DNA of 30,835 nt from assembly GCA_050013715.1 (NCBI GenBank), contig JBEKES010000006.1, positions 1 to 30,835 of the forward strand, written 5' to 3'. Made by a program: the position numbers and the translations under genes. Source of the DNA: Candidatus Micrarchaeaceae archaeon (GTDB lineage: Archaea > Micrarchaeota > Micrarchaeia > Micrarchaeales > Micrarchaeaceae). The notes under the pieces are model-generated. The model did no database searches. It saw nothing but the letters and a program-made list of their open reading frames with translations, and had not been told where the DNA came from. Shown piece by piece: positions 1 to 30,835 of the stretch (positions are counted from its first letter, which is position 1; every line of letters begins with the position of its first letter).

Positions 1-65
1 CAATAAAAACTTACGTCGTAAAATAAATTTACTTATCAGAGGGCCTTTGCACTTCTGGCGTATAA

Positions 66-76
66 CGGCGAGGGCG
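66..76 (+). repeat. Cassette core 1
   Basis: CGGCGAGGGCG; an inverted T-arm-like motif GGGATTTGAACC lies at 186-197. Confidence 0.85.
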
Positions 77-272
77 GTTCATTTTCTTATAGTAAGTTGT
101 GCTAATTTTGATAAATTTTGACAGATTTTGTATAAGAAATCTTACTGCTCACTTCTTCGAGATAACACGTCTAGAAGTAAAGTAAGGGATTTGAACCGGC
201 AATCCAAACTCACATTTTTCATAAAAGTGAAACTATAAATACTATCTAAAACAGAGATAAAATGTTGATAAC

Positions 273-980
273 ATGGTAGAAACGGTTAAAAGGACTGGTA
301 AAGTATTTGAACTTGGAAATCCTTACCTTAATGAAGGTGGCTCTTGTTATTTTTGGCCTAGTGGCAACCGCGAATCTAATGTGGCTCTTTTTAGAAATAA
401 AAAAGATGCTTTAGGGGAGCACCTTGTTACAATGATAAGAGAATATAACAAAAGCTTAGAAACTAGAATGGAAGAGCCACATTATCCTAGATTACAATTA
501 GCAGATGAGAGCATAACAATCCATATAGGTAACGGTGGAAGATGGTTCGGATTGGGTTATGATATTGGTGGTGGTATTATGTCAATGCATAACCTCGATT
601 CATATGTTGATAGAATTCTGGCATTTAATGTAACTTCAGATTGCCTAGAGTTTTTGCACAAAGATATGAAAGCACCTAAAATAATACCTGAAGGAAATGA
701 AATATATAAAATTGAATATCCGTTGCCAGAGGGTTATAGTTTACTACCAATGAATAGTCCATTTTTACTTAATAGAGATTTGCTAAAACGGATTTGTAAT
801 GTATCTAAAATAGGATTTTTGGGCATTAAAGAACAAAAAACCAAACAAGAAGTATTACTTGATGGTGCTAAAGTAAATATAGAAGATGGCATTTGTATTG
901 GAGAGGGCTTTAAAAGATGGGGTGTTCCACGCTCTACATATTTACTGGCAAAATTAGTAGACTCCTGTACTTTTAACTAA
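273..980 (+). CDS. Hypothetical protein (cassette 1 cargo)
   Basis: 235-aa ORF preceded by a variant of the shared cassette promoter (TATAAATACTATCTAAAACAGAG, 234-256). Confidence 0.75.
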   Translation: MVETVKRTGKVFELGNPYLNEGGSCYFWPSGNRESNVALFRNKKDALGEHLVTMIREYNKSLETRMEEPHYPRLQLADESITIHIGNGGRWFGLGYDIGGGIMSMHNLDSYVDRILAFNVTSDCLEFLHKDMKAPKIIPEGNEIYKIEYPLPEGYSLLPMNSPFLLNRDLLKRICNVSKIGFLGIKEQKTKQEVLLDGAKVNIEDGICIGEGFKRWGVPRSTYLLAKLVDSCTFN

Positions 981-1091
981 ATGTCAACGGTTCAAATAAT
1001 TTTGTGTCGTAAATATTATTGGAATAAAGCTTGTTTATTATAGAGATTTTGAATAAGTTTTCATAAAATAATTAAATCTTCTATAAGAAAA

Positions 1092-2194
1092 GGGGTGTCC
1101 GATAAATAGGTAAATTGAAACCCATTTATCAGTATCATTATTTTGACTGGTTCAGAAAACGAATTTTGCGTTTGGAACTTTGAATACATTATGTATATTC
1201 ACTCTTGTAATCAGTTCCTTTTGTCTCATTTCTTTAAGTTTTGAAGAGATTCCTTCACCAAACGTCTTTTTGAAACTCCAAATTTCACTCTCTATGTGCG
1301 GTCGTTTGTTGTAACCTGATTTTTGTTTCCATTTCTTCTGATTTATCATTCTATGTCTATTTTCTGTTTGCATATGCAAAACAGATTCTCTCCCAGGTCC
1401 ATCTCGCAATCCAAATTGTTCTACAACATGTTTCTTACGAATACCTCTACATTTTATCATTGAATTTCTACGTACTGGTATTACCGCCACAATACCATTT
1501 CTCTCCAGATACCTGAATGTTTTTTCAGAGTCAAATGCACCATCTGCCAATAACTTTTCTAATATTCCCAGAAAAGGATCCAACAACCTTTTTACTACTT
1601 TATTATCATGTATGTATTCTTTTGTTTGTACCATGTTCAATATCTGACCTGTTTTGTCATCTATAAAGAAATGCGTCTTTATCCAACTTTTACGCACTCT
1701 GTATCGCTTACCGCACCATTCATTACTACCTGTTTTCTTCAATCCTGTTGAATCTATTATTCCTACTATTTTATCCTTGGTAAAATTAGAGAATAATCTA
1801 AATTTGATCCCAAATTTTTCCATTTTATTAATTCTCCACCATAATGTCCTAAAATCTGGAATTTTTGGTACTTTCAACTTATCCTTTATCATTTCCATAA
1901 ATCCAGTTACCTGTCTATAACCGTATCTCAACATTGATTTTGCGGTAAATCCTAATAAAATCAGATACGGATTGTAACTAAAAGGCCTGCCTCTCTTCTT
2001 TTTGTTGTTTGATAAAAGGACTTCTTCTGCCATCTGCAAAGATTCTTCCGAAATGTACAGGGTAAAATTACCCCTATTTACTAACATCTGGTTATATAAT
2101 TTCCAATTTCTAGGTGTTCTCATTCTGGTCGCCAAAGTCCAGAATACTCCTAAGGTTTTATACCTTAGGGTTTAGTGGAATTATTGGACACCCC
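1092..2194 (-). mobile_element. IS5-family (IS903-like) insertion sequence, 1103 bp
   Basis: Terminal inverted repeats GGGGTGTCCGATAA (1092-1105) and TTATTGGACACCCC (2181-2194), 13/14 match; flanking direct repeat TATAAGAAAA at 1082-1091 and 2195-2204. Confidence 0.92.
1152..2135 (-). CDS. IS5-family DDE transposase
   Basis: N-terminal NWKLYNQMLVNRG (IS903-like); IIDSTG, LADGAFD and Y-x2-R-x3-E-x6-K (YNKRPHIESEIWSFK) DDE motifs. Confidence 0.92.
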   Translation of the reverse strand: MATRMRTPRNWKLYNQMLVNRGNFTLYISEESLQMAEEVLLSNNKKKRGRPFSYNPYLILLGFTAKSMLRYGYRQVTGFMEMIKDKLKVPKIPDFRTLWWRINKMEKFGIKFRLFSNFTKDKIVGIIDSTGLKKTGSNEWCGKRYRVRKSWIKTHFFIDDKTGQILNMVQTKEYIHDNKVVKRLLDPFLGILEKLLADGAFDSEKTFRYLERNGIVAVIPVRRNSMIKCRGIRKKHVVEQFGLRDGPGRESVLHMQTENRHRMINQKKWKQKSGYNKRPHIESEIWSFKKTFGEGISSKLKEMRQKELITRVNIHNVFKVPNAKFVF

Positions 2195-2219
2195 TATAAG
2201 AAAAGTAAGATACATATAA

Positions 2220-2300
2220 GGGCTTCAATCCGCCGGATTGAAGATCGGCGAGGGCGGACTTCGACGTGTCGCAGTCGAAATTAGCCGAGTTCAAATCCCT
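2220..2300 (+). repeat. Cassette junction 2: hairpin + core + tRNA-like arm
   Basis: CTTCAATCC-GCC-GGATTGAAG hairpin; core at 2246-2256; TTCGAC-GTGTCGCA-GTCGAA hairpin; GAGTTCAAATCCC. Confidence 0.88.
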
Positions 2301-2361
2301 TAATTTTTGTAAAAATAAACACATAAATATCTAATAAAACAAAGTAAATTAAGTGATAGAA

Positions 2362-2814
2362 ATGCCAAGAGGAAACTTAATGGTAGTTACGTTGAAGCAA
2401 CATCTATTTCCAAGTGAAATAGAGCTTAGAAGAAACGCAACTTTAGATAAACCTTCAAAGAAAATTCCAGCTACGCTATGGTTAGATAAGCGTGATCATG
2501 ATCCAGAATACATATGGTTGGGTGTACCAACAGGTATTACTTCAGAAGCTTATAATGGCGTAAATAAAGGTAAAAATACAACTTTTGCTTGTCTCGATCG
2601 CAAAGAAGTAATTGCATTAAAAAGAGAATTGGTTTAATTTCCCAGAAAAGAGGAAAAAGGAAGACGTAAGAGATTGGCCATAAATAGAAGAGGACTTAAA
2701 CTTAATGATTTGCGTAGAAAAGAAATAGAGCAACAACAAACAGAAGAATTGAAACTACACCACGAGAGAATAACTCAAACACAGGGAAGAATGAGGGATA
2801 GAATACATTTTTGA
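2362..2814 (+). pseudogene. Hypothetical protein interrupted by an in-frame TAA at 2635-2637
   Basis: ATG 2362 follows the shared promoter/GTGA RBS; the same frame stays open for 58 more coding-like codons (FPRKEEKGRRKRL...DRIHF) to TGA 2812-2814. Confidence 0.55.
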
Positions 2815-2822
2815 GTGAGTAA

Positions 2823-3344
2823 ATGGCAATTCAAACGAAACCAAAAGTACCTATCGATACTCAAAGAGTTGGGAATATTATAGATGATTGGGCAAGAAAA
2901 ACTGGAAATGGCAATCTCTTAGTTCTTGGGGTATTATCTGCTGCAAGATTAAACAATTATTTATATGAATTAGAACATGTAAAAAAACAAATTGTAAAGG
3001 GAGATTTAAACAAGAGAGATATTAAAAACGCATTAAAAATTGGAATTATAAGAATAGGTATGATTCAATCAGATCATATACATCAACTTTCATTATCAGG
3101 AGAAAATGAACTTGTGATATATTTACCAATATTAAGATATTCGGAAGAGTTAAACTCGTATTTCGGAATTACACCACAAGAACTTAGAGAGGTATTGATT
3201 GATGGTGTAGTTGGTATATTAAGATTTGGAGACGCTCGTTCAGCACAAATTATTGCTACGGTTGCAAACTTGAGCAACGAAGAATTAGGTGCTGGATTAA
3301 AGAGGGCAGAGTCTGATAAAACCATCAAGCTTAGAAGTGAGTGA
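2823..3344 (+). CDS. Hypothetical protein (cassette 2, second gene)
   Basis: 173-aa ORF with the leader TTTTGAGTGAGTAAATG, identical to that of ORFs at 3553 and 9111. Confidence 0.75.
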   Translation: MAIQTKPKVPIDTQRVGNIIDDWARKTGNGNLLVLGVLSAARLNNYLYELEHVKKQIVKGDLNKRDIKNALKIGIIRIGMIQSDHIHQLSLSGENELVIYLPILRYSEELNSYFGITPQELREVLIDGVVGILRFGDARSAQIIATVANLSNEELGAGLKRAESDKTIKLRSE

Positions 3345-3402
3345 TACGCTTCTTTCCATAATGAAGTAGTAATGTGTCAAATGACATACAATGCCATACA
3401 AA

Positions 3403-3494
3403 GGGAAGTTGGTATCACGATACCAGTTCTCGGCGAGGGCGGACTTCGACGTCATTTCGACTGTAAGAGGGAGTGATACACGGTTCAATCTCTT
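3403..3494 (+). repeat. Cassette junction 3
   Basis: TGGTAT-CACG-ATACCA hairpin; core at 3431-3441; GGACTTCGACGTC; CGGTTCAATCTC. Confidence 0.85.
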
Positions 3495-3510
3495 ACCTTT
3501 TCGAAAAGGC

Positions 3511-3552
3511 ACATATAAATATCTAATAAAACAGAGTATTTTGAGTGAGTAA
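3511..3552 (+). promoter_or_regulatory. Shared cassette promoter/RBS module (TATA box + GAGTGA)
   Basis: ATATAAATATCTAATAAAACAGAGTATTTTGAGTGAGTAA-ATG; identical at 9071-9113, close variants at 2321-2364, 4815-4857 and 9880-9922. Confidence 0.75.
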
Positions 3553-3732
3553 ATGACAACAAAAAATTATCCATTGGTAAAAGATACGGATTACAAATTA
3601 ACAAATCTTTCACAGTTGTTCGAAGTCCCAAAAACTGAGAATGTGGTTGTTATACATCATAGAGATTCACTTTTTGTACTAAAAAGGATAAGCAGCACTA
3701 TGTTTTGGGAAACCAACGTACTTAGAACTTAA
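3553..3732 (+). CDS. Small hypothetical protein, 59 aa (cassette 3 cargo; not in the ORF track)
   Basis: MTTKNYPLVKDTDYKL...WETNVLRT*, directly after the shared promoter/RBS. Confidence 0.6.
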   Translation: MTTKNYPLVKDTDYKLTNLSQLFEVPKTENVVVIHHRDSLFVLKRISSTMFWETNVLRT

Positions 3733-3846
3733 CAAATTAGTTTTATCTTCATAAAGATTAGCGGAATAAACAGTTTCTTATAGGGAAGTTACAAATATGA
3801 TACTCAAATAATTAAGTTCTATATAAGCTCCATAAGAAATCAATAA

Positions 3847-3990
3847 GGGCTTCAATCCGACGGATTAAATATCGGCGAGGGCGTCTTCCTTTTTGTAAAG
3901 CCCCCACCTAAAGAAATAAGACATGTCATATCGAAGACAGAGAGTTCAAATCCCATACTGGGCGCATGCTATTAGGGTTCAAATCCTAAT
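3847..3990 (+). repeat. Cassette junction 4
   Basis: GGGCTTCAATCCGACGGATTAAATAT then core at 3873-3883; GACATGTCATATCGAAGACAGAGAGTTCAAATCCC; second T-arm-like hairpin ATTAGG-GTTCAAAT-CCTAAT at 3971-3990. Confidence 0.85.
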
Positions 3991-4040
3991 TAAAAGAGTA
4001 AAACTTCAGATATTTAATACCTTAATTCTTAATTTAGATT

Positions 4041-4688
4041 ATGAAATCCAAGATAAAGTCATTTTTAATTTTTAAAAATAGCAAAGTAAGGAAAATTCCT
4101 AAAGAATTCCAATCTGACGATAATCGTAATCCAGAAAGTTTAGTTGCATACTTCTTGAAAGAATTTACTAAAAAAGGAGATACTGTTTTTGACCCGTTTA
4201 CAGGTTTAGGTACAACTTTGATAGTAAGTGAACAGATGGGTAGAATTCCATTTGGTATAGAATTAGATAAAAAGAGGACAAATTATGTTAAATCTCAAAT
4301 AAAAAATAAACAAAATTTAATTAATGGTAATTCAAAAAATTTAAGTTCATATAAATTACCTTTATTTGATTTCTGTTTTACCTCACCATTATACACGCAT
4401 AATAATGGTAAACCTTACAAACGATATTTAAAGAATATATATGAAATTTTTGCTCAGCTAAAAAACCTAATGAAAAAGAATTCTTACTTAGTTATTGAAG
4501 TATCTAACCTAAAAGATAAAGATGTTACGACCCTTGCATGGGATATAGAAAAAGAAGTTTCTAAAGTTCTCCATTTTGAAGGTGAAATAGTTATTGGTTG
4601 GAAAGGAAAAGATAGTTATGACGATGATGGAAGTTATGGCTATGGATACGACCATAGTTACTGTCTTATCTTTAGAAATGTAAAATAA
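4041..4688 (+). CDS. Orphan amino (N4-C/N6-A-type) DNA methyltransferase-like protein
   Basis: SAM-binding motif VFDPFTGLGTT, GIELD, and catalytic-type motif FTSPLY (SPPY variant). Confidence 0.75.
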   Translation: MKSKIKSFLIFKNSKVRKIPKEFQSDDNRNPESLVAYFLKEFTKKGDTVFDPFTGLGTTLIVSEQMGRIPFGIELDKKRTNYVKSQIKNKQNLINGNSKNLSSYKLPLFDFCFTSPLYTHNNGKPYKRYLKNIYEIFAQLKNLMKKNSYLVIEVSNLKDKDVTTLAWDIEKEVSKVLHFEGEIVIGWKGKDSYDDDGSYGYGYDHSYCLIFRNVK

Positions 4689-4748
4689 TTATAAATCCTT
4701 TACCTTTATCTAAGACAAAGAGTAGGTGTTAAACATATGATTAAAGAA

Positions 4749-4803
4749 CGGCGAGGGCGGACTTAGACGTGTCGCAGTCGGAGAACGCAGGCTTCAAAGC
4801 CAT
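4749..4803 (+). repeat. Cassette junction 5
   Basis: Core at 4749-4759, then GACTTAGACGTGTCGCAGTCGG...GGCTTCAAAGCC. Confidence 0.85.
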
Positions 4804-4854
4804 AAAAAAACACAATATAAATATCTAATAAAACAAAATATAATTGTGATAAAA

Positions 4855-5304
4855 ATGTCTGAATATATAAAATCTCAACGTACTGAAAGAACTCAATTAC
4901 CAGTGCATACGAGTTCAGAAACTTTTACAGTAAAAGATCAGAAGTATGTGGTTCTTAGATATCCTGAAAATAAAGGACCAAATTTAAAACAGGCAATAGA
5001 GATAGAAAACAGCATTCCAGGAAAGAAGTTGCTTACAGGACAAGAAGCAAGAGAAATAATAAGCAATGATGAATTAAAAGTCGCATTTGAACATATATTG
5101 AAAATAGGCGAATGGACATATGTTCGTGATTCGGGAACTGAATCGCAGTCTCGAGCCGCTTACCTAATTTTCCTTAGATTCCGTTGTGGTGTGCACTTCG
5201 ACAGTCTGGATAGTATTGCTTCTCCAGTGGTAATTTTAAAAGAAACCAGCAAAGACATCGTCGCACCAAAAGATCCCGAACTGCTTAGAAAAACAGAAGC
5301 ATGA
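4855..5304 (+). CDS. Hypothetical protein (cassette 5 cargo)
   Basis: ORF after the shared promoter; ATG 4855 follows a GTGAT RBS. Confidence 0.75.
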   Translation: MSEYIKSQRTERTQLPVHTSSETFTVKDQKYVVLRYPENKGPNLKQAIEIENSIPGKKLLTGQEAREIISNDELKVAFEHILKIGEWTYVRDSGTESQSRAAYLIFLRFRCGVHFDSLDSIASPVVILKETSKDIVAPKDPELLRKTEA

Positions 5305-5467
5305 GCCCAAAATAATTAATACTAATCTTTACATAACTTTACATAAAAGTATGTAGTTTAGGGATTTGGCCACAAAATTAGCGGAATTAACACGTTTCTT
5401 ATATGAGTGTAGCAGATTTGTTACGAAAATAATTAAGTTTCATATAAGCTCCATAAGAAATTAATAA

Positions 5468-5515
5468 AGGCTTCAATCCGACGAATTGAATATCGGCGAG
5501 GGCGAACTTCGACCC
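5468..5515 (+). repeat. Cassette junction 6
   Basis: GGCTTCAATCCGACGAATTGAATAT, core at 5494-5504, then AACTTCGAC. Confidence 0.85.
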
Positions 5516-5532
5516 ACCGGTGGTAAAAAGCA

Positions 5533-5563
5533 AACAGTTAAATAGTTTAACTGTTCAACTGTT
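5533..5563. promoter_or_regulatory. Probable antitoxin operator
   Basis: Perfect inverted repeat AACAGTTAAA-TAG-TTTAACTGTT (5533-5555) plus an extra AACTGTT half-site just upstream of the antitoxin. Confidence 0.6.
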
Positions 5564-5577
5564 ATACTGTGATTAAT

Positions 5578-5838
5578 ATGGAAGAAGAATTAGTTAAAAT
5601 GTCTGAAAAAGGCCAATTGGTAGTGCCAAGAAAAATACGACAAAAGGAAGGCTTCAAAAACAGTGACAGATTCATTGCAATAGGTGTTAAAGATGGCGTT
5701 CTATTCAAAAAGATAAATATACCGAAGGTCAAGATAGAATTTGAATCGTTATCTAAAGAGATACAAGCCCATTTCAAAAAAGAAGGCATCACAAAAGCAG
5801 ATGTCGCAGAGGCAGTTAAATGGGCAAGAGAAAGATAG
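5578..5838 (+). CDS. AbrB/MazE/SpoVT-family antitoxin (VapB-like)
   Basis: KMSEKGQLVVPRKIR swapped-hairpin motif; overlaps the PIN gene. Confidence 0.88.
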   Translation: MEEELVKMSEKGQLVVPRKIRQKEGFKNSDRFIAIGVKDGVLFKKINIPKVKIEFESLSKEIQAHFKKEGITKADVAEAVKWARER

Positions 5839-6233
5839 TACTTGATACAAACATACTTATCTCAGCTCTTGGCTGGGAAGGTAATCTAAGCAAGATACTG
5901 GATAAAGTTGTGGATGGAGAGCTTGAGTTTTTCATATCTTATGATCAATTCAATGAGTTCTTAAGGGTTATTAACTACCCGAGATTGAAATTTAGCGAAG
6001 AACAAAAGGCAAGATTTGAGGCACTCATATCTAACCTGGCAACGTTTGTAAAAACACAAGATATACTTGACGTAATAAAAGATGATCCTTCGGACAACAT
6101 GATTTTGGAATGTGCTTTAGTTGCGAATGCAGACTATATTGTATCCGGAGACCTAAAGCATGTTCTTCCAATTAAAAAACTTGGGAGAATAAAGATTGTT
6201 ACTGCAAAAGAGTTTCTTAAATTACTGAAATAA
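5820..6233 (+). CDS. PIN-domain toxin (VapC-like)
   Basis: IVLDTNILISAL, DDPSDNMILECA and IVSGDLKH PIN motifs. Confidence 0.9.
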   Translation: MGKRKIVLDTNILISALGWEGNLSKILDKVVDGELEFFISYDQFNEFLRVINYPRLKFSEEQKARFEALISNLATFVKTQDILDVIKDDPSDNMILECALVANADYIVSGDLKHVLPIKKLGRIKIVTAKEFLKLLK

Positions 6234-6271
6234 ATATATATAATATCATTTAATATCAAACAATAGTATCT

Positions 6272-6349
6272 GGGAAGTTTACTTAAAGTCACGCTTCCGG
6301 CGAGGGCACCTGCTAAATTACACGTCTAAGAATTGGGGTTTAGATCCTG
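6272..6349 (+). repeat. Cassette junction 7
   Basis: GGAAG...CTTCC hairpin; core at 6298-6307; TTACACGTCTAAGAATTGGGGTTTAGATCC. Confidence 0.85.
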
Positions 6350-6388
6350 TTTAGAGATGAGAACACTCAAGGGCTAGTAAAGCATAAT

Positions 6389-6814
6389 TTAAACTATCTT
6401 CTTTTCATCCGCTACGAATATCCAGTGCCGATGGAATTTATCATACATCTGCCCGTACATTCCAAAATGCATCTGGTGCATTTCTTGGAACCTATCTTTC
6501 TCTGCCCCAACCGCAAGCTTATCAAATACAGACTTTACCTCTTCATAATTGCCAGTGACAAATATAGCATACATCTCTCCAAGTATGGGTTCATACTGGG
6601 GTGCAGCCATCCAGTCGGTAGCTGATATTTCTATAATGCCACTTTTCAGATACGCATTTATTATCCGATTATGTTTCTCTTTTGGTATCATTTCTTTCAT
6701 GGGCGTGTCGCCAAGCTTTGTCAATCTCAATTCTCCTCCGAAGCATTCGTGGTAGAAGGTCATCGCTTCAGCACAGTTACCGTCAAACAGAAGAAATGGC
6801 GTAGTCTTTAACAT
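6389..6814 (-). CDS. VOC-family (PhnB-like) protein
   Basis: TPFLLFDGNCAEAMTFYHECFGGEL...FGMYGQMYDKFHRHW; GGGTGA RBS before ATG 6814. Confidence 0.88.
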   Translation of the reverse strand: MLKTTPFLLFDGNCAEAMTFYHECFGGELRLTKLGDTPMKEMIPKEKHNRIINAYLKSGIIEISATDWMAAPQYEPILGEMYAIFVTGNYEEVKSVFDKLAVGAEKDRFQEMHQMHFGMYGQMYDKFHRHWIFVADEKKIV

Positions 6815-6880
6815 ATTTTTCACCCTTTCTTATCTAATACATAAATCAAAAGATAATACTTTTGCCCAGTTAAGATTCAG

Positions 6881-6955
6881 CCTTATTTTTTCTTACCCCT
6901 TTACCAAGCACCAAGGGAGAGATGTTATCATAAGGCAAGAAGACCGGCGAGGGCG
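6881..6955 (+). repeat. Cassette junction 8
   Basis: Left arm CCTTTACCAAGCACCAAGGGAGAGATGTTATCATAAGGCAAGAAGAC closely resembles that of junction 11; core at 6945-6955. Confidence 0.85.
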
Positions 6956-6982
6956 TTTCTTATATGTTGCTCCATTTTCATA

Positions 6983-7795
6983 TTATCCACCAATTGCGAT
7001 ATTTCTAAGCAAAGTCGAAATTCTTACTGCAGAAGCTCTTTCTTGACCTAGCTTTCTAGATATTTTCTTGCTAGCCTCTATTAATTTTATAATGCTTTTG
7101 ATCTCTTCTGATCCAACAATCCTCTTGGTACAGACCTCTAAACACCGAATTGCATCTGCTCTTTGTCCAAATTTTATGTAAACATCTGCAAGATCTACCA
7201 AACTTGGTAACGTACTTTCAAATGAACTAGTATTTCCTGGTCTAATCTCCCAGTAATAATTTGCAAGTCCCAAAGCCATTTCTTTATTATCTAGTTCAGT
7301 CCAGATTTTCGCAAGCCTTACTACGGTATCCAAATCATTAGCATCATAAGCTCTATAACCACCTGCAGATCCCCCACCGAAGCCTAGCCAACCACCTCCT
7401 GTTGTATGTCCGAACTCCAGTGTTCTTGCTTCCTTTGCTAAGCTTTCTGCTATACTTTTCTTCCCAACTTTAAGGCAAAGCTCTGCCGCTTTTGCAATAT
7501 GGGAACTCCATTTATGATCCTTATATCCATTTGCGATCTTTTGGGCGCAGTCTTCTGCCTTGCTAACAAGCCCAAGCCCCAAGTATATAGAACCTGCATC
7601 ATAAAGATCGAAGTAATCTCTACTAGCAAGAACATCTGCGCAGAGCTTTGCTCTTTTTCTATCGCCAGTCTTAAGCCATCTATGGCCTGCCTCTGCATAG
7701 TTTCTATTTATATTCAGTTTCAGTTCCTCTATCTGGGCGCTTGTTAGCTTATCTTCCATTCTAATATGTGCTTCTTTTATTGCTTTATTTCTCAT
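6983..7795 (-). CDS. Alpha-helical repeat (TPR-like) hypothetical protein
   Basis: Repeated A-x2-Y/C-L-x-x-G-x4-A helices and a Gly-rich loop; GGTGA RBS. Confidence 0.6.
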   Translation of the reverse strand: MRNKAIKEAHIRMEDKLTSAQIEELKLNINRNYAEAGHRWLKTGDRKRAKLCADVLASRDYFDLYDAGSIYLGLGLVSKAEDCAQKIANGYKDHKWSSHIAKAAELCLKVGKKSIAESLAKEARTLEFGHTTGGGWLGFGGGSAGGYRAYDANDLDTVVRLAKIWTELDNKEMALGLANYYWEIRPGNTSSFESTLPSLVDLADVYIKFGQRADAIRCLEVCTKRIVGSEEIKSIIKLIEASKKISRKLGQERASAVRISTLLRNIAIGG

Positions 7796-7994
7796 GTTCA
7801 TCACCTATTAATTTTAATATAAGTATACCGAGTTCTGTTAGGTCAACAGTTCCGTTCCATTCTAAAAGGCCCTGTTTCTTAAGAATTTGTGCGTTCAGTT
7901 TAAGAGTAGAAAGAGGCACATTGTAATATTTTGATAGATTCCTAAGCAATGCTGTTATATTCTTGTTCCCATCAACACTTGAAAGAATTAGCAA
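7785..7994 (-). CDS. Small winged-helix protein; start uncertain, possibly frameshifted
   Basis: LSKYYNVPLSTLKLNAQILKKQGLL...VDLTELG wHTH pattern. The frame stays open upstream to ~8078 without an ATG, while the RBS-linked ATGs (8077/8074) are out of frame. Confidence 0.55.
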   Translation of the reverse strand: MLILSSVDGNKNITALLRNLSKYYNVPLSTLKLNAQILKKQGLLEWNGTVDLTELGILILKLIGDEHEK

Positions 7995-8206
7995 CTGGTT
8001 TTCATTCAGTGATTTTCTTACGATTGATCCTAAGCCTGCTTTCTGTTTTGCAGATATGTAAATTGGCTTGGCATCATCTCACTTTTGTTTGTAGTATCTT
8101 TACTAATTATATAGTTATTTAAAGCAATTGGACAGTTTTAGCTGACCAAACATGCAGAGAGCCTAGACCAAATTCCTCTGCCTTTACAGAAAACAACAGG
8201 TTTATA

Positions 8207-8243
8207 TACTAGTTAGTACATATATATTACTAATTAGTACATA
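8207..8243. promoter_or_regulatory. Tandem palindromic operator
   Basis: TACTAGTTAGTACATA (8207) and TACTAATTAGTACATA (8228), 21 bp apart, immediately before the gene pair. Confidence 0.6.
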
Positions 8244-8246
8244 AAA

Positions 8247-8534
8247 ATGATTGAAATGGCGAAAATGATTATGGTACAAAGACTCAAGTATGCACCTACA
8301 CTTAATACAGTCATTATGGTAGAAAATGTCATAAAAAATTCTAAAAATTCCGTAATAACTATACCTGAAATAAAAAGAGCACTACCAAAGCAGGTAAACC
8401 ATGCAAAGCTTAAGATAATACTTGAGTATCTTGAAGAGAGTAATAAGATAGCTGTTACCATGAAAGGCATAACTTGGATACATAATACAAACCCTAAATT
8501 AAAAAAGGCTATTGAAAGAGGCATGGAAGTATGA
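8247..8534 (+). CDS. Small wHTH protein, putative antitoxin
   Basis: PTLNTVIMVE...ILEYLEESNKI; overlaps the next gene (ATGA). Confidence 0.6.
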   Translation: MIEMAKMIMVQRLKYAPTLNTVIMVENVIKNSKNSVITIPEIKRALPKQVNHAKLKIILEYLEESNKIAVTMKGITWIHNTNPKLKKAIERGMEV

Positions 8535-8884
8535 AACCTGTACGAGTGATTCTTTCAGAAGATGCAAGTGAAGTCTACAAATACCTTAATAGTAGGGCGT
8601 CAGATTCTAAAGTAGAGAGGAGCATATTGAAATCAGTTAAGAGCAAATTGGAATTGATAAAAGTAAATACACATTATGGTGAACCAATACCAAAACAATT
8701 AATTCCGAACGAATATAAAGTTAAGTATGGGATAACAAACTTATTTCATGTTGAACTATCTAATTTTTGGAGAATGTTATATACATTGACAAATGATGAG
8801 GAAGAAGTAGAAATAATCGCATTTGTACTTGATATTACAGATCACGAAACTTACAATAAGAAGTTTGGATATAAGAGACATTAA
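8531..8884 (+). CDS. RelE/ParE-superfamily-like toxin
   Basis: VILSEDASEVY...NTHYGEPI...NLFHVELSNFWRMLYTL...DHETYNKKFGY; RelE-like layout in a two-gene operon. Confidence 0.6.
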   Translation: MKPVRVILSEDASEVYKYLNSRASDSKVERSILKSVKSKLELIKVNTHYGEPIPKQLIPNEYKVKYGITNLFHVELSNFWRMLYTLTNDEEEVEIIAFVLDITDHETYNKKFGYKRH

Positions 8885-8939
8885 CAAATGCTTATATCTG
8901 ATATCATCTAATAGTATTCGACATCATTTAACATCATAC

Positions 8940-9000
8940 GGGAAGCACTCCTGAAGCTGGGCTTCCGGCGAGGGCGTTACACTGCCGGGTTGAAGCCCTG
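8940..9000 (+). repeat. Cassette junction 9
   Basis: GGAAGC...GCTTCC hairpin; core at 8966-8976; TTACACTGCCGGGTTGAAGCCC. Confidence 0.85.
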
Positions 9001-9110
9001 ATCATAGTCCTAATGGTAAGTCAAAAAATCCAGTTTAAATTCTTGAAAAGGATTTGGACTAAAAAAGAACATATAAATATCTAATAAAACAGAGTATTTT
9101 GAGTGAGTAA

Positions 9111-9737
9111 ATGACTAATCATGATAATTTGTCACGAAGAGCAAAGACAATACATTCAACATTAGACAATAGCAAATTAGTGCTTGGAATATTTACAGTT
9201 TCAGGTGAACAATCAAGGTTGTCAATTCGTATGGGACAAGGACCTAACGGAGCTAGCGGAACTTTTAGTGTTGAAGGAGCAGAATCAATGAACAATTTTC
9301 TCAATAACTTTCTTAGGCAAGGAAGTGAATTTAAATTGATTATCCTATCCGAAAGATTAAGTGAAAGAACAGCAAGACTCATTCAAAATAAAGCAAACTT
9401 GTTAGAATGCTATTTAGATGAAGATATTCTTAGAAATATCAAAACTAGACGTGTATTATTTATAGATTATTGCGATGCACCAAAAGAAGTCGGTTGGTAT
9501 TTTGTAGATAAAAATAATAAAACATTTCAAAGTATTTCTGAAGCTGAGTATAATGAGTTAGCATGGAATGAAAGATTATATGTTTATCCTCAAGCTTCTA
9601 AGGCAATTGAAGAAAAACGCCCATTAGTATTTGGTTATACTTGTACAAGAACTACGTTGCAAAATGGGGTTCTATTTCTTGGAGATAATTTTAATACTGA
9701 TGATGCCGCTCAAGTAGTTTTGAAGTTAAGTAGCTAA
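9111..9737 (+). CDS. Hypothetical protein (cassette 9 cargo)
   Basis: 208-aa ORF after the shared promoter. Confidence 0.75.
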   Translation: MTNHDNLSRRAKTIHSTLDNSKLVLGIFTVSGEQSRLSIRMGQGPNGASGTFSVEGAESMNNFLNNFLRQGSEFKLIILSERLSERTARLIQNKANLLECYLDEDILRNIKTRRVLFIDYCDAPKEVGWYFVDKNNKTFQSISEAEYNELAWNERLYVYPQASKAIEEKRPLVFGYTCTRTTLQNGVLFLGDNFNTDDAAQVVLKLSS

Positions 9738-9786
9738 AAATTAATTATAAAACAGAGTACACTCTTTACATAAAAGTATGTAGTTT

Positions 9787-9866
9787 GGGGCTTTAGCGCA
9801 AAAAGCTAATGCTCGGCGAGGGCGGACTTCAACGTGTCGCAGTCGAAGAAATAAGGCTTCAAAGCT
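9787..9866 (+). repeat. Cassette junction 10
   Basis: GGGC-T-TTAGC...GCTAA-T-GCTC hairpin; core at 9814-9824; GACTTCAACGTGTCGCAGTCGAA...GGCTTCAAAGC. Confidence 0.85.
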
Positions 9867-9919
9867 ATAAAAAAGTACAATATAAATATCTAATAAAACA
9901 GAGTATTTTGAGTGGTATT

Positions 9920-10615
9920 ATGACAACTAAAATAGGGTCGCGGCTAAGTACGGCTGCAAAAGAAAGATTATGTGAAACTTTCGGTAAATATTTGAACAAA
10001 AGAGATCCAGATATGGGTCATACTGCTGCAGATTTTATCATAAATAGTATGCTTGACAGCAAGATATTGCAAAACCAAACTTTAACAAATAAATTTGTAG
10101 AAATTGTTACAAAAAATTATGGATCTTATCCAGAAGCAGCAATGAATTTATCAGTGCCTCTTGATAATGATGTATATAATATGGGAGAAAAAGAATTTGA
10201 TAATTATTTATTTATAATAAGTAGCCCTAACTTTTTGACAGGATTAATATCCTTTGAGAACATGAGCAATGTAATTCATCATTTTTCAGAAAGGATGGCA
10301 TTCAGGGCAGCAGACAAGGCAACAGATGCAAAAGATGAGTTATATGCGGTCCTTGATTCTTTAAAAGACCCAAATGTCATATCATTAGTGCATGGGATTA
10401 TTGGTAGTCCTGCCGAAGATGGGGTTTTAGAAATAATTTCTTATGCTCTTCAATATGGTATTGAACCAACTAAAAAAGTTGGTGAGATATTAACAATTAT
10501 GAAAGACACACCAAGAGCAGTTGAAGCTATACGTAAAATTAGTGATGAATTCGCTAAATACGTTGCTGACGATGTTAAAGCTAAATCAGAAAATATGGGA
10601 TTATCTAGAAAATAA
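9920..10615 (+). CDS. Hypothetical protein, 231 aa (cassette 10)
   Basis: Likely start is ATG 9920 after the shared promoter; the track's 9809 start runs through the junction. Confidence 0.75.
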   Translation: MTTKIGSRLSTAAKERLCETFGKYLNKRDPDMGHTAADFIINSMLDSKILQNQTLTNKFVEIVTKNYGSYPEAAMNLSVPLDNDVYNMGEKEFDNYLFIISSPNFLTGLISFENMSNVIHHFSERMAFRAADKATDAKDELYAVLDSLKDPNVISLVHGIIGSPAEDGVLEIISYALQYGIEPTKKVGEILTIMKDTPRAVEAIRKISDEFAKYVADDVKAKSENMGLSRK

Positions 10616-10625
10616 AGTGATATAA

Positions 10626-10967
10626 ATGCCCACTGTAAATATCTATTATAAAACCAAAAGAGACGGTGCAACTCTAAAACCTGTTATACCAAAGCTAAAG
10701 ACGTACCTAGCCAAGAAACTAACCTGTGGCGAAATTAAGCTAAGGCAAGATGAAATAAGCGTGAGACCCATTAAAGTTGAAGGTAATGGGATGCTTGGTA
10801 GGGTAGAAGTTGATATTGTTGCTCATGAATTTGCTGAAAGAGTAAAGAATCAGGATAAGATATGTTTTGATACTAAGCAATGGCTAGAAAAAGAAGCTAG
10901 ACCAATAGATAATTTCAGAGTCTGGCTTAATCTAGGACAATTAGGACATGATGTACTGCCTACTTAA
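10626..10967 (+). CDS. Hypothetical protein, possibly tautomerase/MIF-like fold
   Basis: N-terminal Pro (MPTVNIYY), beta-alpha-beta pattern, GTGAT RBS. Confidence 0.55.
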   Translation: MPTVNIYYKTKRDGATLKPVIPKLKTYLAKKLTCGEIKLRQDEISVRPIKVEGNGMLGRVEVDIVAHEFAERVKNQDKICFDTKQWLEKEARPIDNFRVWLNLGQLGHDVLPT

Positions 10968-10970
10968 TTT

Positions 10971-11077
10971 CCTTGTACCTTTACTAAGTAGCAAGGGAGA
11001 AATGTTATCGTAACGATTGAAGACCGGCGAGGGCAACTGAGACGTTACACATCTAGGAATTGGGGTTAAAAGCCCTC
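10971..11077 (+). repeat. Cassette junction 11
   Basis: Left arm like junction 8; core at 11025-11034; right arm TTACACATCTAGGAATTGGGGTTAAAAGCCC like junction 7. Confidence 0.85.
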
Positions 11078-11229
11078 ATTTTCTAGAGATAAAATCGATT
11101 GTAATCTAAAAATAGCTTTATATATTTAAAACTCCATAATTGAATAGTGATTGAATAGTCTTAATAAGCAGAAATATTGAAAATGAACATGAAAGAGCAG
11201 TAGTTTGGGGTGTTAACCCTGCATTATGC

Positions 11230-11649
11230 ATGCCAAAAGTTAGTGGAAGGCAAAAATTATTAAATGATAATTTACGAATAGCTGCAATTAATGGTAATAT
11301 TGAAGGCGTAAAAGTAGCCATTAAGGATGGTGCAAATGTGAATGCAGTAGACCCAAATAATGGAACAGCTTTGGTAGATGCTGCATCCCGAAATTATGTT
11401 GAAATAGTAAATGTACTTTTGGATAATAAGGCTGATGTTAATGTGGCTACTTACCCTAATCGGATGACTGCTTTGATGTACGCATCAAATAATGGATATA
11501 CTGAAATTGTTAGGGCACTACTTGATAAAAATGCTGATGTTGAACGAAGAAACTGGGATGGCAATAATGCAATAAATTTTGCAAGAGAAAATAGCCATGG
11601 CAAAATCTTAACTTTGTTAGAATCGCATCTACTTAGAAAAACTAATTAA
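11230..11649 (+). CDS. Ankyrin-repeat protein
   Basis: About 4 repeats: AAINGNIEGVK..GANVN, TALVDAASRNYVEIV..ADVN, TALMYASNNGYTEIVRALL. Confidence 0.93.
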   Translation: MPKVSGRQKLLNDNLRIAAINGNIEGVKVAIKDGANVNAVDPNNGTALVDAASRNYVEIVNVLLDNKADVNVATYPNRMTALMYASNNGYTEIVRALLDKNADVERRNWDGNNAINFARENSHGKILTLLESHLLRKTN

Positions 11650-11677
11650 GTACAAATCATAAACCATTATCATATTG

Positions 11678-11724
11678 CGGGCTTTTTCTTTTTATGGCGT
11701 AAATGAAAAAGCTCGGCGAGGGCG
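11678..11724 (+). repeat. Terminal cassette junction 12 (attR-like)
   Basis: CGGGCTTTTTC...GAAAAAGCTCG hairpin running into the core at 11714-11724; no tRNA-like arm follows. Confidence 0.85.
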
Positions 11725-11776
11725 TGTCTCAAAAAGGTTTTTCATCTACATATATAAAAAATATTTGAGTGAAAAT

Positions 11777-12397
11777 TTAGTTGCATGCAACTCCGAAATT
11801 GTAACTAGCGTAGGTCGCGTTAGAAACATTCAAGGATTGTCCTAAATTAGATATCTGCAACTGGCCCTCCAAAGTATACATGCTAGAAAAATTCTTCCCA
11901 TAAGTTCCATTCAAAAATAGAGGATTTTGAAACCCTACCGGGAAGTACTTGCATATGAAAGCTATGCTTGTTATGTTGCTTGTCTGAATAGGTACATAGG
12001 TGAACCTGCTGCCACGCCCATTAAAATTTGGTATAACTATAAAAGTACTGGTTTGATTTTGATTAGGTATGGTAGTGCTTGAAGATGTGGTGCTAACAGA
12101 AGTGGTTATGGAAGTAGTAGTTCTAAAGATGGTTGTAGAAATTGTGGTTGTTGGTATTGTAGTTCTACGTGTTGTAGTTCTTGGTATTGTACTCGTGCCC
12201 CTTACGGTGCTTATGAAAGTCGTAGTTGTTGTGCTTGAGGTTGTTTTTGCTGAAGTAGTTGCAACTGTTAAAGAGGTTATTTCGCTATTAATGGGCAGAT
12301 CCATAATACGAAACAAAACAAGAGTTACTATTACAGCTAACACTATTACCAAGATGGCTATGATGTATTTGTAAATATTGTGCTTCTTCTTTTTCAT
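11777..12397 (-). CDS. Membrane-anchored Thr/Ser-rich surface protein
   Basis: Basic N-terminus, TM helix, long Thr-rich linker, C-terminal domain with NxS/T sequons. Confidence 0.8.
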   Translation of the reverse strand: MKKKKHNIYKYIIAILVIVLAVIVTLVLFRIMDLPINSEITSLTVATTSAKTTSSTTTTTFISTVRGTSTIPRTTTRRTTIPTTTISTTIFRTTTSITTSVSTTSSSTTIPNQNQTSTFIVIPNFNGRGSRFTYVPIQTSNITSIAFICKYFPVGFQNPLFLNGTYGKNFSSMYTLEGQLQISNLGQSLNVSNATYASYNFGVACN

Positions 12398-12555
12398 TAT
12401 ATCAGTTTATCAATACGGATTATTAAGGTTGATAAAAATAATTGCGTAAAATGTAATTTCTTGATGCGATTTTGACTTTATAAAGTGAAATATACTTCTA
12501 TTTAATGTAGTTTAATTTAGTAAAGGTTTAAATACTCTACTTGAGCATATATACT

Positions 12556-13164
12556 ATGGCAAAGCAAGAAACGACAACCACTAAAACAACCATAAACAAC
12601 AGCAGAAGGAATCCGGTAACAACAACCACAACTACTAAAACGACAACCATAAATAAAAGGAGGAGGACACCAGCGCCTAAACCTGAAAAGAAAGGTAATG
12701 GGGGCACTATAGCAGGTATACTTATTATTTTAATATTATTGGCTGTGTTAGCTTACTTTTTCCTGAATCCGCCATTAACTTTACAACAGCAGCAAAGCCA
12801 ATTCGCTAATCAACTTTCCATGCTGCAGAATAATAATCAGAATCTTACGCTTTTTTACCTTGCCAATGCGGCAAATTACAATCTGAATGTAAACAAGAGC
12901 TGGTCGATACAGGTTACTGACAAGAACTATGCAAACGTTACTATTGGACAGCTCACAATTAGCTGGAACGGGCAATATAAGAACCTCTCCATAGAGAACG
13001 GTATAGTAAATACAGACATATCACCTACTTATGCAGTGACACTACCGCATTCTGAATTTATGTCCTTCTCAAATGCTGCAATTGCAAGGAACACAGCGGC
13101 TGCATTTGCTGATTATACTACCTACTATCTAACTGGAAAATTAAATTATGTAAGGATAAAATAA
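12556..13164 (+). CDS. Single-TM protein with a Thr/Arg-rich N-terminus
   Basis: Repeated TTTTKTTIN, then a TM helix and an Asn-rich extracellular domain. Confidence 0.75.
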   Translation: MAKQETTTTKTTINNSRRNPVTTTTTTKTTTINKRRRTPAPKPEKKGNGGTIAGILIILILLAVLAYFFLNPPLTLQQQQSQFANQLSMLQNNNQNLTLFYLANAANYNLNVNKSWSIQVTDKNYANVTIGQLTISWNGQYKNLSIENGIVNTDISPTYAVTLPHSEFMSFSNAAIARNTAAAFADYTTYYLTGKLNYVRIK

Positions 13165-13284
13165 TCCTTTTACCTATTTACTATCTAAAAGATACTACAA
13201 ATCAGGTTACAACAATAACTGGAAGTGGAGTGGTATCCTAGTACCAATTCTCTGTTAATGTGCGTTGGCCCTATGTCGATGGTG

Positions 13285-13810
13285 CTAAAGTAAGCGTTTT
13301 CTTTTTAACTCGAAATAATTGCCTCCAAATCCTCCTAGAATTCCTATTACTATTATGATTATTAATACACCAAGCCATTCAAAGCCCAGTATAGCGGCAT
13401 CAAAATATGTTAATAGTAAAATTAAACCTATTGTAGAAAATACTCCTGCCAAAATTCCTTGTTTTGTACTTCCTTTGGCCTTGATGCCTGTAATTACAGC
13501 ACCGATTAATCCGCTTAATACTATAAGAAAAAGCGTAAAAACACTTGTATGATTTTCAAAAGTGAAGATAATCAATCCAATAATAAATCCTATGATATTG
13601 CTTATAATTATGCTTATTGCAAATCTAAGATTAGGTTTAAATGATAACTTCTTTTTCTGCACTTTGGTTGGCGTTATGATCCACCTAAGCCGCTTCAAGT
13701 TCGCTGAGGTCCAAGCTTTTCTTAAGCTCTTTCACACTTGCCTTCGCCATTTCGGAAAACATACTATCCTGTATGTTATTTAGCTCAGTTTTTGTTTTTT
13801 TATTCTCCAT
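13285..13810 (-). CDS. Four-TM membrane protein (DUF5518-like); N-terminus apparently frameshifted near 13700
   Basis: ATG 13810 with a GGTGAG RBS gives 41 aa ending at TAG 13685; the overlapping frame 13698-13285 encodes the TM helices. Confidence 0.55.
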
Positions 13811-14069
13811 TTTCTCACCATTAATAATCATAAGAGTCCTGAAATCCTAAGTTCAAGAAATTAGGTAGTTTAATCAACCACATTATGGATCCTTTGATAG
13901 GTTGTAACGCTCCCATCCGAAGATTACGGAAAAATTAGGAAGACAAGAAATTCTTCTTGTTTGAACTCATTTCATCCTTCTCTACTGTATTATATATTAC
14001 ACTTAAAGACATATAGATGTTCCACATTGCTTTTTGGGCATTTTTAAGGCGATGCAAAGCATTTAAGCA

Positions 14070-15194
14070 TTATTTCAATATTGCATCCATGCCTAGAAAT
14101 CTTCCGTATCTTTCTGCTTCTTCTCTGATTCCTTTCATGTTATCTTTGTTCAATTTTACGTAATGCTTTAGTGCAACTACAACCTTGTCCTTCACGATCT
14201 TCCTGCTCCATGTGCCTACTACTTCTCCATTAACAACTATCACAGGGACGAATATTCCGTTGCTGTAGATGATTGCAGGTTTTTTATAATCATTTATCGT
14301 ATTTTTCAATGTTCTCTGAAGTTCAGGATTGGAAAGCATTGCGCTTCTATCGGCATAGCTTACGAGATATTCGTCAAAAGCAGGCAAAAGATGCACCGAA
14401 TTATCATTACTACGCAGTTTTGGAATATGCTTTGGCATGTAGTATGTAATGCCATCTATGCTTTCTTCGGCAAGCTTTGATTTCATGTGTTCTATGCCAA
14501 TCCTTGCATCGCTGACCTTTAAACCTGACCACCATACATAATCCTTGATTGTTGCTGGGCCATGGCTTGAAAAGTCCCTAAGGGCAAGCTCGGCGTTCGC
14601 CTGCTCCTGAGAAAGCTCGTTCCTCCTTGTTATGTGCTCGTCCAGCAGCACAAACGTCTGCTCCCTGCCTTCATATGGTCCGAAGCATATGAGGCCGTCC
14701 CAGGCCGCCCTATAGAGCATATGGTAGCCAAGGTTGGATCCCAGCCCATTATTGGACTTGATTCCTGCTTTCTCAAGAACCTTATACATTTCTTTCCGTG
14801 TGAGATGCTTTCCTCCCTTCAGCGCATTGTAGAACATTGTCTTTGTCTTCTCCACAACTTTGTCGCTCAGCCCCAGGTGTCTGTCCCTTACCATTGCCGT
14901 GCTTAGAAGCCTAGGTGCAAAGAGCTTCAGCATCCAGTGTATATCGGAGGAAGTAGCAAAATGCAGGGTGCCCCTCATGAGCCATGTCCTTGAGATTTTC
15001 CTTTTGGCTATCGCATTTTCAATGTCCTTAATTGTGGTGCCGTCTTTGCATCTTAGCCCCATGGCCCACAGCGAAGCGGGGTAATCCTGAGCCTGCATTG
15101 CTCCCATGGAATTCAACACCTCTTCAGGTGTATTTAGTCCATTGCCGATGTGCTGAGATGAAAGCCTATAATTAATAATATCTGAGATATCCAT
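14070..15194 (-). CDS. AlkZ/YcaQ-family (HTH_42) DNA glycosylase-like protein
   Basis: AMQAQD (QxQ), RTWLMRGTLH, HGPATIKDYVWWSGL, LLPAFDEYLVSYADR. Confidence 0.88.
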   Translation of the reverse strand: MDISDIINYRLSSQHIGNGLNTPEEVLNSMGAMQAQDYPASLWAMGLRCKDGTTIKDIENAIAKRKISRTWLMRGTLHFATSSDIHWMLKLFAPRLLSTAMVRDRHLGLSDKVVEKTKTMFYNALKGGKHLTRKEMYKVLEKAGIKSNNGLGSNLGYHMLYRAAWDGLICFGPYEGREQTFVLLDEHITRRNELSQEQANAELALRDFSSHGPATIKDYVWWSGLKVSDARIGIEHMKSKLAEESIDGITYYMPKHIPKLRSNDNSVHLLPAFDEYLVSYADRSAMLSNPELQRTLKNTINDYKKPAIIYSNGIFVPVIVVNGEVVGTWSRKIVKDKVVVALKHYVKLNKDNMKGIREEAERYGRFLGMDAILK

Positions 15195-15357
15195 GGTAGA
15201 GTAATGAACAAAAAGAAATTAAAGCCTTGGGAATAACATACCTTTATAGCATCACTAAGACAATACTTATCATGGCAAAGAAAGACAAATTCAAAGTTGG
15301 AATATCATAGTACATGGAAACAGGAATGCAAAGATGACAAGAAAAAAATATGATTAA

Positions 15358-15639
15358 ATGAAAACCTTAAAAATTGATGTTAAAAGCGGCGAAAAAGCTT
15401 CAAGACTTGAGCTTTTTGTAAGGATTCTTTGGCTTATAGTTGGTGGAATAATACTCTGGTTCTACAGCATAATTGCAATTGTGTGCATAATAGTGCATTG
15501 GTTTTTCATTCTCATAACAGGAAAGAGAAACAAAACCTTGAATAATGTTCTAAGAGTTTATCTTTACTATAAGACAAAATTCGAGGCGTATCTTATAATG
15601 TTAACTGATGAGAGGAGTCCGCTTCTGCCTGAAGATTAA
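15358..15639 (+). CDS. DUF4389-like membrane protein
   Basis: SRLELFVR...WFFILITGKR...YLIMLTDERSP. Confidence 0.75.
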   Translation: MKTLKIDVKSGEKASRLELFVRILWLIVGGIILWFYSIIAIVCIIVHWFFILITGKRNKTLNNVLRVYLYYKTKFEAYLIMLTDERSPLLPED

Positions 15640-15672
15640 GTATCTGAACTGCAAATAATTTGTGATAAACCT

Positions 15673-15990
15673 ATGAAAATAATAAAAGTGGAATACACTG
15701 CCAGGGAAGATTTTGTTAAAACCAACAAGGAGAACATACGCGCTGTTATGGATGAACTAAGGGGCCTAAATGCCGATGTAAAGTATTTTGTCTCCCTAAA
15801 GGAAAATGGGAGGACATTTGTTCACATTGCAATGTCTCGTGATGAAGAAGCCAGCAACATAATTCCAAATCTTGAATCCTTTAAGAAATTCAAGGAACAG
15901 CTTGCAACGGGTGTTGAATCCCAACCAAATTCAGAAAATTTGGATATTGTAAATTCGTCTTTTGATATTTTTAATACATCCGAAGTGTAA
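15673..15990 (+). CDS. Dimeric alpha-beta barrel (ABM-like) protein
   Basis: VEYTAREDFVKTNKENIRAVMDEL...TFVHIA...LESFKKF. Confidence 0.6.
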   Translation: MKIIKVEYTAREDFVKTNKENIRAVMDELRGLNADVKYFVSLKENGRTFVHIAMSRDEEASNIIPNLESFKKFKEQLATGVESQPNSENLDIVNSSFDIFNTSEV

Positions 15991-16117
15991 AAATTCATCT
16001 CTAAAAATAATCACAGTAAAGTAGGAATGATATCTAAAAGATTGAGGGAGATTATTCTAATATATTGATTCTGAAGACTGAATATGAATAATATTTTTAT
16101 ATTTCAGCAGAAAATTA

Positions 16118-16891
16118 TTATCTGATCCACTGCTCTTTAGAGAATCTGCTGAATGTTTTTATATCGTTAAATTTTCCCCTTAGCTTCAGCAGGAAATGAC
16201 CTGTCCCTCCAACACTAAACCCGACAAGATCCTGAGTCATGTCTCTAGCTATATTTTGATGCATGTTATCAAAATAGCCGCTCATAAAATAGCATGCTAT
16301 GCCGGTACCAATTGCAATAGCTGTAAGAATACCGTATTGTACTGCTTTTTCTGTGTATTCTAAAAGTTTTCTATTAAGGTATTCTTTTGTTGCTGCAGTA
16401 AGAGGCAATTTTACATTAGAATCTCCATTAGTATCATTCATTTCCTTTCCGGTTAATTCCCTTAGGTCATCGATTACGCCTGTCCTATGGTGTCTTATCA
16501 AGCCTCTGAGGCCTTCTCTTGCTTCTGGCGTTGTTCCTTCTATATTATCTATCACATTTTCAGCATGATCATATCTCAATTTTGCTGCAAGTAAATTTAT
16601 TATTTTTTGATCCGGATCTTTTGCTTTCCATCCCTCTATGTGATTTAATGTCGCACCTATTGCATGTGATTTGAATGATATGTCTTGCTCAAATTTGCTC
16701 TGCCTCTCAATTCCCAGCAATCCAACTATTGTGCTTGGTTTCACCAATCCCCTAAGTGCCGATAAGATTACTTTACCTTTAGGCTGTTCATCTGAATCTA
16801 AATTGCATAAAGGTCCTGCCTTTGGCATATGCAGTTTAACCATATGGTGTCTTTGAGGTCTGAGTTGTTTATTATGCTCTGTAGTTACCAT
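16118..16891 (-). CDS. Hypothetical protein with C-terminal hydrophobic helices
   Basis: Long ORF; GTGAT RBS before ATG 16891. Confidence 0.7.
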   Translation of the reverse strand: MVTTEHNKQLRPQRHHMVKLHMPKAGPLCNLDSDEQPKGKVILSALRGLVKPSTIVGLLGIERQSKFEQDISFKSHAIGATLNHIEGWKAKDPDQKIINLLAAKLRYDHAENVIDNIEGTTPEAREGLRGLIRHHRTGVIDDLRELTGKEMNDTNGDSNVKLPLTAATKEYLNRKLLEYTEKAVQYGILTAIAIGTGIACYFMSGYFDNMHQNIARDMTQDLVGFSVGGTGHFLLKLRGKFNDIKTFSRFSKEQWIR

Positions 16892-17034
16892 TTTATCACA
16901 CAATAATTACTGGTTTCCTAATATTTATACGTTGCTTTTTGTGGTTTTTCAGGAGCGCATTGCGATATTACTGTCCATTGAAGAAGTGAATAATGTATTT
17001 ATATTTTGTTATATCAACTATTATGGGTGAATTC

Positions 17035-17403
17035 ATGTCAAGTTATGAAGTCAAGAATATGTCAGAGTCTAAGGAAACTAGGGAAATGGATCGCGTTAAG
17101 CTAGAATCGGTAGATGTTGCAGGTGCTAAAGTTGCGCGTTTCGTACTAAAAAAGGGTTGGAAGTGGTCCATTGACATCAAGCCGATGGTTAAAACTGAAT
17201 GGTGCGAGGCTCCCCATTTCCAATATCAGATTTCAGGAATATTGCACGTAAAACTCAAAGACGGGACCGAATTTGAACTAGGTCCTGGTGATGTATCTTC
17301 TGTGCCTGCGGGGCATGATGCATGGGTTGTTGGAGACGAATCTGTTACAGGGATAGAGTGGACCGCTGCAGGAATTACCAAAGAGCTTTCAAAGGCCGAT
17401 TAG
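17035..17403 (+). CDS. Cupin-domain protein
   Basis: GWKWSIDIKP..TEWCEAPH...GPGDVSSVPAGHDAWVVGDE. Confidence 0.88.
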   Translation: MSSYEVKNMSESKETREMDRVKLESVDVAGAKVARFVLKKGWKWSIDIKPMVKTEWCEAPHFQYQISGILHVKLKDGTEFELGPGDVSSVPAGHDAWVVGDESVTGIEWTAAGITKELSKAD

Positions 17404-17479
17404 GCAACGTGCGCCTAAGCAAGATGCAAGCTGGGCAATGTTTATAAGGATTATTTTCCCTATAGAAAAGGGTTTTTTG

Positions 17480-17863
17480 ATGGATACGAATAGTATAATA
17501 AAAGCTGGAATATTGGGAGGAGTGATAATAATAGTAATAGAGCTTCTGGTGGGCATTGCAGCCCCTAGCATAGCCTATGCATTCAGCATAATAGCGTTGC
17601 TGGTTGGGGGATTCATAGCCGGCTGGATGGTAAAGGGAAAGACTACAGATGGTATCGTTGCTGGAGGGGCAGCAGGAATTGTGTATGGGATTCTCGGATT
17701 ATTGATACTCTATCCATTGCTATCCTCTAGATTTAGGCATGCTCCAGCTGTTTACGTTGTTGAAATAATCGTAAGCATCGTAATTGCTGCAATAGGTGGA
17801 TTAATCGGCAAATATCTTGCATCTAATAAAAAGTCAAGCAATTCTCAACGCAGAAAAAAATAG
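17480..17863 (+). CDS. Four-TM Gly-rich membrane protein (DUF5518-like)
   Basis: LLVGGFIAGW...DGIVAGGAAG...AIGGLIG. Confidence 0.7.
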   Translation: MDTNSIIKAGILGGVIIIVIELLVGIAAPSIAYAFSIIALLVGGFIAGWMVKGKTTDGIVAGGAAGIVYGILGLLILYPLLSSRFRHAPAVYVVEIIVSIVIAAIGGLIGKYLASNKKSSNSQRRKK

Positions 17864-17928
17864 GCAGAAATGCAGAATATATAATTAATATTCATGCAAA
17901 TTCTGGAAAACAAATAATCCATGGATTA

Positions 17929-18177
17929 TTACTTGCTGCAATTGCAGTCCTTGCCTCCGCAACCGCAGGATTCACCCTTGCAGGAAGAATTTTCACTGCA
18001 ACTTCCACAATCGCATCCATTCAATGCCTTCAATTGCTTGAAAACCATTCTCTCTGCCATCATGTAGCCTTTAATGAATGCACGAAGTTCCTTATCACTC
18101 ATTGAGTTTAAAAGTTCCTCTTTCATTTTCCACATCTGCATCTTTCTTTCATAAAATTCGTTTTTCTCATCTGTCAT
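17929..18177 (-). CDS. Small protein with a Cys-rich, metallothionein-like C-terminus
   Basis: CDCGSCSENSSCKGESCGCGGKDCNC. Confidence 0.7.
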   Translation of the reverse strand: MTDEKNEFYERKMQMWKMKEELLNSMSDKELRAFIKGYMMAERMVFKQLKALNGCDCGSCSENSSCKGESCGCGGKDCNCSK

Positions 18178-18360
18178 ATAACCACTATATATAATTAGGC
18201 AGTTGAGGCTTATATATCCAACACACTATCTTCATGTCTTTTGAGTTTAAAATAGAAAAGCAGAATATTTGCCAGAACATTTGTTTTTAGGAAATATTAT
18301 ATAATTACAAAACAGAAACACTCCATATCATAAAATAATGTATCGTAAAAGAATAGTGCT

Positions 18361-18642
18361 TTACTTTGTACTGGAAAGCGCATCCTGAAGCGCATTCGCC
18401 AGCTTTATTACCTTTCTGCCTTTTTCTGTCGTATTATATGCTATTATCCTTCTTCCTGTTTTCGATTTATACACCACCGCCTCTACTGCTTTTACCTCGA
18501 TAAGCTCATGAAGCCTTTTGGCTACGGTTGCAGAGCTCAATCTCCTTTTCTTGATTGTTATCTTTGTAAAATCGTTAAAGTTTTTGGGTTCGCTGCTGTC
18601 AGCCATCTCTAATATTTCCAAGTACCCTCTTATCATTACCAT
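18361..18642 (-). CDS. Winged-helix (HxlR-like) regulator, paralog 1
   Basis: FNDF...LSSATVAKRLHEL...AYNTTEKGRKV. Confidence 0.8.
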   Translation of the reverse strand: MVMIRGYLEILEMADSSEPKNFNDFTKITIKKRRLSSATVAKRLHELIEVKAVEAVVYKSKTGRRIIAYNTTEKGRKVIKLANALQDALSSTK

Positions 18643-18684
18643 GGTAATAAATTGAAACGATACATATATAAAGTAAGCAGGTTT

Positions 18685-18771
18685 ATAATACTTTAATTTC
18701 TAAAGTTTAATTTAAATATATCTTTTTTTAATAGAACTAAAGTATAATTTAAAATAGGAAAGTAATATATA
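18685..18771 (-). promoter_or_regulatory. Divergent promoter/operator, copy A
   Basis: Reverse complement aligns to ~23093-23179 and ~24413-24502; palindrome ACTTTAATTTCTAAAGT at 18690-18706. Confidence 0.7.
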
Positions 18772-18805
18772 CGAACGTATGGTATATATTTATAGGGGGG
18801 AGTAT

Positions 18806-19063
18806 ATGGGGGAGAAACTAGATAAGGAAACGAAAACCAGGAAAAAGAGCAACAAAATGCGTAGTGATGGAATAACGCAGAATGATGACGGCAAATATCA
18901 ATGCCAATTCTGTAATAGAGAGACAAATAGTTCCGTAGAAGCCATGGTGCATCTGCTTGACCATGATACTGTCAATTACGACGCCGCAGAGTTTTTGGAA
19001 GATTATGAACTGGGACAAAAGCCTGAATATCAGAAAAGGAAAAGGCAAATGAGAGACATATAA
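18806..19063 (+). CDS. Small C2H2 zinc-finger protein, paralog 1
   Basis: YQCQFCNRETNSSVEAMVHLLDH (C-x2-C-x12-H-x3-H). Confidence 0.75.
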   Translation: MGEKLDKETKTRKKSNKMRSDGITQNDDGKYQCQFCNRETNSSVEAMVHLLDHDTVNYDAAEFLEDYELGQKPEYQKRKRQMRDI

Positions 19064-19291
19064 TCAAATGCAATGGTTCAAACGCTAAACTAACTGTTTA
19101 ATGATTCTTCACGCTTGAAAAGCTTTCAGGAAAATAGTGGATGGAAATGGATTTTGAAACGGTTTGCTTGTGGTTTTATATACCAGTAAAATTCTTGCAC
19201 CGTTTCTAAATCATGTTTTATTTGTGCTGATTTAACATTGCTTGATGATTTTTTAAATCATGAATTAGGTAATTATTGTTTAGTGGTTATA

Positions 19292-19900
19292 ATGGTGAAA
19301 GAACCTGTAGATATGCTTAGCAAAAGCCGAATAGAAGCTCTTACTGACAGTTTATTCGCAACTGTAATGACAATCCTTGTGTTAAGCCTTGTCGTTCCGA
19401 TAATAATAACAGGATCCAATACGAACATACTGCTTATCTCATCAATAATATCAATGCTTCCCGGCATTCTTGTTTATGTGACCAGTTTTATAATTCTTGG
19501 AGTAATATGGATAGAGCACAACAACATTTTCCGTTATGTTCATGAAGTGGACAACAGAACACAATGGATAACAATATTCTTCCTATTAAGCGTAGGCATT
19601 ATACCGTTTAGCACCGCATTCCTGGGACGATATCCTCTGCAGCAGCCCGCAATAATATTATATTCCATAAATTTCATCATAATTGCGCTCATGTTTAACC
19701 TCATTGCATACCATGTTATGCATTACCAGAAAAAGAGAAACATACGCCGCATCAGTAGGGCAGCAAGAAGCACATCGATATCGCTCATAATATATGCAAT
19801 AGCAATACCTGTTTCCTATCTAAATTCCTACATAAGCCTTGGCCTATTTGTTATAGTGCCTGCATATTACATAATCTCTGGACTGCGCAACCCATCCTGA
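19292..19900 (+). CDS. TMEM175-family (DUF1211) potassium channel
   Basis: RIEALTDSLFATVMTILVL, YVTSFIILGVIWIEHNNIF, IPFSTAFLG. Confidence 0.88.
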   Translation: MVKEPVDMLSKSRIEALTDSLFATVMTILVLSLVVPIIITGSNTNILLISSIISMLPGILVYVTSFIILGVIWIEHNNIFRYVHEVDNRTQWITIFFLLSVGIIPFSTAFLGRYPLQQPAIILYSINFIIIALMFNLIAYHVMHYQKKRNIRRISRAARSTSISLIIYAIAIPVSYLNSYISLGLFVIVPAYYIISGLRNPS

Positions 19901-19963
19901 TAGTTGTAATCAAGAAGCAGTTCTGTATTAATTATATGACATTCAAGCAAAAGTTAGAAAAAC

Positions 19964-20719
19964 TCAAGCTAGTTTGATTATAAAAGCGCCTATTATAAAG
20001 AGGAACATTGAATCAACAAGGCCGATGCCTGCCTGTTTTAGGAAAAGAAGGGGTCCGAATCCAAGCGATGCCACTGCTCCTCCAACGCCTATCCCTATCA
20101 GCAAAGCTCCCAATGCAGTGCCGTATATCTTGGATTGTTTTCTTGGAGTTGTTATCTCCTCTACTGCTATGACCTTATTGTTCTTTACCACATAGGCAAC
20201 TGGCATTTCTGATTCATCTCTTGGATGAATATTCTTTTCATCGTATGGAACATGGGCTTCATGAGTTTCGTTGTATTCTATTGAAGAATCTGGTGCTATT
20301 TTTGCGTTTTGCGTTTCACTTCTGCCTTCAACTACCCTTCCTATTGTGTTTGTTGCCTTTACTGCATCATATATCCTCAATCCTGGTATGTCCCACTCGT
20401 ATTTTGTCGAGCCCCTTGTAGGTTCAACGTAACCTAGTACTCTAAGTCTTACCGTTGCAAGTATCTTTCCCTGCACTATGGAGACGCTCATCACATTCTT
20501 GAATGGCACTATGCTCATTTCTGTGTGGCTTATCATGTCAAATTTTGTGTATAATCCCCAGAAAGACTGATGTACAATTATTACCCTTCGGTCTGTTACT
20601 ACTACGGAATCTGGAGAAATTGAAGACAAAAGACTCTGCCTTAGGATGAGATCTATGGTTTCACTAGGGCTAATGATAGTATTTATCTCTTCCTTTATGC
20701 GATTTCTTATGCTGAACAT
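19964..20719 (-). CDS. Bacterial-PH-domain membrane protein
   Basis: PDSVVVTDRRVIIVH...VSIVQGKILATVRL; two C-terminal TM helices. Confidence 0.7.
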   Translation of the reverse strand: MFSIRNRIKEEINTIISPSETIDLILRQSLLSSISPDSVVVTDRRVIIVHQSFWGLYTKFDMISHTEMSIVPFKNVMSVSIVQGKILATVRLRVLGYVEPTRGSTKYEWDIPGLRIYDAVKATNTIGRVVEGRSETQNAKIAPDSSIEYNETHEAHVPYDEKNIHPRDESEMPVAYVVKNNKVIAVEEITTPRKQSKIYGTALGALLIGIGVGGAVASLGFGPLLFLKQAGIGLVDSMFLFIIGAFIIKLA

Positions 20720-20868
20720 GTTATCCTCTCCTGTCCTATTTGTACTGATTTCTGAACTTGAATCTAAAAAGAAGAAAGAGCCGAACAACCTGACTTTTCC
20801 CTATGCTGCTAGCTAAACCCAATGTTGCGGTAATCTTTACCATTACCGCAACCAACGTAATGGATTTA

Positions 20869-21003
20869 TTATGTGCTCATAATTCTTTTTCCTGCCGGGC
20901 GGTTTTTGACCATACGTGGATGTTTATTCTTATCTCCTTTTCCGTAGTTTGCAGCGCGTTTTTTAGCTGCAGTCATTCTCCCTCCTCTGCTTTTCTTTGC
21001 CAT
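20869..21003 (-). CDS. Small highly basic protein, 44 aa (not in the ORF track)
   Basis: MAKKSRGGRMTAAKKRAANYGKGDKNKHPRMVKNRPAGKRIMST*, with a strong RBS GAGGTGA upstream. Confidence 0.7.
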   Translation of the reverse strand: MAKKSRGGRMTAAKKRAANYGKGDKNKHPRMVKNRPAGKRIMST

Positions 21004-21033
21004 ATCCTATTCACCTCTTATCATGAATTTTAC

Positions 21034-21228
21034 TTATTGTGTGATTACTGTTGCATGTGAATATGCAACATGATTCTCCAGTTCACCAATGGTTCTGAAT
21101 TTTCCACTGCATGCACCGCATTCAAAACCGTCTATTTTTTGTCTATGGTATACATTTACAAGATGATCCGTCAGCTCATTCCTATTCCCAAACTTTACGC
21201 AGCATATGCTGCATTCGTAATTTCCCAT
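21034..21228 (-). CDS. Double C2H2 zinc-finger protein
   Basis: YECSIC..F.....L..H and FECGAC..F.....L..H...H; GGTGA RBS. Confidence 0.8.
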   Translation of the reverse strand: MGNYECSICCVKFGNRNELTDHLVNVYHRQKIDGFECGACSGKFRTIGELENHVAYSHATVITQ

Positions 21229-21278
21229 TGTGTTCACCCATTAATGTTAACTTTCTGATGCCATGGCAATCATTGTGA

Positions 21279-21872
21279 TCATTGCTTAATCACAATAAAT
21301 GCTGTGGACATATTCGCATAGGATACTCCTCCTCCTACGTTTAATTCATACTTTGCCCATATGGAGCCTGTTATGTTTGTGCCTACTGATACAGGGCCTG
21401 AAGTTATTGGTATATTTACGTACCTTACAGTATCATTTAGCAATCCACCTGTTACATTAACTGCTCCTGGAGGCGACCATGAAAGCTCTGGCACTCCGTG
21501 TGAGTAAATAGCATTCGAAGGCACGAACCTAACTGTTACGCTGGTCCAATTATATCCCGAGCTCTGGCTTATTGCAATGGTCAGAATACCTGTGGTATAA
21601 TTAAATACAGGGTTTTCGCACTTGTATGTATAGAGCCCGAAGCATGTGGCATTTACCACCAAGCCTGGCGAACTAACTATAGAAGTCGAAGGCACGTACC
21701 CTGTCGCTACTACTGTGGGTTTTGGGCCTATTACTCCAAGCAAAGGTATTATTGGACCCTTGTTGATTATAATAGAGGCGCCTAGTAGTAATCCCACTAT
21801 TATCAATATCAAGATTGTAGAAAAAACTAATCTTGCAGAAACTGTATAAAACTTTTCTCTTTTTTCAGTCAT
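21279..21872 (-). CDS. Membrane-anchored surface protein
   Basis: N-terminal TM helix; beta-rich domain with many NxS/T sequons. Confidence 0.75.
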   Translation of the reverse strand: MTEKREKFYTVSARLVFSTILILIIVGLLLGASIIINKGPIIPLLGVIGPKPTVVATGYVPSTSIVSSPGLVVNATCFGLYTYKCENPVFNYTTGILTIAISQSSGYNWTSVTVRFVPSNAIYSHGVPELSWSPPGAVNVTGGLLNDTVRYVNIPITSGPVSVGTNITGSIWAKYELNVGGGVSYANMSTAFIVIKQ

Positions 21873-21894
21873 ATTTTCACCAATTAAACATAAA

Positions 21895-22167
21895 TCATAT
21901 TGAAATCCCTATCAGTTTTAGGATTATTATTATCGCAACAGCAGGCAATCCGAATATGGCGACTACGATTATAGTTAGCAAATTGTACACTATGCCTAAA
22001 CTGAAAAGTGTATTTACCAAATATATGGCAATCAGGCCGAGTATGCTGTTTAGTATAAGTCCGATTAAGAATTTTCCGAGCTTGAGTATAATAAATAACA
22101 CAAGCAAAATTGCTGCTATTATGATTAATTCAGAAACAGCAGATCCTATTGTTATAGCTAGCAACAT
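21895..22167 (-). CDS. BofA-like small membrane protein
   Basis: NSILGLIAIYLVN...VVAIFGLPAV; tandem paralog of the next gene. Confidence 0.7.
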   Translation of the reverse strand: MLLAITIGSAVSELIIIAAILLVLFIILKLGKFLIGLILNSILGLIAIYLVNTLFSLGIVYNLLTIIVVAIFGLPAVAIIIILKLIGISI

Positions 22168-22176
22168 AATACCACA

Positions 22177-22455
22177 TTATTTCTTTTCATTTCCCACACC
22201 GAGCAAATTCAATATTATTAGAATAGCAACTGCAAGCAACCCGAATATTGCAACAAAAACGATTACGAGCAAATCATACTTTATCCCTAATCCAAAAATG
22301 CCATTTACCAAGAATATGACTATAAATCCAATTATGGTATTGGCAAGCAACGAGTAGAGCAGTCCTCCGCTAAGCGGCAGAATGTAAAAGAATATCAACG
22401 CTATCAAAACTATAGTCAAGAATAATCCTATTCCGTGTCCTGCTTGTATTGCCAT
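22177..22455 (-). CDS. BofA-like small membrane protein
   Basis: NTIIGFIVIFLVN...FVAIFGLLAV. Confidence 0.7.
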   Translation of the reverse strand: MAIQAGHGIGLFLTIVLIALIFFYILPLSGGLLYSLLANTIIGFIVIFLVNGIFGLGIKYDLLVIVFVAIFGLLAVAILIILNLLGVGNEKK

Positions 22456-22517
22456 ATAATCGCTTTTTACTTAATAATCTGAATTTCATACTTTAGTTGG
22501 AATTATGTAGGTGCTTT

Positions 22518-22546
22518 AAGGGATGCACGTATTATTGGCATCCCTT
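22518..22546. terminator. Intergenic hairpin, possible terminator or processing site
   Basis: AAGGGATGC-N11-GCATCCCTT. Confidence 0.4.
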
Positions 22547-22588
22547 TTATAGCCAGTTCTGATTCCTCATAACCCCCCTACAGAATAA

Positions 22589-23056
22589 TTACTTGCTGTC
22601 TTTTGTCTTGTCATTTCGTTTGCTGGATTTTATTCTAGCTGCACCGCTTTGGCTTTGCTTGCCTCTTTCTCTGAATAAACCCCTGTCAACAGATTCAAAT
22701 AAACCTATTGAGTTTCCCTCTGGATCTGTGCCTATTGCTGTCCATCCGTGGTTTTCTATTCCTTTCTTGCCTACAGTTATGTGACCGCCTGCACGTTCCA
22801 CCTCTGCCATTGATTCGTCTATGTCTGGTGTGCTTATGTAATTTACGGGCGTCTGATTTTCGCTGCCCTTCTTATATAGTCCACCATTTACTCCAGGAAG
22901 ATGTTTTGTTCCTGTAGTTATGTTCCAATATTGCATATTTTGCTCTGCAGAATTTTTAAATTTCCAACCGAACACGTCAGTATAGAATTTTCTTAACTTT
23001 TCAGGATCCCTTGCAGGAATCTCAAAATGGCTTATTTCGTTTATCTCATTTTTCAT
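22589..23056 (-). CDS. VOC/glyoxalase-family protein
   Basis: ISHFEIPARDPEKLRKFYTDVFGWKF...DPEGNSIGLFE. Confidence 0.9.
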   Translation of the reverse strand: MKNEINEISHFEIPARDPEKLRKFYTDVFGWKFKNSAEQNMQYWNITTGTKHLPGVNGGLYKKGSENQTPVNYISTPDIDESMAEVERAGGHITVGKKGIENHGWTAIGTDPEGNSIGLFESVDRGLFRERGKQSQSGAARIKSSKRNDKTKDSK

Positions 23057-23060
23057 ATTT

Positions 23061-23192
23061 CACACCCTTAAGTATCTATTAGTTTATTATACTATATAAT
23101 ACTTTGCTATTTTAAATGATACTTTACTTCTATTAGGAATAAATATATTTAAAATAAACTTTAGAAACTAAAGTATTATATATGTGAAGCTC
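23061..23192 (+). promoter_or_regulatory. Divergent promoter/operator, copy B
   Basis: Paralogous to 24380-24514; palindrome ACTTTAGAAACTAAAGT at 23158-23174. Confidence 0.7.
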
Positions 23193-23217
23193 CTATTTAT
23201 ATCAATATGGTGCTTAC

Positions 23218-23682
23218 TTGAATTCACACAAATCGCTGGGAATGTTCCTGGTTTGTTTGGGTTACCTGATCAGCGGACTTCTATTCATACCATTTACAAT
23301 AGGTGCGTTTGGTTCCTATAACTCCGGAGTACCTAATTCAAATAGCGTTATGCAACTGGGTGCAATAGTTCTTGTGCTCGTGCTTATACCTATTGTTCTT
23401 GCATTTGGTTTGTGGAAAGGCTATAAATTTGCCTGGGCACTTGCGATATTATTTGCCGCATTTGACATAGTGCTTTATCTGATTACATTTTCCTCTCTAA
23501 ACATAAAACTGTCAAACGGTGTATTAATAAGCAGTTCCATAATAGGCCCGTTGGGCTATGCCATAGCATACGGAATAGTCTATATTGGTACCTATCTTCT
23601 AGTAATTATAGAAATAATCCTCAATTCAAGCCTAATCTATTATCTTACGAGAAAGAAAACAAAGGAATATTTCGGATTATAA
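23218..23682 (+). CDS. Four-TM membrane protein
   Basis: LAFGLWKGYKFAW...LIYYLTRKKTKEYF; hydrophobic pattern. Confidence 0.75.
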   Translation: MNSHKSLGMFLVCLGYLISGLLFIPFTIGAFGSYNSGVPNSNSVMQLGAIVLVLVLIPIVLAFGLWKGYKFAWALAILFAAFDIVLYLITFSSLNIKLSNGVLISSSIIGPLGYAIAYGIVYIGTYLLVIIEIILNSSLIYYLTRKKTKEYFGL

Positions 23683-24116
23683 TTAGGATTTCACTTGCAA
23701 ATCCATTATAATTTGTTTACGCTGTTAATGTTTGTTGCAATCTCTGGTTTAAATTGAACCTTATGACCAAGTGAATGAACTTCAAATTGGCTGAATGCCT
23801 TGCAGGTAAATAGAAATCTTAGCCATATGTTATATTCTGGCTTGTTTATAAATTTGTCATTTTTGGTTAATGTGAGTATAAGTTTACTTCCATGTCTCAT
23901 TAAATAGCGTGTCATAAAATCATTTCCCCACATTGCTCATATAAAAAATAAAAATAAACTCAAATTTAGGAAAGGAATAGTATGTTGCAAATTAAAGAAT
24001 GCAAGCATACTATTCCTAAACCTAACCTACTCTCATACCCCTTTAAAGTTCTGTACGACCTTTTTCTGCATTTTTCCCTAAACCATCGCTAGTAAAGGAA
24101 AAAATTTACAAGAAGT

Positions 24117-24374
24117 TTACTTTGCCTCCTGAACTGCTATTATTCTTTTGTCTTTCTGGGCGTTTGCTATATCTGCACTTAATTTTGCATCTACCCTTGC
24201 TCTGTCTTCAGTTGTTACACTTCCAGTCCTTTGGTCTTTTATCAAAGCATTTACTGCATTCAATGCGCTTGATCCATGGTCTAGATAATGAGTTATTGCA
24301 TCCACAGAGTTCTTTGCTTCTTTACCACAAATTTGGCATTTGTAGCTTTCTTCTTTCATTTCATTGTTGTTCAT
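24117..24374 (-). CDS. Small C2H2 zinc-finger protein, paralog 2
   Basis: YKCQICGKEAKNSVDAITHYLDH. Confidence 0.75.
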   Translation of the reverse strand: MNNNEMKEESYKCQICGKEAKNSVDAITHYLDHGSSALNAVNALIKDQRTGSVTTEDRARVDAKLSADIANAQKDKRIIAVQEAK

Positions 24375-24379
24375 AATTA

Positions 24380-24514
24380 CACACCCTTACAAATACATAT
24401 TAGTTTATTATAATATATAATGCTTTGCTATTTTATATATTACTTTACTTCTATTAAATATATTCATATAATTAAAATATACTTTAGTAACTAAAGTATT
24501 ATATATGTAGAGCT
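24380..24514 (+). promoter_or_regulatory. Divergent promoter/operator, copy C
   Basis: Palindrome ACTTTAGTAACTAAAGT at 24481-24497. Confidence 0.7.
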
Positions 24515-24527
24515 TCAATGTAATAAC

Positions 24528-24818
24528 ATGGCAATGATAAGGGGATTTATGGAGATCCTTCAACTGGCTGACGGGAAGGAATCTAAATCATTTAACGATT
24601 TTACGAAGATATTGATTAAGAAAAGGAAACTAAGCTCTGCCACTGTCTCAAAAAGACTTGATGAACTTATTAATGTAAAAGCTATAGAAGAAGTAGTGGG
24701 CAGGTCAAAAACAGGAAGAAGGACAATAGCATACAGAACAACAGAAAAAGGCAAAATGGTAATGGGGCTGGCAAGGGAGCTTCAAAGGGTAACCACAATA
24801 CCAAATGTGGCCAAATGA
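24528..24818 (+). CDS. Winged-helix (HxlR-like) regulator, paralog 2
   Basis: Closely similar to 18361-18642 (MIRG.EIL..FNDFTKI.IKKR.LSSATV.KRL). Confidence 0.8.
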   Translation: MAMIRGFMEILQLADGKESKSFNDFTKILIKKRKLSSATVSKRLDELINVKAIEEVVGRSKTGRRTIAYRTTEKGKMVMGLARELQRVTTIPNVAK

Positions 24819-24944
24819 TAAAATTGCTAAGTTACTATAATTCTCGATATTAATGCCCTAAAGTTCTAATTATCTAAAATAGTTCTGCAACTTAATTTTC
24901 CAATAGCAATTTAAATGCTTCAATACATAAATTATCTGATTCAA

Positions 24945-25517
24945 ATGGAGGAAAATAAGCAAACAACTGTGGAAACCAAGAAGTCCACAAAGTCAAAAAA
25001 CACCAAACTATATATTTTAGGAATTGTTATAGTGTTGATAATAATCGCTGTTGGTTACTTTGCAATTAGCAGTTCAGCTTCACCTGTGGTAAAAAACGGT
25101 GATACAATAAAGGTGAATTATACTGGTACTTTTACGAATGGAACCGTATTTGGCTCCAGTGCAGGAAGCGGTCCATTGCAATTTACTGTAGGTTCAGGCC
25201 AAGTGATTCCTGGATTTAGCAATGCAACAATCGGAATGCGATTAAATCAAGAGAAGAATGTAACAATACCTGCAGATCAAGCCTATGGTCCTGTAAATCC
25301 TGCTCTGATAATAAGCGTTCCAAAGAAGAATTTTGGAAACGAGAGCGTTCTTGTTGGAATGCATGTGAGCAACAACGTAAGCGGACAAATAGTACAGGGT
25401 CTTATAACCAAGGTCAATGCTACAAACGTAACAATAGATTTCAATCCGCCGCTTGCCGGACAAACTCTGATATTCAAGATCATTGTAGTTGCAATACAAA
25501 GGAACAGCAGCTCCTAG
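24945..25517 (+). CDS. Membrane-anchored FKBP-type peptidyl-prolyl isomerase (SlyD-like)
   Basis: GDTIKVNYTGTFTNGTVF..PLQFTVGSGQVIPGF...AYG...IDFNPPLAGQTLIF. Confidence 0.9.
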   Translation: MEENKQTTVETKKSTKSKNTKLYILGIVIVLIIIAVGYFAISSSASPVVKNGDTIKVNYTGTFTNGTVFGSSAGSGPLQFTVGSGQVIPGFSNATIGMRLNQEKNVTIPADQAYGPVNPALIISVPKKNFGNESVLVGMHVSNNVSGQIVQGLITKVNATNVTIDFNPPLAGQTLIFKIIVVAIQRNSSS

Positions 25518-25603
25518 CGCTAAAATAATACCTGTCTGGGTAGCGCAGAAGCTATATTATACATCAATGACTAATAAATCATAGTAAGATACTAGATGTT
25601 CTT

Positions 25604-26743
25604 ATGGATCTTGTAAAAATCAGAAACAACTTCAATATGGCAGTTTACAAGGAACTGATCAAGCCAATATGCTTCTCCTTTGATCCGGAAAAGGTCCACA
25701 ATACGTTTATAGGATTTGGAAAATTCCTTGGCTCAAATGAATTCACAAAAGGAATAGTCAATATTTCATGCAACTACCAGAATCCTATGCTGGAGCAGAA
25801 AATACTCGGCATAAAATTCAGGAACCCTGTGGGTTTATCCGCAGGCTTTGACAAGAATGCAGAGATAATCAGCATAAACGAGGACATAGGCTTCGGATTT
25901 GTCGAAGTCGGCAGCATAACAGCAAATCCATCGAAGGGAAACACCGGCAAAAGGCTGGAACGATTCATCAATTACGATGCGCTATGGGTCAACCTAGGCC
26001 TGAACAACAAAGGTGCAAAAGAAATATCAAGCAATCTAAGGCACAGGAAGTTTTCCATACCTGTAGGCATAAGTGTTGCCAAGACAAACTGCATGGAAAC
26101 AACCGACCCAAAGGTAGGCCTTGAGGATTATCTAACAACAGTAAGGCAATTCAGGGACATTGCCGATTATATCGACTTGAACATAAGCTGCCCCAATGCG
26201 TTTGGAGGATTGCAATTCTCTGTTCCTAAATTGTACGAAAGCCTTTTGATTGAAACTGACAAGATGAAGTTGAATAAGCCAATATTCATCAAGCTGTCTC
26301 CAGATCTCACAAGAAAAAACATAGACGAGATAATAAGAATATCACGCAAGCACAATGTTTCCGGATTCATATGCAGCAATCTGACAAAGAAGCACAACCT
26401 TAAAAGCGGAGGGCTATCCGGCAAAGCAGTTGAAGGCAAGGCAAATCAATTATTAAAATATGTATACAGGAAAACTAATGGGAAATTCATACTTATTGGC
26501 GTTGGCGGAATATTCAGCGCTGAAGACGCCTATAATAAAATAAAATCTGGCGCAAACCTTGTGCAGCTAATTACCGGAATGGTGTACAGAGGGCCTAACC
26601 TAATAGGAGAGATAAACCACGACCTTGTTGCGTTACTTGAGAAAGATGGCTACAAAAGCATAGGCGAGGCTGTTGGCTCCGGCATAAAGGGAAAGCGATT
26701 TACCTACAGAAAAGAACCGGAAACAACGGTAGTAAGAAGATAA
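25604..26743 (+). CDS. pyrD: Quinone-dependent dihydroorotate dehydrogenase (class 2)
   Basis: DPEKVH, NPVGLSAGFDKN, NISCPN, KLSPDL, GGLSG, IGVGGI, VQLITGMVYRGP. Confidence 0.93.
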   Translation: MDLVKIRNNFNMAVYKELIKPICFSFDPEKVHNTFIGFGKFLGSNEFTKGIVNISCNYQNPMLEQKILGIKFRNPVGLSAGFDKNAEIISINEDIGFGFVEVGSITANPSKGNTGKRLERFINYDALWVNLGLNNKGAKEISSNLRHRKFSIPVGISVAKTNCMETTDPKVGLEDYLTTVRQFRDIADYIDLNISCPNAFGGLQFSVPKLYESLLIETDKMKLNKPIFIKLSPDLTRKNIDEIIRISRKHNVSGFICSNLTKKHNLKSGGLSGKAVEGKANQLLKYVYRKTNGKFILIGVGGIFSAEDAYNKIKSGANLVQLITGMVYRGPNLIGEINHDLVALLEKDGYKSIGEAVGSGIKGKRFTYRKEPETTVVRR

Positions 26744-26798
26744 AAAGCCAATCACGGCAAGGCATAAATAAGCAAAGAGAAAAGCAGTATTGATTATC

Positions 26799-26993
26799 AT
26801 GTGCCAGTCTCCAGTTGGTAAAGTAATAAAGGTAAATGATAGTACCATACTTATCGAGCATAAGGGCAAGACAAGGGAGCTTGACTCAAAGCTTGTTGAT
26901 GTAAAAGTAGGGGAATACGTGATGTTCTCGCTTAATATCGCCATTGACAAAATCGATGAGGAAGAGGCAAAAATGATTCTGGGAGAGCTTTGA
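26799..26993 (+). CDS. hypC: HypC/HupF-family hydrogenase maturation chaperone
   Basis: N-terminal MC-x-x-P-x-GKV, VKVGEYV, AIDKIDEEEA. Confidence 0.8.
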   Translation: MCQSPVGKVIKVNDSTILIEHKGKTRELDSKLVDVKVGEYVMFSLNIAIDKIDEEEAKMILGEL

Positions 26994-27514
26994 TGAAGAT
27001 AGAAGATAGAAAGCTATTTTTAAAATATGCATTGCCCTGCGCAAGCACCTTTGTGACTAGGGGCACCTTGACTCAAGAGCATCTTAATGATTTAATAAGA
27101 ACTGTTTCTGATGACAATCTTCCAAATGAAAATGTAGAGGAAATGTTCAAGGTTGCAAACGCCATGTGCAAGATCATAGCAATGCGCATGAACAAATCAT
27201 CAATAGACAGCGAAGTTATAAGGCAGTACTTCCTGCTCGAGCACAGCAAAGTAGTTGATGACAGGTATGAGCTAATGAGAGACTTCAACCCAATAGATTG
27301 CAAGACCTATGCTGGCATAGTCACAAAAACGGAGAATGGCCACGCAATTGTAAAGACAAGCCGCGGCGAAAGGGAATATAAGACCCTATTTGCAAAGAAT
27401 GCAAGGGAAAAGGACATGGTTGTAGTGCACTTTGACTTTATAGTTGAGCTAATAACTGAAGACACATTTAAAAAGATGCAAACGGCTGAGCTAGAATATG
27501 GAAAAAGAAACTAA
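26993..27514 (+). CDS. Hypothetical protein coupled to hypC (DUF6390-like)
   Basis: TGATG overlap with hypC; LFLKYALPC, DCKTYAG, VVVHFDF (HypC-like C-terminus). Confidence 0.6.
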   Translation: MKIEDRKLFLKYALPCASTFVTRGTLTQEHLNDLIRTVSDDNLPNENVEEMFKVANAMCKIIAMRMNKSSIDSEVIRQYFLLEHSKVVDDRYELMRDFNPIDCKTYAGIVTKTENGHAIVKTSRGEREYKTLFAKNAREKDMVVVHFDFIVELITEDTFKKMQTAELEYGKRN

Positions 27515-28403
27515 AGGTATTATTCTTGCCTTGCTTGCTGCAATAGTCAGCGGCATATCTATTCCTTTAAACAAATTATTCATAGTAAATCTTGACCCAT
27601 CCGTATTCACTGCAGTAAGGGCGTTAATAATAGGTTCCGTATTTCTTATGATTGCACTTTACGTATCAAAGACAAATCGCAAACCGTTCAAGAAAGTGTC
27701 ATGGAAATACCTAATAGCAATAGCGATTATTGGAGGGTCGTTTGCATTCCTGCTATACTTCACAGGATTGCAGCTAACTACTGCAAGCAGGGCTGCATTC
27801 CTGCAGAAAACGCTGCCACTGTACACTGCAATATTCGCATACATATTCTTGAAGGAAAAAATATCAAGGAAAATGTCATATGCACTTGCGGCAATGCTGA
27901 TAGGCACTGTGATAATATACTTCACGCAGGTTACTCCAGGCGCATTCTGGCAGAACCCATCACTTGGAGATCTTCTGATCATTGCAGCAACAATTCTATG
28001 GGCAATAGAGGCAGTTATAGCAAAGAAGGCAATGTCTCTTGGAGAATCAAATGTAGTTGTTACATTTGCAAGGATGTTCTTTGGAGGAATAATACTTTTT
28101 GGAGTTGTATTGCTGTTCGGAAAGTTTGGTTTATTGCTAACACTTTCCGCGCATCAGTGGGTCAACATAACGATATCCACTATTCTGTTGTTTGCCTATG
28201 TATTATTCTGGTACTGGAGCATAAAGTACATCAATGTGACAAAGGCAACAACTTTGCTGCTAGTAGCGTCAGTAATAGCTGTTGTCTTTGCAACTGTGCT
28301 CTTTCCAGGGGAACCGCTGCCTCCGCTTCAAATAGTTGGGTCAGCAATAATATTAATCGGTGCATATTTTGTCGGTAGAGAAAAGAGCGAAAAAAGAAAG
28401 TAA
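27498..28403 (+). CDS. DMT/EamA-family transporter
   Basis: About 10 TM helices; LYFTGLQLTTASRAAFL...FLKEKI, GDLLIIAATILWA. Confidence 0.9.
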   Translation: MEKETKGIILALLAAIVSGISIPLNKLFIVNLDPSVFTAVRALIIGSVFLMIALYVSKTNRKPFKKVSWKYLIAIAIIGGSFAFLLYFTGLQLTTASRAAFLQKTLPLYTAIFAYIFLKEKISRKMSYALAAMLIGTVIIYFTQVTPGAFWQNPSLGDLLIIAATILWAIEAVIAKKAMSLGESNVVVTFARMFFGGIILFGVVLLFGKFGLLLTLSAHQWVNITISTILLFAYVLFWYWSIKYINVTKATTLLLVASVIAVVFATVLFPGEPLPPLQIVGSAIILIGAYFVGREKSEKRK

Positions 28404-28788
28404 AAAATATAAAATACTTGTTTTCGGCAATCCAATGCTGAAAGAGGACAGCGTGCCGCTAAAGCTTATTCCAAGACTTGCGAAAGAATTCCCAAACATT
28501 GAATTCAAGGAATTCGATCCGAATGACAACCTTGAGAAAGAGGGAAAAGCACTGAATATAATAGACTGCATACAGCAGATCAGAAAAGTTACTATTGTAA
28601 CTGAAATAGACAAGATTGAAACTGCAAGAATATACACAATGCACGATTTTGATCTTGGCTACAACCTTAAGCTTCTAAAGAAGATGGGTTATCTGGACAG
28701 TGTAAGAATATTTGGAGTTCCAATGAAAATGAAGGAAAACGAAGCATTCACGCAGCTAGTCAAAATTATAAATGCAACTTTGGTCTAG
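28360..28788 (+). CDS. Hydrogenase maturation protease-like protein (HycI family)
   Basis: ILVFGNPMLKEDS, IIDC, TMHDFDL; start uncertain. Confidence 0.65.
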   Translation: MHILSVEKRAKKESKKYKILVFGNPMLKEDSVPLKLIPRLAKEFPNIEFKEFDPNDNLEKEGKALNIIDCIQQIRKVTIVTEIDKIETARIYTMHDFDLGYNLKLLKKMGYLDSVRIFGVPMKMKENEAFTQLVKIINATLV

Positions 28789-29016
28789 ATTTTCATAAAA
28801 TAGTTTCATACAAAACACCGGTTTAGTATCACTTCAACCGATGCTGATTTAGGATTAGTCAAAAATAGATGTTTTAAGAAAGTTTTACTTATTTTATAAA
28901 TATTTTAAACTTATTACATACAGAACAACGATATCTTGACTTAAATTTACCACCATGAAGAGTTTCAACTCCACCAACCTTTTGCCATTTATGGAATCCT
29001 AAAGAGCAGGATAAGT

Positions 29017-29658
29017 TCATAATTTAACCTCTAAATGGAAAAAATGGTAAATTCCATCTTCAGCTTGGTCTACCACTTCCTGATTAGATACCGGATCTAT
29101 TATTCGCTTGTAATGCATCTTTTTGTATAACTCAATTGCTTCAGGATTTTTGGTATCCAACACTATATCATCAATTCTTTTTTGCTTTGCTAATTCTTTA
29201 TAACTGTCAAGCAGTTCTCCAGCTATTTCATGCCTTCTTAATCTATTAGAAACTGCCATTTCAGCAATATAGCCTATGTGGCTATGATTACTATTCTTTA
29301 AATAATTAGCTAACACAGGATATTTGTTTTCGTAAAGGTCATATCCCCAAATAAAACCTACTATCTTATCATTTTGCTCGACAACTAGCATTATTGGATT
29401 GACCTTCTCAAGAACAGATTCTATACCTCTCCTAATTTCAGAATCAGATAAATCATTATTGTACGGTTCTTCAATCCATATGTCATGCGCCAACTTTACA
29501 ATTTTTCCAATATCATTTGCTCTAGCAGTTCTAATTATTGAAATTACGCCCTTTTTATCAAAAAATTGTCTTTGGTATTCTGGAATCTTAGAAAGCAAAT
29601 GCTTGAATGATGTTCTTTCTTCCTTTGCCAAATCAGAATTTAAAGCTTTTGTTGCCAT
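29017..29658 (-). CDS. GNAT acetyltransferase
   Basis: YIAEMAVSNRLRRHEIAGELL...AIELYKKMHY. Confidence 0.85.
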   Translation of the reverse strand: MATKALNSDLAKEERTSFKHLLSKIPEYQRQFFDKKGVISIIRTARANDIGKIVKLAHDIWIEEPYNNDLSDSEIRRGIESVLEKVNPIMLVVEQNDKIVGFIWGYDLYENKYPVLANYLKNSNHSHIGYIAEMAVSNRLRRHEIAGELLDSYKELAKQKRIDDIVLDTKNPEAIELYKKMHYKRIIDPVSNQEVVDQAEDGIYHFFHLEVKL

Positions 29659-29670
29659 TTAATCATTCAT

Positions 29671-30183
29671 TCAAGTAGAGCGCAGAGCCTTTCTTGTTAT
29701 TTGATCGATAAACTTCTTTTTTGTCTTTTTATAAATATCACCATTTCCATTAGCTAATTTTGCAGCTTTCTTCTTAATAACAATATATTTCATCCTATCA
29801 GTTTTATTATTTATTAGATGGTCTCTAAAAGTTATCATCTCTTTCCAGTCTTTACTTTTAAATTTTACTAAATGTATATGTACTCTAATAAATTTGGTAT
29901 TATATTTATAATCTTTCCTAAAAAATAGTCTTTTTTGTGTGCCTGCTGTTTCTCTGAACTCATAACCTAGCTTTTCTAGTTGAGTTTTTAATCCTTTTAA
30001 TTTGCTATGCTTTGATCCTATAACAATATCGAGTATGTTTTTACCGCCTAAATCAGGAATTGCAGTACTTCCAATATGCTCAATAATTATATCTTTATTC
30101 AGATTAACAAGTAGTTTTCTCTTCTCAACTTTAAAGAAATTTTTATAGATGATGTTATATTTTCTAAATACATATTTTTTCAT
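29671..30183 (-). CDS. GrpB-family (nucleotidyltransferase-like) protein
   Basis: IEHIGSTAIPDLGGKNILDI, HIHLV, FRDHL, K..FI. Confidence 0.9.
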   Translation of the reverse strand: MKKYVFRKYNIIYKNFFKVEKRKLLVNLNKDIIIEHIGSTAIPDLGGKNILDIVIGSKHSKLKGLKTQLEKLGYEFRETAGTQKRLFFRKDYKYNTKFIRVHIHLVKFKSKDWKEMITFRDHLINNKTDRMKYIVIKKKAAKLANGNGDIYKKTKKKFIDQITRKALRST

Positions 30184-30195
30184 GATTACACTAAT

Positions 30196-30633
30196 TTATA
30201 GGAATTTACTCATTATCGTAATATCTTCTCCAAATTTAAAATGATTTTTTAGTAAGCCTTCTTTTACAAAACCCTGTTTTTTATAAAATCCGACTTTATC
30301 TTTTAATGCAAGAGAATAGAGTTTTCTAAATTTCTCTTTTTTTGCTACTTTGATTATATGAGAAAGCAATTTAAAACCTATTTCATTGTTTTTCCATATT
30401 TCATCTCGTATTTCAGCCACATTTTCATAGTATTTTAATAGTGCAATAGTTCCAAGTATCTTACCATTATCTATAAAAACAAATCGTTCTTCTTTCATTT
30501 CCGAAGTCATTCCTTTCTTCAAATAATCCTTAGCCCATTTTAGAGATAAGTTCATGTCCCTAGTTTTCCAATAATTAACAAGGAATTTTGCTAACCTTTC
30601 TTCATTGTTGCTATTTGATCTTTTTATTTCCAT
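30196..30633 (-). CDS. GNAT acetyltransferase
   Basis: GKILGTIAL...IGFKLL...FYKKQGFVKEGLLKNHF. Confidence 0.8.
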   Translation of the reverse strand: MEIKRSNSNNEERLAKFLVNYWKTRDMNLSLKWAKDYLKKGMTSEMKEERFVFIDNGKILGTIALLKYYENVAEIRDEIWKNNEIGFKLLSHIIKVAKKEKFRKLYSLALKDKVGFYKKQGFVKEGLLKNHFKFGEDITIMSKFL

Positions 30634-30835
30634 CTATTTCACTTTCCTTCTATTTTTATAACCCATGTAATTCATTTCCTTTCTGAATCCCAATTGTTCG
30701 AATATTTTAAGATTAGTATCTGCTGTTATCAGTACAATATTATCAACTCTTGTCAACCAATAAGATGTAAATTTATCTACTAGTAATTTTGCTATTCCCT
30801 TTCTTCTAAATTCATTTATAACAAAAATATTCTCT
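30634..30835 (-). CDS. GNAT acetyltransferase, C-terminal part (truncated by the window edge)
   Basis: ...ENIFVINEFRRKGIAKLLV...IFEQLGF...KVK*, stop at 30636-30634. Confidence 0.8.
   Translation of the reverse strand, partial: ENIFVINEFRRKGIAKLLVDKFTSYWLTRVDNIVLITADTNLKIFEQLGFRKEMNYMGYKNRRKVK

Follow-up and report, generated by a model that had tools for sequence, protein, structure and literature searches.

A tandem array of integrase-less mini-islands behind tRNA-Arg(GCG) in a Micrarchaeaceae archaeon, probably stacked by a zinc-ribbon tyrosine integrase

CIMEs and tandem accretion at the 3′ ends of genes were reportedly described by Pavlovic in 2004 and by Bellanger in 2011. In the consulted part of PMC5704250, CIMEs are integrase-less units, decayed ICEs or IMEs, which retain attL/attR; at a single target they form tandem stacks with autonomous elements or lie stacked behind them. 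The Dehalococcoides ssrA-specific islands, 15 of which are without an integration module, are likewise tandem, and direct repeats of the 3′ end of their target flank them; the portion of PMC3146451 available to us describes tmRNA as the single target, a repeat of 20 bp and the serine recombinase DsiB. Tycheposons, according to the accessible part of 10.1101/2020.12.28.424599, use tRNA-targeted tyrosine integrases, and newcomers push older elements inward and leave partial tRNAs; each carries its own integrase, att sites of ~40 nt and kilobases of cargo. Type II archaeal integrases (intact-gene, pNOB8/XerA-related) combine SAM and PF00589 domains with tRNA targets and short att sites, and thaumarchaeal integrated elements are known with att sites down to 8 bp and tandem site re-use (PMC8371274 and PMC6563490, both seen in part). 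Integron arrays and CALINs, including archaeal ones, are rows of short ORFs whose cargo includes toxin-antitoxin systems and ORFans, with addition presumed to be polar, as given in the accessible part of 10.1101/2022.02.06.479319.

The locus analysed here resembles CIME accretion and the Dehalococcoides islands, but at single-gene scale and with arms common to different tRNA cores. As far as these partly accessible sources describe the known systems, it differs from CIMEs in its setting, an archaeal genome below 1 Mb in which 12 tRNAs carry single-gene units, up to 13 per tRNA, whose cores are exact and which share a promoter module. It differs from the Dehalococcoides islands in its many tRNAs, 10–11-bp core, presumed tyrosine integrase and much smaller units, and from integrons in tRNA-end joints, many cassettes with their own promoter and recombination presumably on double-stranded cores. 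Its putative helper differs from the described type II integrases in a C-terminal zinc ribbon, positions 63–73 of many tRNAs as target and single-gene integrase-less passengers.

In the window, the whole stretch of 30,835 nt analysed, 12 exact plus-strand copies of a 10-mer were located (starts at 66, 2246, 3431, 3873, 4749, 5494, 6298, 6945, 8966, 9814, 11025 and 11714). The recomputed spacings were identical to those of the first-pass annotation, including the first, for which the IS ends bore out 2180 − 1113 = 1067. Its claim that the rest of the window is free of the repeat also held, since no extra copy was found in the whole window even with one mismatch allowed; 0.16 copies were expected by chance and the highest number in 100 shuffles was 2. 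The 10-mer is positions 63–72 of tRNA-Arg(GCG), which lies upstream of the window start on contig C29 (C-numbers denote contigs of the source genome G000, other G- and L-numbers its relatives). C29 overlaps the window start by 84 nt with 2 mismatches, and L159 bridges the join with 99.995% identity over 20,034 bp. When C29 is joined to the window, tRNA-Arg(GCG) and 13 cassettes stand in a row (Table 1). The array thus does not start inside the window, as had been supposed, because two further copies lie on C29, one being the tRNA itself; the anchor could not be seen from the window, since it lies outside it. All 13 array cores are exact and each joint repeats tRNA positions 63–72(73). At position 73, the window copies at 6298 and 11025 have A, and the other 10 of the 12 have the G of the tRNA. 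Tandem integration is known to leave an att scar of this kind, a duplicated tRNA 3′ end. The first-pass proposal that small units without an integrase accrete site-specifically in an archaeon was supported, and the accompanying idea of a novel type of cassette site was not: the core is a tRNA 3′ end, and every tRNA array has its own.

Table 1. Features of the tRNA-Arg(GCG) array (window coordinates unless a contig is named).
Feature	Position	Strand	Description
tRNA-Arg(GCG)	C29:10318-10393		upstream of window start; tRNA call
Cassette A	C29, behind tRNA-Arg(GCG)		536 bp
Cassette B	mostly C29, right end 1..65	+	801 bp; one 231-aa membrane ORF
Core	66..75	+	tRNA-Arg positions 63-72; first of 12 window copies
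Cassette C	76..2245	+	235-aa ORFan 273-980; later IS insertion
IS5-family element	1092..2194	-	terminal inverted repeats; NF033579 190 bits, cut-off 140
Cassette D	2256..3430	+	T-loop mimic and shared TATA/RBS module in left arm; ORFs 2353-2637, 2674-2814, 2823-3344
Cassette E	3441..3872	+	432 bp; sole ORF of 59 aa (3553-3732), behind shared promoter module
Cassette F	3883..4748	+	DNA methyltransferase-like gene 4041-4688
Cassette G	4759..5493	+	ORFan 4846-5304, shared promoter module in front
Cassette H	5504..6297	+	AbrB/MazE-like antitoxin 5569-5838; PIN toxin 5820-6233
Cassette I	6308..6944	-	VOC/glyoxalase-like gene 6389-6823
Cassette J	6955..8965	mixed	TPR-like ORF 6983-7804 (-); short ORF 7785-7994 (-); TA pair (+)
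Cassette J TA pair	8247-8534, 8531-8884	+	putative antitoxin; ParE-like toxin
Cassette K	8976..9813	+	ORFan 9111-9737, shared promoter module in front
Cassette L	9824..11024	+	ORFans 9920-10615, 10626-10967
Cassette M	11035..11713	+	most distal; ankyrin-repeat gene 11230-11649
Conserved flank gene	12541..13164	+	downstream of array

The units of this array measure 0.4–2.2 kb. The cargo named at first pass (methyltransferase, AbrB/MazE with PIN, ParE-like pair, VOC and ankyrin) was supported, several scores lying under curated cut-offs. Intact genes, claimed for every interval, were not present in all: cassette E has its 59-aa ORF only, and the first ORF region of cassette D is split over two frames. 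The IS5-family element is a passenger with its own 10-bp target duplication (1082–1091 / 2195–2204). Cassette M is the oldest unit, provided that new ones enter at the tRNA. No integration or transfer genes were found in the tRNA-Arg units, whose flanks are copies of the tRNA 3′ end (attL/attR), and in an Rfam search of positions 1–13,000 nothing reached gathering scores.

Comparison with relatives revealed that cargo differs at the same tRNA, as the first-pass annotation had suggested examining. Matches to the array were found at 29 loci, 6 in a core-and-arm context and 23 without one, the latter including several IS-end or stand-alone toxin-antitoxin matches. A homologue of the VOC gene (78% identical) occupies a tRNA-Asn cassette of G069, and homologues of the cassette J pair occur in a tRNA-Ala cassette of G059 and behind a tRNA-Asn core of G006. 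The right arm of cassette F is 88.5% identical over 61 nt, in register, with an arm on C31 which ends at a tRNA-Asp core. The VOC homologue of L119 was rejected as a cassette, as it sits upstream of tRNA-Asp and outside any cassette. L159 was identical across the 9 joints covered, and no exact empty site for the tRNA-Arg(GCG) locus was found in relatives. No excision joint or circle was seen in 4 public runs, which consist of contigs only at low depth and so cannot show absence; loose ends at 3431 and 3872 in these runs were paralogous joints on C29.

Based on exact copies of tRNA positions 63–72 within 20 kb downstream, 12 of the 31 detected tRNA ends of G000 were followed by copies of their own positions 63–72(73), which delimit 34 units of 0.35–3.7 kb. 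Unit sizes cluster at a single gene (17/34 ≤794 bp), and the register of the copies was sharp (offset 0, 34; +1, 32; −1, 15; +2, 13). For these 31 tRNA ends, copies upstream of the tRNA and on the opposite strand both numbered 0. A 6-nt 5′ extension was present at 3 of the 34 joints, and cores at some joints of other arrays were degenerate. Integrase was absent from 55 of 56 core-bounded units below 4 kb.

The first-pass description of the units as integrase-less extended to the whole of G000 (92.9% complete), where no tyrosine or serine recombinase was found. PF00589 gave 0 matches, a custom HMM and tblastn for the integrase were negative, and the search detected neither integrase remnants or fragments, including int(N)/int(C) of the split type, nor resolvase or large serine recombinase families; Cas1 (PF01867) and IS110 transposase (PF02371) each gave 0. 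A weak tblastn match upstream of tRNA-Leu on C2 was an unrelated housekeeping ORF. The genome also contains one IS200/605 TnpA and one reverse transcriptase with a template/variable-repeat layout, for neither of which a link to the arrays was seen.

In relatives, an intact tyrosine integrase of ~400 aa with SAM, a PF00589 catalytic domain and a C-terminal zinc ribbon was found in 31 of 128 other genomes of the host's family. Alignment A1 shows no variation in its catalytic residues (R, K, H-x-x-R and Y), and the gene, located 50–95 bp behind many different tRNAs, stays intact after integration; by intact gene, SAM plus PF00589 and catalytic residues, the proposed helper belongs with the type II archaeal integrases. 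Its elements measure 4–15 kb and are closed by the same 10–11-bp duplication, as seen in 21/21 distinct elements with a located far end, with 0–2 additional matching bases 5′ of the core. These comprised 13/13, 4/4 (one overlapping with the 13) and 5/5 read from other locus comparisons; among 80 integrase loci, 40 had no detected adjoining tRNA end and 27 of the other 40 no far end inside the fetched DNA. The 32 integrase left arms adjoin 24 distinct cores. Small cassettes stand in tandem with integrase elements in L022, L151, L152 and L285, and not in G000. In viral contigs, the junction pattern and a search with a single integrase as query both gave 0 matches, and an alignment-based search returned relatives at 23–39% identity. 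The consulted passages and literature searches yielded no zinc-ribbon family tied to tRNA positions 63–73 that has integrase-less passengers of single-gene size; the supplementary element tables of PMC6563490 and PMC8371274 might list it.

Integrase elements and small cassettes have the same arm architecture. In many tRNA-Arg units the cargo ATG is preceded by an opening arm in which a T-loop-like word is combined with a TATA box and a ribosome-binding site, and this module precedes unrelated genes at a similar distance from the core. Of the array's 14 left arms, 7 contain T-loop-like words (control 11%), as do 19 of the 32 arms of integrase elements. The right arms of the L022 integrase element and of a 270-bp integrase-less cassette in L157 are 78–80% identical, and G010 contains an empty 111-bp unit with both arms of cassette B. 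Arms of identical type were found next to different cores, in register, in 16 right-arm and 5 left-arm pairs of 1953. Arm pairing was poor: right arms were similar in 40 unit pairs, and in only 5 of these did the left arms resemble each other as well. The best values between integrase-element and window-cassette arms were 0.47–0.53 for right arms (background 99.9th percentile 0.55) and 0.56 for left arms; none of the integrase elements was a close match to a window arm. A left-arm pattern run over 248 genomes gave 8 matches, about equal to the reversed control. No common hairpin or fold was found at the array joints.

Taken together, the array probably consists of 13 integrase-less mini-islands stacked serially at the tRNA-Arg(GCG) 3′ end by the zinc-ribbon integrase of a transient element. 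The helper, supplied by a transiently resident element, would join a circular cassette (right arm–core–left arm) to the tRNA end, restoring the tRNA and displacing older units away from it, and could cut out one unit, or a block of several, between any two cores. It may, more tentatively, read the conserved T-arm and need only matching cores, so that arms would switch tRNA upon core exchange; any overlap sequence serves the mv4 integrase as long as the two partners agree in it, according to the available part of 10.1101/2023.11.06.565760. Recombination at similar arms or promoter modules could add to the reshuffling of cargo and arms. Counting against this helper are the 10-bp swapped core, longer than the usual 7-bp overlap, the failure to find an integrase in G000 or an arm-matching integrase element, and the poor left/right pairing. 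A broader reading, in which Micrarchaeota possess a dedicated integron-like system on tRNA genes, is possible but doubtful. An arm-plus-promoter shell, its empty form being the 111-bp unit, would capture single genes, a lent T-arm-reading zinc-ribbon integrase would insert, excise and reorder them, and 10-bp core exchange would re-address them.

Fossil accretion is unlikely. It attributes the joints to the same integrase and takes the units as immobile deletion remnants of larger islands, as CIMEs are defined in the consulted part of PMC5704250, with shared arms due to common ancestry and homologous recombination. The failure to find an integrase in the genome, the unseen polymorphism, the decayed ORFs and IS inside units, the degenerate cores elsewhere and the inconsistent arm pairing agree with it, but remnants would fit poorly with 13/13 exact cores, single-gene sizes, one promoter module before unrelated genes and cargo homologues as small units at other tRNAs. 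Much less probable is a staggered-cutting transposase or casposase that targets the T-arm of tRNAs, leaves target-site duplications of 10–11 bp and adds units in a polar, CRISPR-like manner. The fixed duplication length and the arms abutting different cores in register favour it. Against it, no terminal inverted repeats were found in 63 units (own ends average 0.36, unrelated ends 0.37), G000 yielded neither Cas1 nor IS110 transposase, a tyrosine recombinase is encoded by those autonomous elements that have this duplication, and two L150 joints have the same mismatched core and the same arms. Weaker still as builders are the split SSV-like tyrosine integrases of ~300 aa at tRNAs of relatives, a different family that the CGACGACAA-type left-arm motif also adjoins. 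Their left flanks have this CGACGACAA motif and the T-loop mimic in common with several G000 arms, and the 6-nt extensions point the same way, but the three located far ends (L060, L065 and L147) duplicate the T-arm or more, not 10–11 bp, and G000 yielded no fragments of them. An atypical integron (CALIN) with divergent attC, suggested by the cargo profile and mostly co-oriented single genes, is hardly credible and largely refuted, as neither IntI, attC nor attI was found, PF00589 had no match in G000, the joints lack an attC-like site or common hairpin, and the repeat is tRNA-specific. The absence of attC claimed at first pass was supported by a crude regular-expression scan. Its sole site, a palindrome and so scored on either strand, lies within the ORF of the IS and falls in the range of the shuffles (mean 0.76, maximum 4), and none was returned at the joints.

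Stacking of such mini-islands would give tiny DPANN genomes without a resident recombinase a route to keep dozens of exchangeable single-gene modules, here toxin-antitoxin pairs, a methyltransferase and ORFans, and linking the arrays with one particular integrase family opens the mechanism to testing. If the family needs just the T-arm and a matching 10–11-bp core, it shows natural target switching by integrases and is a candidate core-programmable integration tool. Short-repeat arrays of this type escape attC-based integron searches. Downstream of the array, the conserved flank gene was also located 4.9 kb behind tRNA-Arg(GCG) in L163, L164 and L025, and in L165 it follows a different tRNA-Arg gene at a distance of ~110 bp.

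All 12 copies of the 10-mer counted by the first-pass annotation were recovered in the window as exact plus-strand matches, against 0.16 expected. The spacings it gave between copies were reproduced exactly, and so was its correction of the first interval, where 1113 bp were due to an IS5-family passenger. The whole source genome G000 contained 14 exact copies, the 12 of the window and two on contig C29, and the first copy on C29 was the 3' end of a tRNA-Arg(GCG) gene (positions 63-72, standard numbering assigned from the cloverleaf in this analysis). The terminal 84 nt of C29 matched the window start with 2 mismatches, and the join was bridged by metagenome contig L159 at 99.995% identity over 20,034 bp; this contig, which may come from the same population as the source, supported the join only and not the biology. 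Based on the C29 overlap and L159, the locus starts with conserved genes, which are followed by the tRNA, a run of 13 cassettes measuring 432-2170 bp, and the flank. In loci L163, L164 and L025 of relatives, the flank gene at 12541 was separated from the same upstream genes by 4.9 kb of other DNA, and further relatives carried different content or different cassettes behind the same tRNA. No exact empty site for this locus was found among the relatives compared. The array in G000 is a real feature.

The joints at window 6308 and 11035 were the sole two with A, not G, at position 73. Both preceded one left-arm family that also followed A73 tRNA cores elsewhere, and cassettes may carry position 73 along with them. 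The same core was present in two tRNA-Arg isoacceptor genes of some relatives (L024, L025, L026 and L027 in genomes G008 and G007), so either gene could serve one cassette type.

The tRNA ends in G000 were located by a T-arm plus acceptor-stem detector (n = 31), and at 12 of the 31 the tRNA's own positions 63-72 were copied exactly downstream, with 34 units of 352-3686 bp. The register was sharply defined: copies numbered 34 at offset 0, 32 at +1, 15 at -1 and 13 at +2, and the same scan detected none upstream of tRNA ends and none on the opposite strand. In 27 of the 34 copies, the identity reached 0-1 base further in the 5' direction. A few additional joints had one to three mismatches. Arrays were present too in genomes G007, G010, G069 and G004 and at locus L157. 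In the Arg-core array of L134, no tRNA was detected within the fetched 20 kb. At L150, both copies of a 160-bp direct repeat (91%; 14558-14717 and 17482-17638) had the same mismatched tRNA-Thr core at their centre, and the repeat was located behind an integrase element.

Searches of G000 (92.9% complete) found no tyrosine or serine recombinase, no Cas1 and no IS110 transposase. The tRNA-linked tyrosine integrases of relatives fell into two families. In the short family (~300 aa), the reading frames start within the tRNA gene and long duplications were left at L060, L065 and L147; its members resembled SSV-type split integrases and occurred at many tRNAs. The other family (~400 aa, C-terminal zinc ribbon) had an intact gene starting 50-95 bp behind the core, and was detected in 31 of 128 other genomes of the host family and behind 24 different cores. 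In a wider zinc-ribbon set a tRNA end lay directly upstream at 40 of 80 loci, and all 13 of these 40 with the far end in range had 0-2 extra bases. Together with further elements from the other loci compared, the array's duplication signature was found in 21 of 21 distinct zinc-ribbon elements whose far end was located. By this signature the joints were shown, at the level of sequence, to be att scars of the zinc-ribbon integrase family. Following established integration chemistry, every insertion would rebuild the tRNA and shift older units outward. An element that subsequently left would have lent the integrase. Small integrase-less units lay behind L022, L151, L152 and L285. A 270-bp unit had a right arm 78-80% identical to that of L022; the window cassettes' own arms had no close match among the integrase elements compared. 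No excision joints were found in four public runs, represented by contigs only and at low depth.

A CGAC-type motif, a T-loop-like word and a TATA/RBS module were frequent in left arms. The T-loop-like word was found with at least 8 of 11 matches in 7 of 14 left arms versus 11% in the control, and the TATA/RBS module gave 14 genome hits, 10 within tRNA arrays, each preceding an unrelated ORF. Integrase arms (L174-L203) had T-loop-like words at +9-11 and +20-22, and window arms, e.g. 2256-2300, had them at +11, +28-31 and +40; with a spacing of about one helical turn, they may be phased binding sites.

Arm families spanned different tRNAs. The right arm ahead of window 4749 matched an arm ending at a tRNA-Asp core, in register, at 88.5% over 61 nt, and 16 right-arm and 5 left-arm pairs of the 1953 in a 63-unit set were similar despite different cores (the set includes L023 from unpublished genome G003, used for no other claim). 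Co-variation of the two arms was only partial, as 5 of 40 right-similar pairs were also left-similar. For similar arms to occur at different cores, core exchange would be needed, in a model that includes strand segregation. The mv4 integrase accepts any overlap provided both partners match (10.1101/2023.11.06.565760), and integration at secondary sites is named as one way in which specificity can switch (PMC8371274). A transposase that duplicates its target would account for core exchange more simply, but for this reading both inverted repeats and an enzyme are missing. The array is not an integron: IntI and attC were both searched for and neither was found. The units had no terminal inverted repeats, and no hairpin was common to the joints.

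The G000 array works like CIME accretion (PMC5704250), Dehalococcoides ssrA islands (PMC3146451) and tycheposon islands (10.1101/2020.12.28.424599), and tandem site re-use and short att are already known in archaea (PMC6563490). The parts covered of PMC5861418, PMC4158269 and 10.1101/2022.02.06.479319 gave no closer match, and the literature searched described neither arrays of single genes at tRNAs in Micrarchaeota nor the link to this integrase family. New here are its scale, the large number of tRNAs involved, a named helper family and the arms common to different cores.

Earlier cargo annotations broadly held, except that intact genes did not fill every interval: one had only a 59-aa ORF and another a split ORF region. 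Units at tRNA-Ala and tRNA-Asn of other genomes contained genes homologous to the ParE-like pair and to the VOC gene, and 23 of 29 loci matching the array were without core-and-arm unit context.

Features in the window and at loci of relatives
Feature	Location	Context
IS5-family element	window 1092-2194	inside a cassette; 10-bp target duplication
Thr-rich ORF, membrane-anchored-looking	window 11777-12397	directly after last core
Thr-rich ORF, membrane-anchored-looking	window 12541-13164	conserved flank gene
Small HTH-type gene + upstream region	window 18361-18771 (-), 23070-23199, 24391-24818 (+)	two inverted copies; upstream region thrice
Gene-less unit, 111 bp	L134 (G010:C3)	Arg-core array; both arms of cassette B
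~300-aa tyrosine integrase loci	L045, L049, L058-L063, L078, L079, L147	

The end of the IS5-family element matched several other genomes of the family. The HTH-type gene, with a homologue ~3.3 kb behind tRNA-Arg in L163/L164, is possibly, together with its upstream region, another mobile module. Elsewhere in G000, a reverse transcriptase (C25:219-1487) had a ~100-bp repeat upstream of it, with two 81-87% copies at C42:7710-7810 and 8333-8433, which is the layout of a diversity-generating retroelement.

Follow-up and report, generated by a model that had tools for sequence, protein, structure and literature searches.

Introduction

Integrons combine IntI with attI and attC and hold arrays of one- or two-gene cassettes that grow at one end; toxin-antitoxin, methylase and unknown genes are among their cargo. 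CIMEs of the ICESt1 type keep attL and attR but have no integrase, and new elements enter the att site at the gene end, so that tandems build up (PMC5704250; this and the following papers are cited from the accessible parts of their text). The SNJ2 family has a 14 bp core at the 3'-distal part of a tRNA and conserved P and P' arms (PMC5861418), cryptic elements of Thaumarchaeota have short cores from 8 bp upwards and re-use one site (PMC6563490), and the integrase of phage mv4, which acts at a tRNA 3' end, needs adjacent arm-site pairs of 11-bp direct repeats (10.1101/2023.11.06.565760). For the SSV-type "suicidal" integrases, the accessible text of PMC7253208 reports no tandem integration in its data set. 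The preference of integrases for tRNA genes and their switching among tRNAs is an old open question (PMC8371274).

Elements that have no integrase and accumulate in tandem at tRNA ends are already known, as are short cores taken from the 3' end. Here we analyze a 30,835-nucleotide stretch of DNA from a Candidatus Micrarchaeaceae archaeon (the window), in which such elements form a long array. What is new is the anatomy of their arms and the link of the cassettes to an integrase with an 11-bp core. Our literature search, which left subscription papers and supplements outside, returned no paper on such Micrarchaeota arrays, and the accessible text of PMC7253208 and PMC8371274 contains no match to "Micrarchae"; the supplements of PMC7253208, PMC8371274 and PMC6563490, also outside the search, could hold att alignments bearing on novelty. 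With a probability of roughly 0.6, we read the sequence behind each core as the right att arm of an integrase-less cassette, in which short boxes and a copy of the tRNA T-loop are likely DNA-binding sites of a tyrosine integrase acting in trans.

Results

Between positions 66 and 11724, the window has 12 + strand copies of the core CGGCGAGGGC; shuffled sequences contain 0.16 copies on average, and 0/100 reach 12. Core j2 (2246..2256, + strand) corresponds to positions 63-73 of tRNA-Arg(GCG), comprising 3 nt of the T-stem, the 7-nt acceptor strand and the discriminator. The other copies start at 66, 3431, 3873, 4749, 5494, 6298, 6945, 8966, 9814, 11025 and 11714 (j1 to j12 in order of position). 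All window cores represent the 3' 10-11 nt of tRNA-Arg(GCG), whose gene lies on contig G000:C29; they extend 0-1 nt to the left of the 10-mer in 12/12 cases and include the discriminator G in 10/12. A preliminary description had named tRNA-Asp as the target. That tRNA ends in CGGCCAAGGCG, which differs from the core at two positions, and the assignment has to be given up in favor of tRNA-Arg(GCG).

The last 84 nt of C29 overlap window positions 1-84 (82/84 identical), which makes the window the distal part of a tRNA-Arg array. The full array consists of tRNA-Arg(GCG) with two proximal cassettes on C29 (L001:10318-11757) and of 11 cassettes of 442-2180 bp in the window (66..11724, + strand), bounded by the 12 cores, giving 13 cassettes in total. 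ARAGORN and Rfam searches located neither a tRNA nor an RNA family at the junctions, and the whole window is devoid of tRNAs. Across the genome assembly searched (976,605 bases, 92.9% complete), exact repeats of the tRNA's own 3' 10-mer follow 12/32 tRNAs. The count of 32 comes from a stem-based T-arm search, from which a single false call (on C42) was removed; ARAGORN under relaxed settings gave too much noise, and its names for intron-containing tRNAs are unreliable. Six tRNA-His-type cores, most of them followed by paired boxes, lie at G000:C17:10703-15604, where ARAGORN missed the tRNA-His, possibly owing to a T-loop intron. The core 11-mer is present in 0-10 copies per genome in ten congeners, and the largest array in those that could be inspected has three core copies at most.

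The cassettes resemble CIMEs in being integrase-less units, flanked by direct repeats of the target 3' end and arranged in tandem behind a tRNA. They differ from CIMEs in that one array strings together 13 units (0.4-2.2 kb) that share promoter leaders, in that an archaeal genome of ∼1 Mb has arrays at a dozen of its tRNAs, and in arms that contain a T-loop copy; in addition, Pfam scans of 42 window ORFs and two C29 ORFs found no integrase, conjugation or other transfer gene in the array. The cargo includes an N6/N4 DNA methyltransferase-like gene (4041..4688, + strand), a small gene, putatively an antitoxin, and a PIN-domain gene in a VapBC-like pair (5569..6233, + strand), a 3-dmu-9/VOC-family gene (6389..6823, - strand), a gene pair ending in a ParE-like gene (8247..8884, + strand) and, in the outermost cassette, an ankyrin-repeat gene (11230..11649, + strand). 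Homologues of the 3-dmu-9/VOC gene (78% nucleotide identity) adjoin tRNA-Asn-type cores in two relatives (G102 and G209), and a homologue of the 8247..8884 cargo sits inside the first tRNA-Ala cassette of another (G055). The first cassette in the window has its end arm interrupted by a DDE-transposase insertion sequence (1092..2194, - strand), which is bounded by terminal inverted repeats and has duplicated 10 bp of its target; ends related to it are found in other genomes and in read contigs.

An array of one- or two-gene cassettes with toxin-antitoxin, methylase and unknown cargo that would grow at one end recalls integrons. Unlike integrons, this array has no resident integrase, its cassettes often have their own promoter, and its entry site is a tRNA 3' end. 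No IntI gene was detected at the entry site among the ORFs of L001 or by searches with PF00589 and with profiles of the two integrase families described below (class A and class B). An attC-like hairpin formed from a cassette's own ends is unsupported (z < -2 at 3/12 junctions; own versus other arm, p = 0.20).

The host genome, at 92.9% completeness, gave negative results in searches for PF00589, class A and B integrases, Cas1, resolvase, serine recombinase and IS110; the lack of any XerA-like tyrosine recombinase in an assembly of this completeness is an observation in its own right. PF00589 proteins are present in 22/41 genomes of relatives, nearly always directly behind a tRNA, and 19/41 have no match (one genome, G003, enters our search tallies only). 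Integrases on viral contigs were set aside as distant (23-33% identity).

Class A integrases (∼300 aa) comprise the catalytic domain only and occur in 41/151 genomes of the phylum. A tRNA was called directly upstream in 50/99 loci, and the reading frame is open from inside the tRNA in 44/49 distinct starts. A typical start reads core, ∼11 nt, CGACGACAAA, 3-5 nt and GGGTTC. A forward T-loop copy is found in 31/49 starts (reverse, 5/49), with offsets clustering at +26-29. Where this copy encodes Gly-Phe, the codon pair is GGG-TTC in 22/29 cases versus 7/45 elsewhere in the genes, and T-loop copies lie in other frames in 6/26; the codon bias and the out-of-frame copies together point to a constraint at the DNA level. 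The class A distal repeats, where found, include the T-arm and extend 15-31 nt beyond the core in 8 loci. Class A elements thus share with SSV-type elements a split integrase whose frame is open from the tRNA, a long repeat containing the T stem-loop and many tRNA targets (accessible text of PMC7253208 and PMC8371274), and in L032 an ATG just ahead of the distal repeat restores the integrase frame, as in the SSV type (PMC7253208, same limitation). The window cassettes are unlike SSV-type elements, having only the 11-bp core, with its extension of at most 1 nt, and no integrase fragment.

Several class A loci show further arrangements. Tandem 3' ends of two tRNAs stand at the start of the integrase frame in L161/L032, L024/L029/L198, L162 and L180; the near-identical integrases of L161 and L032 have entered at either of two tRNA ends, making a mechanism of target switching visible. 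Three genomes of one genus (G042, G060, G098) hold 7-9 class A integrase copies each, and the class A element at L032:13161-18464 carries a copper-type P-ATPase, a copper-binding protein and a PadR regulator. L034 has, ∼5.4 kb behind its tRNA, a gene-less mini element of 93 bp that is framed by two long repeats and includes a box and a T-loop copy.

Class B integrases (400-470 aa) contain SAM-like, catalytic and C-terminal zinc-ribbon domains, and their nearest solved relatives are archaeal XerA structures (4a8e and 5hxy). They are found in 55/201 genomes of the order and directly behind a tRNA in 51/53 matches (duplicates included; 38 distinct starts). The gene is intact, and its start, preceded by a TATA-like box, lies ∼50-80 nt downstream of the core; in SNJ2, as far as the accessible text goes, the att site instead lies past the 3' end of int, and class B differs in this position and in its C-terminal zinc ribbon. 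A forward T-loop copy is present in 16/38 class B starts (reverse, 0/38) at offsets of +13 or +22-24. A distal repeat was located in 15/21 loci with extended flanks, and none within the fetched DNA in 6/21. In 15/15 cases it equals tRNA positions 63-73 ± two bases, reaching 0-2 nt to the left and at least 1 nt to the right of the 10-mer at its first copy. This is the 11-bp repeat of the window cassettes, and class B genes stand twice behind tRNA-Arg(GCG) itself, in G005 (L047) and G001 (L045). The class B, XerA-like zinc-ribbon integrase is likely the enzyme that moves the cassettes in trans. The G005 element at tRNA-Arg(GCG) also carries HNH, NucS/MrcB-like and Shedu-like genes.

We then compared the sequences that follow the cores. 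A de novo motif search over all cassette starts returned the 11-bp word TCGACG(T/A)CAAA. This word stands either singly, in reverse orientation, or in pairs, which are head to head or direct with a period of 11 nt. Behind core j2, a head-to-head pair of TCGAC-type boxes (2260..2279) may represent arm-type protein-binding sites; pairs of the same type lie at ∼4763-4782 (j5) and 9828-9847 (j10), and the same palindromic pair occurs elsewhere behind Leu(GAG) and Asn(GTT) cores. Junction j3 has a direct-repeat pair of 11-bp boxes (3446..3467, + strand), the commonest start type genome-wide. At j7, a reverse, degenerate box (6318..6328, - strand) precedes the T-loop copy and scores below the 95th percentile; the start at j11 is similar.

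Strong box matches are concentrated genome-wide within 70 nt behind tRNA cores, at 25/62 of these sites versus 27/3000 random places, a figure that is partly circular because the profile was trained on non-Arg junctions. A profile trained only on class A starts from other genomes recovers the box at 8/22 repeats outside the window, 6/12 occupied tRNAs and 2/33 upstream arms, and in only 3/38 class B starts; the box is thus typical of class A. The window boxes are degenerate, and 1-2/12 junctions pass the box profiles; a first hand-written pattern was too strict (2/12 in the window, 0/38 in class B). Words of ∼11 bp repeated near the core in direct or inverted pairs, weakly so in the window, are what arm-type sites look like, and by analogy the direct pairs of 11-bp boxes resemble the arm-type sites of mv4. 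Exact patterns of the direct and inverted box pairs match 2 and 3 of 248 genomes, so the exact words are not conserved, and they led to no third integrase family in these 248 genomes. An exact-pattern scan of contigs gave 107 stretches; the 80 listed comprise one Micrarchaeota record (L069) and, almost without exception otherwise, sequences of unrelated bacteria, which were treated as chance matches.

The T-loop copy was scored with a profile of 32 T-arms (positions 52-62) against 3000 random genomic 100-mers. A forward T-loop-like word at or above the 95th percentile follows the core at 6/12 window junctions (j2, j3, j4, j5, j7 and j11; binomial p = 1e-5). On the + strand, these copies lie at 2288..2298 (j2, +33 from the discriminator), 3482-3492 (j3), 3943-3953 and 3976-3986 (j4), 4791-4801 (j5), 6337-6347 (j7) and 11064-11074 (j11). 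The copy at j10 (9856-9866) is borderline, and that at j9 (8984-8997) is weak, this junction scoring best on the reverse strand. The word is absent within 100 nt of the core at j1, j6, j8 and j12; an inverted T-loop-like word (186..197, - strand) lies 110 nt after core j1. The window offsets (+30, +33, +42, +61) are unlike those of class B; at j4, where a T-arm copy stands ahead of GGGCG, the second copy comes after these at +13, an offset of class B. Upstream arms have a forward copy in 2/33 cases. Repeat-less tRNAs form an imperfect control, as 4/20 of them show a T-loop-like word versus 3/12 occupied tRNAs; some of the 20 are probably occupied sites, and those for Tyr, Thr and Ser show boxes too. 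Of the 13 nt at 4781-4793, 12 agree with the D-stem/anticodon-stem sequence of tRNA-Arg(GCG) (p = 0.005 in one test out of 48).

We find that the copies follow their target tRNA in part. Positions 49-50 match the junction's own tRNA in 69% and 62% of cases versus 22% and 26% (13/90 cassette junctions have the anchor needed for this comparison). TG-type copies are found at 7/14 Ala/Cys junctions versus 7/163 others, which is only suggestive of covariation with the target, since the class A Ala elements form one clade and counter-examples exist. A rank test, leaving out rows with a top score <13, gave a mean relative rank of 0.40 (p = 0.012) over 50 non-independent junctions. The independent events behind this partial tracking are few.

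Real and conserved, the T-loop copy in the attachment arm lends itself to testing. Our search of the literature on attP arms, which covered titles, abstract starts and passages, found no description of it, and the accessible text on SNJ2, the Thaumarchaeota elements and mv4 does not mention a T-loop copy in an arm.

These motifs had been described before as a permuted tRNA-Asp mimic; on this view they would fold as RNA or single-stranded DNA and be read by a recombinase in the manner of an integron attC. The strings quoted in that description are all present at the junctions named, TTCGAC-N8-GTCGAA is able to pair in j2, 85.7% of stem cells are paired over 7 homologues, and 5/11 circle junctions built in silico reach z < -2 on a strand. 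Other results speak against the fold. The supposed Asp anticodon arm recurs behind Leu and Asn cores with GTT replacing GTC, the target is tRNA-Arg, and some boxes are direct repeats that are unable to pair. Covariation of the 6-bp "anticodon stem" over the 7 homologues does not rise above shuffles (144/500 were as high). The distance from GTC to TTCAAA, said to be close to that from anticodon to T-loop, is 22 or 16 nt (j2/j5/j10) and 20 nt (j4) from start to start, compared with 19 nt in tRNA-Arg. Folding z-scores range from -1.33 to +0.85 in 8/8 junctions tested (tRNA control, -3.43), and the T-stem pairs beyond the innermost one are kept in only ∼25-65% of T-loop copies. Poor conservation of the stem and folding no better than shuffles define the T-loop copy as a sequence word rather than a hairpin. 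The permuted tRNA-Asp fold is already largely refuted, and we consider it scarcely credible.

An alignment of the 100 nt behind each core, suggested at the same time, favors tRNA-Arg (3/12 at p ≤ 0.01 against dinucleotide shuffles) over tRNA-Asp (only 1/12), and the matches at j2 and j4 are T-arm sequence. The broader idea that the attachment site mimics a tRNA for the recombinase survives in its T-loop part, which fits the comparative data: the copy stands at fixed offsets on the forward strand, where the elements of two tyrosine integrase families that target tRNAs begin. Its Asp and anticodon-arm parts are refuted. The further suggestion of a tRNA 3' half split by cargo finds no support: the copy follows the core, the acceptor strand is usually missing behind it, and the repeats are bounded by the 11-bp core of the integrase.

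The copies could instead be non-functional relics of earlier att sites, left by crossover in the T-loop of class A elements or by a target switch and decaying behind the core. The long class A repeats that include the T-arm and the tandem ends of two tRNAs in some class A elements are in line with such an origin. So is the window sequence 3941-3986, a T-arm copy followed after five other bases by GGGCG, which resembles a decayed long att site; for several copies elsewhere, the match to their own tRNA reaches the variable loop (17/22 for Tyr, 18/22 for Ser). We nevertheless regard relics as unlikely. Offsets are fixed across many targets, only the forward strand is used and there is a GGG-TTC codon bias; identity to the T-arm drops after positions 58-61, mostly with no acceptor strand behind, and intact class B elements have the copy too, although their repeat excludes the T-loop.

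Farther downstream, a shared leader (2312..2365, + strand; repeat family D1) consists of a TATA-like box, a GTGA-type ribosome site and a start codon, with further copies at 3504, 4806, 9062 and 9871. From its position it is a putative cassette promoter; a sigma-70 promoter scan was uninformative, the host being archaeal. Box and T-loop copy might then serve mainly to control transcription from this promoter, by integrase autoregulation or through a host factor, since they lie just upstream of the TATA-like box and start codon in class B and at j2, j3, j5, j9 and j10. This appears quite unlikely as their main role: in class A the motifs fall within the reading frame of the integrase, and the printed starts show no evident TATA-like box after them; strong boxes concentrate behind tRNA cores, not ahead of ordinary genes. 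Roles in transcription control and in recombination are not mutually exclusive.

The left arms that end the cassettes fall into several types. One, a T-loop-like word with its inverted repeat (2219..2245; family D5), ends cassettes at j2, j4 and j6. Another (4690..4748, + strand) is 88.5% identical over 61 nt to a left arm of the tRNA-Asp array (G000:C31), and in G005 and G004 related arms accompany cores of the Arg and Asp types; a left arm is also common to Arg and Leu cores. Comparison of window left arms with class B attR arms revealed no clear homology (1/13 at p < 0.05). Judged by these sequences, arms and cargo are modular. In G010, an empty unit of 121 bp has a start of the j4 type and an end of the j1 type; box and T-loop copy are present at the junction behind it.

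Near-identical arms around different cores (Arg/Asp and Arg/Leu), together with cargo genes common to Arg, Asn and Ala arrays, would also be expected if a transposase- or casposase-like enzyme docked on the tRNA T-arm and duplicated 11 bp, the core then being a target-site duplication. We hold this to be very unlikely. Neither terminal inverted repeats at the cassette ends nor a Cas1-like enzyme in the genome, the signs of a casposon, was found, IS110 is likewise missing, a cassette's own ends pair no better than other pairings (p = 0.20), and tyrosine-integrase elements leave the same 11-bp repeat.

Discussion

Taking the sequence behind the core as a right att arm, we envisage the following course of events. 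The cassette circle would contain the left arm, the 11-bp core, the boxes, the T-loop copy, the promoter and the gene. A class B integrase supplied by a passing element would recombine this circle into the tRNA 3' end, restoring the tRNA and displacing older cassettes outwards, so that the newest would adjoin the tRNA. The T-loop copy may offer the enzyme, or a helper, the same word that flanks the core in any tRNA gene. In agreement with an arm function, box and T-loop copy recur irrespective of the anticodon at the starts of cassettes and of both integrase families. Against this mechanism stand the negative recombinase searches in the host genome, the half of the window junctions that lack a clear T-loop copy, the weak left-arm homology to class B, the contigs without signs of excision and the box being commoner in class A than in class B starts.

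With regard to an origin by decay, as in CIMEs, the cassette starts resemble class A and class B starts in layout, with weak arm alignments. With regard to CIME-like mobilization, the class B genes at the same tRNA in G005 and G001 are candidate helpers, and neither an excised circle nor a skipped cassette appears in the contigs of 7 runs, which drop rare forms. A joint 3466->3872 in a read contig and a loose end tRNA|3431 (X1) were rejected as excision products, since the first C29 cassette has look-alike arms that explain both. In X4 and X6, the tRNA is followed by an alternative sequence, which probably derives from another organism; the upstream flank of X6 differs.

A T-loop word in the element arm of two integrase families and of passenger cassettes bears directly on the question of tRNA preference and switching. 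More tentatively, and with doubt prevailing, Micrarchaeota may practice a distributed, integron-like gene capture that manages without a resident integrase, uses a dozen tRNA 3' ends and relies on a T-loop docking word partly tuned to the target. On this reading, a single integrase domain would recognize one T-loop word both in the cassette and in the tRNA gene; this would account for the ease of target switching among tRNAs and represent a type of attP arm site absent from the literature searched. The cassette arrays look like one of the chief ways in which these reduced genomes gain accessory genes, and an integrase with an 11-bp tRNA core could serve as an archaeal genetic tool.

Outside the array, the window holds paralogous winged-helix genes at 18361-18642 and 24528-24818 and a repeated AT-rich upstream region at 23070-23199 and 24391-24522.

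Follow-up and report, generated by a model that had tools for sequence, protein, structure and literature searches.

A stack of thirteen integrase-less gene units behind tRNA-Arg(GCG) in a Micrarchaeota genome

Results

Layout of the array and cargo of its units

The window, being the whole stretch of DNA that was analysed, comprises the first 30,835 bases of contig C6 of genome G000 (976,605 bases in 72 contigs, 92.9% complete). Between positions 66 and 11723 it carries 12 copies of the core 10-mer CGGCGAGGGC, all on the + strand and starting at 66, 2246, 3431, 3873, 4749, 5494, 6298, 6945, 8966, 9814, 11025 and 11714, compared to a mean of 0.16 and a maximum of 2 copies in shuffled sequence. 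The preliminary description had placed a core at 11714..11724 with a consensus G as its 11th base and had called this copy 12 the outermost one. Our recount agrees, with G in 10 of the 12 copies (A in those at 6298 and 11025), and beyond 11724 the window holds no additional core, even with up to two mismatches allowed. The copy at 11714..11724 (+) thus closes the array as an attR-like copy of nucleotides (nt) 63-73 of a tRNA-Arg gene. Genome-wide, the exact 10-mer occurs 14 times, 12 times on C6 and twice on contig C29.

The array consists of 13 integrase-less units of about 0.44-2.2 kb behind tRNA-Arg(GCG), mostly containing one or two genes, and two of these units start on C29. Unit 1 (C29:10382-10928) measures 546 bp. 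Unit 2, of about 811 bp, runs from C29:10928 to window position 66 and encodes a 231-aa membrane protein; its right end and core copy 1 (66-76) occupy window positions 1..76 (+). Unit 3 (66..2256, +, 2180 bp, terminal core 2246-2256) combines a 235-aa ORF (273-980) without Pfam match with an insertion sequence (IS) at 1091..2195 (-). This IS lies in the trailer of the unit, encodes a DDE transposase (1152-2120; PF01609 2e-18, PF13737 2e-12) and possesses 15-bp terminal inverted repeats (14/15 matching) and an 8-9-bp target duplication. The element, which we take to belong to the IS5 family, is a later passenger and not the recombinase of the array. The diverged end of a related IS showed a higher depth in two peat runs.

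Unit 4 (2246..3441, +, 1185 bp) starts with a hairpin-type left arm and a conserved promoter/RBS leader, followed by two ORFs without Pfam match (2362-2637 and 2823-3344), and unit 5 (3431..3883, +, 442 bp) consists of a leader and a 59-aa ORF (3553-3732). A DNA methyltransferase gene (4041-4688; PF01555 2e-16) occupies unit 6 (3873..4759, +, 876 bp), of which the left arm is common to unit 2 and to units in two relatives (G009 and G010), and the right arm to a unit at the tRNA-Asp gene of G000 itself. Unit 7 (4749..5504, +, 745 bp) again has a leader, here before a 149-aa ORF (4855-5304). The two genes of unit 8 (5494..6308, +, 804 bp), an AbrB/MazE-like antitoxin (5578-5838; PF04014 0.006, below cut-off) and a PIN toxin (5820-6233; PF13470 1e-15), probably form a VapBC-like pair.

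Unit 9 (6298..6955, +, 647 bp), whose left core ends in A, contains a glyoxalase/VOC-like gene (6389-6814, -; PF06983 6e-4 and PF00903 1.5e-3, both below cut-off). Unit 10 (6945..8976, +, 2021 bp) holds a TPR-like gene (6983-7798, -), a small ORF (7785-7994, -), a 95-aa ORF (8247-8534) and a ParE/RelE-like toxin gene (8531-8884; PF05016 3e-4, below cut-off). Unit 11 (8966..9824, +, 848 bp) encodes a 208-aa ORF (9111-9737), unit 12 (9814..11035, +, 1211 bp) a leader with two ORFs without Pfam match (9920-10615 and 10626-10967), and unit 13 (11025..11724, +, 689 bp), again with a left core ending in A, an ankyrin-repeat gene (11230-11649; PF12796 2e-20). In total, 11 of the 20 array ORFs scanned were without Pfam match, and several of the other matches fell below the curated cut-off. 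Comparison of the cargo genes with each other revealed no paralogs and no conjugation genes were seen in the units, of which those in the window have a GC content of 0.29-0.40 compared to 0.407 upstream of the tRNA.

The anchor is tRNA-Arg(GCG)

ARAGORN detected no tRNA gene in the window. The preliminary description had read the core as the 3' end of a tRNA located upstream, and such a gene was indeed found on C29: the core matches nt 63-73 of tRNA-Arg(GCG) (G000:C29:10319-10392, ARAGORN; RF00005 54.4 bits, Rfam), a same-strand gene outside the window that precedes its position 1 by about 1.28-1.35 kb. Its 3' terminal 22 bases are exactly those predicted, and the first of the two C29 copies of the 10-mer is the 3' end of this gene. 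What did not hold was the identity proposed, a tRNA-Asp starting with GCCCTCG, as the gene starts with GCCCTTG, with a G-U pair. The tRNA-Asp(GTC) gene of G000, on C31, ends in CGGCCAAGGCG, a different core with a single unit of its own, and is ruled out as the anchor. The genes upstream of tRNA-Arg (endonuclease IV-like and histone-like) keep their synteny across the family.

The G000 assembly breaks at core copy 1, and repeats of at least 31 nt are shared between junctions. C29 ends and C6 begins with an 84-base overlap, identical at 82 positions. Moreover, a public contig (Ga0187851_10000691, locus L172) covers in one piece C29:10930-11757 at 99.9% and window positions 1-5279 at 99.98%; possibly originating from the same sample, it is evidence of contiguity and not of independence. 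Separately assembled contigs from four peat runs, of which the best is possibly the source sample, bridge 12/12 window junctions, and one of them extends 746 bases past position 1, which is the distance to the second C29 core. Based on the overlap, the spanning public contig and the bridging contigs, the array comprises the tRNA followed by 13 units, the predicted tRNA being both present and physically linked to it.

The same repeat rule at other tRNA genes

A T-arm plus acceptor scan showed that 14 of the 30 tRNA 3' ends in G000 have their own nt 63-73 repeated downstream, with 37 copies (32 exact) in 311 kb downstream, compared to none on the opposite strand and one in 334 kb upstream. Downstream of tRNA-Arg(GCG), 13 copies were found, with none on the opposite strand. 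Some of the tRNA labels are uncertain owing to introns. In a boundary test, only nt 66-72 were used as anchor, so that the boundary was not built in. This resulted in 37 same-strand versus 2 opposite matches, with an identity of 0.95 for nt 63-65 versus 0.43 for nt 62 at one side and 0.89 for nt 73 versus 0.38 for nt 74 at the other. The repeat is thus bounded by nt 63 and nt 73 and starts near the T-stem/acceptor junction.

The 37 units range from 362 to 3696 bp (median 804; 36/37 at most 2.2 kb) and total 36.7 kb, which shows where a roughly 1-Mb DPANN genome holds about 37 kb of accessory genes, in units of a kind that is skipped by integrase-dependent island finders. Arrays of 2-4 units, with the same boundary rule and related arms, are located behind other tRNAs (Leu-type, Val-type, Ser-type, Asn, Ala and Phe), at C2:42881-47045, C5:30545, C5:24057 (-), C7:9864 (-), C9:5717 (-) and C3:21032.

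Arms and leaders are shared between units with unrelated cargo

The unit ends fall into families common to units with unrelated cargo, among which a 100-nt left block present three times and right blocks of 67-111 nt. A 54-nt leader, present in five copies and reaching up to the start codon, contains a TATA box and an RBS, and is presumably a promoter, judging from archaeal motifs. Within these arm and leader families, units that carry different intact genes are 74-96% alike, and 5 of the 15 non-training matches of the leader motif fall in the 130-nt windows behind tRNA ends and cores, which make up 0.45% of the genome. Arms also recur at different tRNAs: Leu and Arg have a right arm and a left arm in common, and Asp and Arg share another right arm. 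Furthermore, nt 73 is A in two units of one left-arm family and again in G010, tracking this family, so that nt 73 travels with the arm.

Within the 13 units, the own left and right arms scored 88 in complementarity versus 91.4 for shuffled pairs (p 0.69), and only unit 11 reaches 15/26 in the inverted repeat seen in integrase-bearing elements; as own arms pair no better than shuffled ones, an inverted-repeat attP is not rebuilt by most units. At 14-60 nt past the core, many left arms contain a copy of the T-loop region of the host tRNA (behind tRNA-Tyr, 16 bases are exact), and several arms contain hairpins. As the T-loop copy is also present in the arms of intact integrase elements, it is more simply read as a putative protein-binding site. 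Folding of eight junctions as DNA gave no common structure (z -2.5 to +0.8, 3/8 below -2), and an attC-like or permuted T-arm fold was therefore rejected for these eight. Many left arms resemble as well those of a second, shorter integrase class with longer repeats, described below. The right arm of unit 13 (11680-11712) forms a strong hairpin and resembles arms of G010.

Recombinase search and candidate helper integrases

Profile searches of G000 (92.9% complete) with PF00589, PF00239, PF07508 and PF16795 yielded no matches, tblastn with integrases of relatives gave a best E value of 0.015, outside any unit, and an HMM built from these integrases found no recombinase; a strong HMM match on C9 was discarded, as it stems from a non-integrase ORF of L089 in the model. 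Similarly, tblastn and HMM searches detected an integrase remnant in none of the 37 units. No tyrosine recombinase, XerA included, was thus found in G000, although a helper integrase may be unassembled.

In contrast to G000, PF00589 is present in 8 of the 10 other genomes of the genus (this count, and those out of 128 genomes below, take in the unpublished G003 as a sampled genome, and one further tally G080 as well; no claim depends on these two). At the tRNAs of relatives two integrase classes occur, one of about 260-300 aa, with longer repeats where found, and one of about 400 aa, called class A here, a tyrosine integrase with a C-terminal four-cysteine zinc ribbon that is present in 33 of 128 family genomes. 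Class-A elements bounded by the 11-mer are found at tRNA-Arg(GCG) in G005 (6205 bp) and G129 (5556 bp), the former followed by an integrase-less unit of 891 bp. The intact Arg-targeting element of G005, with its class-A integrase at L044:1632-2813, encodes HNH and McrB-N/NucS nuclease genes, a defence-like cargo (L044:2815-6373), and a weak ADP-ribosyltransferase-like match was obtained for the small unit behind it.

With a tRNA-end finder, a tRNA end was located just upstream in 26 of 28 class-A loci. The far repeat was found in 15 of these 26, extending past nt 63 on the 5' side by 0 nt (14 loci) or 1 nt (1 locus). In 25 of 26 intact loci the integrase gene begins at the att site, some 60-125 nt into the element from its left end; it is oriented away from this site. 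In these 15 elements the arms are complementary at 14-22 of 26 positions in seven and at 2-10 in the other eight, and in six elements they pair best around a 7-nt spacer formed by nt 63-69 (11.7/20 versus 2.3-7.2 in 15 other registers). As such, 26-bp inverted arms flank nt 63-69 in about half of the class-A elements, and an arrangement with 7 bp exchanged between inverted binding sites is the classical one, as is stated for the tRNA-Ser-targeting mv4 integrase (10.1101/2023.11.06.565760).

The catalytic residues R164, K191, H256, R259, W281 and Y291 are invariant in 9/9 aligned class-A proteins (PF00589 1e-19), corresponding to the tyrosine recombinase set R, K, HxxR, H/W, Y. SNJ2-type integrases are described as having Gly/Ala in place of Glu/Asp and Ala/Val in place of His/Trp (PMC5861418), a signature absent from class A, in which E167 and W281 are invariant in the nine aligned proteins. 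The two candidate helpers score below the cut-off for XerA (NF040815 117 and 102 bits versus 220) and far below that for IntI (TIGR02249 39 and 27 bits versus 265), and no IntI was found in G000. The nearest named proteins are integrases of the pleomorphic viruses ThalV2 and GacPV1 (32-33% identity). A virus as helper was rejected: a single-protein search gave no close relative and an alignment search gave relatives of 26-36%, of which the 11 best-covered loci checked lack the 11-nt signature.

A tree of 27 class-A proteins, in which the target labels of L128, L141 and L142 were inferred from the core, comprises ten tRNA types and 14 target changes (minimum 9; 18.9 when shuffled, 0/200 as low), with five tRNA targets in one fully supported clade. 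Retargeting is therefore frequent but not free, and a single, fully tRNA-generic integrase is not supported, as close relatives keep their target. An integrase family that retains its 11-nt footprint while its target has changed among ten tRNA types is well suited to the study of specificity evolution.

Truncated or stop-bearing integrases occur in relatives, indicating that decay happens, and intact elements at the tRNA with small units behind them were found at L044, L115, L128 and L138. A small unit between the tRNA and an intact class-A element was not found in the loci inspected, which were picked for an integrase adjoining the tRNA; two candidates for such an arrangement turned out to be two tRNA-Asp genes (L111) and a long repeat of the other integrase class (L124). 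In two integrated elements, at about +7400-8500 (L128) and +2600-3700 (L121) from the tRNA, ORF pieces were observed that resemble a reverse transcriptase by motif.

Cores, cargo and an empty unit in relatives

Among 51 tRNA-Arg loci of relatives, ten carry the repeat in one or two exact copies, which is the maximum found, and the opposite strand has none; at least 10 kb of downstream sequence was available for 32 of these loci, and chance may account for two or three of the ten. With 13 units, the array of G000 is exceptional among these loci. Full-length tRNA duplicates (L048, L065, L071, L072, L079 and L080), mostly other Arg isoacceptor genes, were left out of these counts. Among them, L080 (G081:C7:21976-22321) contains three tRNA-Arg genes in a 136-bp tandem, of which at least two anticodons differ and the spacers are near-identical.

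In G010, at a site with no tRNA within 20 kb, an empty unit of 121 bp was found, whose two arms correspond to the left and right ones of unit 2 in G000. As both arms contain short direct repeats between which a deletion could produce it, the empty unit may be a deletion product. Arg-type cores and arms with no ARAGORN tRNA in 20 kb were observed at L173:10418-11622 (G010), L174:9135-10630 (G009) and L175:7111-10977 (G010), with a T-loop-like sequence before the first core; these may be secondary sites, displaced arrays or intron-split tRNAs.

Part of the array is matched in 20 of 128 genomes, and no whole unit was found in another species with two candidates per genome scored. In G055, a unit of 1329 bp at tRNA-Ala consists of a toxin-antitoxin pair homologous to that of unit 10. 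Among 21 loci with homologous cargo, only one was clearly a tRNA-anchored and core-bounded unit; about three more have a core beside the gene.

Discussion

A helper integrase as the probable driver of the array

Directly supported by the data are the anchor, its linkage to the array, the unit boundaries, the same signature on integrase-bearing elements and the finding of no recombinase in G000. We consider it probable, be it with considerable reserve, that the 11-mer is an attachment core from site-specific integration at the 3' end of tRNA-Arg(GCG) and that the units are non-autonomous cassettes moved by a helper integrase. This enzyme would most likely be a class-A tyrosine integrase, common in the Micrarchaeota family of G000. 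Judging from the inferred exchange points, strands would be exchanged across the 7 bp of nt 63-69 at the T-stem/acceptor junction, and nt 70-73 would be supplied by the element arm, by which the tRNA would be restored and nt 63-73 left at the far end. A cassette would be composed of a core, a left arm, often a promoter/RBS leader, one or two cargo genes, a trailer and a right arm, and would most likely enter or leave as a circle when a helper element supplies the integrase. New units would enter at the tRNA, and internal junctions may be integration targets as well.

The reading of helper-moved cassettes is supported by the lack of integrase remnants in the 37 units, though the gene abuts the left arm, by arms and leaders common to intact unrelated genes together with leader enrichment near cores, and by nt 73 travelling with the arm, the empty 121-bp unit of G010 and the 1329-bp unit of G055. 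Against it stand the own arms of most units, which do not form the inverted repeat (absent also from 8 of the 15 class-A elements), the many left arms resembling those of the second integrase class, the lack of a whole unit among the candidates scored in other species and of a small unit before an intact class-A element in the loci picked, and the broken integrases of relatives. The contigs of the four peat runs show the same array; neither excision, nor a circle, nor an empty-site strain was seen in them, and a joint of 3466 to 3872 that resembled an excision proved to be unit 1 of C29 mis-laid on similar arms. As to the order of arrival, it had been proposed beforehand that each insertion left one core and that the newest units are leftmost. 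A newest-at-tRNA order is consistent with the loci of relatives, as far as their sequences tell; the array itself comprises 13 units, including the two starting on C29.

Alternatively, the units might be immobile relics of larger integrase-bearing elements (or neighbour fusions), shrunk by internal deletion and never mobile when small, which we regard as unlikely though deserving serious consideration. The mosaic left and right arms, non-complementary within units, the intact elements at the tRNA with small units behind (L044, L115, L128, L138), the broken integrases in relatives and the empty G010 unit, obtainable by deletion between short direct repeats, all agree with such a fossil stack, and a three-step decay route is described for CIME accretion in Streptococcus (PMC5704250); yet an integrase fragment is present in 0/37 units despite the gene abutting the left arm, members of one arm or leader family remain 74-96% alike around different intact genes, and sizes cluster around a median of 804 bp with 36/37 at most 2.2 kb. 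We consider it improbable that a transposase-like enzyme, cutting tRNA 3' ends 11 bp apart and using one end family for any tRNA, produced the 11-mer as a target-site duplication. Near-identical arms flanking different cores (Leu versus Arg, Asp versus Arg) and the IS-type DDE transposase in unit 3 would fit with this, but nt 73 deviates from the tRNA together with one arm family, the same signature accompanies tyrosine integrases at ten tRNA types, and the IS is delimited by ends and an 8-9-bp duplication of its own. We give even less credit to an integron-type mechanism in which junctions are folded single-stranded attC-like sites, or to tRNA-like RNA structures for processing: the T-loop copies 14-60 nt after the core in many left arms and the hairpins in several point in this direction, whereas the eight folded junctions share no structure (3/8 with z below -2), the integrases score 39 and 27 bits against the integron-integrase cut-off of 265, and intact integrase elements have the T-loop copy in their arms as well. 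Finally, a mis-joining of the array or its tRNA link via repeats, conceivable as the assembly breaks at copy 1 and junctions share repeats of at least 31 nt, is practically out of the question with one public contig covering C29:10930 to window 5279 at 99.9% and 12/12 junctions bridged by separately assembled contigs, even if the best run is possibly the source sample.

Returning to helper-moved cassettes, integrase-less tRNA cassette arrays tied to a specific integrase family offer a testable geometry, with a 7-bp overlap at nt 63-69 and 26-bp inverted arms. A broader proposal, which we put forward tentatively and would sooner doubt than accept, is that Micrarchaeota possess a distributed, integron-like way of gene capture, with att scaffolds of ~120 bp, many with a promoter, that take up single genes, a zinc-ribbon integrase acting in trans, about half of the tRNA genes involved and the 7-11-bp core as a swappable address. 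If true, the same arms would move between tRNA loci by swapping this core address.

Comparison with known systems

Integrons and CALINs are arrays of one- or two-gene units, with toxin-antitoxin pairs and unknown ORFs. The array of G000 likewise consists of one- or two-gene units, including toxin-antitoxin pairs and unknown ORFs, with apparently one entry site, but unlike integrons it has no attC-like fold and no IntI, many units have their own promoter and a tRNA gene is the entry site. It works like an integron-style stack without being an integron, and is closest to CIME-type accretion, extreme in number, size and regularity.

CIMEs of the ICESt1/ICESt3 family are described as integrase-less elements that keep attL and attR and stand in tandem at a gene 3' end, with chimeric internal att sites usable by a neighbouring or incoming integrase (PMC5704250). 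The G000 units share with them the lack of integration or transfer genes, the preserved attL and attR and the tandem stacking, and differ in having 13 units per stack and 37 at 14 tRNAs, a median of 0.8 kb, an archaeal host, shared promoter leaders, an empty scaffold in a relative and no conjugation genes seen. As to whether they arose by CIME-like decay, the unit arms resemble those of integrase elements, and the 37 units contain no integrase remnants. Accretion at tRNAs has already been published, and the stack of G000 is an extreme case of this known gene stacking.

Islander describes a J subsite, with the crossover at the T-stem/acceptor-stem junction and the 3' fragment displaced downstream in the same orientation (PMC4383910), which corresponds to the intact tRNA upstream, the same-orientation 3' fragments downstream and the repeat from the T-stem/acceptor junction in G000. 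It requires an integrase per island and, for a total of 3919 islands, reports 4 tandem sets with at least three members (PMC4383910); the G000 units, without an integrase gene, would be filtered out. In the additive flexible genomic islands of Alteromonas with tRNA repeats, cassettes are gene clusters of which only some are reported to keep the repeat (PMC4898812), unlike G000, where the arms are conserved and every unit is bounded exactly at nt 63-73. Archaeal elements are reported with short att cores at tRNA 3' ends, with one site reused in tandem and with some integrase-less (PMC6563490, PMC8371274); the G000 units resemble these integrated elements in all three respects, and differ from the described ones, which are multigene. 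Class A in turn is unlike SNJ2-type enzymes in keeping Glu and Trp where SNJ2 has Gly/Ala and Ala/Val, and the location of its gene, at the att site and directed away from it, is a further difference from the known archaeal systems. Our literature search (titles and abstracts, mostly outside subscription journals) revealed no description of such Micrarchaeota arrays or of the class-A family, and short cores of a similar kind may be listed in the supplementary att tables of PMC5861418 and PMC6563490.

The region behind the array

Behind copy 12, the preliminary description expected backbone DNA. This holds only in part. No core follows; the DNA after 11724 is an older accessory region, with accessory-type genes and a GC content of 0.365 compared to 0.407 upstream of the tRNA, and its first bases may be the worn left arm of an older unit. 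No relative was found in which the tRNA is joined directly to a homolog of 11725 onward, as the preliminary description had suggested looking for, homology starting from 12555 only. For four stretches, homologs (71-76%) are present in G008, where they are ordered differently and lie 3.4-6.5 kb behind the same tRNA.

Further into this region, inverted paralogous winged-helix genes (18361-18771 and 24414-24818; 74% over 286 nt) and an AT-rich upstream block present three times (79-89%, including 23070-23199, with one before a glyoxalase gene) look like a small duplicated regulon. Other genes encode a TMEM175-like channel (19238-19900), an AlkZ-like glycosylase (14070-15194) and a dihydroorotate dehydrogenase (25604-26743).
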